Assembly (NCBI GenBank): GCA_963664225.1
Contig: OY760937.1
Coordinates: forward strand, 1,344,001 to 1,408,000
Source of the DNA: Verrucomicrobiia bacterium
Lineage (GTDB): Bacteria; Verrucomicrobiota; Verrucomicrobiia; Limisphaerales; UBA1319
Reading direction: 5' to 3'
DNA length: 64,000 bases
Under the pieces are notes generated by a model. The model worked only from the letters and a program-made list of their open reading frames with translations. It was not told the DNA's origin and did no database searches. Shown piece after piece: positions 1-64,000 of the stretch; the first letter of the stretch is position 1, and the number at the start of each line of letters is the position of its first letter. The position numbers were made by a program, and so were the translations under genes.

Positions 1-291
1 AGTGGTTGGTTTCAAGGTCGCCAGAGTGGTTTTACCATCCTCCTCATAAATGGAAATCCGGCAGGGCAACGCGGTGGAGACGCTCATGTTTTGCTCGAGC
101 ACCTTCTTGGCCTGTTGCGGCTGGCAAACCTCGAAGATCAGACATTCGCGGGCGAACTCCACGCCCTTCTTATTCATGGTTTCTTTGAGGTTGTGAATTT
201 GCATGACGCCAAAGTGATTGGCCTCAACGGCGGCCTGCAACGCAGCCGCAGTCTCGCTTACAGTTTTGTCCGTGGATAATCTGATCAACAT
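1..291 (-). CDS. DUF302 domain protein (3' end runs off the window)
   Basis: Not in the ORF track. Manual translation from ATG at 291: MLIRLSTDKTVSETAAALQAAVEANHFGVMQIHNLKETMNKKG...LIFEVCQPQQAKKVL...STALPCRISIYEEDGK, with the FG..EVC.P..A..LPCRI pattern of DUF302. Confidence 0.8.
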   Translation of the reverse strand, partial: MLIRLSTDKTVSETAAALQAAVEANHFGVMQIHNLKETMNKKGVEFARECLIFEVCQPQQAKKVLEQNMSVSTALPCRISIYEEDGKTTLATLKPTT

Positions 292-310
292 AATATTTTT
301 GGTTAAGAGT

Positions 311-877
311 TCAATTTACGGGCGGGGAATTGGTTTCCGCAGTATGATGATGCGCTTCTTCACCAGTCGCAGTTCGCAGAGAATCCCGTTCCTGCGCGGT
401 CAGCTCAGGCAGATGATGAATGAAGGCGACGATTTTCCAGATGTTTTCGTCGGTGTGCGTGGGACCGAAGGCAGGCATGGCAGTCATCCGGATGCCATGT
501 TTGACGACCCAAAAGAGTTCTCCGTCCGGCGTGTCGTCCCCTCCCTTGCCCAGCGATGGCGCGGGCGGATTGATCCCCTTGGATAACTCGGCCCCGGCCA
601 CGTCAGGAGCCCCATGGCAGATGACGCAATTCTCGCGATAATGGTCAAGTCCCGTGGCGATGGCTGCAGGATCGCCGGCAAAGGGATTTTTTTCCTTCGG
701 AGCACGTTTTTCCACCGACCGATCAACCGCCCATGGCGCCAGCGTCCTTTCGATGAGTCCCGGCTTTACGTCCGCTCCCATGTTGATCGCCCCCATGGCC
801 AGAACGAGGATCGGCACGAGGAGGGTGAGCAGAATGCCAACCACAAAACTCAACGGTATCAACCATTTGTTTTTCAT
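311..877 (-). CDS. Membrane-anchored monoheme c-type cytochrome
   Basis: N-terminal TM segment, CVICHG heme motif, GELFWVVKHGIRMTAMPAF distal-Met motif, His-rich tail. Confidence 0.85.
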   Translation of the reverse strand: MKNKWLIPLSFVVGILLTLLVPILVLAMGAINMGADVKPGLIERTLAPWAVDRSVEKRAPKEKNPFAGDPAAIATGLDHYRENCVICHGAPDVAGAELSKGINPPAPSLGKGGDDTPDGELFWVVKHGIRMTAMPAFGPTHTDENIWKIVAFIHHLPELTAQERDSLRTATGEEAHHHTAETNSPPVN

Positions 878-1026
878 TTCGCTCCTTCCCCATTAGCGTT
901 TCATTGAACGGCAACCTTGCAGGTAGTAGCCGTTTCGCTCACAGTTTTGTCCGTGTATAATTTGACCAGAATATATTTCCCTTCATGTTAAAATACTCGC
1001 TTCACGGGCGCATCGCGAACGAAAGA

Positions 1027-1152
1027 TTACTTCTTGGCCATCTTGCCAATCACGACGATCAGCAAGACCACCACCGCGATGCCAATCACCGCCATAATCC
1101 ATATTCCTCCGCCCCCCCATCCACCCATCCATCCGTCTGTATTGTTCATCAT
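1027..1152 (-). CDS. 41-aa single-pass membrane peptide
   Basis: Manual translation MMNNTDGWMGGWGGGGIWIMAVIGIAVVVLLIVVIGKMAKK*; lies downstream of a conserved promoter motif (1276-1294). Confidence 0.6.
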   Translation of the reverse strand: MMNNTDGWMGGWGGGGIWIMAVIGIAVVVLLIVVIGKMAKK

Positions 1153-1275
1153 ATTCTGTTACTTTCGGTTTGTACTTCGCCGTTGACACCCGGCTGATAG
1201 GGCATTTGAGAAACCCGATGCACATCGGTTTTCACTGGTGCTCACATTCACATTGCTTCAGCGTGTGCGGCTTCG

Positions 1276-1294
1276 CTATGGGGTATAATCCCAC
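1276..1294. promoter_or_regulatory. TATGGGGT-box copy 1 (CTATGGGGTATAATCCCAC)
   Basis: Imperfect inverted repeat that recurs at 2361, 13027, 37129 and 43090, always upstream of a minus-strand gene. Confidence 0.65.
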
Positions 1295-1446
1295 CCAGAC
1301 AATTAGCGGCATTGGGGGTCGAAAACGAATTCGTCGAGAGATGAGTTCTAACACGCGACGGTTTTCCACCGCCGCAAATGCATTGGGCAGGACGCCACGG
1401 CGCAATTACCGCCGTGCAAACCCCGAGCATTTTCCAATAGCAGGAG

Positions 1447-2226
1447 TTACTTGTGTGAATGTGCCAGTGCTCCGCGTTGATCGCTCTCGTTCCAATAACC
1501 TTCAAGTTTGTAGTGCCCATACAACCCGGATTCATAGTCCCGGTTAATCAGGGACTCCGCAGTGTATTCCGGAGAATCCTTGATGGCCTCTCGGGAAAGA
1601 TTGACGAAGACTTTCGATTCACTCCAACTCACGCGATCGATCCATTGCGGGGAAACCAGGACCTTTTTTCCCGGCCACCAGTTCCGCGTGGCCACCACAA
1701 GGTAACGGATCGCCCACGTCTGGTCATCAATGATGAAATCCTCGACGTGACCAATTTCGCCGTCCGAGGCCTGGATTTCATAGCCACGCACATCGTTGGT
1801 GCTGCGCAGATGAGGGTCCCAGGCCTTCTCACCTTGAGTGGGGGCCTTCCAGTTCTCCCGGTCCCGCGCGATGTAGGGGTAATTCCCCCACATGTAGGGG
1901 CCGCTCCAATACATCGGCCAGCCATAATACCCGTAATAGGACTCCTCGAATTGGCGGGAGACGGGCTTGTCACTATTCAACGACGGACTCCCTTCAATCT
2001 GCTTTTTGGTCAAATCCACGGCGATGTGCTGCTCGGCCTTGATTGCCGCGACCAGCGCATATGGGGAAATCAATACCTGTCGGCCTGTAAGCCAACTTCC
2101 GGTGTTGGCGACCAGATAGCGAATGGTCCAATGCCTGTCATCGAAGTAGAATTCTTTCACCTCCCCAAATTCTCCGTCGAGACTGTCCAATTTATAACCT
2201 TCCAGTGTCTTGGCTTTGCTTAGCAT
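1447..2226 (-). CDS. Tandem PRC-barrel domain protein
   Basis: Two repeats of GY.I.A.DGEIG.V.DF..DD..W.IRYLVV.T..W..G..VL.SP. Confidence 0.85.
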   Translation of the reverse strand: MLSKAKTLEGYKLDSLDGEFGEVKEFYFDDRHWTIRYLVANTGSWLTGRQVLISPYALVAAIKAEQHIAVDLTKKQIEGSPSLNSDKPVSRQFEESYYGYYGWPMYWSGPYMWGNYPYIARDRENWKAPTQGEKAWDPHLRSTNDVRGYEIQASDGEIGHVEDFIIDDQTWAIRYLVVATRNWWPGKKVLVSPQWIDRVSWSESKVFVNLSREAIKDSPEYTAESLINRDYESGLYGHYKLEGYWNESDQRGALAHSHK

Positions 2227-2360
2227 AATAATATTTTCCTAATATAGTGTTCGGTTGTTTCGCTACTGGCCGTCCATCTGGACAAGGCATTTGAGAAAGC
2301 GATTGCGCCGCGACTTGCGCGGGGCCAACACTTAAACATGATTTGACGCGCACTTCTTTG

Positions 2361-2379
2361 CTATGGGGTAAAACCCCAC
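2361..2379. promoter_or_regulatory. TATGGGGT-box copy 2 (CTATGGGGTAAAACCCCAC)
   Basis: Perfect TGGGGT-AAA-ACCCCA palindrome upstream of the PRC-barrel gene. Confidence 0.7.
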
Positions 2380-2422
2380 CGTGTAACAGAGGAGAACGAC
2401 GGCCTCCTTGAGTGGATTCAAT

Positions 2423-3661
2423 TCAGAGAATTATCTCTTCACGGGTTGGGATTTCCCTATTGCAACTGGCAACGCCGAGGCCGACGATGCGGCACACCGT
2501 GCGCGCAATCATCAGTTCTTCGTCTGTGCGGACGACGCGCACCGTGGCCCGGCCGACGTCGGTGGAAATCACCGCTGCAGACTCCGCATTGCGCGACTCA
2601 TTCAGTTCAATGCCAAGGTATCCCAATCCTTTACAGATGCGCGCGCGGATGATCGGTGCGTTTTCCCCTATGCCACCGGCGAAGACGAGCGTATCCAATC
2701 CTCCAAGCGCGGCGGCGAACGCGCCGATCCACTTCTTCGCCTGATAACAAAAGAGCGCCACGGCTTCCGCCGCCCGAACGTCGTGCGTTTCGCGGTCAAG
2801 CAGGTCACGCATGTCGGAACTGGTCTCCGAAATGCCAAGCAATCCAGACTCGTGGTTAACCATTTTGTAAAACTGGCTGGTGGTGATCTGCTCGGTTCGC
2901 GCCAGATACGGCGCGAGGCCGGGGTCTAAATCGCCTGTGCGGGTGCTCATCACCAACCCCGCAGTCGGCGTGAAGCCCATGCTCGTGTCTATGCTTTTGC
3001 CATCGCGCACGGCGGCCAGGCTCGCACCGTTGCCGAGATGAGCGAGGATCACGCGTCCTTTCAAGGCTGCCGGATCGCCGAGGCGCGTGAGTTCTTCCAT
3101 CAGGTAAGCATACGACAAGCCGTGGAAACCGTATCGTTGAATTCCCTTGGCGTCGAAGCGTCGCGGAATCGGCAGTAGTTTGGCCACCCGCGGCATATCG
3201 CGGTGAAAAGCCGTGTCGAAACAGCCCAATTGAGGTAGTTTCGAATGACGCTGGCGGAAGGTCTCAATCAGTTCGATTTCGCGGGGCAGATGATCCGGGT
3301 CATAAGGACAAATGCGATGCAGTTCATCCAATAATTCCTGAGTGACCAATTCTGGCGCGGTGTGGTTCATGCCGTGGACCACGCGGTGGCCCACCGCTCG
3401 GACCGATTCAAGACCTATCTGCTTTTCGAGCCAGTCAATCAAGGAATTCGCCGCTGATTTATGATCGGAAGCGGTGATGCTCAGACTGGGTTGAGGCTTT
3501 CCCTCGGGATCTGTGAACGTCAGATTCGTCCCACTCAAACCGATGCGGTCGATCTTACCATGAAGCCCTCGCTTCAGCGGTTCGCCCACCATGTAAAGCG
3601 CGAACTTGATGCTCGACGAGCCGCCGTTGATCGTCAGGATGCTTTGGTTTGCTGGTTTCAT
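2423..3661 (-). CDS. ackA: Acetate/propionate kinase
   Basis: INGGSSSIK, GHRVVHG, FDTAFH, RYGFHGLSY, HLGNGAS, DTSMGFTP and FAGGIGEN motifs. Confidence 0.92.
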   Translation of the reverse strand: MKPANQSILTINGGSSSIKFALYMVGEPLKRGLHGKIDRIGLSGTNLTFTDPEGKPQPSLSITASDHKSAANSLIDWLEKQIGLESVRAVGHRVVHGMNHTAPELVTQELLDELHRICPYDPDHLPREIELIETFRQRHSKLPQLGCFDTAFHRDMPRVAKLLPIPRRFDAKGIQRYGFHGLSYAYLMEELTRLGDPAALKGRVILAHLGNGASLAAVRDGKSIDTSMGFTPTAGLVMSTRTGDLDPGLAPYLARTEQITTSQFYKMVNHESGLLGISETSSDMRDLLDRETHDVRAAEAVALFCYQAKKWIGAFAAALGGLDTLVFAGGIGENAPIIRARICKGLGYLGIELNESRNAESAAVISTDVGRATVRVVRTDEELMIARTVCRIVGLGVASCNREIPTREEIIL

Positions 3662-4386
3662 GGTTGATTCCTTCGGAGCTGGCTCGGTTCTGGGTTAGAA
3701 TGGCTTATCGCGTCCACTTTTGCGCCGCGCCCAACTGAGCCGGAAACCGGTCCAGCGAAGAGTTCATTGTGCGTGATCAGAGAAAAAAGCAGCCAGAGGA
3801 TGTAGGTAATGAAGAGAACGGCGGCGATGGCCAGGGAAAAACTCTGTTCGGCTCGCGGCGACCAACCGCCCTGCAGTCGATCGGGTGCTAGATGAAAAAT
3901 CGTTGGAAAGATCAGTCCGATAGCCGCCAGGCCAAGCGAAGTAGCGGCCATGCGCGCGGTGGTCTGGTTGAATGTCTGCCGGGGGAATCGCATGACCCCG
4001 ACCAACATGGATGTGCCGACCACTAGGAGGATGTTGCCGATGATCAATTCGGCGGCATTGCCAAAGCTCGCGTTGAGCAATCCGCCGATGCCAGGACAGC
4101 CATATGCGCTCAGATGCCCGGTCGCTTGCCCCATCCAACCGGCCAGCGGGATGATCGCCAGACCCGTAACGATGAAAAACCGGCTTTCGTTCATCCACGC
4201 CGGAACATAACGAATGGCGAAAGCCGCCGACACCGCCAGCATTAACCAATCAAGCGGCTGAAACATGCCAGGATTTAGCCGCTCGTGCTTTTTTATATTG
4301 GCGGACATATTTAAAACTACGCCAACTGCAGGTTGCCGTCCTCCAGCACTCCGCGAGCCGCCGACATCAACGACGAGAATTATCAA
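3658..4386 (-). pseudogene. Truncated and internally deleted Ca2+/H+ antiporter (ChaA/Cax), with an ILVVDVGG sugar-kinase-like N-terminal remnant
   Basis: GGLLNASFGNAAELII is joined directly to GNILLV, so the usual intervening segment is missing; the C-terminal half of a Cax protein is absent. Confidence 0.65.
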
Positions 4387-4416
4387 GGGATTGTTTTTAC
4401 TTTGGTTGTCGGCAGG

Positions 4417-4599
4417 TCAGTTTGACGGGAGCGGCTTCGTCATGGCCTGATACATCATTTCCGAGCTGACAAACGGCGGACCGTAGAGTTCGTAGCCGCC
4501 GCTGAGTTTTTCGTTCACTTGCTGGGCCAGCCTTTCATGGGTTGCGGCATCGGCGTGAAAAGGCACCGCGACGATTATGTATTCGATTAAGGTTTTCAT
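4417..4599 (-). CDS. Small DUF1737-like protein
   Basis: MKTLIEY...LAQQVNEKLSGGYELYGPPFV...YQAMTK pattern; ATG at 4599, just after the zwf stop. Confidence 0.65.
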   Translation of the reverse strand: MKTLIEYIIVAVPFHADAATHERLAQQVNEKLSGGYELYGPPFVSSEMMYQAMTKPLPSN

Positions 4600-4609
4600 A
4601 GGGTTCGCA

Positions 4610-6145
4610 TTACGAGTTCTTTCTCTTCTTCTTGCCATGTCCGACCAGCTCGGTTGGTAGCGGCCAACGATGTCCGGGAGCCAGCAGCGCTTGAGTATTC
4701 TCCGGTCCCCAGGTGCCTGCAGCGTAATTGGGAAAATCACTCGGAGCCGTCTCCTGCCACACTTCAAGCACCGGCATCAGCAGTCCCCATGCAGCCTCCA
4801 CCTGATCGGCGCGCATAAAGAGCGTCGCGTCGCTTTTCATCACATCCCACAAAAGCGTTTCATACGCATCGGGTGAAGGTGCGTCGAAGCTTTCCCGATA
4901 ATAGAACCGCATGTCCTCGGGTCGCAGCTGCATTTTCGGTCCCGGATACTTGGCCTGAAAGCCGAGCACAATGCCTTCTTCGGGTTGAATCGAAAGGATC
5001 AGCCGGGAGGCTTGCCATCCGAGGGAGGCTTCGGGCGGGAAGGATTGATGCGGCACCGCGCGAAATTGAATGGAAATTTCCGAGGCCTGTTGCGGCAGAC
5101 GTTTGCCGGTACGCAGGTAGAACGGCACATCCTGCCAGCGCCAGTTGTCAACAAACAGTTTCAACGCCGCGAACGTTTCCGTTTGGGAATCGTGCGCTAC
5201 GCCATTTTCCTCGCGATAGCCGGGCCTTTTTTGGCGATTGAGGTTGCCGGGACCATATTGTCCGCGCACGGCGCTTTGCGGGACGGCGTCGCGGTGAATC
5301 GGACGGGCCGCGTGGAGCACGTCCACCTTCTTATTGCGAATTTCGTCGGCGTCAAAGGAGACCATCGGCTCCATCGCCACGAGACACAGCAGTTGCATCA
5401 AATGATTCTGCACCATGTCACGCAGTGCGCCGGCGTGATCGTAATAACCGCCGCGATGCTCGACCCCCACCGTTTCGGCAACGGTGATGGTCACATAATC
5501 AATGTAACGACGATTCCAGAGCGGCTCGAATAGCGGGTTGGCAAAGCGGAACGCCAGAATGTTCTGCACCGTTTCTTTGCCGAGATAATGATCAATACGG
5601 TAAACCTGGGACTCGTCAAAACTGGTGGCGAGAATGGCATTCAAGGCGCGGGCGGATTCCAAATCGTAACCGATCGGTTTTTCGATCACGATTCGCGCCC
5701 ATTCCCGGTCGCGCGCCAGTCCAGCCTTGCCGAGATACTTTGGAATTTCGCCGAACATGCTCGGCGGCGTGGCCATGTAAAAGATACGATGGGCTTTGGT
5801 GCCCCATTTCTTTTCCAGCATCGCGCATTGTGCGCCCAGAGCTTTGTAAGTTTGCAACTTCTTGAAATCCCCCGGTTGGTAATGGATGTGTCGAGCAAAC
5901 TGATTCCAGGCGAGAGTCTTGGCTTTCCCGAAACGGGAGAATTGATTGACGCCGTCGTGTAACCGGCGGCGAAGCGCAGCATCGCCGAGCTTGATACGGT
6001 CCACCGCGAGAATCGCAAATTGTGCGGGCAGGCTGCGATCCTGCGAGAGGTCGAACAAGGCCGGGACAAGTTTGCGCCAGGTCAAGTCGCCGCCACCGCC
6101 GAAAATGACAAATACCGTTGGTTCAAGTTTATCATTTGTTCTCAT
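4610..6145 (-). CDS. zwf: Glucose-6-phosphate 1-dehydrogenase
   Basis: IFGGGGDLTWRKL, EKPIG, RIDHYLGKE, RDMVQNH and RWQDVPFYLRTGK motifs. Confidence 0.95.
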   Translation of the reverse strand: MRTNDKLEPTVFVIFGGGGDLTWRKLVPALFDLSQDRSLPAQFAILAVDRIKLGDAALRRRLHDGVNQFSRFGKAKTLAWNQFARHIHYQPGDFKKLQTYKALGAQCAMLEKKWGTKAHRIFYMATPPSMFGEIPKYLGKAGLARDREWARIVIEKPIGYDLESARALNAILATSFDESQVYRIDHYLGKETVQNILAFRFANPLFEPLWNRRYIDYVTITVAETVGVEHRGGYYDHAGALRDMVQNHLMQLLCLVAMEPMVSFDADEIRNKKVDVLHAARPIHRDAVPQSAVRGQYGPGNLNRQKRPGYREENGVAHDSQTETFAALKLFVDNWRWQDVPFYLRTGKRLPQQASEISIQFRAVPHQSFPPEASLGWQASRLILSIQPEEGIVLGFQAKYPGPKMQLRPEDMRFYYRESFDAPSPDAYETLLWDVMKSDATLFMRADQVEAAWGLLMPVLEVWQETAPSDFPNYAAGTWGPENTQALLAPGHRWPLPTELVGHGKKKRKNS

Positions 6146-7578
6146 GACTCACGCTCGCTCTCCCATTCCGTGTGAAACGTGCCCTTGGCATCGTTGCGCT
6201 CATAAGTGTGCGCGCCGAAATAATCACGCTGGGCCTGAATGAGATTGGCCGGCAGCCAGGCGCTGCGATAGGCATCGAGATAACCCAGCGAAACCATCAA
6301 CGCCGGAGCAGCGACGCGTGACTCAACCGCCTGACCCACGATGTAACGCAAATCTTCCTCATGCTCCATGAGCTTGCGCGACAAATTGGGATCGAGCAGC
6401 AAATTTGGCAGATCACGCCGCTTGCGAAACGCCGCGCAGATTTCTTCGAGCAACACGGCGCGGACGATACAGCCGCCCCGCCAGATCCTCGCCACGGCTT
6501 CAAGATCGAGGTGATACCTGTATTTTTCCGAAGCCGCCGCCAAAAGCGCCATCCCTTGCGCATAGGTGATAATCATCGAGGCAAAAAACGCACTTCCCAA
6601 TCGCGTGAGAAACGCGTTACGATCGCCGACGAAACGCCAAATGGGTCGCTGATAAACAATGCTGGCCTGCTCCCGTTCCTTCTCAAACTTGGACAAATCT
6701 CGCATCGCGACCGCCATGTCAATCGTTGGAACCGGCACTTGCAGTTCCATCGCGCTTTGTGAGGTCCACATGCCGGTGCCTTTCTGTTTGGCCACGTCGA
6801 GAATTACATCAATCAGCCGCTTGCCGGTCTTCTCGTCCTGTTTGGAGAATATATGGCTGGTGATTTCAACAAGATAACCATTGGTTTCTCCGTTGTTCCA
6901 TAAAGAATAGACCCCATGCAATTCGTCGTCGTTCAAGCCGAGGCCACTTTTCATCAGATCGTAGGTCTCGGCGAGAAGCTGCATGACACCGTATTCGATG
7001 CCGTTGTGGACCATCTTCACGAAGTGCCCGGCTGATCCCGGACCCAGCCAAGTCACGCACGGATCACCGTTGACCTGCGCAGCCGCTGCTTCAAAAACAA
7101 GCCGGACGCGCTCGTAGGCCTCTTTCGTCCCGCCGGGCATGATGCTCGGTCCGTGACGCGCACCTTCTTCGCCACCCGACACGCCCACGCCGAGAAACTG
7201 GATGCCCTTCGCCGCCAAACTGCGGGCGCGTAAATCCGTGTCTTTGAAGTAGGAGTTGCCAGCATCAATGATGAGATCGCCCTTCTCCAAATGCGGTAGC
7301 AAATCCTTGATGACCGAATCCACCGGAGCGCCGGCGGGCACCAACATCATAATCGCGCGCGGGCCGTGAAGCATTGCGATAAAATCGGGGACACTCCCCG
7401 CGCAATAGATAGTACGTTCGGCTGATTCCTTCCGCAGCGCCTCAACCTTGGCCATGTCCTTGTCGTAACCTGCCACGGAGAAGCCATGGTCGGCTATGTT
7501 CAACACAAGATTGCGCCCCATTACTCCCAAACCCACCATGCCGATTTCAAACTTTTGCTGTGCTTGTTTATTGATCAT
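6142..7578 (-). CDS. gnd: NADP-dependent 6-phosphogluconate dehydrogenase (decarboxylating)
   Basis: GLGVMG, GVSGGEEGA, VKMVHNGIEYG and QAQRDYFGAHTYER motifs; start placed at ATG 7578, downstream of the ppk2 stop. Confidence 0.95.
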   Translation of the reverse strand: MINKQAQQKFEIGMVGLGVMGRNLVLNIADHGFSVAGYDKDMAKVEALRKESAERTIYCAGSVPDFIAMLHGPRAIMMLVPAGAPVDSVIKDLLPHLEKGDLIIDAGNSYFKDTDLRARSLAAKGIQFLGVGVSGGEEGARHGPSIMPGGTKEAYERVRLVFEAAAAQVNGDPCVTWLGPGSAGHFVKMVHNGIEYGVMQLLAETYDLMKSGLGLNDDELHGVYSLWNNGETNGYLVEITSHIFSKQDEKTGKRLIDVILDVAKQKGTGMWTSQSAMELQVPVPTIDMAVAMRDLSKFEKEREQASIVYQRPIWRFVGDRNAFLTRLGSAFFASMIITYAQGMALLAAASEKYRYHLDLEAVARIWRGGCIVRAVLLEEICAAFRKRRDLPNLLLDPNLSRKLMEHEEDLRYIVGQAVESRVAAPALMVSLGYLDAYRSAWLPANLIQAQRDYFGAHTYERNDAKGTFHTEWESERES

Positions 7579-7588
7579 CGTTTTTCCT

Positions 7589-8452
7589 TCAGAGCAGTTT
7601 GCGGATGGATTCCAACTCACGCCGACGCTTTGCGGTGGTCTTGGGATATGCCATTTCAAGTTCTTTGAACGCATCAAGGATGATTTGTGAAATAATCAAC
7701 CGGGCATTCTTCTTGTCATCGGCGGGGACGACATACCAGGGAGCGGTTACGGTGCTCGTGGCACTCAGGCACGCTTCATAGGCCTGCATATAGAGAGGCC
7801 AGAATTTCCGCTCATGAACATCCGCGAGACTGAATTTCCAATTCTTGTCCGGCTCATCAATGCGATCGAGGAAGCGCTCTCGTTGTTCATCCTTCGACAG
7901 ATGAAGGAAGAATTTGATGACCCGTGTCCCGTTGCGGTGGAGATGGTCCTCCAGGTCCACGATGGAACGATACCGGTCCTTCCAGATTGTCTTCGCGTCC
8001 GGCAACTCATCGGGGAGCCTCTGGCTGATGAGAATCTCGGGATGCACCCGAACGATGAGCACTTCCTCGTAGTAGGAACGATTGAATATGCCGATGCGCC
8101 CGCGTTCCGGCAGACGGCGCGTGGTGCGCCAAAGAAAATCGTGCTCCAATTCCTCGGGGGTTGGCTGTTTGAAACTGAACACTTCGCAGCCCTGAGGATT
8201 GACTCCGGACATCACATGCCGGATGGCGCCGTCCTTTCCGGCGGCGTCCATTGCTTGAAAGATAAGCAGCAATGCATGGCGGTTGGATGCGTAGTGAAGC
8301 CGTTGCAACGAACTCAACTCCTCAACCTGTGCTTGCAGGAGTTTGTGATATTTCTTTTTCGACTTGTAAAAAGGTTCCACCATCGTCGGCCACCTTTTGA
8401 GATTCACTTTTTCCCCGGCTGGCACCCGGAAGTCATTGGAATTGATTGTCAT
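7589..8452 (-). CDS. ppk2: Polyphosphate kinase 2 family (polyP:nucleotide phosphotransferase)
   Basis: [30 protein letters not shown] and [11 protein letters not shown] motifs. Confidence 0.92.
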
Positions 8453-8453
8453 C

Positions 8454-9158
8454 TTAATTTCTCCTTGTTAGCAGTCGTCTTGGTGTGGGAGTCTCCTGAA
8501 TGACTCCCTCGTCATCCGAAAATCCGAACGAGGCCAATTTCGCACTCGTGAACTTGTAATCCTTGTGCAGAATGCCTCGCATCCCCAAACCTTCCGCGAC
8601 CCGGACGAACAGCGGAGTATTTTCGATATAAACTATCTGCCGAGCTGGCGTCTGCGCGATATCCAGTGCCAGTCGAAAGATGTCGGCGTCGGGCTTGCGG
8701 AGGTGAACGAAGCAGGAGGAAACAAAAAAATCCACAAACTCATCCAGATTGAACTTGCGAATCCGATACGCATTCAGTTCGCGCGCTTCGTTGCTGACCA
8801 CTGCAATCTTCAGTCCATACTTCGACTTGAGCTTGCGGACCAAATTGATCATCTGCGGATACGGCTTCGACTGCGCAAACATGAAGCGCCGAAATTCAGA
8901 ATGGTTGAACGGTCGTTTTTGGAAGAAAACCACCCGATTCAAATATTCTTCCAGAGTGAGCTTTCCCTCCTCGTAAGTGGCGAAGTTCAACTGATGCCGA
9001 TCTTCCATCTCCGCCCACACCAGCTTGAAGCGTTTCGCGGCCCGTCTGCGGGCATGATGATCCCATCCGTTGGTGAGCAGCACGCCTCCAATATCCACAA
9101 ACACACAGGTGATTGCAGTCGTTCCCTTCGCCGTATTTTCTTTTAAAGATCGGATCAT
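8454..9158 (-). CDS. HAD-superfamily phosphatase
   Basis: [11 protein letters not shown] and RKPD motifs; ATGA overlap with the glgP stop. Confidence 0.85.
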
Positions 9159-11701
9159 CGCTTCCAATGGATTCGTGCGTCCTCCAGTGGGATCGCAACG
9201 CCATCGCAGTGCGGTATCACTCGCGCCGTATAGTCCGCTGACGGGCGGGTCGCAGATACGGTTGCACTATAGACGTAGCCGCCAGATTCGTTGGACAACG
9301 GGTAAAGACAGGTCATTTCCTGCCGCACCGTGGGACTGCCCTGTATTCCGTCGGCATAAAGCTCCACCCGCACCGCCTTGGGGTCAAGGCCATGCAGACC
9401 GACTTGAACTTCAATGATGTGTTTCCCGTCGCGTGTCTCCACCTTCACTGCGCCGAGGTGCAGCGTGGCCCATTTCTGATCCAGACTGTGCCGCCAATCC
9501 ACCATTTGCTTGCCGATCGCGCATTTGTTGGCGATTCGCGAATGGTAGGCGGCAGCCGCCGGGAGATAGTGTTGCTCGGTGTATTCGCACACGGCGCGGT
9601 TGGCGGAGAAACGCGGGGTCAACTGCGCCATGCTTTCTCGCATCCGCACGATCCACGCCGCTGGAATTCCTTTCTCGTTACGCGTATAAAATTCAGGAAT
9701 AACCTCACGTTCAAGCCTCTCGTAGAGCGCCTCGGATTCCGTCGCGTCCCAAGATGGATCACTGCCGTGTTCCTGACCGTCGCCCAGCGCCCAGCCCAAA
9801 TCCGGGACATACGCTTCGGCCCACCAGCCATCCAATTCAGAAAGATTGATGCCGCCGTTGACGAGCACTTTCATGCCGCTCGTGCCGCACGCCTCCCATG
9901 GCCGCCGTGGCGTGTTGAGCCAGACATCCACACCTTGCACCAAACGCTCGGTCAAGTGCATGTCGTAGTCACTTAGAAAAATCGCGTGAGGACGAGCCGC
10001 GGGCTGGCGAATGAATTGAATCCATTTCTGAATCAGGGCTTGTCCCTCCAAGTCCGCCGGATGAGCTTTGCCCGCGATGATCAGTTGCACTGGGCGCTGC
10101 GGATCGGACAACAGGCGAAGCAGTCGCTCCGGGTCGTGCAGTAATAGATTTGGTCGCTTGTAGGTCGCGAAGCGCCGCGCAAAACCAAGAGTCAATATGT
10201 TCGGATCAAATAAATGTTTTGCCTCTTCAACCGTCTCTGGTGATGCACCGGCGGCGGCATAGTGCCGGGCCAGGCGTTCACGGGCGTATTCCACCAGTGA
10301 CTTGCTGGTGGCGAGGCGAAATCTCCAAAGGGTGGCATCGGTGACGCGGCGAATGTCCTGCTCCAGAGTTTCCGATTTTCCCAGCCAGCGGTCTTTGCCA
10401 CAGGCCTCAGTCCAAAGTTCGTCGGCTGCCGCTGAATCCCAAGTCGGCATGTGAACTCCGTTCGTCACATGTCCGACAGGCACTTCGTCCGCTGGCCAGC
10501 TGGGGAAAAGTGGCTCAAAGAGATGACGGCTGACTTTCCCGTGCAAGCGGCTTACGCCATTCACTGACCCACTGCCTCGGATGGCCAGATAGGCCATGTT
10601 GAAACTCTCCGACGCGTCATTCGGATTCTGGCGGCCCAAAGCCAGCAATTCGTGAAGCGAAATTCCCAGTTTCTTTTCCGCATAACCGCCAAGGTATTGC
10701 TCGACGAGCGCCGGAGGAAAACGATCAAACCCCGCATCTACCGCTGTGTGGGTCGTGAAAAGATTTCCCGCGCGCGTAGTAGCTAATGCCACTTCAAAAG
10801 GTTGCGCATTTTCTTCCATGAAACTGCGGGCACGCTCCAATACTTCAAAGGCGGCATGACCTTCATTCAAATGACACACATCCGGCTGGACGCCGAGAGC
10901 CGCGAGCAGTCGCCAGCCGCCAATCCCAAGCAGCATTTCTTGCTTGAGACGCAATTCCGGTCCGCCACCATACAACTCGCTCGTGATTCCACGATGAGCC
11001 GGAAAGTTCGCCGCATCATTGCTGTCCAGCAGATAAAGCTTCACACGACCAACTTGCACCTCCCATGCGCGTAGCCAGACGGAGTAACCGGGCAAGGCAA
11101 TTTCCAAACGCAACCATTCGCCGTTTGGTTGGCGCAAAGGTGTAATCGGCAATTGTCCGGGATCATTATACGGGTAAAGAGCCTGTTGCGCTCCGTCCTT
11201 GTCAATCACCTGACGAAAATAACCTTGTTGGTAGAGCAGCCCCACGCCGACCACCGGCACGCCCAGATCGCTGGCGGCTTTGAGCTGATCGCCAGCCACG
11301 TTACCAAGACCCCCGGAATAAATGGGCAGCGCTTCGCTCAACATATATTCCATGCTGAAATACGCGACGCACTTTAACGGCGACTGCGGATGGGTGTTCT
11401 GAAACCACACCGGCTTCACCGCCGCCTCGCGCTTGGCTCGGACCATGTCATCAATGTTCTTGCGAAAGGCAGGATCGGATAATACCTGCTGTAGTTTGTC
11501 CCTTGAGACGGTCTGTAAAACCACCCAGGGATTTTGCGTTTGTTCCCACAGCGCCGCATCAAGCTGCCGCCACACATCATCGGTGGCATGATTCCACGAC
11601 CAGCGCATATCAAAGGCCAGTTCCGCGAGTGAATCGAATCCCTCAACCTCCGTGGGCGGAAGGCTGTAGATTGGCTGACTTACGCTCATTTGTTTCTTCA
11701 T
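9155..11701 (-). CDS. glgP: Alpha-glucan (glycogen) phosphorylase
   Basis: YFSMEY, YSGGLG, HLNEGH, TNGVH, ARRFATYKR and EACGTSGMK (PLP lysine) motifs. Confidence 0.95.
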   Translation of the reverse strand: MKKQMSVSQPIYSLPPTEVEGFDSLAELAFDMRWSWNHATDDVWRQLDAALWEQTQNPWVVLQTVSRDKLQQVLSDPAFRKNIDDMVRAKREAAVKPVWFQNTHPQSPLKCVAYFSMEYMLSEALPIYSGGLGNVAGDQLKAASDLGVPVVGVGLLYQQGYFRQVIDKDGAQQALYPYNDPGQLPITPLRQPNGEWLRLEIALPGYSVWLRAWEVQVGRVKLYLLDSNDAANFPAHRGITSELYGGGPELRLKQEMLLGIGGWRLLAALGVQPDVCHLNEGHAAFEVLERARSFMEENAQPFEVALATTRAGNLFTTHTAVDAGFDRFPPALVEQYLGGYAEKKLGISLHELLALGRQNPNDASESFNMAYLAIRGSGSVNGVSRLHGKVSRHLFEPLFPSWPADEVPVGHVTNGVHMPTWDSAAADELWTEACGKDRWLGKSETLEQDIRRVTDATLWRFRLATSKSLVEYARERLARHYAAAGASPETVEEAKHLFDPNILTLGFARRFATYKRPNLLLHDPERLLRLLSDPQRPVQLIIAGKAHPADLEGQALIQKWIQFIRQPAARPHAIFLSDYDMHLTERLVQGVDVWLNTPRRPWEACGTSGMKVLVNGGINLSELDGWWAEAYVPDLGWALGDGQEHGSDPSWDATESEALYERLEREVIPEFYTRNEKGIPAAWIVRMRESMAQLTPRFSANRAVCEYTEQHYLPAAAAYHSRIANKCAIGKQMVDWRHSLDQKWATLHLGAVKVETRDGKHIIEVQVGLHGLDPKAVRVELYADGIQGSPTVRQEMTCLYPLSNESGGYVYSATVSATRPSADYTARVIPHCDGVAIPLEDARIHWKR

Positions 11702-11744
11702 GATGTTTCCTTCTAAATTGTTCTGGTTCGTATGTTCGAGCGCA

Positions 11745-11939
11745 TCAATTGGGGTTCCCTTCGTTACGCCATATTTCCTTGGCTTCGCTTACGGTCTGCT
11801 GGTGAATCACCAACGACGCTCGGAGCACTGGGTGGATCTGCGGAAAGCGTTGCGCGAATCTCACATCGAAGGCGCTGCTCCAGGTGGAGCCAATCTCGCA
11901 TCTATTCGGTGGTCGTCGTTCGTTGTTTGGTTCATCCAT
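11745..11939 (-). CDS. Small hypothetical protein
   Basis: 64-aa ORF with GGAGGAG immediately upstream on the minus strand, co-oriented with its neighbours. Confidence 0.4.
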   Translation of the reverse strand: MDEPNNERRPPNRCEIGSTWSSAFDVRFAQRFPQIHPVLRASLVIHQQTVSEAKEIWRNEGNPN

Positions 11940-11994
11940 ATTTCTCCTCCATCATAGACTCTCACGCTCATCTTTCAAATGCGTGACCTCCATC

Positions 11995-12660
11995 TCAACC
12001 TTTGACACCCAGAATCATTTCCACCGGAACACACATGTGCTTCTTCAACGCCTTGCTGGATTTGAACCCCGCCTTCGCCAGTGCTTCACGCGCGTAAATG
12101 GTCTGGCAATCGAGAAAATCCGGGATGTGCTTGTGACTCCACTCGAAAACGCCAATGAGCGGGTCGTGCCCTCCCTCCTTCGACATGCCGACCATGAGAA
12201 CGCGCCCACCTGGCCGGAGCGCGCGTTTACATTCGCAAGACAATTTGATATTTCTGGCGTATCGAACAGCGCCAACATCATACTCATAAACACACCGTCC
12301 AAACTCTCATTTGGGTAAGCGAGATGGGCCGCGACCCCACACCGAAGACGGCTGCATTTAAGCAGCTTCGCTTTGGCCAGATTTAGCATCTGGTCCGACA
12401 AATCCAGGCCACACACGCGACCGTTCGTCCCGACGGCTTTGGCCAGCGCCATCAGGCAGTGTCCCGTGCCGAAACCGATTTCCAAAACACTCTCGCCGAC
12501 GTGAGCTTTCAACAATACCAACCCCGCCTTCCACATCAGGGCTTCACTGCGCTCGGACAGCACGTCATAGACTTGGCTGATTTTATTGTAGAATGCCTTA
12601 GTCTGGTCTTTCGACTGGAAGACGCGAAGGATTGCCGGTTAAGTGCCATTGTTAAAAGCG
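11995..12660 (-). pseudogene. UbiE-like class I SAM methyltransferase, disrupted
   Basis: FYNKISQVYD and VLEIGFGTG are in one frame with an in-frame TAA near 12639; RALRPGGRV continues in another frame after about 12240. Confidence 0.7.
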
Positions 12661-12760
12661 GATTTCTTGGCGCTTTGCTTTCCAAATCAGCCTCGCACCA
12701 CTTTTCTTACGCGTCCAGCGGGGTTTAGAGGAAGCTTGTTCCCCTGTTGAAACTTTGAAC

Positions 12761-12991
12761 TCAAGCGAGTTTTCGTTCCTCGAGCAATTGCCTCTCGGCA
12801 GCCAGCCAGCACTCCACATCATGCCCGGGCTGTGAACCCTGGCTCACATAACGGGAATAGGCCCTTCTGGCAACTTCGTTTGCAGACGGAACGAAATCAA
12901 TTCCGCCTTGGCTTGGGCTCGTGGCCGAGGCTGGCAGTGATTCGCTGGCCGATTTTGGGTTTTTATCCTGAGAGAATTTATTTCGCTTCAT
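12761..12991 (-). CDS. DUF2934 domain small protein
   Basis: EVARRAYSRYVSQGSQPGHDVECWLAAERQL matches the I..RAY.L....G...G....DW..AE pattern. Confidence 0.75.
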   Translation of the reverse strand: MKRNKFSQDKNPKSASESLPASATSPSQGGIDFVPSANEVARRAYSRYVSQGSQPGHDVECWLAAERQLLEERKLA

Positions 12992-13026
12992 CCAGGGAAA
13001 GTATAGACTCTGTAACCGCTCTTCCA

Positions 13027-13046
13027 ATATGGGGTCTTCTCCCTAC
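13027..13046. promoter_or_regulatory. TATGGGGT-box copy 3 (degenerate)
   Basis: ATATGGGGTCTTCTCCCTAC followed by CCAGAC as in copy 1; TATACT -10-like hexamer on the minus strand at about 13000-13005. Confidence 0.5.
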
Positions 13047-13370
13047 CCAGACTTCATGGCTTCAGTCATCCGCCAAGCCAGAAAAATAGATAACAGGTTG
13101 ATTACGAGTCCGAAAAACGCGCCGTGACCAACGCTTGGTTTGCTTCGTTGCACGGACTGGCAGTCGTCTCAAACTGCTCTATTACGGAGTCATGGTTGTG
13201 GATTTCGAGCTGCAAAGCCTCAATGAGGACCGCGACTACCAATACACCTTCGGAGGCCACCTCATTCTCAGATAATTCCACGACGTGGTCCACATTGGGA
13301 CGGCGTGGCCATTCACTGTTTCCAAACCGGACGCTGCACTGTTCAGGAATTCTATACGGCAACGCATATA

Positions 13371-14333
13371 TAGCGCTGCGATACGGCAATTTAAAAAACG
13401 GAGTGAGCAGACCGCGGATCTTCTCAGGATGCTTTCGGACATCGTCAAAAGTTTCAAATGGGCTCTCGCAAAGATCGGCGGGCTTCTCAAAGAATCGGTT
13501 GTGGGTGGCTTCCCGCCGGGTATAGTGCCAGATTCTCTCCTGCGCGTTGAGTTCGGGAGAGTATTTGGGCACCGGAAAGACTTCCAGACGATGGCGCTGC
13601 TATTTGAACCAGGACCAAACTTCGGGATGAGTATGATACGATGCTTTGTCTTGGATAAGGTAAACGCGGTGGCCGCGCCGGTAATAGGTCGGCAGGACGA
13701 CCTCTTGGACAAAGGCCAGATAGGTGACGTTTTTGAAATACTCGGTTTGGTGCCGGTAGGCGAACTCAGCGCCCTGCAGACTGACAGCGCCGAGGATCTT
13801 CTGTGCGTGGCGTTCTCCACGTGTGGGTATTTCAGGCCTACAGTTCAAGGGTGCCCACGTCTGATGCAAGGTGGGGCATTGGCGAAAGGAGGCCTCGTCC
13901 ACATAAACAATTATGGCGCCTTCGTAACGGGCGTTTTATTAAATTGGGATAAGTGTAACGAATCCACTTATTCTGCGCTTTGGGATCGGCTTGTACCGGA
14001 CGGGTGGTCGGCCGTTGCACGGAGCACCCCAGGCGATGAAGGAGTTTTCGCACGTGGCCTGGATGGTAGTCGACAGCGAACTCGGCATGTATAACGCCGG
14101 CCAGGACCGGCGAGTTCCAGACTCTGGAGTTAAATCCGTAACCCACAGGACCCCTTTCAACAATGTCATGGAAGTGCACAAGCTGACTCTGGGTCAGTTC
14201 GCAAAGACGCCCGCTGCGACGACCATCCAGCGCCCCTCAGACCAAGCATATGCCCCACCTTAAAAAAGGTGGAGGTCTTTTGCACCAGTTCCGGACTCCA
14301 TCATGCACTGCGCATTATTGAATCAAGCGGCTA
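13371..14333 (-). mobile_element. IS630-family insertion sequence remnant (frameshifted transposase)
   Basis: DEASF, QDKASYH and PKYSPELNAQERIW fragments occur in different frames; TA flanks at 13369-13370 and 14334-14335; both ends read TAGC. Confidence 0.85.
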
Positions 14334-15147
14334 TACGCTCGGCACATTTTTGCAGGTATGTAATGCGATACGGCACCGTCTCTTCCTGCATCACCAGCGG
14401 TCCGGCGGCCGACTCACGGCTGTCTGCATCAATCATTCCTCCGACTTCGCGGCTAATGAACGGTCCCATTTGAGGCCAGGTGATCCGGTGCATCCCCACG
14501 GCGTTGATGCCTTCGGGAATCGCAACCGGATGCGAGTGGGCGACGAACTCACCGCCATCAATCACGTCCGTGACTTTGTGGATGGTCAAGACCAGGTGCT
14601 TTCGCCCATCCCGCACCATTGCAGCGATGGGGTCGGGGCCGGGATACGATGGCCAGATGTCGCCGCTATGGTGGAAGTTGAAGAAACCAAGTTCCGGGTA
14701 ACCAATGACTGCGGTCGGAATCTTTTGGCCGAAGGTCGCCATCAGGCAAAGCTCCGGCCGCCATTTTTTGAAGAACATCTCCTGGAACTCCGGCGCTTTC
14801 ACGAGACCTGTGAATACCGGCAGGCCATGCTCTTGCGCTAATCGCGGCACCAACAGTTCATCGTTGCGCGTGTGCGGATATTTCCACAACCGCACATCGG
14901 CGTGGGTGAACGGCTGCGTTGGGTCGTCGGTGGCAACCCCCACCACGACCACTCGGCTTGCCATAGGGCCAAAGAGCAGTTCTCGAAGAACATGGTAGCC
15001 GCCCATGAAGCTGCCGAAAACCGCGATGCGTGTCTTCGGTTCGAGAGCCGAGGATAGATTGCGGGGGAAGCGGAGTGGGGTGGCTCCGCTCAGGGCGGAA
15101 TATGGCAAGGCATACATGGCACGCGAGCGTTGCTGCGGGCAACCCAC
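14323..15147 (-). CDS. Stand-alone formyltransferase (Formyl_trans_N / Fmt-like)
   Basis: VVGVATD, LMATFGQKIP, FNFHHS..WPSYPGPDP and TIHKVTDVIDGG motifs; true start may be the ATG of MYALP. Confidence 0.75.
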   Translation of the reverse strand: MGCPQQRSRAMYALPYSALSGATPLRFPRNLSSALEPKTRIAVFGSFMGGYHVLRELLFGPMASRVVVVGVATDDPTQPFTHADVRLWKYPHTRNDELLVPRLAQEHGLPVFTGLVKAPEFQEMFFKKWRPELCLMATFGQKIPTAVIGYPELGFFNFHHSGDIWPSYPGPDPIAAMVRDGRKHLVLTIHKVTDVIDGGEFVAHSHPVAIPEGINAVGMHRITWPQMGPFISREVGGMIDADSRESAAGPLVMQEETVPYRITYLQKCAERIAA

Positions 15148-15323
15148 TGCGGAAACTCAAAGGATGTGACCCGATCACACCTCCATTCGAGGCACGGTTG
15201 ATCATTTGCCGTTTTCGAAGGAGACCCGCAGCCGAAGCCGCGCAATTGCAATGAACACATTACATATCGATCTAATACGCAATATATGCAAATAGATAGT
15301 GGAATATTAATCTATGTTAGATA

Positions 15324-16319
15324 TCACACCGCAAAACGGGCCTTGTCGAGGGCCTTGAGCGTGCCAGTTTCCTGGAGCAACCGTTCAACGACGGCCACGA
15401 TGGCTTCGCCGCTGCCATCACCCCTGACCTGACAGAAATCATGCCAGTTCTGGTCGGCACTTCGCTTGAGCCGTTCCTGTTCCGCTTTGATGTCGCCCAT
15501 GGCTCCGCCTTCATACAATGGCGCTTCCGAGAGCAACCACCGAAATGTATTTTCAAGGAATCGAGTGTTCCGGGCATGGTGCAGCAGGCCAAAGGCCCCG
15601 GCTTCAAAAGCGTGCGGACCGCCAAAGAGAACATATCGGCCCCGGCCATGTCGTCCGGCGACTGCAATAGGCAACGAATACAACGAAATTTCCCGAAGAG
15701 TGCGGTTATAACTCACACAATTTCCCCCGGGCGAATAGACCAGCGCCTGCGCGTCAGCGCCGGGAATCACGGTGAAGGTCGCCATGTGGCGCCAGGTAAC
15801 GCTGTCAATCCCACTGGCGGCCCAGGACAGAGGAATCAGCTCGTGCTCGGTTGTAAAGAGGGATTGCAGCGGATGAGTCGTGCGCACCCGCTTTAGATCG
15901 ATAATCGCGTCATCGTTGAGCAGGCAGCCCAGGGGCGCGAACAATTGGCCCAGGTTGGTCTGTGTGAATGAATCCCCGAAACGGTATGCGAAAGCCAGCA
16001 GACGTCCACCCTGGCGAAGATACTCCAGAATTCGGCAAATTTCATCGGGAGTGAGCAATGACGCGGGGTCCTGTCGCCAGCATTCGCCGTCCGGGTCGTA
16101 TTTGCCGGTCGGCGGCGGGATGACCAGCAGGCGGGCGCGGGAGAGGTCCATCGGTTTGTGATTCTGGCTGGTGCAAATCCCGCCCAGGCGCTCGAACAGT
16201 GCGGTCATGCCAGCGAAGTTGGTGTGCCGTTGGCGCGAGGTGAAGCCCGTCTGGTCCCAATGCGCTTGACCATGGGTTTCATCAAACAGGATTGGGATCA
16301 GCGAAGCGTCGGCTGGCAT
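15324..16319 (-). CDS. DUF4350 / class-I GATase-like fold protein
   Basis: ILFDETHG, LLVIPPP, EYLRQGGRLL, GRGRYVLFG and NTRFLENTFRWL pattern. Confidence 0.55.
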   Translation of the reverse strand: MPADASLIPILFDETHGQAHWDQTGFTSRQRHTNFAGMTALFERLGGICTSQNHKPMDLSRARLLVIPPPTGKYDPDGECWRQDPASLLTPDEICRILEYLRQGGRLLAFAYRFGDSFTQTNLGQLFAPLGCLLNDDAIIDLKRVRTTHPLQSLFTTEHELIPLSWAASGIDSVTWRHMATFTVIPGADAQALVYSPGGNCVSYNRTLREISLYSLPIAVAGRHGRGRYVLFGGPHAFEAGAFGLLHHARNTRFLENTFRWLLSEAPLYEGGAMGDIKAEQERLKRSADQNWHDFCQVRGDGSGEAIVAVVERLLQETGTLKALDKARFAV

Positions 16320-16430
16320 GATCAGTCTCGCGCGAATGGAAACGGTAAAAATGGTGGAGAATTGTTTATAGGCACAATTCTCAAAAGCCTCGAACCTTAC
16401 AGGAAGAACCTCTTACCGAATCAGTCGCGG

Positions 16431-16694
16431 TTACACAGCGGGGGCCGGGGCAGGCTGGGTCTCACTCTCCTGGGTCTGGTTAAAGATCCAGGAATGGGCT
16501 TGATCCGCTACCTTGGCCACCTGCAACAGGTCATCGCGACCGAAGCTGTCGGTGGATTGCCACTGATCACCGTCCTTATAGAGGCGGCAAAAGGTGACGT
16601 TGAAACGAACTCCGTTTTCGGTTTCGTTTCTCCATACTGCCGCCTTGATAGCGCCCAAGCGCACTTCGTGGACGGGTTTTGTCTTGGTTTTCAT
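16431..16694 (-). CDS. Small conserved mobile-element protein, possibly ssDNA-binding
   Basis: KPVHEVRLGAIKAAVWRN...FNVTFCRLYKDGDQWQSTDSFGRDDL; the function is inference. Confidence 0.6.
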   Translation of the reverse strand: MKTKTKPVHEVRLGAIKAAVWRNETENGVRFNVTFCRLYKDGDQWQSTDSFGRDDLLQVAKVADQAHSWIFNQTQESETQPAPAPAV

Positions 16695-17208
16695 GGCTGA
16701 TACGTTTGTTAACATGGATTCCATGTGTTTGTCCTTGCATAATGTGATGCCCGGCCATGGGCATCGGGATGCATTTCGATCCATACCACGTTTGAAAACC
16801 CAAAGCAACGGTACCAGCCGCATTCGGCATCGCCGATGGCTGGCCGTGTGGAGAGGCCTGAATTCATTGACTTTATTCCATGCGAATTTCCGATTCCGGT
16901 TGAAAAGAGTTGCCCTGCAGTATCCTCGTCGGCCTGTTGACTAGCCACAGCGAATTGGGAGATTCTTGAGGGACCAGGATGGTTTTCTTCAGAAAGGGTT
17001 GAACAGGTTCACGCGCTCAACGATCAGGTCTCTGCCGCCACATGGTCTTCGATTTCCTCTGGGCGTTTGGTCATTTGCTGGCCAACACATCGCAGAGGTT
17101 ATTTCCACCCGGATCCAAACTCGTGCCGCACGGCGCCCGGTTGGAAAGTGGATCCAAAATGCCTGACCGGAACTGATCCGGCCGGCGGCACGGCCGAAAG
17201 AACAGCGT

Positions 17209-18051
17209 ATGAACCATAACACAACCAACTTCAAGGCACTGGCCTTGACGGAAGACATGCTCCGCGTTCAGGCCCCAAGCATCTTTGCTTCCGGCCCGAT
17301 GCTGGGCGTAAGTCCGCGCTACACGTTCGTGCCCACGGCACGAATCATCACCGGACTGAAGGATCTCAATTGGGTCCCGGTTCAGGTGGAAGAGCAGCGC
17401 ATTCGCACCGAAGCCCGGCGCGGTTTCCAGAAGCATCAGCTTCGGTTCCGCCGCGCCGAGCAGATGGAAACGCTGGATGAGTGGAACGTGGAACTCGTCC
17501 TGCTCAACTCGCACGATGCGGGTTGCGCCTACCAGTTGCATGCCGGGATTTATCGCCGGGTGTGCAGCAATGGGCTTGTCCTGTCGGAGGGGAGCTTCGA
17601 AGCCATCCGATTCCGTCATGCGGGATTGGAACCCGATGAAGTGATCGGGGCGAGTCTGCGGGTGCTCGACTACATGCCAAAGGTTGGCGAACTGGTCGGG
17701 CAATTGCACGCGCGGACACTGGAAACGAGGGAATCGCTCCTCTTTGCGCGGTCGGCGTTGGCACTCCGGTATCCACAGTTGCAGGAAGCGCCGGTGGATG
17801 CGGAAACGCTCCTGAAGGCGCACCGCCCGGAGGACGAAGGGACCGACTTGTGGCGGACCCTCAATCGTGTGCAGGAGAACCTGATCCTGGGAAACGTATC
17901 CGATTGGCACAAGGACCGGCGCGGGAAGCTCCGCTCGATGCGCAGGCTCAGTGGCATTGACTCAAAGGTCAGTGTCAACAAGGGCCTCTGGAGTCTGGCT
18001 GAGCGCGTGGTCAAAGGGGAACCGTTGGAAGTTGAAACGGTCACAACCTAA
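17209..18051 (+). CDS. DUF932 domain protein
   Basis: APSIFA, S.RYTFVPT, KHQLRFR, LLNSHD, GIYRRVCSNGL and DLWRTLNRVQENL motifs. Confidence 0.85.
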   Translation: MNHNTTNFKALALTEDMLRVQAPSIFASGPMLGVSPRYTFVPTARIITGLKDLNWVPVQVEEQRIRTEARRGFQKHQLRFRRAEQMETLDEWNVELVLLNSHDAGCAYQLHAGIYRRVCSNGLVLSEGSFEAIRFRHAGLEPDEVIGASLRVLDYMPKVGELVGQLHARTLETRESLLFARSALALRYPQLQEAPVDAETLLKAHRPEDEGTDLWRTLNRVQENLILGNVSDWHKDRRGKLRSMRRLSGIDSKVSVNKGLWSLAERVVKGEPLEVETVTT

Positions 18052-18365
18052 CCGCGAGGTTATTCTGAAGGTTACACGGCTTTTGAGGATTGTGCCTAAA
18101 AAACAACCCTCACCCTTTATTCTCAGATCGGCTCTGTCCTCTGGTTAAACGTAAATGCCGACACGCTGCGGCTACTCATCCAGAACCCCGCACATAACGG
18201 CCGCCATCCGCCCACTGCTCGCTAACCGCTGCGCGGCGCCTAGGGTATTCTCAGCAACATGCAAAGGCGCATGGAGTCGAGTCACGACAGGTCTGCTGGA
18301 ACGCTCCTGATGAGCTGCTGCCGGGCCATTTGCATAGCGCATTCAATCCATGAGATAAATGAATT

Positions 18366-19100
18366 ATGGACCCTGTAATCACCCAGAAATCTCTCGCGAC
18401 CGAAAAGTGGTTTGTCGAATTGCTGGCCGGCAAGGGATTCGCCAAGTCCTCGGAAAATACATTCACAAACGGAAAGGCTTCAATCCGGCTTGATGGGGCT
18501 CATTTCTTTGCCGATGCGGGTGTGGAGAATACCACCTATAAAGCGAATTTCCGCAACGCCAATCGGCAAACCGTTACTTTCATGGTGGACCAAATCTTGA
18601 AAATGCATGCGTTTCTCACCGACGAGGAATTGGCGCAGGAACGAGCCGAAAAACAAAGCGTGGATCGAGCTCTGGCCGGTATTGCCATTACCATCAAGGA
18701 TGGACCGGACACCGGCGTCGGGATGCAACTCCGGCAATTCCTCTGGTCCCTTTACAACATGCACCATGTGGTCAACCTCTGGCGATTGACGGCTGATCTC
18801 GATAGCCAGCGTTCCGCCTGGGTCGCGGAAATCTTCGCCGGTGCGCTTGGCGGATTGGTAAAGGACACGGATCTGAAACGCACTTTGCAGGCCGCCGGAG
18901 AAATGGAGCGCTGGGAAAGGGGACATTCCGGTGAAAAGGTCGCGGTCGCGCTTCAGGAAGCAGAGAATATCGTCGCCGCGTTGACACGGAAGGTTCCTCC
19001 CAGCCAGACACATACGGTGCTGGTCTCCCTGTTGGAACGTATGGCCGAGGTTCAACGGGAACTCCGCGAGGAGGATTCCCAGGTGCCAAAATCTTCATAA
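18366..19100 (+). CDS. Hypothetical protein of mobile-element type
   Basis: 244-aa clean ORF; the DTGVGMQLRQFLWSLYN..NLWRL...LD segment resembles small ICE/plasmid proteins. Confidence 0.6.
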   Translation: MDPVITQKSLATEKWFVELLAGKGFAKSSENTFTNGKASIRLDGAHFFADAGVENTTYKANFRNANRQTVTFMVDQILKMHAFLTDEELAQERAEKQSVDRALAGIAITIKDGPDTGVGMQLRQFLWSLYNMHHVVNLWRLTADLDSQRSAWVAEIFAGALGGLVKDTDLKRTLQAAGEMERWERGHSGEKVAVALQEAENIVAALTRKVPPSQTHTVLVSLLERMAEVQRELREEDSQVPKSS

Positions 19101-19303
19101 GTCGTCACTCACTCCAGCAACATGCCTTTCTCCCACCAATCCGATGCGATGGTATTCACGCACTTCGCAGCCGCTCCAACGGCGATCAGGGCGAGGCGGA
19201 AATTCCTCAGGCCAACGCTCTATTGTTGGAGGATTGTAGAGCCTGCTGTCCATGATGTGGATGCCATCCCAACGCGGTCCCACGCTAACGCTTCAATTCG
19301 ACA

Positions 19304-19837
19304 ATGATCACCGGCCCTCCAGAGTGTCGCGGCACGAGTCCCCGCAGGGGTGCGGGTAGCGAGCCTGATGCGCCGCGCTTAGGAGTTCATTTTTCCTCAC
19401 AAACTCCAGAGTGGCCAACCCCGCAGTGGCTATTCGATGCCCTCGACAAAGAGTTTGGTTTCACGCTCGATCCCTGTTCGACGCATACCAATGCAAAGTG
19501 CGCGAAACACTATACGCGAGAAGACAATGGCCTGCTCAAGTCCTGGAGCGATGAGGTCGTTTTTATGAATCCGCCGTATGGCGACGCAATCTCAAGCTGG
19601 ATGGCCAAGGCCCATGGCGCGGCAATGCATGAAGGAGCAACGGTAGTTTGCCTCGTCCCGTCGCGCACGGACACGGCCTGGTGGCACCGATTCTCCATGA
19701 AGCACGAAATCCGGTTCCTACGCGGTCGGCTCAAATTCGGCGACGGGAAAAACTCTGCGCCATTTCCATCCGCCATTATCGTAATGCGCCCTGCAACGTT
19801 TGCTATCCGGGCGTATCCATCCGAACCAGGCGCGTGA
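19304..19837 (+). CDS. Phage-type DNA N6-adenine methyltransferase
   Basis: EWPTPQWLF, FTLDPC, DNGL..SW, FMNPPY, LVPSRTDT.WW, FLRGRLKF and APFPS motifs; start uncertain. Confidence 0.88.
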   Translation: MITGPPECRGTSPRRGAGSEPDAPRLGVHFSSQTPEWPTPQWLFDALDKEFGFTLDPCSTHTNAKCAKHYTREDNGLLKSWSDEVVFMNPPYGDAISSWMAKAHGAAMHEGATVVCLVPSRTDTAWWHRFSMKHEIRFLRGRLKFGDGKNSAPFPSAIIVMRPATFAIRAYPSEPGA

Positions 19838-20371
19838 GCGCCTCCCGCATGAATGACTTTGGATGCGCAAAACATTATGGCGACCGATACTGTAGCCTAA
19901 ACAAATGATTCGCGAAGGTCGTGTTGAGTCGGAAGTATGAATTTCTTCCTGCGGTTAATGCGAATGGTCGGGCCGGGCATGGAACAATTGATGATATAGT
20001 CCGAGGCTGCCACTTCGGGTGCCATTAATAGTTACTTACCCCGCAGTCAGGAAAAATTCCCATGCAATATCCAAATTCTTGTTTTAACGGATTATTGACG
20101 TTCAGCCCGCTTTGCCCGCCAATCTATCGAACACATAAAAATATTTATTATCAGGATTCGCGCCACAAAGGCTCCTGATTGTGTGTGGCAGTAGGAAGCG
20201 CCCAAGAAAAAGTGACGCATTTTGAATGTGACAAGACACATGTGTTGTGTATGTCATAAATCCGCATTGAATGGTTTAAAATTTCAAGCAATTAGCTTTG
20301 CAGTGAGGTCGCTTGCATGCCATGGTGCGGCATGGAGATCACCGGGATCATACGATGTCTGAAGCTGCATC

Positions 20372-21142
20372 ATGAACGAATCAAACCATAATCAGAATGC
20401 CCGTGAAGCGGATTCTGCTCAGGGGCGACACCAGTTGTTGATGATCGATGATGATCGGAAATTGTGTCGTCTGATCAAGGATTACCTTGAGCCGCTGGGT
20501 TACGATGTGCATGCGGCATATACGGGCCCGGAAGGTTTGAGGCAGGCGATTGGCGAATCCTGGCATGCCGTGATTTTGGATGTCATGTTACCGGGGCTGG
20601 ATGGTTGGGAGGTGCTCAAGCAGATTCGTGCGAAATCTAATGTTCCCGTGCTGATGCTGACCGCGAGAGGAGAATCGCCCGACCGGATCGTGGGTTTAGA
20701 GTTGGGCGCCGACGACTACCTGCCAAAGACTTTCACCACCCGCGAATTGCTTGCCCGGTTGAGGGCCGTCATTCGGCGAAGCACGATTCAGAAGCCGGTT
20801 TCTGTGGTGCAGGGGGACGAAGAGTTGGTTGTGGGTGGCTTGAGAATTATGACGGGGTCGCATGTGGCATCGCTGAAAGATCAACCGCTTCCGCTGACCC
20901 CGGTGGAATACGATCTGTTGCTGGCATTGGCGCGCGCCAAAGGACGGGTCAAAACGAGGGAAATGCTGTTGGAGGATATCCGGGATCGCCAATATGAGGC
21001 ATTTGATCGCTCCATCGATGTTCATATTTCCTCATTGCGCAAGAAGATGGGCGATGATCCCAAGACACCCCGTTATATTCGCACGGTCCGCGCGGCTGGT
21101 TACATGCTGGTCAATCCTGGTGAACCTGACTTTGAGCCATGA
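20372..21142 (+). CDS. OmpR/CpxR-family response regulator
   Basis: LLMIDDD, LDVMLPG, GADDYLPK and winged-helix DRSIDVHISSLRKK motifs. Confidence 0.93.
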   Translation: MNESNHNQNAREADSAQGRHQLLMIDDDRKLCRLIKDYLEPLGYDVHAAYTGPEGLRQAIGESWHAVILDVMLPGLDGWEVLKQIRAKSNVPVLMLTARGESPDRIVGLELGADDYLPKTFTTRELLARLRAVIRRSTIQKPVSVVQGDEELVVGGLRIMTGSHVASLKDQPLPLTPVEYDLLLALARAKGRVKTREMLLEDIRDRQYEAFDRSIDVHISSLRKKMGDDPKTPRYIRTVRAAGYMLVNPGEPDFEP

Positions 21143-22641
21143 AAACAGGGCTGCCACTCTATGCAAAGATCCTGATCTGGTTTTTTCTGAACCTGCTTCT
21201 GCTGGTTCTGGCCTTTTGGATTGGCATACGCGCGCAGTTTTACTCAGGACTGGACACGCTGCTGTCCGCGCGGGCGGGTGAGCGAATGCAGGTGGTGGGA
21301 GATCTGGCGGGGAGTGAGTTGCGCGACGCTCCTGTATCCGAATGGGATCGCGTTCTGGCCCGGATCAGCGCGGCTTATAAGGTGCAACTGTTTCTTTTGG
21401 ATGGGGCCGGGAAGGTGTTGGCGGGCGGATCTGTTTCCCTGCCAGCGGCGGTATTGAAGAGGATGGGCGCGGTGGCACCAGCGGTTGCGACCCGGCCGCG
21501 CGGCAGAGGTGGGCCACCTTGGGCGACGGCCGGCACCACCGCGACCGAAGGGGTGGGAATGGGGATGGGGATGGGGATGGGGATGGGGGGCGGCGCGGGG
21601 CTGGGGAGAGAATTCAAGTTTTTCATTCGCACGGACAGCCCAACCCGCTACTGGGCGGGGGTGAGATTGCCAGCCGTGGCGGCGGGCCATCCTGAGTGGC
21701 GTCCCATTACACTTGTGGCCGTATCGGACTCGATGAGCGGTGGTGGGCTATTTTTCGATGTTGGATCTTGGCTGGCCGTGGCCGGTGCGGTGGTCGTTCT
21801 CTCATCACTTTTCTGGCTGCCGCTGGTGCGAGGCATTACGCGTGCCACAAGCCTCATGACGAATGCCACCGGGCAGATGGCCGAGGGACATTTGGAAACC
21901 CGGGTAGAACTGCGCCGGAACGATGAATTGGGGCGGCTTGCGCAATCGATCAACCGAATGGCAGGTCGTCTTGAGACTTACGTTTCCGGTCAGCGCCAGT
22001 TTCTGGGGGCCACGGCACATGAATTATGCTCGCCGCTGGCACGCATGCAGGTCGCGCTGGGGATTCTCGAACAGCGCGCCGCTCCTGAGGATCGGGAACG
22101 CTTGATGGATTTGCGTGAGGACGTCGATTCCATGTCGCGAATGGTTCATGAATTACTCTCGTTTTCCAAAGCGTCCTTTGGCACCGCCGCAGTTCAACTT
22201 CAGTCGATTCCGCTGTTATCCGCTGTTGAACGCACCGTTCAGAGGGAGGTGCCACCGGTAACGCCCGTCCAGATTCGCATCCCCGAAAATCTTGCGGTAA
22301 TGGCCGAACCGGACCTGCTGCAACGCGCATTGGGTAACATTCTGCGCAATGCAGTCCGTTACGCTGGTAGCGCAGGACCTGTCATCATCACGGCGGAGAA
22401 GAGCGCAGGCGGTGTGTCTTTGTGCATTGCGGACTGCGGGCCGGGTGTGCCTGAGGAGGCGCTGCCCTTGTTGTTCGATCCATTTTACCGTGTGGAAAGC
22501 TCGCGTTCGAGAGATACGGGCGGGGCGGGGCTTGGCCTGACGATCGTGAAAACTTGTGTCGAAGCCTGTGGAGGTTCCGTGAGTTGCCGTAACCGGAAAC
22601 CGACTGGTTTTGAAGTTCTGGTCAGGTTAGCCGTTATTTGA
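21139..22641 (+). CDS. HAMP-domain sensor histidine kinase (CpxA-like)
   Basis: Two TM segments, DELG.LA HAMP, AHELCSPL H-box, and N, G1 and G2 boxes; ATGA overlap with the regulator. Confidence 0.92.
   Translation: MKTGLPLYAKILIWFFLNLLLLVLAFWIGIRAQFYSGLDTLLSARAGERMQVVGDLAGSELRDAPVSEWDRVLARISAAYKVQLFLLDGAGKVLAGGSVSLPAAVLKRMGAVAPAVATRPRGRGGPPWATAGTTATEGVGMGMGMGMGMGGGAGLGREFKFFIRTDSPTRYWAGVRLPAVAAGHPEWRPITLVAVSDSMSGGGLFFDVGSWLAVAGAVVVLSSLFWLPLVRGITRATSLMTNATGQMAEGHLETRVELRRNDELGRLAQSINRMAGRLETYVSGQRQFLGATAHELCSPLARMQVALGILEQRAAPEDRERLMDLREDVDSMSRMVHELLSFSKASFGTAAVQLQSIPLLSAVERTVQREVPPVTPVQIRIPENLAVMAEPDLLQRALGNILRNAVRYAGSAGPVIITAEKSAGGVSLCIADCGPGVPEEALPLLFDPFYRVESSRSRDTGGAGLGLTIVKTCVEACGGSVSCRNRKPTGFEVLVRLAVI
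21559..21588 (+). repeat. (ATGGGG)5 in-frame microsatellite encoding MGMGMGMGMG
   Basis: Five perfect hexamer units read directly. Confidence 0.95.
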
Positions 22642-22728
22642 GGACCGAAAACTGGGTGCACCAGTTACCAAAATCTCGATCAATTCCGTGAGCAGGAATT
22701 AACCTCCAAAATCTGCCGAGGAGGAACT

Positions 22729-22748
22729 TTTACAATTCCTTTACAATT
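22729..22748 (+). promoter_or_regulatory. OmpR-type direct repeat TTTACAATT x2 with 11-bp period
   Basis: TTTACAATT at 22729 and 22740, between the kinase and the next gene; resembles the reverse complement of CpxR GTAAA boxes. Confidence 0.55.
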
Positions 22749-22874
22749 TTCCCAGGTTTTCCACACACAAGCTTTACGTGGAGGGAGTCTGTTTATGTTG
22801 AAGCCAGCAACCGGGCGCTGATTAGGCGAACAGCGGCGGACTGGTAAAAAGAAATAACGAACAACATTACTATC

Positions 22875-23408
22875 ATGAAAACAAAGATTTCATTCATCCT
22901 GAGTCTGGCATTTGCTGCGGGCGTGCTCGCGGTTCAGGCCCAAAACACTCCAGCCCAGTCCCCAAGTCCCACAATTACACGGGGCCCGGTCTGGCGTCTG
23001 ACCCCCGAACAACGGGCTGAACGTCAGCAATTCATCCAGGCAACCGTTTTGGACCTGCAGGCCAGGCGGGACAACGGAACCATCAATGCCAATGAAAAAG
23101 CATGGTTGGACCGCATGGAACAAGCCGGAGGCCTTTGTGCTAACGGTGTTCCGCGGGGTGGTGGCCGGGGCGCCGGGCTTGGCCCTCGAAACGGCACCGG
23201 CCCTGGGGCTCAACTCGGAATATGTCCACTGGTTAACGGTTCGCCAGCAGTATCGACTCGTGCGACAGGTTTCCGTGGCCGCGGTTGTGGCATGGGATGG
23301 CGGGGAGGTTGTGGACGTGGCCAGGGTGGAGGTTTTGGGATGCGGAATGGCACAGGGCCGCGTGCCCAGGACGGAACCTGTCCGTTATTGGCACCGGTGA
23401 CGAAATAA
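22875..23408 (+). CDS. Exported Gly/Arg/Cys-rich hypothetical protein
   Basis: Signal peptide (..AVQA-Q), LTPEQRAER helix and two RNGTGP.AQ.G.CPL repeats. Confidence 0.75.
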   Translation: MKTKISFILSLAFAAGVLAVQAQNTPAQSPSPTITRGPVWRLTPEQRAERQQFIQATVLDLQARRDNGTINANEKAWLDRMEQAGGLCANGVPRGGGRGAGLGPRNGTGPGAQLGICPLVNGSPAVSTRATGFRGRGCGMGWRGGCGRGQGGGFGMRNGTGPRAQDGTCPLLAPVTK

Positions 23409-23515
23409 CTGGCCCACGAAACCTTCGATAACGGGTGGCATCATTCAAAGCCATCCGTTTTACGTTTTGTTGAGGAATGTTCTGTGGCAAGTCCCGCCTG
23501 AATCTCCATTAGGAC

Positions 23516-23911
23516 TTAACGCGTCTTACCGGTGGTGATTGGCGCGTTCAGGATTTTAGCGGCGCGTCCATAGGAACCCAGGTTCAAAACATTGCCATAT
23601 CCCATTCGTTTGAGCATGCCTTTGGCAATGGCGCTACGCCCGCCGCTAAGACAGTGCAGGAGTAAGCCTTGGTCCTTGTTCGGGGCGTATTGACCAATCT
23701 CATCTCTCAAATGATCGAGAGGAATGTTAATTGTGCCAGGAAGATGGCGATCCTGATATTCATCGACACCACGCACATCGATGACCTTTGCGCCTTTTTC
23801 AAGCCAATCCTTTGTTGTCTTGGGGCTGGCCAGACTCATTCTTTTCAATAGGAGAAAAATGACCACGGCAGCACCGATCAAAATCCAATAATTAGAATTC
23901 ATTAGCATCAA
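23516..23911 (-). CDS. Membrane-anchored rhodanese
   Basis: N-terminal TM; VIDVR..EY...HLPG.INIP and HCLSGGRS motifs. Confidence 0.88.
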   Translation of the reverse strand: MMLMNSNYWILIGAAVVIFLLLKRMSLASPKTTKDWLEKGAKVIDVRGVDEYQDRHLPGTINIPLDHLRDEIGQYAPNKDQGLLLHCLSGGRSAIAKGMLKRMGYGNVLNLGSYGRAAKILNAPITTGKTR

Positions 23912-23986
23912 AGGACGAGTCTTGGAATCTTAAGTTAAATTTACGCAGTCGGTCCTGCATTGGTTTCCGTTTGAACCGGTATCGAG

Positions 23987-24148
23987 TTATCCGATGCTGC
24001 TGCCAATCATGGTACCCATCAGCATGCCGTAAATCGTGCTGGACCAGGGATTGCTTGTAATGGGGCAAGTGCCTGTCGCACAACCGATGAATTTGTAATA
24101 GGCAAAGCCGGCAATGCCACCGATCAGTGCTCCAATGACGTATCGCAT
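23987..24148 (-). CDS. DUF6132-like small membrane protein
   Basis: GGIAGFAYYKFIGCATGTCPITSNP. Confidence 0.75.
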   Translation of the reverse strand: MRYVIGALIGGIAGFAYYKFIGCATGTCPITSNPWSSTIYGMLMGTMIGSSIG

Positions 24149-24237
24149 AAGTTTTTTTCTCGGTTTGGGCTGAAATGCCATGAAATCGGCATCCTTGTTC
24201 ATTTGTTTTGGTTCCATATAAAAGAGGGGAGCCAACG

Positions 24238-24567
24238 TTACACGGCAACGACTGTGCCAGTGCTGTTCAAAAGAGCCGCCAATTGTTTTTGAGACTGGAA
24301 TCCCATCGCCTTTTGCACGACCTTGCCACCACTAAACACCAGGAGTGTTGGCACTGCGGTAATCCCATATTGCCCGGCTAGTTCGGGCGATTCGTCGATG
24401 TCCACCTTGACGACCTTGGCCTTGCCTTGAAATTCCTGTGCCACAGACTCAAGCACTGGCCCAAGCATTTTGCAGGGGCCGCACCAGGTCGCAAAGAAAT
24501 CCACCAATACGGGCATTTCGGATTTGAGGACTTCCTGGTCGAAATCGTTTTTATTTATCGCATTCAT
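24238..24567 (-). CDS. trxA: Thioredoxin
   Basis: VLVDFFATWCGPCK and cis-Pro VPT; start at ATG 24567. Confidence 0.93.
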   Translation of the reverse strand: MNAINKNDFDQEVLKSEMPVLVDFFATWCGPCKMLGPVLESVAQEFQGKAKVVKVDIDESPELAGQYGITAVPTLLVFSGGKVVQKAMGFQSQKQLAALLNSTGTVVAV

Positions 24568-24601
24568 AGTTTGATTTGAATTCACCGTTACGCAATGAAT
24601 G

Positions 24602-24628
24602 GAGCCGGGAAGTGCCAAAAGGTTACAA
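24602..24628 (-). promoter_or_regulatory. ECF-type promoter TTGTAAC-N15-GGCTC for trxA
   Basis: The same motif with identical spacing occurs at 25338, 31987 and 35153. Confidence 0.7.
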
Positions 24629-25261
24629 ATGATCGAATCCGATAACGATGCGGTTCTGGTGAGTCGCGCCAAAGAGGGCGATCTCGCCGCCTTCGAAGCG
24701 CTCGCCACCCGATACGAGCGGCGCGTGTATTCGCTGGCACTGCGCATACTCCGGCATGAGCAGGATGCCGAGGATGTGACGCAGCAGACCTTTCTTAATG
24801 TCCTGGAACACCTTTCCGGTTTTCGCGCGGAGTCGAGTTTTGCCACATGGTTGATGCGGATTGCGACGCATGCGGCGTTGAAGATCATCCGCAAACGCCG
24901 CGGCCTGGAAACCGTGTCTCTGGAGGAAACCACGGAGCCTCAGGACGGCTCCGACAATATTCCCCATCCTGAATACATTGCCGACTGGCGTGAATCCCCC
25001 GAGCGGCTCGTTCATCGCAATGAAACAATGCAGCTCATCGACGACGCCCTTTCTCAGTTGGATGAAAAACATCGGTTGGTGTTTCTTTTGCGCGACGTTG
25101 AGGGGCTTTCGATCCAGGAAACGGCTGAGACGCTGGACCTGAGTGAAGCCAATGTCAAAGTGCGGTTGCTGCGGGCACGGTTGCAGTTGCGCGAGATGTT
25201 GACCAAGGCTTTCGGCGATCCCAGCCGAAAGATGGTGCGCGAACATCACCATCACCAGTAA
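24629..25261 (+). CDS. ECF RNA polymerase sigma factor
   Basis: GD..AFE.L, DAEDVTQQTF, F.TWL.RIA, VFLLRDVEGLS.QETA and VKVRLLRAR motifs. Confidence 0.93.
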   Translation: MIESDNDAVLVSRAKEGDLAAFEALATRYERRVYSLALRILRHEQDAEDVTQQTFLNVLEHLSGFRAESSFATWLMRIATHAALKIIRKRRGLETVSLEETTEPQDGSDNIPHPEYIADWRESPERLVHRNETMQLIDDALSQLDEKHRLVFLLRDVEGLSIQETAETLDLSEANVKVRLLRARLQLREMLTKAFGDPSRKMVREHHHHQ

Positions 25262-25337
25262 CAATGGCGGGCGCACCAATCGATGAAAAACCGCTATAAT
25301 CCCAAAACCTTGTTGTGTGAAAAAAGTCAGGTTTACG

Positions 25338-25364
25338 TTGTAACTATTTTGGGTCTCCGGGCTC
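25338..25364 (+). promoter_or_regulatory. ECF-type promoter TTGTAAC-N15-GGCTC for the anti-sigma gene
   Basis: TTGTAAC TATTTTGGGTCTCCG GGCTC, 24 nt before ATG 25389. Confidence 0.7.
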
Positions 25365-25388
25365 TGATCCAAAAGTAAGCATGTAATT

Positions 25389-25646
25389 ATGAAATGCGAA
25401 GAACTGCTGGCGATGCTCAATGAATACGTGGACGGTTCGGTGGATCCGGCCATCTGCGACGCATTTGAGGAGCACCTGGCGGGATGCAATCCATGCCAGG
25501 TCGTCGTCGATAACATTCGGCAAACCATCACCCTTTATAAGGAAGGAAAACCCTATGAACTGCCCGTTGTCTTTCGGGAGCGCTTGCACGAGGTGCTGCG
25601 ACAGCAGTGGAAGGAAAAATACACGACACATGGAGACAAACCATGA
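25389..25646 (+). CDS. Soluble zf-HC2 (ZAS) anti-sigma factor
   Basis: MKCEE...EYVDG...EEHLAGCNPC (HxxxCxxC); no TM segment. Confidence 0.88.
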   Translation: MKCEELLAMLNEYVDGSVDPAICDAFEEHLAGCNPCQVVVDNIRQTITLYKEGKPYELPVVFRERLHEVLRQQWKEKYTTHGDKP

Positions 25647-26095
25647 GTGATGACTGTGAGCTGCCGATTCAAAACGCATCAGACGATGAGATTCGGCATA
25701 TTCTTGCCACAGCCAGGACCATTGCCATCGTTGGTTTGTCGCCCAATCCCGACCGTGATAGCTACCGTGTTGCGGCTTATCTTCAACAACACGGTTACAC
25801 GATTATTCCGGTTAATCCCAGTGCAACCGAAATTCTAGGCGGAAAGTCCTATCCAAGTTTGCGCGAAGTCCCGAGGCCAGTGGACATCGTGGATATTTTT
25901 AGAAAACCGGAAGCGGTGCCGGAGATTGTGGACGAAGCCATTGCCATCGGCGCCCGGGTCATATGGATGCAGTTGGGCATCGCACATTATTTAGCGGCCG
26001 ACAAGGCAAGGGCTGCCGGTCTGCAGGTGGTCATGAGCCGGTGCATCATGATTGAGCATCGAAACTTGGGGATGATTGACCGTGCGGGCGGGTAA
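25643..26095 (+). CDS. CoA-binding protein (YccU-like)
   Basis: TIAIVGLS, IIPVNP, VDIVDIFR and WMQLGI motifs. Confidence 0.88.
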   Translation: MSDDCELPIQNASDDEIRHILATARTIAIVGLSPNPDRDSYRVAAYLQQHGYTIIPVNPSATEILGGKSYPSLREVPRPVDIVDIFRKPEAVPEIVDEAIAIGARVIWMQLGIAHYLAADKARAAGLQVVMSRCIMIEHRNLGMIDRAGG

Positions 26096-26238
26096 CGTCT
26101 AATTCAACCGGGACGCCGCAAAGATTAAGAAATCCCATACGAGCGAGAATTGTCCTAAATGTCCTTGGTGGCAGGGTGGCCGCGGGATGCCTATATCTTT
26201 GTTAATCGCTCTTCAGCTTGGGAACAGGCTGCAAACCA

Positions 26239-26460
26239 TCACTGGGATTTGCCATCAGCCTTTTCGGAAAACGGCTCATGGGCTTTACGGCCGTACACCC
26301 GTTCATACGCGCGGCAGAAAGGGCAAAGATGGCGTTCCACCCGGCTGGTCAGTTGGAAGGCCAGGCCCTTTTGATTCTTGCGAGCGTGCCGACATACAGG
26401 ACAGCTCAGGCACACGTTCGCCAAAGCGCAGTCGAGGTTGCTTGGAGTGTTTTGATTCAT
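26239..26460 (-). CDS. Small Cys-rich protein (CxxCxxC...CPFC)
   Basis: CLSCPVCRHAR...CPFCRAYERVYGRKAHE; abuts the MBL gene stop. Confidence 0.7.
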   Translation of the reverse strand: MNQNTPSNLDCALANVCLSCPVCRHARKNQKGLAFQLTSRVERHLCPFCRAYERVYGRKAHEPFSEKADGKSQ

Positions 26461-26461
26461 T

Positions 26462-27319
26462 CTAACATTTCGTCTCGTCGATTTCTAATGTGATCCGGCT
26501 TCCAGTGGAACAAGAAAAGCATTTTCCGGGGAAGGCATTCCAAAGGGCGGCGGTGGCAGCGCATCCGGTGCAATGCGCAGGACCGATGCGCTGCACTCCC
26601 ATCTGGCGCAGTGCGGCAATGGTCTGAGCGATGCGGTCAGGGGATGCTGCAAGAAGGTGCATACCGCCCATGACCGTATGGATGGGTTTTCCTTTGGTGA
26701 CCTGCTGAATGTATTGCAGCGTGTTCACCACTCCCGCATGAGCGCAGCCGAGGATTACGTTGATCCCTTGCTGGCTTTCAATAAACAGGGCTTGATCGTC
26801 AGCCAACGGATCTGGCTGGGTGCAGGCGTCATTCAGGAAGAAACGACCGCCCACGTCCTCGTAAGGGGTCGTGCGTGGAATCTGACCGGTCATGAAAACA
26901 CCTTCGTAAATTTCAGTCACACCCGTGGTCCACGTTACCAAGGATGAGCGATTTCGAATCGCGCTGGCAATTTCGACAGGCATGCCGATAGCCCGCGACG
27001 TGCCATCCTTGTCGCGAGTGTATTTGGGCTTCAAAGCGTCCGGGTGAACAAAGACGCGCGAGTTCGATGCCTGCGGCAGGAGTTCTTTCAAGCCACCATT
27101 GTGATCATAATGCCCGTGACTCAACACGATGGTGTCCAGCGTCTCCAGGGAAATACCCAGCTTTTGGGCATTGTGAAAGAGGACTTGCGTTTGGCCGACA
27201 TCCATCAGAATTCTTTGTGGGCCAGCCTCGATATAAAACGCCAATCCATGTTCAGCCAGCAGTCCGCGAGTATTGACGGTGTTTTCAATGAGTGTGGTTA
27301 CGTGGATTGGATTATTCAC
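26462..27319 (-). CDS. MBL-fold metallo-hydrolase
   Basis: AEHGL, LSHGHYDH, GCAHAG, GGMHL and HCTG motifs; GTG start overlapping the upstream stop. Confidence 0.88.
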   Translation of the reverse strand: MNNPIHVTTLIENTVNTRGLLAEHGLAFYIEAGPQRILMDVGQTQVLFHNAQKLGISLETLDTIVLSHGHYDHNGGLKELLPQASNSRVFVHPDALKPKYTRDKDGTSRAIGMPVEIASAIRNRSSLVTWTTGVTEIYEGVFMTGQIPRTTPYEDVGGRFFLNDACTQPDPLADDQALFIESQQGINVILGCAHAGVVNTLQYIQQVTKGKPIHTVMGGMHLLAASPDRIAQTIAALRQMGVQRIGPAHCTGCAATAALWNAFPGKCFSCSTGSRITLEIDETKC

Positions 27320-27762
27320 ATTGGTTTTTCCATGAATTTTGCGGTTGCGGCGGCCATCACTGAATTGGTTTGCATCAGTTCGGCACGAAGCTGATGAAGA
27401 CGGGCATTGGATTGCGCAACCCAGGCGCGAATTGTTACCTTTTCTCCTGCAGCAACGGCTTTGCGATAGCGCACTTTCAATTCTGCAGTCACCGCCACGC
27501 ATCCATAAGCGAATATGCAATTCGTCATCGCTCCATCGAGCAATGCTGCGATGACGCCCCCATGCAGCATGCCATCATATCCTTGAAACACGGAGCCACC
27601 TGTGAAAGAGCCTTCAACGCTTCCGTCCGGATTCAGCGTGTATTCAACTTTTAATCCCAGCGGATTGGCGGGACTGCATACCACGCACAAGGAATGCGTT
27701 TGCTGACGGAGTCTCTCAAGCGTATCGGCGCTGAATGGGTTTTGATTTTGCACCTGGCACAT
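27316..27762 (-). CDS. PaaI-family hot-dog thioesterase with N-terminal CxxC
   Basis: CVVC..NP.GL, HGGVIAALLDGAM and TAELKVRY motifs. Confidence 0.85.
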   Translation of the reverse strand: MCQVQNQNPFSADTLERLRQQTHSLCVVCSPANPLGLKVEYTLNPDGSVEGSFTGGSVFQGYDGMLHGGVIAALLDGAMTNCIFAYGCVAVTAELKVRYRKAVAAGEKVTIRAWVAQSNARLHQLRAELMQTNSVMAAATAKFMEKPM

Positions 27763-27777
27763 TTGCTGTAAACCAGT

Positions 27778-27793
27778 AGCACTGATAATGCCA
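27778..27793 (-). promoter_or_regulatory. Sigma54 -24/-12 promoter TGGCATTATCAGTGCT
   Basis: GG-N10-GC on the minus strand, just upstream of the PaaI start. Confidence 0.7.
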
Positions 27794-27882
27794 CATAAAA
27801 AGCGGGAAATGATCGTGCTGCATCTTGCTGCGCATAAGATTGTTACACCTGCGTCGTTTTTAGAATACACAATGCGAAAACA

Positions 27883-27927
27883 TTGCGTATTGCCATGATT
27901 GGGCACGCCGACTCTTGCAAAATGCAA
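27883..27927. promoter_or_regulatory. Paired enhancer palindromes TTGCGTATTGCCA / TTGCAAAATGCAA
   Basis: The two 13-mers are 32 bp apart and about 90 bp from the sigma54 promoter; a matching pair lies at 29411/29444. Confidence 0.65.
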
Positions 27928-27953
27928 TGGTCGTCTTACCATGTCGCCTGAAC

Positions 27954-29288
27954 ATGCAGAACGAGTTGTTTGATTATATTCCCGACGGGGTTTTCACGGT
28001 GGACGGTAATTGGTGCATCAGCCTCTTTAATCGAGCGGCGGAGCAAATTACGGGGATTCAACGCTCCGAAGCCATTGGACGCCGTTGCTGCGATGTGTTC
28101 CGGGCCAGCATCTGTGAAAGCGCCTGCGCTCTCAAACAGACGCTTTCCACCGGTCGTCCGGTGGTGAACAAAGTCGTCTATGTGGTGGATGCCAAGGGCC
28201 AGCGCATTCCCATCAGCATCTCCACTGCCGTCCTCAAGGACGCAAATGGCAAGGTGCTCGGTGGCATTGAATGTTTCCGGGATCTGCGCGTCGTGGAGGA
28301 GCTCCATCGTCAGGCCCAGGAGCAAAACCGGTTTGCGGATATTATTGGTCGCAGCCCGGCGATGCGTCGCATTTTTGAGATCCTTCCCGAAATCTCCGAA
28401 AGCGATAGTACGGTGCTCATCGAAGGGGCCAGCGGCACGGGCAAGGAGCTGTTTGCGCGCGCGATTCACAATCTGTCCAGGCGCCGGGCGAAAAAGCTGA
28501 TTGCGATCAATTGTGGTGCCTTGCCTGATACGCTGCTGGAATCGGAGCTATTTGGATACAAAGCCGGAGCTTTCACCGATGCCCGTCGGGACAAGCCCGG
28601 TCGCTTTGCTTTGGCGGAGGGTGGCACCATCTTTCTGGATGAAATTGGCGATATTTCTCCCGCCATGCAAACGCGCCTGTTGCGGGTTCTTCAGGAGCGT
28701 GTTTACGAACCGCTTGGTTCTGTGGATTCGGTCAAGGCCAATGTCCGCGTGATCACCGCCACCAACAAATCCCTGAGCCAATTGGTGAGGGAAGGCAAGT
28801 TTCGCGAGGATCTCTACTACCGGGTCCATGTCATTCGGATCGAGTTACCCAGCATTCGCGACCGTCGGGAGGATATTCCTCTGCTCATCGAGCATTTTGT
28901 CGAGCAATTTAACCGGCGTCAGGGGAAGGATGTGGGCGGAGTGTCCGATGAAGTGCTCGCGCGACTGATGGAATACGATTTTCCGGGCAATGTGCGCGAA
29001 CTGGAAAACATCATCGAGCATGCGTTTGTATTATGCCGGGGCGGTCTGATTAAAATGCCGCACCTTCCACCTCATTTGCGCCCGGCTTCAACAGCGGATG
29101 GTTTGGAGAAAGTCGAGGGCATGACGCTGCAAGCCGCCGAGGAAATGATGGTTCTCAATGCCTTGCGGCGGAACCAGGGAAACAAAACCCGGGCGGCCAA
29201 AGAGCTGGGAATCGATGCCAGCACCTTGTTTCGGAAAATCAAAGCGTTCAAACTGGATTTGCCGGTAAAGACTGACCGCGATCAGTAA
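27954..29288 (+). CDS. PAS-domain sigma54-dependent activator (OrpR-like)
   Basis: Cys-rich PAS (RCCDVFRASICESAC), GASGTGKE, GAFTDA, FLDEIG, FREDLYYR, FPGNVREL and a Fis-type HTH. Confidence 0.9.
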   Translation: MQNELFDYIPDGVFTVDGNWCISLFNRAAEQITGIQRSEAIGRRCCDVFRASICESACALKQTLSTGRPVVNKVVYVVDAKGQRIPISISTAVLKDANGKVLGGIECFRDLRVVEELHRQAQEQNRFADIIGRSPAMRRIFEILPEISESDSTVLIEGASGTGKELFARAIHNLSRRRAKKLIAINCGALPDTLLESELFGYKAGAFTDARRDKPGRFALAEGGTIFLDEIGDISPAMQTRLLRVLQERVYEPLGSVDSVKANVRVITATNKSLSQLVREGKFREDLYYRVHVIRIELPSIRDRREDIPLLIEHFVEQFNRRQGKDVGGVSDEVLARLMEYDFPGNVRELENIIEHAFVLCRGGLIKMPHLPPHLRPASTADGLEKVEGMTLQAAEEMMVLNALRRNQGNKTRAAKELGIDASTLFRKIKAFKLDLPVKTDRDQ

Positions 29289-29410
29289 ACCTGGTGCGAC
29301 CCATTTTACTCCGCTAACCCTCTTACAACATTTGGGATTGTCAGCAGATGGTGATGATCACTCTTTTCAAGATCTTAGACTCATTCGCACATTTCTTCGA
29401 CTATAGACTA

Positions 29411-29456
29411 TTGCATATTGCCATGATGCCATTATTCATACATGTGCAATATGCCA
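29411..29456. promoter_or_regulatory. Paired enhancer palindromes TTGCATATTGCCA / GTGCAATATGCCA
   Basis: The two 13-mers are 33 bp apart and about 89 bp upstream of the sigma54 promoter at 29545. Confidence 0.65.
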
Positions 29457-29544
29457 CGGTTGTTCATGATTCAACCCGATCTTAATGTTCCCACTCTGTT
29501 GGATATTAGAATGTTGCAGAAGCACTCAATCCTAATCCCTCATT

Positions 29545-29560
29545 TGGCATGCTTCCCGCT
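29545..29560 (+). promoter_or_regulatory. Sigma54 -24/-12 promoter TGGCATGCTTCCCGCT
   Basis: GG-N10-GC upstream of the NifB/NifX-domain gene. Confidence 0.65.
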
Positions 29561-29572
29561 TAACAGCCTGGC

Positions 29573-29995
29573 GTGACGGTTGCCATGCCAATTTGGGAAG
29601 GTCGGATTTCGCCAGTTCTGGATGTGGCGGGCCGATTCCTGATGATTCAAATTGAGAACGGTCGTGAAAAGAGCCGCCGGGAAATATTGGTGGCTGAGAC
29701 GAATCCCACGCTATTGGTCAAAGGCATCAAGGAAATGGGCGTTGGAATTTTGTTGTGCGGCGCCTTATCCGAGCCGGTTGCCTTTTTGTTGGCAAAAAAT
29801 GGCATTCGCGTCTGGCCGCATCTATGCGGGGAAGCCGAAGCCGTGCTCTACGCCTTTCTGGCGGATAAGCTGGGGCAGGCGGAATTTCGCATGCCTGGGT
29901 GCTGTCTGGGGCATTGTTTCTGCCGCCGCAACCGTTATCACCGTCGAAGCAATTTGCGGCTCAATAATCACATGGAATCGGTAGAAAAATTATGA
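29573..29995 (+). CDS. NifB/NifX-family (FeMo-co-binding domain) protein
   Basis: VAMPIWEGRISPVLDVA, LLCGALS and FRMPGCC tail. Confidence 0.75.
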   Translation: MTVAMPIWEGRISPVLDVAGRFLMIQIENGREKSRREILVAETNPTLLVKGIKEMGVGILLCGALSEPVAFLLAKNGIRVWPHLCGEAEAVLYAFLADKLGQAEFRMPGCCLGHCFCRRNRYHRRSNLRLNNHMESVEKL

Positions 29996-30123
29996 AGGTT
30001 GATGTTACTGCTCAAGGGCTTGATGCCGAATCGTTGGTGGATCCTCGTTTTGGAGGCGAGCCCCATTTCTGCGTGGCTGAGGTCGAACTCAGGGATTCTC
30101 CGGCCGTCCTGGCCATTCAATAA
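29992..30123 (+). pseudogene. Truncated orange-protein / MTH1175-like NifB/NifX gene
   Basis: Manual translation MKVDVTAQGLDAESLVDPRFGGEPHF...* (43 aa); the DPRFGR motif is degenerate and the rest is missing. Confidence 0.6.
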
Positions 30124-30152
30124 GGATCGGTCGTCGTATCTCAAAACATTCT

Positions 30153-31790
30153 ATGAATGAAACTCGTCAGTTGCCCGCCAACTTTGGCCCACTCAAAGGT
30201 GCCAATGGCAATGCCCGCATCACCGGGCCTTGCGGTGACACCATGGAATTCTGGCTCCGGATTGTAAATGACCAGGTTCTCCGAGCCCGCTTTACCACCG
30301 ATGGATGTGGAGCTGCGATCGCAAGCGGAACCATGGCCTCCAGCATGGCCGAAGGAAACTACCTGGCTTTCGTCGAAAAGATCACATCGAATCAAGTGCT
30401 CGATGCTTTGGGCGGTCTGCCGCCAGATCATCAGCATTGCCCGGTGCTGGCTGTGAATACGTTGAAGGCGGCCCTTGCCGATTACCAGACACATCGAAAT
30501 CCCGAGGGCCAGGCAAATATGGAACACGCCTGCCAATCACAAGCCAAAACAGTCAATCCGAAGGGAGTTCCGAGCCGAGTCGAAGTGGGTCACGGCCCCA
30601 CTCCAGACGAAGACGAAGCGCTTCGCCGGCGGTTGGGGCGCATTGCCTTTAAGATTCTCGTTCTTTCGGGCAAAGGTGGCGTGGGTAAAAGCACGGTCGC
30701 AGTCAACCTGGCCGTCGCGTTGGCCGCGGCCGGGAAGCGGGTCGGTTTGATCGATGTGGATGTTCATGGCCCGAGCATTCCCAAGTTGATTGGTCTGGAA
30801 GAAAGCTCCATGGAATTCGACGGTGAGTCGCTTTTGCCTGTCATTGGACCCTCTGGGCTTAAGGTGGCCTCGTTGGGTTTCCTTTTAAAGACCACGCGGG
30901 ATGCGGTTGTTTGGCGCGGTCCCATGAAATATAAAGCCATTCGTGAACTGCTCGGCGGTGTGGTTTGGGGGGATCTGGATGTTTTGGTGGTGGATTGTCC
31001 ACCGGGTACGGGTGACGAACCACTCTCCGTCGCTCAATCGGTTGGGCATTCAGCCGCCGCCATCGTGGTCACCACTCCGCAACAAGTGGCGATTGCCGAT
31101 GTGCGTCGGTCCATTACCTTTTGCGAACAGGTGGGTCTGCCTGTGTTGGGAATCGTCGAAAACATGAGTGGTTATGTGTGTCCCAAGTGTGAAGAGTCAA
31201 CCGCACTTTTCAAAACCGGTGGCGGCCAGCAGTTGGCTGGCGAAATGAAGGTTCCGTTCCTGGGGGGTATTCCCATCGATCCTCAAATTGTCGATTCGGG
31301 CGACTGCGGCACGCCGTTCGTGGAGCGTTATGCCCAAAGCCCGTCCGCTTGCGCCTTCGCTGAAATTTTAAAATCCATACTAAATCAATTAAACTGTATG
31401 AATAAAACTGAAACTCAAAAATCAAATCACAATCTTAAAATCGCCATTCCTTTGGCCGGGGGCCGTCTCGCCGACCATTTCGGTCACTGTGAACAATTCG
31501 CCATTATCGAGATTAACCCGAATGATAAAAACATTCTGAACACCGCCCTAGTGACGCCCCCGGCGCACGAGCCTGGATTGTTGCCACGATGGCTCCAGCA
31601 AGAGGGCGTGCAGGTCATCATCACCGGGGGTATGGGAGAACGAGCGATAAAACTGTTCTCTGAAAATGGCATCAAAGTAAAAAGTGGCGTCTCGGGTAAA
31701 ACCGCCGAGGAATTGGTGAGGATATTTCTGCAGGGCGGGCTGATCTCAGGACCGAGCGCTTGCGGTCATCACGAGCACGGATGCCATTGA
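30153..31790 (+). CDS. IscU/NifU-N + Mrp/NBP35 (ApbC) ATPase + NifB/NifX fusion
   Basis: GPCGD..DGCG..QHC; GKGGVGKST, DCPPGTGD, ENMS..CPKC; HFGHCEQF..HEPG..GGMG.RA. Confidence 0.88.
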   Translation: MNETRQLPANFGPLKGANGNARITGPCGDTMEFWLRIVNDQVLRARFTTDGCGAAIASGTMASSMAEGNYLAFVEKITSNQVLDALGGLPPDHQHCPVLAVNTLKAALADYQTHRNPEGQANMEHACQSQAKTVNPKGVPSRVEVGHGPTPDEDEALRRRLGRIAFKILVLSGKGGVGKSTVAVNLAVALAAAGKRVGLIDVDVHGPSIPKLIGLEESSMEFDGESLLPVIGPSGLKVASLGFLLKTTRDAVVWRGPMKYKAIRELLGGVVWGDLDVLVVDCPPGTGDEPLSVAQSVGHSAAAIVVTTPQQVAIADVRRSITFCEQVGLPVLGIVENMSGYVCPKCEESTALFKTGGGQQLAGEMKVPFLGGIPIDPQIVDSGDCGTPFVERYAQSPSACAFAEILKSILNQLNCMNKTETQKSNHNLKIAIPLAGGRLADHFGHCEQFAIIEINPNDKNILNTALVTPPAHEPGLLPRWLQQEGVQVIITGGMGERAIKLFSENGIKVKSGVSGKTAEELVRIFLQGGLISGPSACGHHEHGCH

Positions 31791-31986
31791 ATTTCATGAG
31801 CCTTGGAATAAAGCCGGAGAAATTCAGGTTCAAAAGCATTGGTTAAAATGCCGGCACGAAAGACAACAGGGAAGGGGACTAAAGCCTCATCTGCCTGATC
31901 TGGACTCCAAGCTTCTGAATGCATACGCTCCAGGCCCACCTGAGAACATCAGGTCGCTTTCACTTACAGGTCATGCCAATCTTATT

Positions 31987-32013
31987 TTGTAACTTTTTTA
32001 GCCGATGAGACTC
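31987..32013 (+). promoter_or_regulatory. ECF-type promoter TTGTAAC-N15-GACTC
   Basis: TTGTAAC TTTTTTAGCCGATGA GACTC upstream of ATG 32049. Confidence 0.68.
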
Positions 32014-32048
32014 AATTGGTGCAGACGAACAAAGAATATCGCAATTTC

Positions 32049-32444
32049 ATGAAAAAACATGCACTGGCCGTTTTTCGGCAGCCTCCCGAACACCTCAACT
32101 GCGCACAGTCCGTTCTCCATGCCTGGCGCGAAAGTTCTGGAGACACTTCCATAGCTCTCGCCGATCTGAAATCCTTCGGTGGTGGCCGTGCGCCGGAAGG
32201 CCTCTGTGGCGCGTTGCACGCGGCTTGCACCGTGGCCCCCGCAAAAGCTGAAGAGTTGAAAGCGCACTTTGCCGCCCGCCTGGGTTCGCTTTACTGCAAG
32301 GAACTGCGCGAGGCCGGTCAACATCCTTGCGCGGATTGCGTTGCCCAGGCTGCGGAACTGCTCGAATTCAGGACGGAGATGGATCGGTCTGAGAAGGGTA
32401 GCCGCTTTAATGCAGAAAGCTCTAAACCACTCACCAATCCATGA
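32049..32444 (+). CDS. C_GCAxxG_C_C family putative redox protein
   Basis: NCAQSV, FGGG...LCGAL, GSLYCKEL and PCADCV motifs. Confidence 0.8.
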   Translation: MKKHALAVFRQPPEHLNCAQSVLHAWRESSGDTSIALADLKSFGGGRAPEGLCGALHAACTVAPAKAEELKAHFAARLGSLYCKELREAGQHPCADCVAQAAELLEFRTEMDRSEKGSRFNAESSKPLTNP

Positions 32445-32681
32445 ACTTGGTCATAATTGGCACCGATGACAATCCGGCCCGCAATGAGATGCCCATCGCA
32501 GAGGATTCTCTAAACTATAGTGCACACCGAGGCATCTTTAATCCAATAGCCGAAAATCACGGTAAAGATCAAAAGCTTCATATGTATGGGATGGAGGTGC
32601 TCAATGTTTGGAACTAGGTGTTGCTCGCCACGGGACAGTTTTAGTGATTAATGCCCCATACCTTTGAAGGGTTGTTAAACC

Positions 32682-33437
32682 ATGCTCCATAAAAAGTCCA
32701 AATCCATAACATTAAAGACTCACAAATTGAAACCTTTGCCCATCCAGACTGCATATGGCAATGAAGTCCTCGCCAATCATCGGTCATTGATGGAGCGCGA
32801 TGCCTTGATAAAAGAGTTTGGTTACGATTTTCCAGCAGGGATACAATTTGTGCTGGATCAGGCACTGCCTCTGGGCACTTCCGTGCTTGAAATCGGCACT
32901 GGAAAAGGCCGGTTTATGGTGGCACTGGCTCCCTGCGTCAAAGCCATAACCACCGTGGACATTTCCTTAGAAGAGCAGCACTGCGCGCGACTAAACGCCC
33001 GGCACGCCTGCGTTAAAACCAAAATCGAATATGTTCTTCAAGACGCCGCGCGCCTGCCCTGGCCGGACCAGAAATTCGACGCGGTGGCGACGATGAACGC
33101 CATGCATCACATTCCTCATTTTAATCAGGTCCTCGTAGAAATGCTGCGGGTTGTTAAACCTGACGGAAAAATTGTTCTCGCCGATTTCAGTCCGCGCGGG
33201 TTCCAAATCATGGCACGGTTTAACCGTTCAGAAGGCAAAACGCACGAACGCCACCTTCACAATTTCCGCGACATCCAAAAACTTCTGCGTGATCGGGGTT
33301 GGGCCACACGGCTGCGCAAAGGTTGCCTTCAAGAAGTCCTGATCGCGTGGCGAAACGGCGTCGCATCAAATTCAAATCACAGTCGGGATAAGAATCGAAA
33401 CGCTTACAACAAACCGTCGACTAATGAAAAAGGATGA
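32682..33437 (+). CDS. Class I SAM-dependent methyltransferase
   Basis: VLEIGTGKG, QDAARLP, EMLRVVKPDG and His-rich C-terminal part; start uncertain. Confidence 0.85.
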   Translation: MLHKKSKSITLKTHKLKPLPIQTAYGNEVLANHRSLMERDALIKEFGYDFPAGIQFVLDQALPLGTSVLEIGTGKGRFMVALAPCVKAITTVDISLEEQHCARLNARHACVKTKIEYVLQDAARLPWPDQKFDAVATMNAMHHIPHFNQVLVEMLRVVKPDGKIVLADFSPRGFQIMARFNRSEGKTHERHLHNFRDIQKLLRDRGWATRLRKGCLQEVLIAWRNGVASNSNHSRDKNRNAYNKPSTNEKG

Positions 33438-33684
33438 CATCATGACAAAACAAAATGCATTAAAGCAACAAACGGCCGCCACAGAGGCCGCTCATGTTCC
33501 GGAAGCTCTTGCGATAAACATTGCCCCGCCCGGAGTCTTTACTTATTTATTATAAAGCACGTACATGGGGCGCAAGAGAGCCGGAGGGCTTGGAGAGTAT
33601 CCAGAAGATTTCGCCTGCGCCATCGGCATTCGATATAATGAAATCCGAATTGACAGAATATGTAAGTGGTCTAACCTGTAACTT

Positions 33685-35103
33685 GTGATCGCTTTCTTGA
33701 AATCTTCCTGCTCGATGGCCCTTTGGTTTTGCGCCTGCATGGCCTTCTCGTCGCCTGCCGTGCGCGCCGCAGATACCCTGGCTCCGGCGGTGGCCACCAA
33801 TGCGCCCTCGTGGCTGGCCAAGCCCCTTTCCATTGAGGAATGTCTCAACCTGGCCCTTACCCAAAACGGCGCCATCCTCAAATCCCAGAAGGACCTCGAA
33901 GCCGCCTATGGCATCGTCGTCCAGACCCGTGCCATCGCCATTCCCAAGGTGCGCGCCCAGAGCCAGTATAAAATCATCGATCAGGATTCGATCGATAAGT
34001 TTCCGTTCTCTGGAGTGGGCGGTTTCAATATCGAGTATCCTGACCAAAGCTGGAACGCCAACGTTGCCTTGTCTCAATCCATCTACGAGGGCGGGCGCAT
34101 CAATTCGGCAATGCGCTCTGCCAGACTCACCCGGGACCAGGCCCTGTTCAGCCATCAGGCCATCATTGCCGACAACCTGCTCGAGGTGCGCGTGGCTTAC
34201 GCGGACGTCCTTCTGGCAGCCCAACTGATCACGGTGCAAGAGGCCTCGGTTAAGCTCCTGACCAGCGAATTGGAGGACACCAAGCGGCGTTTTGAGGCCG
34301 GAACCGTTCCCCGATTCAATGTCCTGCGGGCTGAAGTCGAAGTGGCCAACGCGCGTCCCCGCCTCATCAAGGCCCGCAACTCGTTTCGTGTTGCGAAAAG
34401 CAACCTGGCCAACCTGCTCGGTTACAACATCCCCAAAGAAATCTGGCAGGACATCCCCCTCCAACTGACAGCCACTCTGGAGGACATGGCTGTGCCTTAC
34501 GACATCGACCTGCCCTCGGCGCTCAGCCAGGCCGTCGAACGCCGCCCTGAACTGGGAGCATTGAAGAAAACCATCGGATTGCGCCAGGAAGGACTCGTTT
34601 CCGCCAAAGCCGGTTACAAACCCAGCGTCCAATTGACCGGCGGTTACGGCTCCCGCAGTTCAAGCTTCAGCAGCGACCTCACGCACGACGTCTCCGGCTG
34701 GTTTGCGGGCGCGCAGGCATCCTGGGATATTTTCGACGGCTTTCTCACAAAGGGCAAAGTGGATGAAGCCAGGGCACGGTTTCAAAAATCCCAGGTGGAC
34801 TTGGACGACACCACGCGCCGCGTCGAGCTCGAAGTCCGCACCACCTATTCGAATTTCATCGAGGCCCGGGAGGTCCTTGATTCCCAGAAAAAAGTCCAGG
34901 AGCAAGCCGAGGAAGCCCTGCGCCTGGCCACCGCACGCAGCGAAGCCGGAACAGGCACCCAATTGGACGTCCTAAGCGCCCAGACCTCGCTCACCGAGGC
35001 CAGAACCACTCAAATCCAGGCCCTGCATGATTATTCTGCGGCCCGATCCCGGTTGGAACGGGCCATCGGTCAGAGCTGTTCGGTCAATACCGCCGCCAAA
35101 TAA
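33685..35103 (+). CDS. TolC-family outer membrane efflux protein
   Basis: Signal peptide and two OEP repeats (RFEAGTVPRFNVLRAE, RSEAGTGTQLDVLSAQ); TTGACA-N16-TAACCT at 33650-33677. Confidence 0.9.
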   Translation: MIAFLKSSCSMALWFCACMAFSSPAVRAADTLAPAVATNAPSWLAKPLSIEECLNLALTQNGAILKSQKDLEAAYGIVVQTRAIAIPKVRAQSQYKIIDQDSIDKFPFSGVGGFNIEYPDQSWNANVALSQSIYEGGRINSAMRSARLTRDQALFSHQAIIADNLLEVRVAYADVLLAAQLITVQEASVKLLTSELEDTKRRFEAGTVPRFNVLRAEVEVANARPRLIKARNSFRVAKSNLANLLGYNIPKEIWQDIPLQLTATLEDMAVPYDIDLPSALSQAVERRPELGALKKTIGLRQEGLVSAKAGYKPSVQLTGGYGSRSSSFSSDLTHDVSGWFAGAQASWDIFDGFLTKGKVDEARARFQKSQVDLDDTTRRVELEVRTTYSNFIEAREVLDSQKKVQEQAEEALRLATARSEAGTGTQLDVLSAQTSLTEARTTQIQALHDYSAARSRLERAIGQSCSVNTAAK

Positions 35104-35152
35104 GCCGATGTGTTCCCAATGTGTGCGTTTTTCGCAAGACGGGGCAATTTAT

Positions 35153-35179
35153 TTGTAACCTTTCACGATTTCGTGGCTC
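35153..35179 (+). promoter_or_regulatory. ECF-type promoter TTGTAAC-N15-GGCTC for the YeeE pair
   Basis: ATTTGTAACCTTT is identical to the trxA copy, with the same spacing to GGCTC. Confidence 0.72.
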
Positions 35180-35191
35180 GATGAGTTCTAG

Positions 35192-35788
35192 GTGCAAAAC
35201 TTAAAATCTATGAACATAACTGACTGCGCTTCCGGCTCCTGCCGTTGCGGTGGAGGGCGTCAATCAATGAAGGGGCGTTGGAATCCCTATCTTGTCGGCA
35301 TTGGCATCGGCATCCTGAGTTGGCTGGCCTTTGCTGTTGTAGACGAACCGATTGGTATATCCACATCGCTCTCGGCTGTGTCCGGGCTTTGTGCCACCCC
35401 AATAATGGGCGGCGAAGCAGTGGCGAATAACGCTTACTGGGCCAAACTCCCATTTAAATGGAATGGCGGCATGTTGTTTCTTGTCGGCACGTTTCTCGGC
35501 AGTTTATTGAGCGTTCTGGCCAGCGGCACATTTCGGCTGGAGAAAGTCCCGGCGACGTGGTCGGAATACTTTGGCGGTTCGACTGGCAAGCGCATGTTCG
35601 CCGCCTTTCTCGGCGGTGTGATTATTATGTATGGAGCGCGCATGGCGGGTGGTTGCACCAGCGGACATGGCATCAGCGGTTCATTGCAATTGGCGCTGAG
35701 CAGTTGGGTGTTTTTTCTGACGATGTTCGTTTTCGGAATCGGAACTGCACTCATCCTCTTTCGAAAAACGTCGAACCAACCCCGATGA
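35192..35788 (+). CDS. YeeE/YedE-family sulfur-compound transporter subunit
   Basis: WNPY.VG and GARMAGGCTSGHGISG motifs. Confidence 0.88.
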   Translation: MQNLKSMNITDCASGSCRCGGGRQSMKGRWNPYLVGIGIGILSWLAFAVVDEPIGISTSLSAVSGLCATPIMGGEAVANNAYWAKLPFKWNGGMLFLVGTFLGSLLSVLASGTFRLEKVPATWSEYFGGSTGKRMFAAFLGGVIIMYGARMAGGCTSGHGISGSLQLALSSWVFFLTMFVFGIGTALILFRKTSNQPR

Positions 35789-35813
35789 TTTCAATTCTTA
35801 ACTTTTCAACACC

Positions 35814-36374
35814 ATGAATTTTCCTGTTTCTGCTGAAACGGCCCGTTGGCTGGCAATTCCGATGGGCATCCTTTTTGGGGTGCTTCTGCATCGCGGGGGC
35901 GTGTCGAACTATAACGTGATTGTTAATCAGTTCCGGTTCAAAGACTTCACCGTCCTTAAGGTTATGTTTACCGCCATCATTGTGGGTGGTATCGGCGTGC
36001 TCCTCCTGCATGGCGCTGGTCATGCCCTGTACCACATTAAGCCTGCGAATATGCTGGGCGTGGTCTTGGGTGCGGCCCTTTTTGGTGCGGGCATGGTGCT
36101 ATACGGATATTGTCCCGGCACGGGCATTGCCGCCATTGCCACGGGTAGCCTGCACGCCCTGGTCGGTTTCGTCGGCATGCTCCTGGGCGGAGCGCTCTAT
36201 GCGCTAAGTTTCTCCTGGGTTGCCAAACATATTCAGACCGTCGCGGCGCTGGGATCGGTTCGCCTTCCCGACATCACCGGCGTGCCCGACTGGGGCTGGT
36301 TCGGGATACTCATTGCGATCGCCAGCGTGATATTCTGGATTTTGGAAACAAAAGTTAAACCGGTCTCCGATTAG
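35814..36374 (+). CDS. YeeE/YedE-family sulfur-compound transporter subunit
   Basis: GILFGVLL, DFTVLKVM and LFGAGM.LYGYCPGT motifs. Confidence 0.88.
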   Translation: MNFPVSAETARWLAIPMGILFGVLLHRGGVSNYNVIVNQFRFKDFTVLKVMFTAIIVGGIGVLLLHGAGHALYHIKPANMLGVVLGAALFGAGMVLYGYCPGTGIAAIATGSLHALVGFVGMLLGGALYALSFSWVAKHIQTVAALGSVRLPDITGVPDWGWFGILIAIASVIFWILETKVKPVSD

Positions 36375-36818
36375 TGGACGAAATTGCTTCAGCAATCTAT
36401 GCCTTGTCCAATGGCAGTCATGAACGAAATAGCTGTGCGTTCGTAACATGCCTGGATAAGGGCCAATTACGACTGATGTTGATACAGAGAATTGCTCCGA
36501 CTCCGTTTGTCCAAGCAAACCCAGTTGCATTTGTACCCATGAGGAGCGTCAGGCATTATGAGTGTCGTTACATGTGACCGAGGGGACATGGCGGATTTGA
36601 CTGGGGTGCCGCATTCGTCTGGCCATGCGCAACTCGGGATGTTCAACCAGTAGTTTGCCGATTGTCTCCATTAGTTATTCAAAATCGAGCGGATTTTTCC
36701 ATCGGGGCACCCATCCCTGCGGCCGCCGGTGCAAACGATTTACTCTAAATCTCATCGTGTCTCGTTAGGAAATCACCGAGGATGTTCATGCAAGGCACTA
36801 CTCCCTGTGCAGAGCTTC

Positions 36819-37022
36819 TTAACGTGTGGCGTCATTGGCAGCACCCGTAGTATTAGTGCTTGCAGGCATATTTGTTGTTCCGTCCTTCATGCCGTCGGCG
36901 TGGTTCATACTTGAATTGGTGGATGGCGTCTCGGTTGAATTGCTTGGGCTGTTTTGGTTGCAGCCCACCAGCGCCAATGCCGCCATTAGGGAGATTGCTA
37001 CAAGTGGAATACTCGATTTCAT
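36819..37022 (-). CDS. Small Ser/Thr/Asn-rich lipoprotein
   Basis: LVGC lipobox after a hydrophobic signal; TATGGGGT box upstream. Confidence 0.7.
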   Translation of the reverse strand: MKSSIPLVAISLMAALALVGCNQNSPSNSTETPSTNSSMNHADGMKDGTTNMPASTNTTGAANDATR

Positions 37023-37128
37023 AAATTCATTATTCGTTTTTGTGCTCCTGATTATTCCCGCCAGCGTGATCGTAAAAGGCCTGGCGGCGATTGGGTTTAC
37101 CTATGTTGCGGCATGCCCCAATATTTCG

Positions 37129-37148
37129 CTATGGGGTATAACCCGCAC
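37129..37148. promoter_or_regulatory. TATGGGGT-box copy 4 (CTATGGGGTATAACCCGCAC)
   Basis: Recurrent motif upstream of the lipoprotein gene. Confidence 0.6.
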
Positions 37149-37201
37149 GTCAGATCGTGTCGTTTTCGCGACCGTGAAGTTCTTGAGAAATGATTTATAT
37201 T

Positions 37202-39904
37202 TCAGGTGTTGGTTTTTGGCTTTGCATCGTTTTTGGCAGCGTCTTTTCGGATTTCCCGCTCAGCCTCCTCCCAGTCCTGAACTGCTGAACTGTCCTTGCG
37301 GCCTCGATCCTCGTAGAGTTCATAGGCTCGCTTGGCGATTTGTGATTTCAAATCTGACGGCATAATGGCTTTGGCCTCAGGTTTAGACTGCTCCTTCGCT
37401 TTAGGCTGAAGATCCTCGTTGGTTTCGGTTTTTTTGGCCGCGACATTTAGAACACGCCATTTGATCATCGCGACTTTCACGACGTCGTTGATGACCAGAC
37501 ACGAAACCATTGCATAGACGAAAATCGCGAGCATCTGCAACCAAGGCAATGGCATGAGTCCCGGAAGCCCAACGCGCGTCAGGGCTGTTCCCGTGAGCGC
37601 ATCCACCGCGATCGCCGACAGAAAGGTCTTGCTGGGCAGCGTCGCCCAAAACCAGTGGCGTTCCCGCGCGGACACGACAGAGAATATGGCAAAGTAGAGC
37701 AGCATCAGGAAGCTGAAGGTGTAGAGGGCGTTGTTGTTGTTTGCCAGGCCGAAATGCGACCATGAGAACCACAAAAGGAGCAGCGTCTCAGCCACCATCG
37801 CGATACCTAACACCACAGACACCGTGATGAAACCTCCGATGTTCCATGTTTCCGGTTTCTTGGATGGCCGGACATTGTCGGTAGCCAGGGAGATTTTTGC
37901 AAAGTCCGTCATGAAGACCAGCAGTAGCATCGCAAAAGCTGAGACGACGAACTTGCCGGTGACAACGAACGCGATGGCTACGAATGCTGCCTTCAAAATG
38001 GTCCGGCTGATCTTGTTGATGATCCACGTCAGAATGCGCTGGTAAATTGTCCGGCCCTGCTCGACCAATGCCACGATGTTCGTCAATCCTGCTTCGGTTA
38101 GGACGACGCTTGCCGCACCCTTGGCCACGTCGGTCGCGGAGCTAACGGCGATGCCTACTTCAGCCTGACGGAGCGCGGGTGCGTCATTGACCCCGTCGCC
38201 TGTCATCCCTGTAACATGTCCCGCAATTTGCAAATGTTTTACGACCGTATATTTGTCTTCTGGAAACACCTCTGCGAAACCATCGGCGCCCGCGAACAAA
38301 TCAACCGCCTGGTCGCCAGTCTTCAGGTCGGCCATTGGCCGTATGTTTGGCAACCCGACTCCCTGGCCGATTTCACGTGCGACTGCCAGCGCGTCGCCGG
38401 TGAGCATCTTTACTGGAACGCCGAGGTCATGAAGTGTGGCGATGAGTTGCCTGGCGTCCGGTCGTGGCGGATCATATAACGACACGAGTCCAACCAAGGC
38501 TATGGAACCTGACTCGGGACCGAGCGCTACCGCCAGCGTTCGATAACCCTTCGCGGCGGATTCACTGACACGAGCCTCCAGTGCTTCGATTGCCGGGGGC
38601 TGGAGTCCGCAGGCTTCCGCGATGGTGCGCACGGCACCTTTCATCACGTGCAACCGCTGCCCGTTCTGCTCAACCACGGCTTCCGTTCGCCGGTTTTTCG
38701 CATCAAAAGGCGCGAACGAGACAGGCGTAACCTTGGGAAGGTTGTCGAAAACGTGCCGCTCCTTTGCTGCGGTGAGAAACGCGTGGTCAATTGGATCCTG
38801 ATCGGCTTCCTGCGACGCGAGTGCGCCAGCGAATAGCACGTCAGCTTCGGTCGCATGCTCCAGCGGAATCACGCCAGTGACAGCCAATTGGTTCATCGTG
38901 ATCGTGCCTGTTTTATCGACGCAGAGGACATCCATGGTTGCGGCATCCTCCGCAGCGCTGAGGCGTGTGACGAGAACACCCCGCTTGGCCAGTTCCTTCG
39001 AACCGACAGCCATGCTGACCGTGAACATGACTGGTAGGGCGACCGGCACTGCGCTCATCAGTAGAACTAGAATTAGCGAAACCATCTCCAGAAGCGGCGA
39101 GCCGCGAATTAGTGACAGCACAACGACCATGCAAAGCAACGCACCTACGATGACAAAGAGCCAGCGGACGACTTTCGCCACCACCGCTTCAATATGAAGC
39201 TTTGGACGCGCTTCCTGCACCAACTGCGTGGTGCGGCCGAAGTAGGTCTTCGCGCCGGTCAGCATGACTACGCCGTTACCTTCGCCCCGGCGCACGACGG
39301 ATCCCGACGAAAGCACTTCGCCCGGCTTCTTATCTGCGTCTTTCGATTCGCCAGTGAGGGCCGATTGGTCAACGCTCAACGAACCCGTGAGAAGTTTAAC
39401 GTCGGCTGGAATGATGTCACCGGGACGCACGCGGAGGATGTCGCCGGGAACCAACTCCCGTGCGGGAATGACTTGCCAGATCGATTCGCGCCGAACCCGC
39501 GCATTAACCTGCAACCGTTTCCGGAGCGTCTCAACGACCCCAGCGGCCCGGTTCTCCTGCATAAAACTCAACACGGCGTTGATTACCAGCAGTGCGCCTA
39601 CCACAATGAGGTCCGAATATTTTCCGAGAACAGCAGATAGAACCATGATTAGTTCGAGCATCCACGCCGAGATACCCCAAAACTTTTTTAGGAATTTGAG
39701 AACGGGATGGCTTTTCTTTTCGCTCACTTCGTTGTAGCCGTCCTTTTTTCGACGGGTTTCCACCTCACCAAGTGAAAGCCCGGTGTCGGGATTAACTTTA
39801 AGCGACGCGAGCGTGTCGGGAACCGACGCAGAGGCAATGTCCGGGGGCTTGCTGTCGGCTGGCTTCGAGGATGCCTGCCCCATTTCAGGCTTATTTGTGG
39901 TCAT
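37202..39904 (-). CDS. P3A-type proton-exporting P-type ATPase with C-terminal DUF2934 domain
   Basis: TGES, PVALPV, DKTGT, DPPR, MLTGD and GDGVNDAP motifs; tail IAKRAYELYEDRGRKDSSAVQDWEEAEREI. Confidence 0.9.
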   Translation of the reverse strand: MTTNKPEMGQASSKPADSKPPDIASASVPDTLASLKVNPDTGLSLGEVETRRKKDGYNEVSEKKSHPVLKFLKKFWGISAWMLELIMVLSAVLGKYSDLIVVGALLVINAVLSFMQENRAAGVVETLRKRLQVNARVRRESIWQVIPARELVPGDILRVRPGDIIPADVKLLTGSLSVDQSALTGESKDADKKPGEVLSSGSVVRRGEGNGVVMLTGAKTYFGRTTQLVQEARPKLHIEAVVAKVVRWLFVIVGALLCMVVVLSLIRGSPLLEMVSLILVLLMSAVPVALPVMFTVSMAVGSKELAKRGVLVTRLSAAEDAATMDVLCVDKTGTITMNQLAVTGVIPLEHATEADVLFAGALASQEADQDPIDHAFLTAAKERHVFDNLPKVTPVSFAPFDAKNRRTEAVVEQNGQRLHVMKGAVRTIAEACGLQPPAIEALEARVSESAAKGYRTLAVALGPESGSIALVGLVSLYDPPRPDARQLIATLHDLGVPVKMLTGDALAVAREIGQGVGLPNIRPMADLKTGDQAVDLFAGADGFAEVFPEDKYTVVKHLQIAGHVTGMTGDGVNDAPALRQAEVGIAVSSATDVAKGAASVVLTEAGLTNIVALVEQGRTIYQRILTWIINKISRTILKAAFVAIAFVVTGKFVVSAFAMLLLVFMTDFAKISLATDNVRPSKKPETWNIGGFITVSVVLGIAMVAETLLLLWFSWSHFGLANNNNALYTFSFLMLLYFAIFSVVSARERHWFWATLPSKTFLSAIAVDALTGTALTRVGLPGLMPLPWLQMLAIFVYAMVSCLVINDVVKVAMIKWRVLNVAAKKTETNEDLQPKAKEQSKPEAKAIMPSDLKSQIAKRAYELYEDRGRKDSSAVQDWEEAEREIRKDAAKNDAKPKTNT

Positions 39905-39917
39905 TGTTCCTGGGTGT

Positions 39918-41870
39918 TTAATTTACGGCAATATCCACAAACGGCGGGATTGGGCAATCCAGCGTTTCGGCGATTGCTCGGAGCAATTCGGCTTCACTTT
40001 CCTGGATCAAACCATCAGCGCCGACGACATGCACGCAGGCTTCAATGAGATTCTTTTTGATCTGCGGCACGGCCAGTGCCAGGCGATCGAGAGCGGCATC
40101 GAGTTGTTCCAATCCACATGCTTCGAGGGGTAGGAGTTGGAGGCCATCCGCTTGTGCCCGCAGGTAGGGGGCGCCCGCCTGGAATGCCTTCTCAACAGTG
40201 TCAGCATTACTGCTGCTGAGGTTTCCCAGGGCGGAGAGCACGACGCTGCACGCCGGCAGGAGCGGTTTGAGCGTGTAGTATTGAATGGAGGCCGGATGGG
40301 TTTCACTCAACTGAGACGCGAGGTGACGGCGGACGATTTTCTGAAGTACGAATTCAAACAGTTCTACCCGGCCGTCGCTCTCAATGAGCCATTGCAGAGC
40401 CTGGTTGAACCGCTCAAACTCGTCAGGTCGAAGCAGGCGTAAGGCCGGCAGTGCAAGGTTTGCGAGGGGCAGACGCGCGCGCGAGGCGATGGACGAGATT
40501 TCAGGCCAGAGCGAGGCGGTTGTTTCGCCCACCTCCGGTGTGGCCCGCCTGGAAAGTTCGGTGAGTTGCTCGGCGCGTAGCGTGTCATCTGTGCTGAGAA
40601 GCATCGCGTAAAAAAGAGCTACGGCGTCGAGCGGTTCGCGTGCGGCGGATTGGATCTTTTCCGAGAATGAATTCCGCAATTCCACGGCATAGCGCAAGTG
40701 CAGAGGTGTTGGTTTGCCCAGGTTTGGCATCACAGTTGCCACTTGAATGGTGTTGGCAGAGAGGTCATTGGCTCCTGCCTGCGCACTCGGCATCCCGGGA
40801 ATCGGAGGGAACGGAAATTGGGACAATGGCGACTTTGACGGTCCTCGCGAAGATTCCGCTTCGCCCGCATTGAGGCTGATCCGCTTGAATTTCCCGTCCC
40901 AGGCCGGATCAATGGCGCGGATGCGCTCCTCGAGTGGCGGGTGGGTGGCCATCGAATTGAGGAACGATTTGCCCAAGGCGTTGCCGAAAAACATGTGGCT
41001 GGCTTCCCCGGCGTGAGCGGATTCGACCATGGATCCGGCGGCACCTATTTTTTGCAGCGCCCCTGAGAGCCCGTATGGATTGCGCGTGAACTGAACCGAG
41101 GAGGCATCAGCCAGAAATTCGCGTTGCCGACTTAGGGCAGCCTGAATGAGCCGGCCAAAGAATACGCCGATTGAGCCGATGACAATCAGGGCCAGCCCAA
41201 GGAGCATTAGAGGATTTTTGTCCTTGCCGCCCCGCGAATAGATCAATACCCGGCCGATCACCGCGAGGCAGAGGATGCCGAAGATGACTCCCATGAGCCG
41301 CAGATTCAGACGCATATCGCCATTGAGGATGTGACTGAACTCGTGGCCGATGACGCCCTGCAATTCATCCCGATTAAGCAAGGTCATGCAACCGCGTGTA
41401 ACGCCGATGGCGGCATCACCCGGCGCGTGGCCTGCCGCAAAGGCGTTGATGCCTTTTTCCTCGTCGAGGACATATATTTTGGGGACGGGCACACCGGAGG
41501 CAATGGCCATTTCCTCGATCACGTTCCGAAGTTTGCGCTCATCGGGATGGGTCGTGTTTGGATTGAGCAGGCGTCCGCCGAGCGATTCGGCGACAGCGCT
41601 GCCTCCCTCGGCCAAAGCGGCGATTTTATAGAGGCTGCCGACCGCTACAATGAAGAGAGTGCCTATCGTAACGTAAAGGAAAAGCATGGGATCCCACAAG
41701 ATGAGTTCCGGAAGAGTGCCGTCAGGCCTCTGTTTGGCGTGCGTGCCGTAAAAAATCAGCACGCTGGCGAAATAAATCGACACGATGATGCACGCGACGG
41801 CGATTATAAAATACGCCACCAGCACTCTTGTTTTCTTCCTGGCTTTGTCCTGATGTTCAAAAAAATCCAT
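39918..41870 (-). CDS. M48 (HtpX-like) metallopeptidase with extended C-terminus
   Basis: MDFFEHQ, INAFAAG, HEFSH, SRQREFLADA and THPP motifs. Confidence 0.9.
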   Translation of the reverse strand: MDFFEHQDKARKKTRVLVAYFIIAVACIIVSIYFASVLIFYGTHAKQRPDGTLPELILWDPMLFLYVTIGTLFIVAVGSLYKIAALAEGGSAVAESLGGRLLNPNTTHPDERKLRNVIEEMAIASGVPVPKIYVLDEEKGINAFAAGHAPGDAAIGVTRGCMTLLNRDELQGVIGHEFSHILNGDMRLNLRLMGVIFGILCLAVIGRVLIYSRGGKDKNPLMLLGLALIVIGSIGVFFGRLIQAALSRQREFLADASSVQFTRNPYGLSGALQKIGAAGSMVESAHAGEASHMFFGNALGKSFLNSMATHPPLEERIRAIDPAWDGKFKRISLNAGEAESSRGPSKSPLSQFPFPPIPGMPSAQAGANDLSANTIQVATVMPNLGKPTPLHLRYAVELRNSFSEKIQSAAREPLDAVALFYAMLLSTDDTLRAEQLTELSRRATPEVGETTASLWPEISSIASRARLPLANLALPALRLLRPDEFERFNQALQWLIESDGRVELFEFVLQKIVRRHLASQLSETHPASIQYYTLKPLLPACSVVLSALGNLSSSNADTVEKAFQAGAPYLRAQADGLQLLPLEACGLEQLDAALDRLALAVPQIKKNLIEACVHVVGADGLIQESEAELLRAIAETLDCPIPPFVDIAVN

Positions 41871-41958
41871 GTTTATAGATCATTGCGTGGTTGAAGCGTT
41901 CAAACTGTCCCAGGTCCATTGATTCAATGGATCCATGGAAATATGGCGCCAGCCTGAT

Positions 41959-42561
41959 TCATGAGAATGAAATATTCGGCGCTTCCCTTTGCTCCGGCTT
42001 CTCGATGGCAAACAACTCAGCGGCGGTGAAGTGGAACGTGTTGGCGATGACGCTGCTGGGAAAAACTTCCCGCTGTGTGTTGTAGGCCATGACCGAGTCG
42101 TTATACGCCTGCCGGGTGAAGGAGACTTTATTTTCTGTCGAGGTCAGTTCCTCCATAAGGTTCAGCATTGTCGTATTCGCTTTTAGGTCGGGATACGCCT
42201 CGGAGAGCGCGAAAAGTCGACCGAGCGCACCTGTGAGCGCGCCTTCGGCGCTGCCGAGTTGCTTCATGGAGGCAGGATCGCCGGGATTGGCGGCGGCACC
42301 CGCATTTGCGGAAGACGCGGCGTTGCGCGCAACGATGACGGCTTCGAGTGTGCCGCGTTCGTGTTTGAGGTAACCTTTGGCGGTTTCGACCAGGTTCGGA
42401 ATCAGGTCGTATCGCCGCTTGAGCTGCACATCTATCTGGGCGTAGGCGTTTTTGAAACGATTGCGCAATCCGACGAGTTTATTGTAGATGCTGACAACGA
42501 AGAGCACCGCAAAAAGTGCCAGCGCAGCCAACACAATGACGACGATCACGATTGGATTCAT
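41959..42561 (-). CDS. lemA: LemA family protein
   Basis: YN.LV, QIDVQLKRRYDLIPNLVE, EAYPDLKA and TENK...RQAYN motifs. Confidence 0.93.
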   Translation of the reverse strand: MNPIVIVVIVLAALALFAVLFVVSIYNKLVGLRNRFKNAYAQIDVQLKRRYDLIPNLVETAKGYLKHERGTLEAVIVARNAASSANAGAAANPGDPASMKQLGSAEGALTGALGRLFALSEAYPDLKANTTMLNLMEELTSTENKVSFTRQAYNDSVMAYNTQREVFPSSVIANTFHFTAAELFAIEKPEQREAPNISFS

Positions 42562-42632
42562 AATAATACGTATTCTTTGGTTGATTTCTCGGTTGTCATT
42601 CTGTTGTTCTCACCAGTGGTCATTTAAAGCAG

Positions 42633-42980
42633 TTAAAAATGTGGCCGGGCCGCGTCTTCAAGGAACACGATTCCAACTCCTCCAAGTGATTGGACTGGAG
42701 GACGCGGAGTTAACCGGTATGATCCGGAGGAAAGACAAAGAGTCAGGCAGCGTGCTTCAAACTGGGAATGCCACTGGTCGATCAGCGCAGGGCATTTGGC
42801 CACGCCTGCCCACTGGTTTCCCGCGATTAAGCCGAAGCAATGGGACATCATGCTGCCAAAGCGGGAGGCCGCGAGTGCAACGAGAAACGAGCTGTTGGCG
42901 CTGCCAAACAGCAATTTCGCGCATTTGGTGCTATCACCGAAAAACACATTCAGGGCCATGAGTTGCATGATGTGCTCCAT
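42633..42980 (-). CDS. Hypothetical protein
   Basis: 115-aa ORF between a TATGGGGT box and lemA; no recognised motif. Confidence 0.3.
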   Translation of the reverse strand: MEHIMQLMALNVFFGDSTKCAKLLFGSANSSFLVALAASRFGSMMSHCFGLIAGNQWAGVAKCPALIDQWHSQFEARCLTLCLSSGSYRLTPRPPVQSLGGVGIVFLEDAARPHF

Positions 42981-43089
42981 TCCTTTTCCTTCAGTGTTGG
43001 TGGTCGTTGTATATCACACTTCAGAAACCAATTCGACGACAATCTGCTCAGTTTCTCACATTAATGTTGCACCGAAATGTGTGGTTTAG

Positions 43090-43108
43090 CTATGGGGTGA
43101 AACCCCAC
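43090..43108. promoter_or_regulatory. TATGGGGT-box copy 5 (CTATGGGGTGAAACCCCAC)
   Basis: TGGGGT-GAA-ACCCCA palindrome at the head of the lemA block; TAATGT -10-like hexamer on the minus strand near 43058-43063. Confidence 0.68.
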
Positions 43109-43213
43109 TATGGATTGTAAAACACTTCCAGCCGAAGAGGTTCCAGGCGATTTTCCTTTTAAAGAACTTGCAGCTGTGACGCCGCCATCGAATCCTTGAA
43201 GCACATTTCCTGA

Positions 43214-43690
43214 GGGAGCTTCACCTCGCGCCTGAGCATGAACCTGCGCGAGGACAAGCATTGCTCCTATGGCGTGCGTTCTTCGATTGTGGATGCGATC
43301 GGTCAGCGGCCCTTCCTTGTTGTCGCTCCCGGTCAAAGGGACAAGACCAGGAAAGCCGTCCAAGAGTTAAGCCGGGAGTTAAAAGGGATGGTGGGCTCGC
43401 GACTGGCGTCTGCGGAGGAACTCGCCAAGGCGCAGAAGGACGAAACCGTTACGCTTGCGGACCGATAGGCAATCAGCTCTTCGGCCGCACATTCCATTGG
43501 CGAAATCGTTAATTGTGGCCTCCCGGCGGACTGCTTCATTAAACATTCAGACACTGTTCTTGAACTGAAGCTCGACGATCTGAGCCGCGCCGCTGGTGAA
43601 GTGGTCTATCCCGATCAGATGGTCTGGGGCGAACGTCATTGGCGCGGTTATCGAGACCGCCCACGTCGGAAACTCCTTGGCAGGGGAAGA
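43214..43690 (+). pseudogene. C-terminal fragment of an M16 (insulinase-like) peptidase
   Basis: GSFTSRLSMNLREDKHCSYG...RPF..AP...DKT, then a stop and frameshifts; no N-terminus. Confidence 0.65.
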
Positions 43691-43741
43691 TGGGATTGGG
43701 CTCGGTCTGACAGGTGCGCTGAGGATTCGTGCCATCGGCAT

Positions 43742-44470
43742 TCACGACAGTGTCAGATTGGATGGGGTTGTTGCCGATTTTAAAAGACCGTCTTCCATCT
43801 CATAGGTCCGGTCGAAGACATCCAACGAGCGCTGGTCGTGGGTGACCACGAGGACAGCCGCGCCACGTTCGTGAGCGACCTTGCCGAATAACTCCATCAC
43901 CTGGCGTCCGCGATGGCTGTCGAGGGCGGCGGTGGGTTCGTCGGCGAGAATGAGGTTTGGCTGATTGGCCAGCGCCCGGGCCACGGCCACGCGCTGCTGC
44001 TGGCCGCCGGAAAGCGCGTCGGGAAGGTTGTTTGCCCGGTCTGCCACGCCAAGGTAATCAAGCAACTCCATCGCGCGTTCCCGGGCCGCGTGTGCAGAGA
44101 CGTCGTTGATCTCCATTGCAATCGCAACATTTTCCAAGGCATTTAGGAACGGAATGAGATTCGCCTTCTGGAAAACGAAACCAAGATGTTTGCGGCGGTA
44201 AGCGCGCACGTCCACCAGGGCGCGGCTGCCATCCATCACCGGTTCTCCACCGATGATGATGCGTCCGGAGGTGGGTGGGTTGATGAGGCCGATGGCAGTG
44301 AGAAAAGTGGATTTTCCCGCGCCGCTTGGACCGAGCAGGGCCACGACTTCACCATGCGCCAGGATCACGGAAACGTCTTTCATAGCCACGACCTCGGTGT
44401 TGCCCGAGCCGTAGATTTTCGTCAGGGCGACGGCTTCCACCGCATTGGTGTTATTGGAGGTTGTGGTCAT
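43742..44470 (-). CDS. ABC transporter ATP-binding protein (MacB/LolD-like)
   Basis: GPSGAGKST, LSGGQQQR, ADEPT and VTHD motifs. Confidence 0.93.
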   Translation of the reverse strand: MTTTSNNTNAVEAVALTKIYGSGNTEVVAMKDVSVILAHGEVVALLGPSGAGKSTFLTAIGLINPPTSGRIIIGGEPVMDGSRALVDVRAYRRKHLGFVFQKANLIPFLNALENVAIAMEINDVSAHAARERAMELLDYLGVADRANNLPDALSGGQQQRVAVARALANQPNLILADEPTAALDSHRGRQVMELFGKVAHERGAAVLVVTHDQRSLDVFDRTYEMEDGLLKSATTPSNLTLS

Positions 44471-45678
44471 GATAATATCTTATTGGGTTCGACGCGCATG
44501 GCCTTGATGATGCCTACCAAACTTGCCAGCACGGAAATTCCCAACACGATGCCTGCCAGCGAGAGCAAGTCCTGTGGCTCGATGATCACGAATCGGGGAA
44601 ATCTCGGGAAGGCATATGTGCCCAGCCAATACGCCAGCCCATAACCGAGCGCTCCGATGAGCAACGCCTGCTGGAGAATCAGGCCGACAATCACACCGTT
44701 GCGCGCTCCCATTAACTTGAGCATGGCGATGTCGTGAATCTTGTCCATCGTGAGGGTGTAGATAATGAGCGCCATGATGATGGTCGAGATGATGATGAGC
44801 AGAGCGCGGAAGAGGCCGAGCTGGCGCCTGGCCTTGTCCACCATGCCGGAAAGCAGCAAGTCCACCTGCTGCTGTTTGGAATAGACTGTAACGTCCGGCC
44901 ACTTCGAGATGGTTCCGGAGACCTTCGCCACATCCGCCCCAGGCTGAAGGGTCAACATGATGGCGCTGACTTGAGGTGGCGCAAGGGCAGGAATGCCGCT
45001 GACGGGACCCATGGCGCGTTCGAGCAATAGGGGTTGCACACGGCCAATATCCTGGGCCTCGGCCCGCGTGCGACGCGATTGGCGTTCCAATCGGCTGACT
45101 TCTCCGGGCAGATCGAATTGAATGGCTTCCGCGTCGCTTGTCGTAAAAAAGCACAAGCCGTCGCCTCCGGTGCCAACCATGCCGCTGGTAATGCCAACGA
45201 CCTGGTAAATGTCCTTTCCGAGCTTTAATTTCTCACCGAGTCCCAGCTTCAAAGAGCGGTCTGCAATCATTTCAAAATGCGCATTCCTCAAGGGACGTCC
45301 CGAAATCAGTTTCACCCAATCGCCCCTGTCTTCAGGCCAGGAAAGTCCCTGCACCACCATGCGCAGCGTTTGGCCGCGATGCTCACGTTGAATTGTGTGT
45401 GAGACGAAGCGTCGCGCTCCAGCCACACCTGGCACGGCGCGCACCCGATCTTCCAGATTGGCAGGCATGCGCGAGATTTCCGCGAATGGCCCACGTGTGC
45501 TCCCTTGAACGACCCAAAGGTCGGCGCCGATGTTGTCCACGAGCAGTGTGGCTTCACGAATCAGTCCCCTGTAAATGCCGCCCATGCCCATCACGATCAT
45601 GAGGAGCAGGCCGATGCCGACGGTGGTTAATGCAAACCGACCGAAGTTGTGGCGAATGTCTTTGATTGCAAGGTTCAT
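44467..45678 (-). CDS. ABC transporter permease (MacB/FtsX-like)
   Basis: One N-terminal TM, large periplasmic domain, IAMLKLMGA and three C-terminal TMs. Confidence 0.9.
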   Translation of the reverse strand: MNLAIKDIRHNFGRFALTTVGIGLLLMIVMGMGGIYRGLIREATLLVDNIGADLWVVQGSTRGPFAEISRMPANLEDRVRAVPGVAGARRFVSHTIQREHRGQTLRMVVQGLSWPEDRGDWVKLISGRPLRNAHFEMIADRSLKLGLGEKLKLGKDIYQVVGITSGMVGTGGDGLCFFTTSDAEAIQFDLPGEVSRLERQSRRTRAEAQDIGRVQPLLLERAMGPVSGIPALAPPQVSAIMLTLQPGADVAKVSGTISKWPDVTVYSKQQQVDLLLSGMVDKARRQLGLFRALLIIISTIIMALIIYTLTMDKIHDIAMLKLMGARNGVIVGLILQQALLIGALGYGLAYWLGTYAFPRFPRFVIIEPQDLLSLAGIVLGISVLASLVGIIKAMRVEPNKILS

Positions 45679-46847
45679 TGCAGGGCGACCTTTTGGCCGG
45701 GTTTGAGGGACGTTTGCCTGGAATCAAGCGGAGCAACGACTTGTTCTCCGGCCGACAAACCCCGGGTAATTTCAACTGTCTCACTTCCCCGCAAGCCGAG
45801 CGACACATCACGCCATGCGGCATGTCCTTTTTCCGAGACGAACACACCCGGTTTACCCGCTCGCCATTGAATAAATTGCTGCGGCACAACCAGGGCATCC
45901 GTTTTGCGCCCGGTCTCGATGAATACCTCGGCACGCTGGCCCACGGTCCAGTTGGCCGGCAGATTATTGACGGCAACATCCACCAGGAATTCGCGCGTCT
46001 CCCGGTCCGTTTCGCGACCGAGCCGCTTAACCGTCCCGGGATGATTTTTCTCAGATTCAGAACGGAATACCACGCGCGCCGTCTGGCCGGTGGCCAGGCC
46101 AGCGGACGCGGTTTCGTCCACCCAGGCGGACACCCAGATTTCATTGGTTGAGATTATTTGAAGGATCGAACTGCCGGGGACGACCACGCCACCCGCATCC
46201 CGGTCGCGTCGTGTGACCAGACCGTCATACGGGCTGAGAATCCGGGTGAAACTCAACCGCTCCTGTTGATAGGCCAGGTTTTTCTCCGCTGTGATGATTT
46301 GCCGTCGTGCCTCCACCGTGGCGGCGCGGGCGCGTTGAAGGTCGGCTTCCGCCACGCGCAGCAGCTCGATGGCTTTGTCGAATTCGGATTGCGAACTGAC
46401 TTTTGTGCTGACGAGTTCGGACACGCGTTTGTGGTCCTGTTGTGCCTGCACCTCCACCGCCTGGGCGCGGGCTTCATCCGCCAGAACGCGTTCGGCGGTG
46501 GACTTCGCCGCGGCAACGGTTGCCTCAGCGACTTCCACCTGACCCTTGAGTTCGCCATCATCGAGGCGGGCCAGCAACTGCCCGGCTTTGACAGAATCGT
46601 TTTGGTCCACAAGCACCTCCGCCAGCCGCTCCTGGATTTGCGGGCTGATGGTGGTCTTGATCCGGGCTTCGAGAGTGCCCGTGCCCATGACCTCGGCGGT
46701 GATGGGACCATTTTTGACTTCGTAACCGAGCACGCGCGTTGGAGCGAATTTTACGCGGTAAAGCAGGACGAGGACGATGGCCACCAGCGCAATCCATTTC
46801 GCTGACTTGCGGAGAACTGATAAAAAGCGGGTTCGTGATTCGTTCAT
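45675..46847 (-). CDS. Efflux periplasmic adaptor (MacA/HlyD-like)
   Basis: GTGTLEA, VK.GQLLARLD, coiled-coil hairpin and ILSPYDG motifs. Confidence 0.9.
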   Translation of the reverse strand: MNESRTRFLSVLRKSAKWIALVAIVLVLLYRVKFAPTRVLGYEVKNGPITAEVMGTGTLEARIKTTISPQIQERLAEVLVDQNDSVKAGQLLARLDDGELKGQVEVAEATVAAAKSTAERVLADEARAQAVEVQAQQDHKRVSELVSTKVSSQSEFDKAIELLRVAEADLQRARAATVEARRQIITAEKNLAYQQERLSFTRILSPYDGLVTRRDRDAGGVVVPGSSILQIISTNEIWVSAWVDETASAGLATGQTARVVFRSESEKNHPGTVKRLGRETDRETREFLVDVAVNNLPANWTVGQRAEVFIETGRKTDALVVPQQFIQWRAGKPGVFVSEKGHAAWRDVSLGLRGSETVEITRGLSAGEQVVAPLDSRQTSLKPGQKVALQ

Positions 46848-46885
46848 ATATGTAAGGGGCGGTGGGATATTTCAGCGACTGGGGG

Positions 46886-47986
46886 CTACATGATCATGTT
46901 GAATAGATAGCCCACCAAAAGGATTCCCAGCGCCACAACGCCGAAGAAGGTCGCGATAAGCCGGGGCTTGAGCACCTTGCGGAGGATAATGGCCTCGGGC
47001 AGGGAGAGTGCTATGACGGACATCATGAACGCCAGGACTGTGCCCAGAGCGGCGCCTTTGCCGAGCAACGCCTGCACAATCGGGATGATGCCCGCCGCGT
47101 TGGAATACATCGGGACCCCAATGACCACTGCCAGTGGCACGGACCACCACGCGCCTTTACCCATGATGGAGGCCATGAAATTCTCTGGCACGTAACCGTG
47201 AATGCCCGCGCCGACGCCGATGCCAATCAGCACATAGAGCCAAACGCGTCCAACAATGTCCTTCACCGCGTCCAGGCCGGAACGGATGCGGGCTGACCAG
47301 TCGAGCGATTCTTCAGCGGCTCCATTGCCGAGTGGAGTCTGGTAAACCCAATCCTCGACGTGCTTCTCCATGTGCAAACGGCCAATAACCCAACCGGAAA
47401 CGATGGCGATGATGAGGCCGGTGCTGAGGTAAAGGGCTGCCACTTTCCAGCCAAACAATCCGAACAATAGAACCAGGGCGACTTCGTTGACCATCGGTGC
47501 GGAGACCAGAAAGGAGAACGTTACTCCCAAGGGGACCCCAGTTGTGACGAAGCCGATGAACAAAGGGACGGCCGAGCAGGAACAGAAAGGGGTGACGATG
47601 CCCAGTAGCGCCGCGAGCACATTGCCGACAGACTCGCGTTTGCCGAAGAGAATCCGGCGTGTCCGCTCCGGTGTGAAGAAAGAGCGGACGATGCCCACGC
47701 CGAATACGACCAGGGTGAGCAGCATGAGGACCTTGGGGGATTCATAGATAAAGAACTCCACGGATGAACCCAGGTGCGAACCTTTCGTCAGCCCGAATAG
47801 CGCATAGGTGAACCAGGACGCAAGCGACGCCAGACTTCGGTAGAGGAACCACCAAACCAGAAGCACGACAAAGCCCAACACGATATAGCGAAGGAGCGTC
47901 TGCTTGGGAACTGCCGGGGCGGGGCGGTCTGCCGACAGGTTCGTCGGCATGGGACTGGAGATTTGTTTGCGGCTCATCTCAGACAT
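46886..47986 (-). CDS. arsP: ArsP / DUF318 permease
   Basis: TPFCSCSAVPLF, GVTFSFL.SAPMVNE, GVPMYSNAAG and ALSLPE motifs. Confidence 0.85.
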   Translation of the reverse strand: MSEMSRKQISSPMPTNLSADRPAPAVPKQTLLRYIVLGFVVLLVWWFLYRSLASLASWFTYALFGLTKGSHLGSSVEFFIYESPKVLMLLTLVVFGVGIVRSFFTPERTRRILFGKRESVGNVLAALLGIVTPFCSCSAVPLFIGFVTTGVPLGVTFSFLVSAPMVNEVALVLLFGLFGWKVAALYLSTGLIIAIVSGWVIGRLHMEKHVEDWVYQTPLGNGAAEESLDWSARIRSGLDAVKDIVGRVWLYVLIGIGVGAGIHGYVPENFMASIMGKGAWWSVPLAVVIGVPMYSNAAGIIPIVQALLGKGAALGTVLAFMMSVIALSLPEAIILRKVLKPRLIATFFGVVALGILLVGYLFNMIM

Positions 47987-48020
47987 AATTACGGTCGTGA
48001 TTTGGAATTCACAGGTTGTC

Positions 48021-48719
48021 TCATGCCGCCGAGTAGATCAGCCAGATGCCGCCCAGAAGGACCAGAACGCCGCAGATGGATTTGATCACCGTGACGCCTT
48101 TGGATTGCTCGTTCCAATTGAGGAAGCGTTGGACGACTTCGGTGAAGGTTCCCGCGAGAATGATGACGGAACAATGCCCAATCCCGTAAGCGAGCAAAAG
48201 TGAGGCACCGTAAAGTGGCGCCGACCTGGCGAGTTTAAAAGTGACACCGAGCATCGGTGCCATGAAGGCGAAGGTGCAGGGCCCGAGCGCAATCCCGAAG
48301 ACGAGGCCGAGAATGAATGCGGCAAACAGGCCCTTGCGTTTCAAATTCACCTGGCCTGGGCCGGACCACGGCATCGGAATGACACCGAGCAGATTCAAGC
48401 CTACAACAAAGAAGATTGCCGCCACGAAGTAATTCCCCCAGTGCCCCACATCGCCCATCATCCGGCCCGCCATCGCCGTAATGGCTCCGATGGCCGCAAT
48501 CGTCATTAGAATCCCGACCGCAAACAGAGTCGCAATGCCCGAGGCGCGCGCTGTCGAGACGCGTCCTTGACCGCTGATGAACCCCACGATCAATGGAATG
48601 CTCGCCAGATGGCAGGGGCTGAGAATGATGCTGAGAATGCCCCAGACCACCGATGCGCCCAGCGCGAGCATGGGAGCGCCCTCGACGGCGTGACTGAGAC
48701 TTGTGAAGAGTTGCTCCAT
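48021..48719 (-). CDS. ccdA: CcdA / DsbD-beta transmembrane electron transporter
   Basis: Six TMs with LSPCHL and LGPCTF cysteines. Confidence 0.85.
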   Translation of the reverse strand: MEQLFTSLSHAVEGAPMLALGASVVWGILSIILSPCHLASIPLIVGFISGQGRVSTARASGIATLFAVGILMTIAAIGAITAMAGRMMGDVGHWGNYFVAAIFFVVGLNLLGVIPMPWSGPGQVNLKRKGLFAAFILGLVFGIALGPCTFAFMAPMLGVTFKLARSAPLYGASLLLAYGIGHCSVIILAGTFTEVVQRFLNWNEQSKGVTVIKSICGVLVLLGGIWLIYSAA

Positions 48720-48721
48720 GG

Positions 48722-48946
48722 CTATTGTGGGCGATTGGTGAGCGATTCGCTGGCAGCACTAAGAGCTTTCGCATTGGTGGCTGCGACTGTCAGCACAGAG
48801 TTGGTCGGCAGGGGCTCCAAGTTGAATAAGAGTGGACAACATGAGCCGCCGGCACATGCCGCGCGCTGTTCTTGCCGGGCCGTCAAGAGGGCTGCTGCCG
48901 CGATGAAAACAGTGCCGACGAGAAGTGTGCGGCGGTCGGGTTTCAT
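48722..48946 (-). CDS. Small exported peptide with CAGGSCC motif
   Basis: 74 aa with hydrophobic N-terminus; fills the 48719-48948 gap with 1-2 nt spacing on both sides. Confidence 0.55.
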   Translation of the reverse strand: MKPDRRTLLVGTVFIAAAALLTARQEQRAACAGGSCCPLLFNLEPLPTNSVLTVAATNAKALSAASESLTNRPQ

Positions 48947-48947
48947 A

Positions 48948-50234
48948 TTATTTGCACTCGCCAAGTTTGCAGGCCTTTGCAATTTGGTCGGGTGTGAGCT
49001 TCATTTTGTCTGCGAGCGCTTGGGCGATGGTGATTTGTCGGCCAGTCATTGCCGGGCGAGCCTCAAGCCACTTGTTAAGATTGTCCTCGTTAACGAAGAA
49101 TCCCTGTTTGAAGCAACCGGCTGAGACCCACTTGCCTTCCGGGGCTTTTTTCTGCCCAAACCATGCGATGGCGGATGCCGGTTCCAGCGATGCTACCTGG
49201 CCATCCAATGTTTTCACGCGAATCAGCTCGCCGGTCTGGCTATCCTTCGCCTCAACTTCGATGTCCTGCTTCAGTCGTGCGGCCACGCCAATTGCGCAGT
49301 GCGTGCAGCAGCCGTATCCGTGAGTGGTTCCAAATTTTACGCCACACGCGTCTTCGGGATATACAGCGCGGTCGCAAAAGGCGCAACGCGTGGTCAGTTC
49401 CTTGGAGCGAAACACTTCCCAAGCCAGGAGATTGCCTGGATTAGTCTGCTGTTCCTTTGTGGCCGCAGCTTTGTCAGCGAACGCTTTGATCGTGGGGCGA
49501 CCTTTAGCGTCCATGCCGTAGAGATAGAATGCGGTGGTGGCGGCTACGAGATTGCCACTAGCCCAATCGGTCACGCTCACTTTGGCCTCTTCAGCTTTAG
49601 GGTCCGCGCCCACGATGCTGGAGAAGTAGATGAAATAGCAATGCGGTGAGCACAGGACGCGCTGCTCGGCCTGTCCTTTCACGACCGTCCTTGTCTTCGG
49701 ATCCACATCGCCGTCACACATGTAACAGACTTGATCGCGCGGGCGAGTGTCGGGTTTCACGGCTTCCTCGCGCACGTTTCCGGCCGATGCATTGCCGTTG
49801 CTCAAGTCGATGCCCAGTTCCTTCCACTTGCCGAGGATATCTTCTTTGCCAAAGAAACCCGTGTGGCGGAACAGTTCCCTGCCTTCGGCATCGAAGAAGA
49901 TCTGCGTGGGAATCATTTCAATGCCGTATTGTTTGCCCGCATCCGGATTTTTCCATACGTCAAGGAACTCGATGTTCACTTTCCCGGCGTACTCTTTTTT
50001 CAACCCCTCCAAAATGGGAGCCATCATTTTGCACGGAATGCATTTGTCCGCGCCCAGGTCAATGAGCTTGGGCAGCTTCGCGGTAACGCCTGGTGTTGCG
50101 TTTGTTTCAGCAACAGCCACAGGGAGAGGGGCCTTGCTGGCTTCGGCAGGCGATTTGGCGTTCTTCAGAGTCACCGCTCCAACGACCGCGAGCGCCAGCG
50201 CCAGAACAATGACGATTTTGACGGGAGTATTCAT
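48948..50234 (-). CDS. Exported thioredoxin + NosL-like + MerB-like fusion protein
   Basis: Signal/anchor; DLGADKCIPCK...IPTQ; CYMC...CSPHC...VTDWASG...AFYLYG...AFAD..AA; CAFC...YGCCTHC...IEVEAKDSQTGELIRV...LEP..AIAW...AGCFKQGFF....L..W. Confidence 0.72.
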   Translation of the reverse strand: MNTPVKIVIVLALALAVVGAVTLKNAKSPAEASKAPLPVAVAETNATPGVTAKLPKLIDLGADKCIPCKMMAPILEGLKKEYAGKVNIEFLDVWKNPDAGKQYGIEMIPTQIFFDAEGRELFRHTGFFGKEDILGKWKELGIDLSNGNASAGNVREEAVKPDTRPRDQVCYMCDGDVDPKTRTVVKGQAEQRVLCSPHCYFIYFSSIVGADPKAEEAKVSVTDWASGNLVAATTAFYLYGMDAKGRPTIKAFADKAAATKEQQTNPGNLLAWEVFRSKELTTRCAFCDRAVYPEDACGVKFGTTHGYGCCTHCAIGVAARLKQDIEVEAKDSQTGELIRVKTLDGQVASLEPASAIAWFGQKKAPEGKWVSAGCFKQGFFVNEDNLNKWLEARPAMTGRQITIAQALADKMKLTPDQIAKACKLGECK

Positions 50235-50265
50235 AATGAGTGTTCGTTTGAGTTGATCAAATGGT

Positions 50266-51042
50266 TCATGGTTTGATCTTCTGGAATAACGCCGGGAGCT
50301 TCGTGCGATACATCTCCGCCACCTGCGATTCCATCTCGGCCAGGGGTTTCACAGGAACGAGGTCCATCACTTGAGCGGGTGTCAGACCGGATTCGAGCAA
50401 TGTACGCGTGGCGCCACAAACCATGCGCTTCATCGCGGGGACAATTTCAGCGTCGCTGAGCCCAAAACCCGTCGCCACTTCGCGCAGGGCCTGAAGCTGG
50501 AACCACAGATAGGTTGGCCCCATGGCTGTGAGCAACGCGTAGCCTTCGAGCTTTTGTTCCGCCACTTCCGGGCACTCGCCCAGCGGTGTGAGCAAAGCGG
50601 TGACTTCCGCCTTGTCTGCGGCCGTCAAGGATGGCGCGAAGGCCACCGGATTAAAACCGAAGTTGACCAGGGATGGCGCATTGGGAATGACGCGCGCCAG
50701 CCGAGTGAATCCACCGAGCAGTTCTGAAAGTCTGGCAAACGTGAACTTGGGCGCGAGCGATACCACCAGCGCGCCGGGTTTGATGCCGGACTTGATGCCG
50801 CCGGCCACCTCAGCCATCGCCGGTGGATGAACCGCCAGAAAAACGATGTCCTGGGAGGGGGCCGCGTGGCTGTCTGTGGCCGTGTTGATGGATGGGAAGT
50901 TCGCTTTGAGATTCGCGAGAGTGTCCGCGTTGCAGTCGCTCACCACGATATGGGCCGGGAGGGTGTTCGCCCTTCTCCAGCCTTCCAGAAGAATACTTGT
51001 GACACGCCCGCCGCCAATGAAACCAATGCTTTTATTGCTCAT
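50266..51042 (-). CDS. Pyrroline-5-carboxylate-reductase-like NAD(P)-binding oxidoreductase
   Basis: IGFIGGG, DIVFLAVHP, VVSLA, RVIPN and GPTY motifs. Confidence 0.75.
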   Translation of the reverse strand: MSNKSIGFIGGGRVTSILLEGWRRANTLPAHIVVSDCNADTLANLKANFPSINTATDSHAAPSQDIVFLAVHPPAMAEVAGGIKSGIKPGALVVSLAPKFTFARLSELLGGFTRLARVIPNAPSLVNFGFNPVAFAPSLTAADKAEVTALLTPLGECPEVAEQKLEGYALLTAMGPTYLWFQLQALREVATGFGLSDAEIVPAMKRMVCGATRTLLESGLTPAQVMDLVPVKPLAEMESQVAEMYRTKLPALFQKIKP

Positions 51043-51085
51043 GAAGGTCCTTTCAATTAAACGTTTCACGAATGATTTTGGAGGC

Positions 51086-51328
51086 TTACGCCGCCGCCTG
51101 TTGGAGAATCGCCTTGATCTCAGGGACGCTTGGCACCTTGCCAACGACCTTGATCGTGCCGTTAACCGCGAGGGCAGGGGTCATCATCACGCCCAGGGCC
51201 ATGATCTGCTTGAGATCGGTGACCTTGTTGATTTCAGCGGTGATGCCGAGTTCCTTGACGGCTTGCTCGGTGAATTGCGCCAGGGTTTTGCATTTGGCGC
51301 AGCCGGTTCCAATGACGAGTAATTGCAT
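51086..51328 (-). CDS. Small redox-active disulfide protein (MTH895-like)
   Basis: GTGCAKC and GVMMTPAL..G.VPS motifs. Confidence 0.88.
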   Translation of the reverse strand: MQLLVIGTGCAKCKTLAQFTEQAVKELGITAEINKVTDLKQIMALGVMMTPALAVNGTIKVVGKVPSVPEIKAILQQAAA

Positions 51329-51348
51329 AATAGGATTTTATTTTGAGA

Positions 51349-51777
51349 TTAGAATAATGCTTCGTAGAGCAGTCCGCTCAGCGTCGACATCACAATGACG
51401 AGCGACACATGGACCACCGTTTTCTTCGTGCCCAGGCGCCAGATACCTGCAAACAAAGGTAATACGGTGCAGGAGCAGACCGCCAGAATGGTGCCCGACA
51501 CCGACGCCACGCCGTAGGCCATGGGCTTGCTGGCCTTTGGGCCGAGATATTTCATGACTGAGGCCTGACTGACAAACACTCCAATGGCGCCGGCAATGAA
51601 AAAGGCGGGGACAAGGCACAAAATGACATGCTCGCGCGCATACCATTTCACTAATTCAAAGGCTTCGGTTATGGCGTTATCGAAACGTGGCACACCGACT
51701 GACAGATAAAAACACGCCAAAAACAAACCGACGATCAGGGACAGCGGCTTCCACTCGTCTTTCCAGTTCGTAGCCAT
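51349..51777 (-). pseudogene. DUF318/ArsP-type permease with large in-frame internal deletion
   Basis: N-terminus EHVILCLVPAFFIAG...AVCSCTVLPLFAGIWR is joined directly to the extreme C-terminus LGTKKT...; only 142 aa. Confidence 0.7.
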
Positions 51778-51817
51778 TTAGCGGAGTCGATAAATGAAAA
51801 TTCAAAAAAAAGAGAAA

Positions 51818-52147
51818 TCAGGCCAGCAGGGCAGCATCCCGATCGATGGAGGCTTTCCGCACCTCCGTAACGCAATGGAAGAATTTCATCACACACGGAG
51901 TTTTTAACTGGTAGAAAACCTGCGCACCGCGCTTGTCGTCTTCCACGATGCCAGCCGACTTGAGCACCGACAAATGCCGGGAGACGGTGGGCATTTCCAC
52001 TCCAATCATGGCCGTTAATTCACAGACGCATCGTTCCCCCCGAGAAAGTTCCTCAACAATAAAGAGGCGCGTCGGATGGGCGAGGGCCTTATGAACTTTT
52101 GCCTGGGCCTGATACCGTGCTTTGTCAATCGAAGTCATGCCATTCAT
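51818..52147 (-). CDS. arsR: ArsR/SmtB metalloregulator
   Basis: KALAHPTRL, ERCVCEL and VSRHLSVLK.AG motifs; extra PC..FF.C cysteines. Confidence 0.88.
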   Translation of the reverse strand: MNGMTSIDKARYQAQAKVHKALAHPTRLFIVEELSRGERCVCELTAMIGVEMPTVSRHLSVLKSAGIVEDDKRGAQVFYQLKTPCVMKFFHCVTEVRKASIDRDAALLA

Positions 52148-52154
52148 TCGTGAG

Positions 52155-52183
52155 CAATTTAGCATATCTGCTAAGTGTGTCAA
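52155..52183 (-). promoter_or_regulatory. Sigma70 promoter (TTGACA-N16-TAAATT) overlapped by a TTAGCA-N4-TGCTAA operator
   Basis: Palindrome at 52159-52174 lies in the spacer and overlaps the -10, just upstream of the arsR start. Confidence 0.65.
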
Positions 52184-52389
52184 ACTAAAAACGACAAATT
52201 GTTGAATATAGCGTCAATCTCGTCAGCCACGCCTTGAGTTTGGATTGGACTTTACTCCGAGCCACTTGAAAATCGATTTCATGATTTGACAGTGCTCACT
52301 CAATCCTGGCTCCGATCTACGCACCTATCCTTTGAATAGTGATCCAAATCGGGCGATCACGTCGAAAAGTTACTTCTCGATGCCACTTT

Positions 52390-52530
52390 GAACAATTGGT
52401 GGAAGGTGCCGTGGAGATTCTCCAGCTATTCGTTGATGCTTTTATCGGTGCGTTCCATCGCCGCCAGGCGGTTCGCGTTTCGCTGGAGAGGGATTCGGCT
52501 CACGCCCGAAAGAGCGAGACGGAGAAGCTC
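52390..52530 (-). pseudogene. Remnant of an F-type ATP synthase gamma-subunit C-terminus
   Basis: Manual translation VSLFRA*AESLSSE / NANRLAAMERTDKSINE*LENLHGTFHQL, with two stops and a frameshift. Confidence 0.6.
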
Positions 52531-52810
52531 AGTGAGCTTCCGAATTCACGCAAGTCTGGAAAGAGTGGAAACTCCCGGGGCCTTTTGCCTCAAATCAGGA
52601 TTCGACAATTGCATAATTTTCTCTGGGGCGGAACACTATAAGCCCTTTGGAAATCGTGTTGTCGTATCACCAAGACATGGCCCTGCAAAGAGTGGTATCG
52701 CTACCGACTGGGGCTGCTCCCCTTTCGAGGGATTGGCTTGCACATTTGCGCCTTGGTCCTATTTCCAGGAGCGTCCTGCGCTAGAACATAGGGCATTTCA
52801 GTGTCATTCA

Positions 52811-52834
52811 ACGGACACCAAAACGGACACCAAA
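52811..52834 (+). repeat. Tandem 12-bp repeat ACGGACACCAAA x2 (putative integrase arm sites)
   Basis: Perfect tandem copy about 95 bp inside the att core. Confidence 0.7.
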
Positions 52835-52928
52835 AGAGTTAAAACGGGTAGGGTAGGGTAGTGAGCGATTAGGCTTGAATAGCCCGTAAAATATGGCATT
52901 TTGACTCCGTAATTGTAGCGTTTTTGGA

Positions 52929-52950
52929 TCGAGTCCGACCACCGGCACCA
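52929..52950 (+). mobile_element. att site: duplicated tRNA 3' end, probably tRNA-Leu
   Basis: TCGAGTCCGACCACCGGCACCA is T-loop, T-stem, acceptor strand and CCA; the matching 5' tRNA half is absent upstream. Confidence 0.8.
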
Positions 52951-52964
52951 ACACCCAATTTTAT

Positions 52965-53693
52965 ATGAAATATATTCTAACCGTCGCTTTTGGCCTGCTG
53001 TTGGCAGCGGGATCCTTTGCCGCTGAAACACCAGTGGGAGAGGAAGGTTTTGTGAGCCTGTTCGATGGGAAAACCCTTGATGGCTGGAAAGTTGGGGTGA
53101 ACGCCAGCGTTTTCCAGGTCCGCGACGGCATGATCGTTATGGAGTGTCCAGCGACAATCCATAGCCCAGCACACTTGTTCTACGTTGGAAAAGTGAGCGA
53201 TCACAGCTTCAAAAACTTCGATCTTCGCATTGATGTAATGACCTTCCCTTTCGCAAATTCCGGAATTTATTTTCATACGGAATATCAGGAGTCCGAGTGG
53301 CCCAAGCGCGGACTGGAATGCCAGGTGAACAACAGTCACGCTGACTGGCGGCGGACCGGCAGCCTGTATTCCATCAAGAATATATCCTGGGGGCCGGAAA
53401 CGCCCTCTGCGGACAACAAGGAGATGGTTACGATTTTGCCAAAAGCGCCCATTAAGGATAATGTCTGGTACACTCAGGAGATTATTTACCAGAACGGCGC
53501 AGTCACTGTTAAACTCAATGGCGTGACCATGATCGAATACACGATTGCCGACAGCGATGTCCAACATAAGCTTCAAACTGGGATGACTTGGCTGCCGAGA
53601 GGGACATTCGCCCTTCAGGGACATCCTCCGATGCCGGACCATGCCAGCAAAGCGTGCTTCAAAAACATCCGCATCAAGATACTGCCCGACTGA
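52965..53693 (+). CDS. DUF1080 (3-keto-disaccharide hydrolase) family protein
   Basis: Signal peptide; LFDGKTLDGW, NSGIYF, ECQV, TGSLY, ALQGH and FKNIRIK motifs. Confidence 0.88.
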   Translation: MKYILTVAFGLLLAAGSFAAETPVGEEGFVSLFDGKTLDGWKVGVNASVFQVRDGMIVMECPATIHSPAHLFYVGKVSDHSFKNFDLRIDVMTFPFANSGIYFHTEYQESEWPKRGLECQVNNSHADWRRTGSLYSIKNISWGPETPSADNKEMVTILPKAPIKDNVWYTQEIIYQNGAVTVKLNGVTMIEYTIADSDVQHKLQTGMTWLPRGTFALQGHPPMPDHASKACFKNIRIKILPD

Positions 53694-53755
53694 TCGTCGA
53701 AAGGGCCATCAAAGATGGCTTTATTGGGGGGGGGATGATGGCTATCAGCGGTTGA

Positions 53756-54943
53756 TTACCGCTGCGCGGGTGATGGTGTGCGCCAGAGGTTTGGCAGCAG
53801 GTGTGCCAGATGATCGCGCCAGGTGCCCCAATCATGCCCGCCATCCCCGCCGATGTAATAATCGTGGTTGATCCGGTGCTTCTCCAGGATTTGATGAAAT
53901 AGCACGCTGCGATTCTTTGGCTCGTTTTCGAACGTGCCGAGGCCAACGAACAGGTAATCCACTTTGGCATTGGTCTCGGGATCCTGCAGAAACGCAGGTG
54001 TGGAATACTCAGAGTCAGGATCGCCTGCACTAAGAATGCCGAACGAGGCGAATAGATCCAGACACTTGAAGCCGACGAGTTGCGCGTGCCTGCCTCCCAT
54101 GGATAGGCCGGCGATTGCGCGACAGTGGCGGTTTGTTTGCACACTGTAATTCATCTCCACCAACGGCACGATGTGTCGGCGCAATTCGTCCTCAAAGAGT
54201 TGGAAAGTTCGTTCCGTGTGCGTTCGATCTGATCGATGAAGCACTTGGTTGTTTGGCATGGCGATCAGCATCGGCAGAGCTTTGCCTTCGGCGATCAGAT
54301 TATCGGCGATGAAGCCAGCGCGTCCATCCAGGTTCCATGTGGATGCAAGTTCTCCGCTGCCGCCCAGGAGATAAAGCACGGGGTATTGCTTGTTCCGGTC
54401 ATAACCAGGCGGCGTGTAAACATAGATTTCCCGTTCTCCACCGGTCACGTTTGAGTGATAGATGTGCCTCGAGACCGTCCCGTGAGGGACATTGCGCGCG
54501 TCGAAATAGCTGGGGCTGCCCCCGTGAACGACCAGAATGCTGTAGCCGGGTTGATCGGAAAACCCCGTCAGCGTGTTGTTGGGATCGGGCACCGTGACAC
54601 CGTCCAGGACAAACCTATAAACGTACATGTTCGGCTTCAGGGGGCCAATCGTCAGCGTCCAGATTCCGTTGGGATCCTTTTGGAAGGACAGCGGTTTGTT
54701 GTCCTGGTGGATGGCGAGTGAGATTGGGCCACTGGTCAACTCCACTTTTTGCGCCTGGGGTGCTTTGAGACGGAAGACAACGGTGTGGTCATCTCGCACC
54801 TCGGGTGAAATGACATTGGCGCCATAGGGGACCAGGTTCTGCGTATTCTTTTGTGGATTCCAATCCAGATTGACATGGGCCTGCTGGGCGTGAATAAGGA
54901 TTCCTCCTGTCAGACAAAGAATGACTATGGGGATCAATTTCAT
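53756..54943 (-). CDS. Exported esterase (CE1-like) with N-terminal CBM48/E-set domain
   Basis: FRLKAP.A..V, YTPPGY, YPVLYLL, GLSMGG and GGHDW motifs. Confidence 0.85.
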   Translation of the reverse strand: MKLIPIVILCLTGGILIHAQQAHVNLDWNPQKNTQNLVPYGANVISPEVRDDHTVVFRLKAPQAQKVELTSGPISLAIHQDNKPLSFQKDPNGIWTLTIGPLKPNMYVYRFVLDGVTVPDPNNTLTGFSDQPGYSILVVHGGSPSYFDARNVPHGTVSRHIYHSNVTGGEREIYVYTPPGYDRNKQYPVLYLLGGSGELASTWNLDGRAGFIADNLIAEGKALPMLIAMPNNQVLHRSDRTHTERTFQLFEDELRRHIVPLVEMNYSVQTNRHCRAIAGLSMGGRHAQLVGFKCLDLFASFGILSAGDPDSEYSTPAFLQDPETNAKVDYLFVGLGTFENEPKNRSVLFHQILEKHRINHDYYIGGDGGHDWGTWRDHLAHLLPNLWRTPSPAQR

Positions 54944-55330
54944 TTTAAACTGGAGTTTTCCTTATTGTTGAGTTTCCGGTTCGGTATAATTCATGATCGG
55001 CAGACACCGTTTCCGGGCTGAGAATTCTGCACCATTTCCGGCATCTTTCGATCAAGCTTGTGGCCATACCAATCTTCATACGGCACGTCCGCCCGCGACA
55101 AATCGAGGGCTCCGAATTTACTGGCACCTATAAAGTGGAATGACGGGATCAACTGCAAAGCCGACGCTCGGATTGAAGACAGGGGCGGCACAAAAGCCAG
55201 CGTCAAAAGCGTGATGTTCCTATTGGCACTTGCGCATTGCTGTGTGGTTTTTCGATTTGTGTATTGAGTGCTTGGAATATGCCGGAGACTCAACTCTGTC
55301 AGTTGTGCGATGAGCTGTTTATTTTGAGTT

Positions 55331-56437
55331 CTACCGCTTTTCAATCTCCGTCGGCCGCACCACCTGCAGGAATACCACCGCACTGCTGCAGCCCCACGAA
55401 TGTCTCCGACCCTCCGGCGTGGGCTGCGGCCATCGGCACCAGGAAAGGTTGTCTGACAAGCGGCGCCCCTGCCACGCGGCCTCTGCGTTTTTCTGCAACC
55501 ACGGTTCAAACGTCGTTTGCGCGTTGCGCTCCTTCATGAAGCGCGCAATCCATCGCGCGCCGATTCCATTGAAACCGCCGCCATCGCCAGCCTCTCCGGC
55601 AGGGGGCATCAACCCCTCCTTGCAAAGGTTGGTCATCGTGAAAGTGGCCGCCAGCATGGCTTCATTCGTGAAACCGAGGAAGTTCGCCGCGCCGACAAAG
55701 GTGCCCTGGTTATACGTCAGCGCAAACCTCGCCAGCCGTCCGTTGACGTTGATGCTGTCACAAATTCGTCCCGTCTTGGGATCGAACAATGTGTCGCGTT
55801 CCCAAAGGAAAAGGTTTGTGGCTGTTGTAAAGTAGGACTTTTCGCCCGTTGCGCGGCCCAGCAGAAATGCCGCGATTGAACCCGGCCCGTTTACGCACGC
55901 GTTCTTCGACTGGTTGTTCGTCTTCCACCACAAGCCGCCTCCCAGGTCCGACGACGCCGCTCGCGCATAACAGAGGTCGAAGTTCGTTCGCGCCACATCG
56001 CGGAACTCTGAATTGCCGGTCAGCAGATGCGCCCGCGTGCAGGCAATGACCATCCACATGATGTCATCGTTGAACTCGTTGTGGGCCCAATTCGTGCCGT
56101 GATCGGCCAGGAATCCTCGAAACAGGTTGGTGAACATCACCAGTTGCTGCGCATTGGTGGTTCGTTCATAGGCGTCCAGCACCATCTCCATCTGTTCCGC
56201 GCGCATCCAGTAGGAGACTTTTCCACCCTCCGTGTTCTCCTTGAACCAGGCGCGCCCATTCTTTTCTTTGTAAAATGCCTGGGTGTGCGCCTGGAATAGC
56301 GTGTCGGCGTCCGCCGATGTAAAGGCTTGGGAAATTAACGCCCCGCCAAAAACCGCAAGGCATAATCCCGAGTAGAGCATCGCACGGTGCCACCACGCCC
56401 GGCCATGAGCGACAGTTCTGGTCAACTTCATGATCAT
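55331..56437 (-). CDS. Glycoside hydrolase family 76 (alpha-1,6-mannanase)
   Basis: FNDDIMW, GGGLWW, KNAC.N, TYNQG and F.GI..RW motifs. Confidence 0.88.
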   Translation of the reverse strand: MIMKLTRTVAHGRAWWHRAMLYSGLCLAVFGGALISQAFTSADADTLFQAHTQAFYKEKNGRAWFKENTEGGKVSYWMRAEQMEMVLDAYERTTNAQQLVMFTNLFRGFLADHGTNWAHNEFNDDIMWMVIACTRAHLLTGNSEFRDVARTNFDLCYARAASSDLGGGLWWKTNNQSKNACVNGPGSIAAFLLGRATGEKSYFTTATNLFLWERDTLFDPKTGRICDSINVNGRLARFALTYNQGTFVGAANFLGFTNEAMLAATFTMTNLCKEGLMPPAGEAGDGGGFNGIGARWIARFMKERNAQTTFEPWLQKNAEAAWQGRRLSDNLSWCRWPQPTPEGRRHSWGCSSAVVFLQVVRPTEIEKR

Positions 56438-56464
56438 TAAGTTTTCGTCCGATTCACCGACATT

Positions 56465-57940
56465 TTACTTTGCCGTCGTCAAATGCCGGCCAGCGCGGTA
56501 ACCATAAATTCCGTAAAACGCGATGTAGGCAAACGCGATCATGGGGACCACGAACGAAGCCTGTATGCCCCATGCGTCGGCAATTCTGCCCTGTAACGGC
56601 GGGAGGATTGCGCCTCCCACGATCGCCATGACCAGGAGCGAGGAGGCCTGGCTCTTGAGCGCGCCCAAACCCTCAATGGCCAATGAGAAAATGTTCGACC
56701 ACATGACCGAACAGAACAGGCCCACGCTCAGAATCGCCCACTTGGCGGTCTCTCCTCCGGTCATGATTCCCGTGGCCAGCAGCGTGATGATCACGCCGCT
56801 GAACAGCAGCAGCATGCGTTGCGGGCTGGATTCACCCAGAAAGAAGGCTACCAGCAGGATCCCGAGGAACATTCCGTAGTGTTTGGCGTTCTCAAAGCTG
56901 CAGAGGTCGGCGGCCGCCGAGGCCCACGGCATTTGCAGCGCGGAACCCACGGCAGGAAGCGCAACGATCACTCCAAAGGCCACCAGCGGCACCAGAATAA
57001 CCAGCGTGTGCTTGACGCTGCCCCGCAGGTTGGACAGGGAGAAGGCCCCCATGAAGCGCCCGATCATAAGGCCGCCCCAGTAGAACGCCAGGTAGCTGCT
57101 GGCCGTTTCTTTCGGCAGGCTCCCCAGCTTTTCGGTGCCGAGAAAATTGACAATCGCGCTGCCGACGCTGACCTCTCCTCCGACATACATGAAGATGGCC
57201 AGCATGCCCAGAACCGTGTGCGGATGCTTTAGAGCGCCTGCGCCCCGTTCGATTTGCTCCGTGTTTGTGAAACTCGGAAGGTGCGTGAATTTGAAAAACA
57301 CCGCCAGGATCAGGAACACTCCGGCAAAGCAAAGGTACGGTATTTTCACCGAGTCCGCGCCATGCGCATTCTTGCTGGTGAAATAGGCGAAGATGAGCCA
57401 GCCGCCGATGATCGGCCCAATGGTCGTGCCAAAAGAATTGAACGCCTGCGACAAATTCAACCGGCTTGAGGCGGTGCGTTCCGGCCCCAGGATCGTCACA
57501 TAAGGATTGGCCGCGATCTGCAGCATGGCAAAACCCAGCCCGACGATGAACAGGGCCAGCAGGAAGAACGGATAGGAGGCCATCGCCGCCGCAGGGTAGA
57601 AAAGCGCGCTGCCTAACGCGGCAACCAGCAATCCAATGATGACGCCGTTCTTGTATCCGATCCGGTTGATCGGATCGCCTGAGATCATCGAGGTGATGTA
57701 ATACAACAACGCGCCGCATCCATAGGCCCCGAAGAAGGCGAATTGCACGAGCATCGCTTGAAAATAGCTCAGCGTGAACGCCTCCTTGAAACGGGGAATC
57801 AGGATGTCGTTCCACACGGTCATGAATCCCCACATGAAGAAGAGGACCGTCATGGTCACGAAAGGACCGCGGTATGTTTTTCCCTCATCACTTTGCGATG
57901 AGAGCTTGTTCGGGCTGGTTGTTGAACCAATGGTCGCCAT
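56465..57940 (-). CDS. FucP/GluP-family sugar:H+ symporter
   Basis: LFFMWGF, LQIAANPY, RLNLSQAFNS, YVGGEV and MAIVGGA motifs. Confidence 0.9.
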   Translation of the reverse strand: MATIGSTTSPNKLSSQSDEGKTYRGPFVTMTVLFFMWGFMTVWNDILIPRFKEAFTLSYFQAMLVQFAFFGAYGCGALLYYITSMISGDPINRIGYKNGVIIGLLVAALGSALFYPAAAMASYPFFLLALFIVGLGFAMLQIAANPYVTILGPERTASSRLNLSQAFNSFGTTIGPIIGGWLIFAYFTSKNAHGADSVKIPYLCFAGVFLILAVFFKFTHLPSFTNTEQIERGAGALKHPHTVLGMLAIFMYVGGEVSVGSAIVNFLGTEKLGSLPKETASSYLAFYWGGLMIGRFMGAFSLSNLRGSVKHTLVILVPLVAFGVIVALPAVGSALQMPWASAAADLCSFENAKHYGMFLGILLVAFFLGESSPQRMLLLFSGVIITLLATGIMTGGETAKWAILSVGLFCSVMWSNIFSLAIEGLGALKSQASSLLVMAIVGGAILPPLQGRIADAWGIQASFVVPMIAFAYIAFYGIYGYRAGRHLTTAK

Positions 57941-57995
57941 GATTTTTAGGGTGCTTGGGTTAATGTTCAGAAATGTTTCGGCATCATTAGGTGCC

Positions 57996-60281
57996 TTATT
58001 TGCCGGGGGCGGCCATCGCCGCAGGTGGACGGCTTTCCGGTGCCGATCCCCACTTTTTCTCAGGTGCCGAGCTCATTTGAAAAACAATCTCACCACCCTT
58101 CAGCATTGTTTCGTGATCGAGGAACACCTTGTCATACGCGGCTCCATTGAGTTGCGCGCCCCGGATGTAGGGGTGCTGTGGACCATTCTCTAGCGCGGAA
58201 ATCGTGAACTTCCTGCCGTCCGCCAGACTCAGTGTGGCGCGGTTGAACAATGGGCTGCCGATCGCATAGATCGTCGTCCCCGGAGTGACGGGATAAAAGC
58301 CCAGCGCGCTCAGGACGAACCATGCCGAGGTTTGACCGGTGTCCTCATCCCCGCAGAGGCCATCGGGCGTCGCCTGGTAAAGCCGGGTCATCACTGTGCG
58401 CACCTTGGACTGCGCCTTCCAAGGTTGGCCCACATAATCGTAGAGGTAAATCATGTGGTGGATCGGTTCGTTGCCGTGCGCGTATTGGCCCATGTCCAGC
58501 GCGGTCATTTCCGTCATCTCATGAATCGCAAAACCGTAACTGCCCCAGTTGAAGGTGTTGGGCGCCGTGAAAACCGAATCAAGCTTGTCCGCAAAAGCCC
58601 TTTCGCCGCCCATTAGTTTGACCAGGCCGGGAATGTCCTGAAACACGCTCCAGGTCCAATGCCAGGAGCAACCCTCGGTGAACGGGCCGCCCCATTCCGT
58701 GGGATCGAACGGCTCACACCAGGCGCCGTTTTCCTGGCGGCCCCGCACAAATCCGATTTTGGCATCGAACAGGTTGGTGTAATTCATCGTCTTTTTGGTA
58801 AACACTTCCGCCTCGCTGTCCCGTCCAATGGCCCGGGCCAGTTGTGCGGCGCAGAAATCGTCGTAGGCAAACTCCAGGGTCTGTGCGGCGGCCTCGCGAA
58901 TGGTGGGTGAGGGGACATAGCCCACGGTATTGTAAAACTTCACGCCTTTGCGCCCCAGCGTGTTGATTGGGCCCTCGGCATTGGCGTCATGAACCATCGC
59001 GTCCACGGCCTTCTTCGGGTCGAAGCTGCGGATGCCTTTGGCCCAGCCGTCGGCCAGAAGCGAAAAGGCGTGGTTGCCGATCATGCAATCCCGGTGTCCG
59101 GGACTGGACCAGGAGGGCAGCCAGCCACTCTGATCGTAGGCATTGAGCAGTCCCTGCAGAATCTCCGCGCTCACCTCGGGAAAGAGCAGGTTGTAAAGCG
59201 GATGCGCTGCGCGAAACGTGTCCCAAAAACCGGTGTCGGTGTAGAGAACGCCTTCGTGAACCTTGCCATCGTAGGGGCTGAAATAAACTTTATGGCCTTG
59301 TTCGTCCATTTCGTAAAACTTGTGCGGATACAAGATGCTGCGATATAGCGCACTGTAGAACGTCCTCTGTTGATCGTCGGTTCCGCCTTCAACCCGGGCT
59401 CGCCCGAGAGCCTCGTTCCAGCGTTCCTCCGCCCGGAGGCGGATGGATTGAAAGTCCGCGTCGCCAATCTCTTGCTGCAGGTTTCGCAACGCCTGTTCCG
59501 GGCTGATGAATGACGAAGCCACTTTGCAGCCAACCACATGGCTGGACCCCGTCTTGAATTTGAAATACGCCCCCGCGTGCTTGTTCTCCAGCTTCGACAC
59601 CCCCGCCTGAACACCTTCCGGCGTCCAGACTCCGTGCTCCTCAAAAGGTTGGTCGAAAACCACCACAAAGTAATTTCCAAAGCCCTTTGGCACTCCCCCG
59701 TGGTTGTTCCGGCAGACGCCGATAACCTTGTTTTCCGAGGCGATGATTTCCACCGACGAACCGCCGCTGAAGGCGTCCAACACCACGTAGGACGCGTCGT
59801 CCCCATCGAAGGTGAATTGGAAACGGGCCGCCCGTTCCGTGGGCGTCACCTCGGCCGTGGCCTTCCAGGTGTCCAGGCGCACACTGTAGTAGCTCGGTTC
59901 GGCGACTTCATTCTCGTGCTTGAATTCCGAGGCCCGGTCATTCTCGTTGACCGCCAGCTTGCCGCTGACCGGCATCAGGGCAAAGGCCGCGTAATCCCCG
60001 ATCCACGGGCTGGGCTGATGCGTTTGCCGAATGCCGCGGATTTTCTTTTGCGGATACTGGTAATAAAAACTGTCGCTCTCAGGCTGGGTGTAAGGCGCCC
60101 AGGTGTTCATCGGAAACGGCAGCGCGATGGCCGGATACTCGTTTCCATGGGAATACCCGGAGGTGGAATCGGTCCCCTGCATCGGATTAGCCAGCCTGAC
60201 CAGTGGGGTGGGCGTCGCTGCGATCTCGGCGGTTGCCAGCCCCAGAACGCTCAACCACAATAGCAAATTATTTTGTTTCAT
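57996..60281 (-). CDS. Glycoside hydrolase family 92 alpha-mannosidase
   Basis: Signal peptide from ATG 60281; THQPSPWIGDY, GFWDTFR, HGNEP and GDEDTGQ.SAW motifs. Confidence 0.92.
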   Translation of the reverse strand: MKQNNLLLWLSVLGLATAEIAATPTPLVRLANPMQGTDSTSGYSHGNEYPAIALPFPMNTWAPYTQPESDSFYYQYPQKKIRGIRQTHQPSPWIGDYAAFALMPVSGKLAVNENDRASEFKHENEVAEPSYYSVRLDTWKATAEVTPTERAARFQFTFDGDDASYVVLDAFSGGSSVEIIASENKVIGVCRNNHGGVPKGFGNYFVVVFDQPFEEHGVWTPEGVQAGVSKLENKHAGAYFKFKTGSSHVVGCKVASSFISPEQALRNLQQEIGDADFQSIRLRAEERWNEALGRARVEGGTDDQQRTFYSALYRSILYPHKFYEMDEQGHKVYFSPYDGKVHEGVLYTDTGFWDTFRAAHPLYNLLFPEVSAEILQGLLNAYDQSGWLPSWSSPGHRDCMIGNHAFSLLADGWAKGIRSFDPKKAVDAMVHDANAEGPINTLGRKGVKFYNTVGYVPSPTIREAAAQTLEFAYDDFCAAQLARAIGRDSEAEVFTKKTMNYTNLFDAKIGFVRGRQENGAWCEPFDPTEWGGPFTEGCSWHWTWSVFQDIPGLVKLMGGERAFADKLDSVFTAPNTFNWGSYGFAIHEMTEMTALDMGQYAHGNEPIHHMIYLYDYVGQPWKAQSKVRTVMTRLYQATPDGLCGDEDTGQTSAWFVLSALGFYPVTPGTTIYAIGSPLFNRATLSLADGRKFTISALENGPQHPYIRGAQLNGAAYDKVFLDHETMLKGGEIVFQMSSAPEKKWGSAPESRPPAAMAAPGK

Positions 60282-60452
60282 CGGATTTCCATTATTCATG
60301 CCCCATCGGCACTCTGTTGGGTGTGGTGGGAGATTACCTGTAGTCCGGTTTATTTCAAGACCGAACCTCTGCAGGTCGCGGGGTTCATCGAAATGAATCG
60401 GCAGGCCGGCGTTTTGTGCTTTCGCTTTACAACGAAAAGGCCAACTGGTTAG

Positions 60453-61898
60453 ATGGTTCCCATGCCCACACGAAGAGATTTTATCAAAGCCACCGGTTTG
60501 GCCACTGCCGCCATTGGAGCGGGACTCGTTTCCGTCAACGCTGCAGCCGTTTCCGGATTCACTTCCATGCGTCCGGCGCCGGAGAAACGCCGCTTCTCGA
60601 GTCAGGCGGTCGAAGACACCATCGTCGAGGTTAAAAAGGCGATGGGCGACGACGAATTGGCCTGGATGTTTGAAAACTGTTTCCCCAACACCCTCGACAC
60701 TACGGTTACGTATTACGAGAAGAACGGGAAGCCCTACACCTATATCATCACCGGCGATATCGACGCCATGTGGCTGCGCGATTCCTCCGCCCAAGTCTGG
60801 CCCTATCTCCCGCTTTGCAACAAGGATGAAAAGCTCAAAAAGCTTCTTCAGGGCGCCATCAACAAGCAGGCGGAATTTGTCCTGCTCGACCCCTACGCCA
60901 ACGCGTTCTATGACGATCCCAAAAAGAAAGGCGAGTGGGCGAGTGATAACACTCAGATGAAACCCGGTGTTCACGAACGCAAATGGGAGGTGGATTCCCT
61001 TTGCTACGTGATTCGCCTGGCCCATGGCTATTGGAAGGCGACCGGCGACAGCACCCCTTTTGATTCCCAGTGGCAGGATGCGATGAAGCTCATTGTGAAG
61101 ACCTTCAAGGAGCAGCAGCGCAAGGAAAACAAAGGTCCGTACAAGTTCCAAAGGAAAACAACGGTGCCCACCGACACCCAGTTTGGAGGCGGCTGGGGCA
61201 ACCCCACGAAGAAGGTCGGCCTTATCCACTCCATGTTCCGTCCGTCTGACGATTCGACGTTTTATCCGTTCCTCATTTCGTCAAATATGTTTGCCGTCGT
61301 GTCCTTGCGGCAGTTGAGCGATATCTTTGCCACCGTGGTCAAGGATGCCACCTTTGCCGCCGAGTGCCGGGCCCTCGCCACGGAGGTCGATGCCGCCATC
61401 AAACACTACGCCCACGCCCGTCACCTGGATTTCGGCCAGATTTATGCCCTGGAAATCGACGGTTTCGGCAACATGCTCTTCATGGACGACGCCAATGTGC
61501 CGAACTTGCTCTCCATCCCCTACCTCGGTTACGCCTCCATTGACGATCCGGTTTACAAAAACTCGCGCCGTTTCTCCTTGAGCCACAGCAATCCCTGGTA
61601 TCACGAAGGCAAATTTGCTGCCGGGATCGGCGGACCCCACGTCGGCGAAAACAAGATCTGGCCCCTGGGCATCGTCATGCGTGCGCTCACCAGCCATGAT
61701 GACAAGGAGATTGTTTATTGCCTGACAACTCTTAAGAAAACTCATGCGGGAACCGGATTCATTCACGAATCCTTCCATGTGGATGATCCCAAGGACTTTT
61801 CGCGTTCCTGGTTCGCCTGGGCGAATACCATATTCGGTGAATTGATTTGCCAGCTTTACAAGGAAAAACCCGACTTGCTCAAACGAAAGTTGGATTAG
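60453..61898 (+). CDS. Glycoside hydrolase family 125 exo-alpha-1,6-mannosidase, Tat-exported
   Basis: TRRDFIK Tat motif; NTLDTT, TGDIDAMWLRDS, ERKWEVDS, MDDANVP and WFAWAN motifs. Confidence 0.93.
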   Translation: MVPMPTRRDFIKATGLATAAIGAGLVSVNAAAVSGFTSMRPAPEKRRFSSQAVEDTIVEVKKAMGDDELAWMFENCFPNTLDTTVTYYEKNGKPYTYIITGDIDAMWLRDSSAQVWPYLPLCNKDEKLKKLLQGAINKQAEFVLLDPYANAFYDDPKKKGEWASDNTQMKPGVHERKWEVDSLCYVIRLAHGYWKATGDSTPFDSQWQDAMKLIVKTFKEQQRKENKGPYKFQRKTTVPTDTQFGGGWGNPTKKVGLIHSMFRPSDDSTFYPFLISSNMFAVVSLRQLSDIFATVVKDATFAAECRALATEVDAAIKHYAHARHLDFGQIYALEIDGFGNMLFMDDANVPNLLSIPYLGYASIDDPVYKNSRRFSLSHSNPWYHEGKFAAGIGGPHVGENKIWPLGIVMRALTSHDDKEIVYCLTTLKKTHAGTGFIHESFHVDDPKDFSRSWFAWANTIFGELICQLYKEKPDLLKRKLD

Positions 61899-62269
61899 CC
61901 GGAATTGCCCGGCAACCTGATGAGCGCCAAAAGATACCGGCGCTTTCCTGAAGGCGTCGAACCAGATCGGACATCCCAATCTGGTTCGGGTTGACCAGTT
62001 TAACAAGCGGCCACCGTCCGACCTTTGAAGAAAGCCGTCGATGGTGATGTCCAGGCGCAAGTCAGGACAAATTCCAATAACCCGCCTTGTTTCTCCCTTT
62101 ACGGTTTGTTCAACCCCAAATGCGAATTTTAACTTTCGCGCAATTCGCTCATGCAGCGAATGAATCCCATTTTCTTAATCCGCATAAGGGCCGATCTGGC
62201 ACCCTCGGCATGCGGAATTAATTTGCAATCTCGTTTTACAGGTGGACTTTACAGACAGAGCGCAAAACC

Positions 62270-62521
62270 ATGAAAACCTTTATCATCACGGACGGCGGAG
62301 TCACGCAGACGGCCTCAACCTTAACCGATGCGGCCGAGATTTGCGAACGCTGGTACGACTCAATGCAGGCCAACGGTACAATGCCATCCGTGCCACCACC
62401 CGATCTCGACGCAAGCAGCCTCGACGCGCTGAATGCCAGCATTGACGCATGGGAGCAGGGGATCGCCCAGCAAAGCGGAAGCAAGTGTGCAAAGCTCAGT
62501 GTTACCTTAATGCAGCCGTAA
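62270..62521 (+). CDS. Small acidic hypothetical protein
   Basis: 83-aa ORF with protein-like composition in an otherwise non-coding gap. Confidence 0.5.
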   Translation: MKTFIITDGGVTQTASTLTDAAEICERWYDSMQANGTMPSVPPPDLDASSLDALNASIDAWEQGIAQQSGSKCAKLSVTLMQP

Positions 62522-62778
62522 TAACACTCCAAGCCATCGGGTGGTCGTTTTGAGGAATCGGACGTCTCTTGCATGCATGCGCCCCCCCCTTCCACAAAAA
62601 ACCTTGTTCTTATTCACGCCATTGTCGCGGCGAACCCTGTGGCGCCAATCTTTCCAATGCCAGGCTGGATTGCTTTTGACTTATTGGGGGATGAAATGTT
62701 GCACTCACAAAGAGTTGTGTATGGCTGCATTTTGTGTTAAACTCAAGGACGTTAATTGAGTAAGGGATATGGAATTTC

Positions 62779-63537
62779 ATGAAAGCCAATGATAAAACAT
62801 CGATCTGTGCGCCCATCAGATCAATGCCGGTGATTTCTTCCTTTGGCATTGCGGCATCTCCGCATTGGACCAGGGTTTTGTGCGCGGTTTTGTGTTCGTG
62901 TCTGATGCTGGCGGCTTATTCCGGCATTGCTGCGGAACAGTCCACAAATTCAAGTCCATCAATGACACTTGATGTCAAACCGGACCTCCAGACTTCCTCC
63001 GGCATTTGGCGGGATGGAATTGGAACTGGCTTCCAAAAAGGAACTGAGGAAGGATCCCTTGCCTTTGGAACGGGAATAGGGATGCGGAGCTTTGGAAGCA
63101 CTCAGGCGCATGATTTGATGCTGGGCCGCGTTGGTTACGGACGCATCTTGACAGATGTGATCGGAGGCAACTGTTGCTTGCGTGGAAATCTGGAGGGCGG
63201 GGTGGAATTACTGGGTGGTGGACAGTATTATCCCAGGGGAGCATACCTCTTCGGATTGACGCCGCTCCTTCGCTATAATATTGCGACGGGCAGCCGGTGG
63301 ATGCCGTTTATGGATGCCGGAGCTGGAGTGTCGGCCACGGATATTGGAAGGCCGGACTTGGGCAGCGTTTTCGAGTTCAATCTTCAGGCTGGTGCGGGAT
63401 GCCACTATTTTCTTAAGCAAAATCTGGCCCTGACTCTCCAATACCGCATTATTCATCTGTCAAATGCACGGATCGCCACTCCCAATCTTGGTGCCAATGC
63501 CAGCCTTGTGTATCTGGGCATCATCCGCTTCTTCTGA
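62779..63537 (+). CDS. PagL-like (acyloxyacyl hydrolase / lipid A deacylase family) outer-membrane protein
   Basis: GLTPLLRYN, PF.DAGAG, FEFN.Q.G.G and HLSNA....PN.G.N motifs; terminal Phe. Confidence 0.8.
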   Translation: MKANDKTSICAPIRSMPVISSFGIAASPHWTRVLCAVLCSCLMLAAYSGIAAEQSTNSSPSMTLDVKPDLQTSSGIWRDGIGTGFQKGTEEGSLAFGTGIGMRSFGSTQAHDLMLGRVGYGRILTDVIGGNCCLRGNLEGGVELLGGGQYYPRGAYLFGLTPLLRYNIATGSRWMPFMDAGAGVSATDIGRPDLGSVFEFNLQAGAGCHYFLKQNLALTLQYRIIHLSNARIATPNLGANASLVYLGIIRFF

Positions 63538-63694
63538 GCCTGAATTCACCAGTTAGGGGCGAACTGATCGAAGTTTTGAGCCAGTGAGGTGGACACGGTG
63601 ATTTCCTTTCAGCAGCGGCTATGAAGCTGCACCCCTGTTTCCGTATGGAATTGTCCGGGGGAACTCGGGACTAACCCCGGGATTTTTATCTGGC

Positions 63695-64000
63695 TTAAGC
63701 AAGATCCTCCAGCAGCAGGCGCGCACTGATGCGGGCGGATTCAAAAATCACCGGCAGACCACTCCCGGGATGTGTGCCGCCCCCCACCAGATACATGCGG
63801 TCGAATTCCTCGAAACGGTTGCGCGGGCGCAAATGGAGCATCTGGCCGAGATTGTGGGCAAGATTGAAAGTCGCACCGCGATAGATTCCAACTTTGTTTT
63901 CCCACTCAGCCGGGGTGACCATGCGCTCGAAGCGAATGCGCTTTTCGATGTCGGTCAAACCCAGTTTGGCCAGTTGCCGCAATGCGACTTGCCGGTAGCG
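63695..64000 (-). CDS. Phytoene desaturase family protein (C-terminal part)
   Basis: [13 protein letters not shown]...RP.N and [14 protein letters not shown] motifs. Confidence 0.85.

Follow-up and report, generated by a model that had tools for sequence, protein, structure and literature searches.

The stretch analysed here, a 64,000-nucleotide window from the genome of a soil/freshwater-type verrucomicrobium, contains a run of eleven minus-strand genes (52183 to 43742) with an uncharacterised protein at its centre, in which a thioredoxin, a NosL-like and a MerB-like domain are fused. The core gene set recurs across hundreds of species, and its central trio of a Trx_3 redoxin, the fusion protein and a DsbD-superfamily membrane protein is conserved across phyla, often inside arsenic islands. 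The best explanation, to which we assign a probability of about one half, is an envelope module induced by As(III) or organoarsenicals, in which a CcdA-like protein would feed the thioredoxin domain and periplasmic cysteine sites would capture exported arsenicals.

The eleven-gene run and its regulator

The genes are co-oriented and tightly packed, with spacings between a 4-nt overlap and 43 nt once starts are corrected, and terminator-like sites are not enriched (nine found versus 10.9 expected). They form one operon-like run under a C-V-C ArsR, and all eleven genes that a preceding sequence-only reading had named are present; family assignments are based on Pfam and NCBIfam profile searches. 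The first gene encodes the ArsR/SmtB metalloregulator (arsR, 51818..52147; HTH_5 59 bits, NF033788 93.1 versus a cut-off of 55). Its start is more likely ATG 52147 than 52183, since a promoter-like site on the same strand (52156..52183; -35 TTGACA, 16-nt spacer, -10 TAAATT) includes TTG 52183 in its -35 hexamer. Between the two hexamers lies a perfect 16-nt palindrome, TTAGC-N6-GCTAA (52159-52174), a candidate ArsR operator; the same motif is found in 15 of 80 related loci, and in 14 of these it sits at or next to the 5' end of the arsR frame. The C-V-C motif ascribed to the regulator is present as part of a set of four conserved cysteines, C52-V-C54, C97 and C104 (numbering of the 121-aa frame), with cysteine at C52, C54, C97 and C104 in 57, 54, 57 and 57 of 57 aligned ArsR sequences, respectively. 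C-V-C ArsR/SmtB regulators also sense other thiophilic metals, which counts against arsenic as the sure inducer.

The neighbouring ArsP_1/DUF318 permease gene is a remnant of 142 aa (51349..51777; profile positions 9-81 of 294). It had been read as a deleted permease, and the deletion is real: it is in-frame and internal, so that of a permease of about 435 aa some 116 N-terminal and some 26 C-terminal residues are left; the full-length version occurs in a same-genus relative (G001) and in other relatives. The junction near 51430 is bridged gap-free by contigs of four runs from two studies, one of which may be the assembly's own source. A full-length ArsP_1 permease of a second type, the predicted arsP, is encoded further downstream (46886..47986; ArsP_1 254 bits). 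Its best NCBIfam match is SaoE with 137.5 bits, below the cut-off of 325, and it is present in only four of 80 loci, in L045 also after ccdA.

The cytoplasmic Trx_3 redoxin (51086..51328) belongs to the MTH895/ArsE family, as suggested before, with a TIGR00412 score of 103.7 versus a cut-off of 62 and an invariant C-x-x-C; a weak similarity to this family is also seen for the arsenite chaperone ArsD (TIGR00412 E 3.4e-4). The expected ProC-like NAD(P)-binding oxidoreductase (50266..51042, likely start ATG 51042) is an accessory paralog with 57.9 bits for F420_oxidored and 113.9 for TIGR00112, below the cut-off of 196.75, while the canonical proC lies elsewhere in the genome (283.5 bits).

At the end of the run, family matches were found for all three anticipated pump genes, i.e. 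a periplasmic adaptor (membrane-fusion protein, HlyD/RND_mfp; 45675..46847; TIGR01730 183.8 versus 94.9), a MacB-type ABC permease with FtsX and MacB periplasmic core domains (44467..45678; Pfam MacB_PCD and FtsX) and a DevA/LolD/MacB-like ABC ATPase (43742..44470; Pfam and NCBIfam). The TolC-family gene noted at 33685 (33685-35103) is likewise borne out by 222.9 bits for OEP. Adaptor, permease and ATPase follow ccdA in nine of 54 loci with a downstream flank of at least 5.5 kb; neither the pump nor the ProC-like gene belongs to the core, and both are accessory. Of the suggestion that the ABC pump exports the product, the genes thus stand, whereas a general role is weakened. The absence of the pump from most loci counts against the best explanation given above.

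The fusion protein and its probable membrane partner

The fusion protein (428 aa; 48948..50234) starts with a transmembrane helix (residues 3-25) and a disordered linker (26-51), followed by the thioredoxin (51-143), NosL-like (164-279) and MerB-like (286-419) domains and a C-terminal cysteine pair. Pfam assigns Thioredoxin with 48.8, NosL with 24.2 (cut-off 24) and MerB with 68.2 (cut-off 27). The AF2 model has a pLDDT of 86.9, and in VIA-align comparisons the thioredoxin domain matches the solved Bacteroides TrxP (3hxs; 40% identity) with Z 13.0, the NosL-like domain matches NosL (7og7) with Z 11.4 (rmsd 2.7, 109 of 134 residues aligned), and the MerB-like domain matches MerB2 (5c17) with Z 12.5 (rmsd 3.0, 122 aligned) and MerB (3f2g) with Z 11.0; 5c17 is also the Foldseek top match of the fusion (E 1e-8). 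The three domains of the proposed exported fusion are thus recovered both by Pfam and by fold. For the protein, an extracytoplasmic location with the N-terminal helix as anchor is predicted, with no lipobox cysteine seen at its N-terminus, and an extracytoplasmic reductant role would fit this helix, the variable linker and the 40% identity to TrxP.

Across 26 sequences (51-78% identical to the window's protein), 14 cysteines are invariant, and a C-x2-C-x21-C-x3-C set occurs in the NosL-like and again in the MerB-like domain; we infer from the alignments that the cysteines cluster in space. In a HMMER alignment to MerB2 5c17 (E 2.3e-9), C310, C313 and C374 correspond to C102, S105 and C165, positions that we take to be those of MerB Cys96, Asp99 and Cys159. 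Two relatives that have no thioredoxin domain, P0134 and P0136, are without cysteine at the C374 position, an observation that counts against the best explanation. According to PMC8261052, Cys96, Asp99 and Cys159 of MerB are essential and catalytic.

The sequence-only reading had offered a lyase as an option for this module. It would be a periplasmic, oxygen-independent enzyme that cleaves C-metal(loid) bonds in methyl- or aryl-arsenicals or in organo-Sb, -Hg, -Sn or -Pb compounds, with thioredoxin and CcdA for recycling and the pump for product removal. The Pfam MerB score, the fold matches to MerB2 and MerB and the retention of both MerB cysteines are consistent with such an enzyme, and co-oriented arsM in 29 of 80 loci together with an ArsP_1 exporter in most makes organoarsenicals a plausible substrate pool. 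Yet the position aligned to the catalytic Asp99 is an invariant cysteine, MerB2 as the closest solved relative has serine there, the equivalog scores fall far under their cut-offs (MerB 29.2 versus 200, SaoL 23.4 versus 140), mer genes are missing from the recurrent neighbour families of related loci, and As-C protonolysis is chemically much harder than Hg-C protonolysis. A lyase is hence unlikely. The exchange of the MerB Asp for Cys instead speaks for a site that binds metal(loid)s through thiolates, and the likely role of the fusion is to bind compounds of the arsenic type, not to cleave them.

The Cys peptide noticed earlier is present as a small frame of 74 aa (48722..48946) with an N-terminal hydrophobic helix and a subsequent Cys-rich stretch. 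It fills the gap between its two neighbours almost completely, with its ATG (48946) 1 nt past the fusion stop and its end 2 nt short of the start codon of the ccdA-like gene; as first called (86 aa), it had no family match in Pfam or NCBIfam. Homologues (phmmer E <= 1e-5) occur in eight of 80 loci, in each of which the fusion protein shares 74% identity or more with that of the window, and the cysteines of the small frame are not fully conserved.

The adjoining gene encodes a six-helix membrane protein of the DsbD/CcdA superfamily (232 aa; 48021..48719) with weak NCBIfam matches to ArsG (41.2), TsoB and DsbD and no Pfam match at E <= 0.01. The assignment as ccdA is supported by two invariant P-C motifs (C36, C148), accompanied by an invariant H-C (C183), in a family that is unusually conserved (81% mean column identity). 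Its Foldseek top match is CcdA 5vkv (E 9.9e-3, 223 columns, TM 0.45), and hhalign relates it to an ArsG-family member with a probability of 93.7% over 203 columns. Given an anchored extracytoplasmic fusion next to a CcdA-like protein, transmembrane electron supply to the fused thioredoxin is the natural reading. This step of the previously suggested electron route is supported, whereas a feed by the ProC-like enzyme is weakened by the accessory nature of its gene (21 of 80 loci).

Alternatively, the operon could encode a thiol redox enzyme system in place of a binder, either a periplasmic reductase of pentavalent arsenicals or a repair reductase that would remove arsenical adducts from dithiol proteins of the periplasm, for example from the cytochrome c maturation machinery. 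A thiol cascade would be in keeping with the fused thioredoxin and the C-terminal Cys pair, and Lpd, GcvH-like and OsmC-like genes, inserted in six, nine and eight of 80 loci, respectively, would provide a lipoyl-dependent reducing route. Castillo and Saier (2010, PMC2963123) describe ars operons with genes for CcdA, thioredoxin and redox-disulfide-protein-2 (eight instances in seven organisms) and propose a 'putative arsenate reductase system', but the same text deems transmembrane electron flow 'less likely' as ArsC is cytoplasmic. Moreover, neither an arsenate-binding P-loop nor a rhodanese motif was detected in the fusion with Pfam and NCBIfam profiles, and periplasmic As(III) production would be without obvious detoxifying value, which makes such an enzyme system improbable.

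Recurrence and arsenic context

At least 584 related stretches were found in species-representative genomes, mostly of Verrucomicrobiota and Planctomycetota. Synteny was counted in 80 related loci or in subsets with enough flank (n=54 for at least 4.5 kb upstream). Trx_3 lies upstream of the fusion in all 54 loci of the latter subset, and a DsbD-superfamily protein follows in all 73 flanked loci (CcdA-like in 68, ArsG-family in five), while arsR and an ArsP_1 permease are present in 48 and 43 of 54 loci, respectively. The anticipated conservation of the neighbourhood is thus seen across genomes, and the objection that the genes might not co-occur elsewhere falls away. None of the 80 loci showed an in-frame TGA at a Cys position.

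A tblastn search of the window, with representatives taken from related loci as queries, found no arsC, acr3, arsD or ArsF, and the ArsM representative matched only a generic methyltransferase (12180-12497, 30% identity), in line with the earlier statement that arsC, acr3 and arsM are absent. Whole-genome family searches place acr3, arsC and arsM outside the window, and a separate conventional operon (arsR-arsC-...-arsM-acr3) exists elsewhere in the genome, whose ArsM could supply methylated As(III). Of the 80 related loci, 45 have arsC, acr3, arsM or arsD in the same orientation, which upholds the arsenic context, and an ArsF-family protein is present in 25 of 80. Many loci have a second arsR ahead of their canonical ars genes, so that adjacency may join separate operons.

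This context bears on a non-arsenic reading, in which a NosL-like chaperone would handle Cu(I), Zn, Cd or Hg in the periplasm, together with an efflux permease and under an ArsR/SmtB-type metal sensor, and the whole would just often lie near ars genes. Its support comes from the fold match to the copper chaperone NosL, from matches of both ArsP_1 proteins to the SO_0444 Cu/Zn efflux family (101.9 and 31.1 bits), and from the TRASH-type motif being a general metal-binding motif according to PMC8261052. However, the frequency of canonical ars and ArsF-family genes contrasts with a lack of cop, cus, czc, mer and nos families among the recurrent neighbours of related loci, and a non-arsenic system is quite improbable. 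Very unlikely is an ArsEFG-type paradigm, in which the DsbD-like protein is an aromatic-arsenical efflux permease and redoxins modify the arsenical before export, for example by nitro reduction: the NCBIfam names (ArsE, ArsF 'nitroreductase subunit', ArsG 'efflux permease'), the homology to an ArsG-family member and the five loci with ArsG-family genes in place of the CcdA-like gene point that way, but the score of 41.2 is far from the ArsG cut-off of 200, the structure comparison ranks CcdA, an electron transporter, first, the adjoining fused periplasmic thioredoxin has the typical look of a CcdA partner, and ArsF is missing from the window.

Proposed function and relation to known systems

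In the preferred reading as an arsenical-capturing envelope module, a trivalent As, Sb or organoarsenical would bind the four-Cys ArsR and cause derepression at the palindromic operator overlapping the promoter. An ArsP_1 permease would then export the trivalent species from the cytoplasm, here presumably the second copy, as the first is deleted. The CcdA-like protein would shuttle reducing power through the membrane to the anchored fusion, whose thioredoxin domain may hold the 12 other invariant cysteines (NosL-like, MerB-like and C-terminal tail) reduced in the oxidising periplasm. The metalloid would be captured by thiolate sites, namely the C-x2-C-x21-C-x3-C set of each domain and the MerB-position trio C310/C313/C374, with the fusion acting as a sink or chaperone and not as a MerB-type lyase. 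Here and in a minority of other genomes, the MacB-type tripartite pump may expel bound or conjugated species via a TolC-family channel. Uncharged As(OH)3 leaves the periplasm without a chaperone, which counts against the benefit of a sink. The C-x2-C...C-x3-C sets could also be structural zinc sites, with C313 as a zinc ligand and thioredoxin and CcdA needed only for maturation.

Among the closest precedents are the ArsEFG-type genes (TIGR00412, NF040494, NF040495) and the ars-operon gene set described in PMC2963123, which likewise combine Trx_3 and a DsbD-superfamily protein in an ArsR/ars context; ArsF- and ArsG-family members occur in related loci. The window differs by the lack of ArsF, by a DsbD-like protein far below the ArsG cut-off and by the 428-aa fusion as central partner. 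The claim of an undescribed system therefore holds for the fusion, of which no description was found in the literature searched, but not for its setting, as the presence of CcdA, thioredoxin and redox-disulfide-protein-2 genes within ars operons was published in 2010 and NCBIfam names ArsE, ArsF and ArsG.

With MerB and MerB2, the fusion shares the fold of residues 286-419, the Pfam family and both active-site Cys positions, but it differs by the Asp to Cys exchange, by four extra cysteines of its MerB-like domain that form a TRASH-type set, and by its predicted periplasmic, multi-domain form without mer context. NosL resembles residues 164-279 in fold, and both are extracytoplasmic metal-handling proteins, at least by prediction for the fusion; in contrast, the Pfam score barely reaches its threshold, the Cys4 motif is not implied by the title of the NosL entry, and lipobox cysteine and nearby nos genes are missing.

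The suggested echo of SAO (short for selenocysteine-assisted organometallic), a locus found in Clostridioides difficile and other anaerobes (bioRxiv 10.1101/2022.07.06.499078) is justified in so far as both combine a MerB-like protein with an efflux protein of the DUF318 type (SaoE in SAO), a small thioredoxin-like protein and an overload of cysteines. The likeness is shallow: in the preprint, SaoL is a cytosolic protein that has a Cys-Sec pair close to its C-terminus, the locus has an uptake ABC transporter, and a term search gives zero occurrences each of ArsR, CcdA, NosL and DUF318, while the scores in the window stay below the cut-offs of both SaoL and SaoE.

Finally, a P-C membrane protein adjoining an anchored thioredoxin is reminiscent of CcdA/DsbD and their periplasmic thioredoxin-like partners in cytochrome c maturation or ScsB-type systems, whereas the client here is neither a cytochrome nor a peroxiredoxin, but a metal-binding-type module that is fused to the thioredoxin itself and placed under a metalloregulator.

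Architecture and predicted control of the operon

The operon comprises eleven head-to-tail frames on the minus strand (52183 to 43742) with intergenic distances ranging from a 4-nt overlap up to 43 nt. Based on Pfam and NCBIfam searches, the first gene encodes an ArsR/SmtB regulator, followed by a 142-aa fragment of an ArsP_1 (DUF318) permease, a Trx_3 redoxin (80 aa, MTH895/ArsE family; 51086-51328), a ProC-like NAD(P) oxidoreductase, the 428-aa fusion with Thioredoxin, NosL and MerB matches (48948-50234), an 86-aa frame without a family in either collection, a 232-aa membrane protein with weak NCBIfam matches to ArsG, TsoB and DsbD (48021-48719), a full ArsP_1 permease (Pfam; 46886-47986), a membrane-fusion adaptor, a MacB_PCD+FtsX permease (Pfam) and, as the last gene, an ABC ATPase. 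These are the same frames and families that an earlier sequence-only reading had listed. Within the operon, terminator-like sites show no enrichment (9 vs 10.9 in shuffles), and a screen of 42000-53500 against Rfam returned zero families at gathering score. Most of the stretch was found only in DNA-type contig runs, with a single RNA run containing 0.09 of its words. The ProC-like gene probably starts at ATG 51042 and is an extra paralog, since the canonical proC (283.5 bits) lies elsewhere in the genome. The small frame without a family begins at ATG 48946, 1 base past the fusion stop, and ends 2 bases ahead of the next ATG, a packing typical of a genuine translationally coupled gene.

The regulator scores 93.1 with NF033788 (cut-off 55) and combines the winged-helix family with a Cys-x-Cys motif. 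In this C-V-C pair, C52 is conserved in 57/57 and C54 in 54/57 sequences, and both members of a C-terminal Cys pair occur in 57/57. As the TTG at 52183 belongs to the -35 hexamer of the sole strong promoter-like site on the minus strand, arsR probably starts at ATG 52147. The -35 and -10 hexamers of this site flank a perfect palindrome of 16 nt (52159-52174), which overlaps the promoter and is a candidate ArsR operator. Its looser form TTAGC-N6-GCTAA was present in 15 of 80 related loci, and in 14 of these it is located at or beside the 5' end of the arsR frame. With ten fixed bases, about 0.01 occurrences per locus are expected by chance.

The sequence-only reading had called the first permease deleted, which alignment with full-length orthologues (ca. 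435 aa) bears out: the first ~116 residues are fused in frame to the last ~26, and the copy spans merely positions 9-81 of the 294 of PF03773. Among 13 genomes with a match to this permease (one of the same genus and twelve other relatives), nine, including the same-genus one, encode a nearly full-length version, whereas the window's genome retains residues 1-116 only. The junction near 51430 is crossed without a gap by contigs of four sequencing runs from two studies, a support that is not fully independent because one run may be the genome's own source sample. The downstream permease is complete (PF03773 254.2 bits, positions 2-293 of 294), matches the ArsP family model and is of a second type, representing the only other ArsP_1 gene of the genome. 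A related locus (L045) shares this layout with a permease after the ccdA-like gene and lacks the upstream permease. The simplest reading is hence that one permease type was swapped for another.

The pump genes carry the domains of a MacAB-type system (MacB_PCD 50.2, FtsX 45.1, ABC_tran 115.5, HlyD_3 66.6), with the proteins remaining below the cut-offs of the specific MacA and MacB equivalogs. As noted from the sequence before, a TolC-family gene is located at 33685 (33685-35103), 8.6 kb from the pump genes, and may provide the channel. Two half-size "sulphur transport" (YeeE/YedE-type) genes come after it (33685-36374 for the whole group), and upstream of it lie a methyltransferase gene (32682-33437) and a gene for a fusion of NifU-N, Mrp-NUBPL ATPase and dinitrogenase-cofactor domains (30153-31790). 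Below the ABC ATPase, a gene-poor 1.2-kb spacer contains a 446-nt stretch (43182-43627) with an 85%-identical copy on the opposite strand at G000:C1:96214-96659 of the same genome. Short frames in this stretch have no Pfam match. Searching the spacer by tblastn with relatives' genes gave no remnants of a Tat-signal FMN reductase, a second arsR or arsC, the accessory genes that come after the pump in relatives. Directly below the spacer, a LemA-family gene is found beside that of a 650-aa M48 peptidase with a C-terminal TerB (tellurite-resistance-type) domain (39918-42561), and a 900-aa P-type cation ATPase follows at 37202-39904.

The fusion protein and its accompanying redox proteins

An AlphaFold2 model of the fusion based on 26 orthologues (mean pLDDT 86.9) consists of a helix (residues 3-25), a disordered linker (26-51) that varies in length among orthologues, and three folded domains. 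Upon VIA-align comparison of this model with 48,161 chains, residues 51-143 matched thioredoxins (Z ~13), including Bacteroides TrxP (3hxs) with 40% identity, residues 164-279 the NosL copper chaperone 7og7 (Z 11.4, rmsd 2.7, 109 aligned) and residues 286-419 both MerB2 (5c17; Z 12.5, rmsd 3.0, 122 residues) and MerB (3f2g; Z 11.0). Foldseek likewise ranked 5c17 first (E 1e-8), and no usable match was obtained from the ESM Atlas with residues 150-428. Another thioredoxin-domain gene in the window, at 24256-24522 (-), belongs to a 231-aa frame with 31% identity to the thioredoxin domain of the fusion.

Across 26 sequences sharing 51-78% identity with the window's protein, 14 cysteines are invariant. 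They comprise the thioredoxin C-x-x-C, one C-x2-C-x21-C-x3-C set where the NosL-like domain begins, another one, with one more adjacent Cys, in the MerB-like domain, C374 and a C-terminal C-x4-C. The spacing of both sets is that of the TRASH motif. According to a review (PMC8261052), a shared ancestry of TRASH domains, NosL and MerB has been proposed. More distant relatives (22-37% identical) are devoid of the thioredoxin domain; the second Cys4 set is invariant in them, and C374 is absent from two. As a serious caveat, the Cys4 sets may simply carry structural zinc. The fusion is single-copy in the genome. Among 1.84 billion representatives, its NosL/MerB-like part matched no more than 100 clusters at E <= 0.001, 28 of them at E <= 1e-30, and a word-index search yielded 1975 proteins at E <= 0.001 among 7999 candidates scored. 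Where these proteins have a name, it is "thioredoxin 1" or "thioredoxin fold domain-containing protein". The family is abundant yet compact, and no functional name was found for it.

The idea that the MerB-like domain is a true lyase, an option of the sequence-only reading, can be assessed at the level of individual residues. The domain scores 68.2 with PF03243 (threshold 27) and stays far below the NCBIfam equivalog and exception models of MerB (25.6 vs 193 and 29.2 vs 200). In the HMMER alignment to MerB2 (E 2.3e-9), C310, C313 and C374 fall onto Cys102, Ser105 and Cys165, which we equate with Cys96, Asp99 and Cys159 of MerB. These three MerB residues are described as essential and catalytic in PMC8261052. 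Thus, the fusion retains both active-site cysteines of MerB, whereas the Asp position is occupied by an invariant Cys (C313) in 26/26 sequences, and the missing Asp argues against a MerB-type protonolysis. Furthermore, merA, merR, merT and merP were not among the recurrent neighbor families of the 80 loci; a dihydrolipoyl dehydrogenase (Lpd) encoded in six of them fits the lipoamide dehydrogenase model (500.1) better than that of MerA (364, below the cut-off of 454.45). A true lyase therefore appears unlikely. The fusion also differs from SaoL, which is a cytosolic, selenocysteine-bearing MerB-like protein according to the SAO preprint (bioRxiv 10.1101/2022.07.06.499078). SaoL carries a Cys-Sec (or Cys-Cys) pair ca. 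50 residues from its C-terminus, whereas C374 of the fusion is followed by Phe; SaoL is cytosolic, whereas the fusion is modelled with an N-terminal membrane helix, and its score with the SaoL model NF040728 is 23.4 vs 140. Two loci that appeared split were considered as possible selenocysteine forms and rejected, as neither has an in-frame TGA. Instead, a stand-alone gene for a membrane-anchored thioredoxin (L019:2093-2545 and L037:8001-8420) directly precedes a complete fusion gene, which indicates a duplication of the thioredoxin module.

With respect to the accompanying redox proteins, Trx_3 is a clear member of the ArsE family (TIGR00412, 103.7 vs 62), and its C-x-x-C (C10, C13) is invariant in 35 sequences. 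The 232-aa protein has no Pfam match at E <= 0.01, and its placement in the CcdA/DsbD group consequently leans on motifs, the model and weak NCBIfam matches. Its family (mean column identity 81%) features invariant P35-C36 and P147-C148 as well as a further His-Cys (35 sequences), and the predicted model displays helices of transmembrane length, in line with a six-helix fold with one Pro-preceded Cys per half. The best Foldseek match is the electron transporter CcdA (5vkv; E 9.9e-3, 223 columns, TM 0.45; next E 0.14). Compared with a true ArsG-family member, hhalign gave a probability of 93.7% over 203 columns, and the ArsG model NF040495 gave only 41.2 vs 200. The protein was thus filed in the DsbD/CcdA superfamily and not in ArsG proper. 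A complex prediction of the CcdA-like protein with Trx_3 (both as alignments) scored 0.00, a result that counts neither way.

Conservation of the neighborhood

With each species represented by a single genome, the scan retrieved at least 599 stretches, at least 584 of them encoding a relative. Neighborhood counts refer to the best 80 of these at least 584 loci and to co-oriented genes only, with the eleven window proteins and fifteen neighbor representatives searched against all frames. The 80 loci mostly stem from Verrucomicrobiota and Planctomycetota (Phycisphaerae, Pirellulales), besides Hydrogenedentota, Nitrospiraceae, Kiritimatiellae and others. Trx_3 is encoded in 71/80 loci, including all 54 with at least 4.5 kb upstream, and the CcdA-like protein in 70/80, or 68/73 with at least 1.5 kb downstream; in the remaining five an ArsG-family DsbD-like protein takes its place. 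Together with arsR (48/54) and an ArsP_1 permease (43/54), these counts define a core of Trx_3, the fusion and a DsbD-like protein, usually behind arsR and the permease. The conservation across genomes that the earlier reading called for is hence borne out for this trio. Its inclusion of the pump and the ProC-like gene does not hold for the core: the adaptor, permease and ATPase genes come after the ccdA-like gene in just 9/54 loci with enough flank, albeit in more than one phylum, and the ProC-like gene occurs in 21/80, i.e. both are optional. Relatives of the small frame accompany close relatives of the fusion in 8/80 loci.

In 45/80 loci, one or more canonical ars genes share the orientation of the fusion gene. 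Further accessory genes and their frequencies among the 80 include those for a Tat-signal FMN reductase (35), a DGC-domain protein (33), Acr3 (32), ArsC (29), ArsM (29), an ArsF-family protein (25), a second thioredoxin protein (17), GcvH-like (9), OsmC-like (8), Lpd (6) and ArsD (4). It was also considered whether hgcAB or mer genes fill the space that separates Trx_3 from the fusion in other loci; the genes located there are instead of the ProC-like, DGC-domain, GcvH-like, Lpd, OsmC-like and Fe-S (PF04060) types. In several verrucomicrobial loci (e.g. L002, L004, L005, L010, L013 and L016), the gap harbors genes for a dihydrolipoyl dehydrogenase, one to three GcvH-like lipoyl proteins and an OsmC-like protein, which constitute a lipoyl-dependent reducing or peroxidase set within an arsenic cluster.

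The window's own genome contains a separate conventional ars operon 2.7 Mb away (L096, G000:C1:4093000-4105000; frames 3922-8323, minus strand) with the order arsR, arsC (thioredoxin type), a C-GCAxxG-C-C protein, a split-Soret cytochrome c-like protein, arsM (392 aa) and acr3, just downstream of a VapC-type toxin gene. The organism accordingly possesses ordinary arsenic detoxification including methylation, to which the studied operon is additional. A second acr3-like match at G000:C1:1495240-1495954 is divided into two frames (profile 79-294 and 295-326) below cut-off and may be a broken copy.

Possible functions and comparison with known systems

Taken together, the operon represents a real, widely conserved, arsenic-linked envelope system, the central protein of which is uncharacterized. 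The outline of the sequence-only reading stands, with the lyase idea as its weak point. With a probability of about one half, we assume that the system combines inducible export with reductant-fed periplasmic Cys domains that bind the metalloid. Starting from the observed architecture, invariant cysteines, synteny and arsenic context, the individual steps can be inferred as follows. A trivalent arsenical would free ArsR, and the permease is predicted to send the arsenical out of the cytoplasm. The CcdA-like protein may then hand electrons to the fused thioredoxin, which could hold the Cys-rich domains in the reduced state required to capture the metalloid. As(III) prefers a three-thiolate site, as at the MerB position. 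MacB-type pumps draw their substrates from the periplasm, and where the pump occurs, such a machine could clear the species via a TolC-family channel.

Besides the lyase, an equally unlikely alternative is a periplasmic reductase or thiol-repair system, which includes the "arsenate reductase system" suggested in 2010 (PMC2963123). Somewhat less probable is a metal chaperone unrelated to arsenic. The NosL-like domain lies at the threshold of PF05573 (24.2 against 24), and nos (nitrous oxide reductase) genes are lacking in the operon and among recurrent neighbors of the 80 loci. Similarly doubtful is a periplasmic, O2-independent enzyme that splits C-As or C-Sb bonds, in which the MerB-fold domain would use Cys for the proton-donating Asp and receive electrons via its own thioredoxin and the CcdA-like conduit. 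If true, hundreds of sediment bacteria, from the PVC group and beyond, would possess an anaerobic equivalent of the dioxygenase ArsI. Least convincing, and indeed improbable, is an ArsEFG-like modification-and-efflux route.

The usual picture of arsenic resistance consists of chemistry in the cytoplasm and efflux across the inner membrane. Reductant-fed metalloid binding as favored here would add a dedicated periplasmic step to this scheme, and the family occurs in at least 584 species-level genomes, from bacteria that are abundant in soil, freshwater and sediment. Should the fusion bind or transform arsenicals of the methylated or aromatic kind, it would be relevant to arsenic speciation in anoxic soils and paddies, from which, to our knowledge, no demethylating enzyme is known. 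No description of a thioredoxin/NosL-like/MerB-like fusion was found in the open-access full texts searched. With a complete zinc-ribbon-type Cys set and the active-site cysteines of MerB both retained, the fusion looks like a living intermediate between the TRASH/NosL metal-binding modules and the enzyme MerB. Genes for CcdA, thioredoxin and redox-disulfide protein 2 have been reported in ars operons before (PMC2963123; eight instances in seven organisms), with their role left open, and NCBIfam includes the families ArsE, ArsF and ArsG. The system would give a testable role to these long-noted CcdA, thioredoxin and Trx_3 genes, and would also have implications for calling ArsG-type proteins "efflux permeases".
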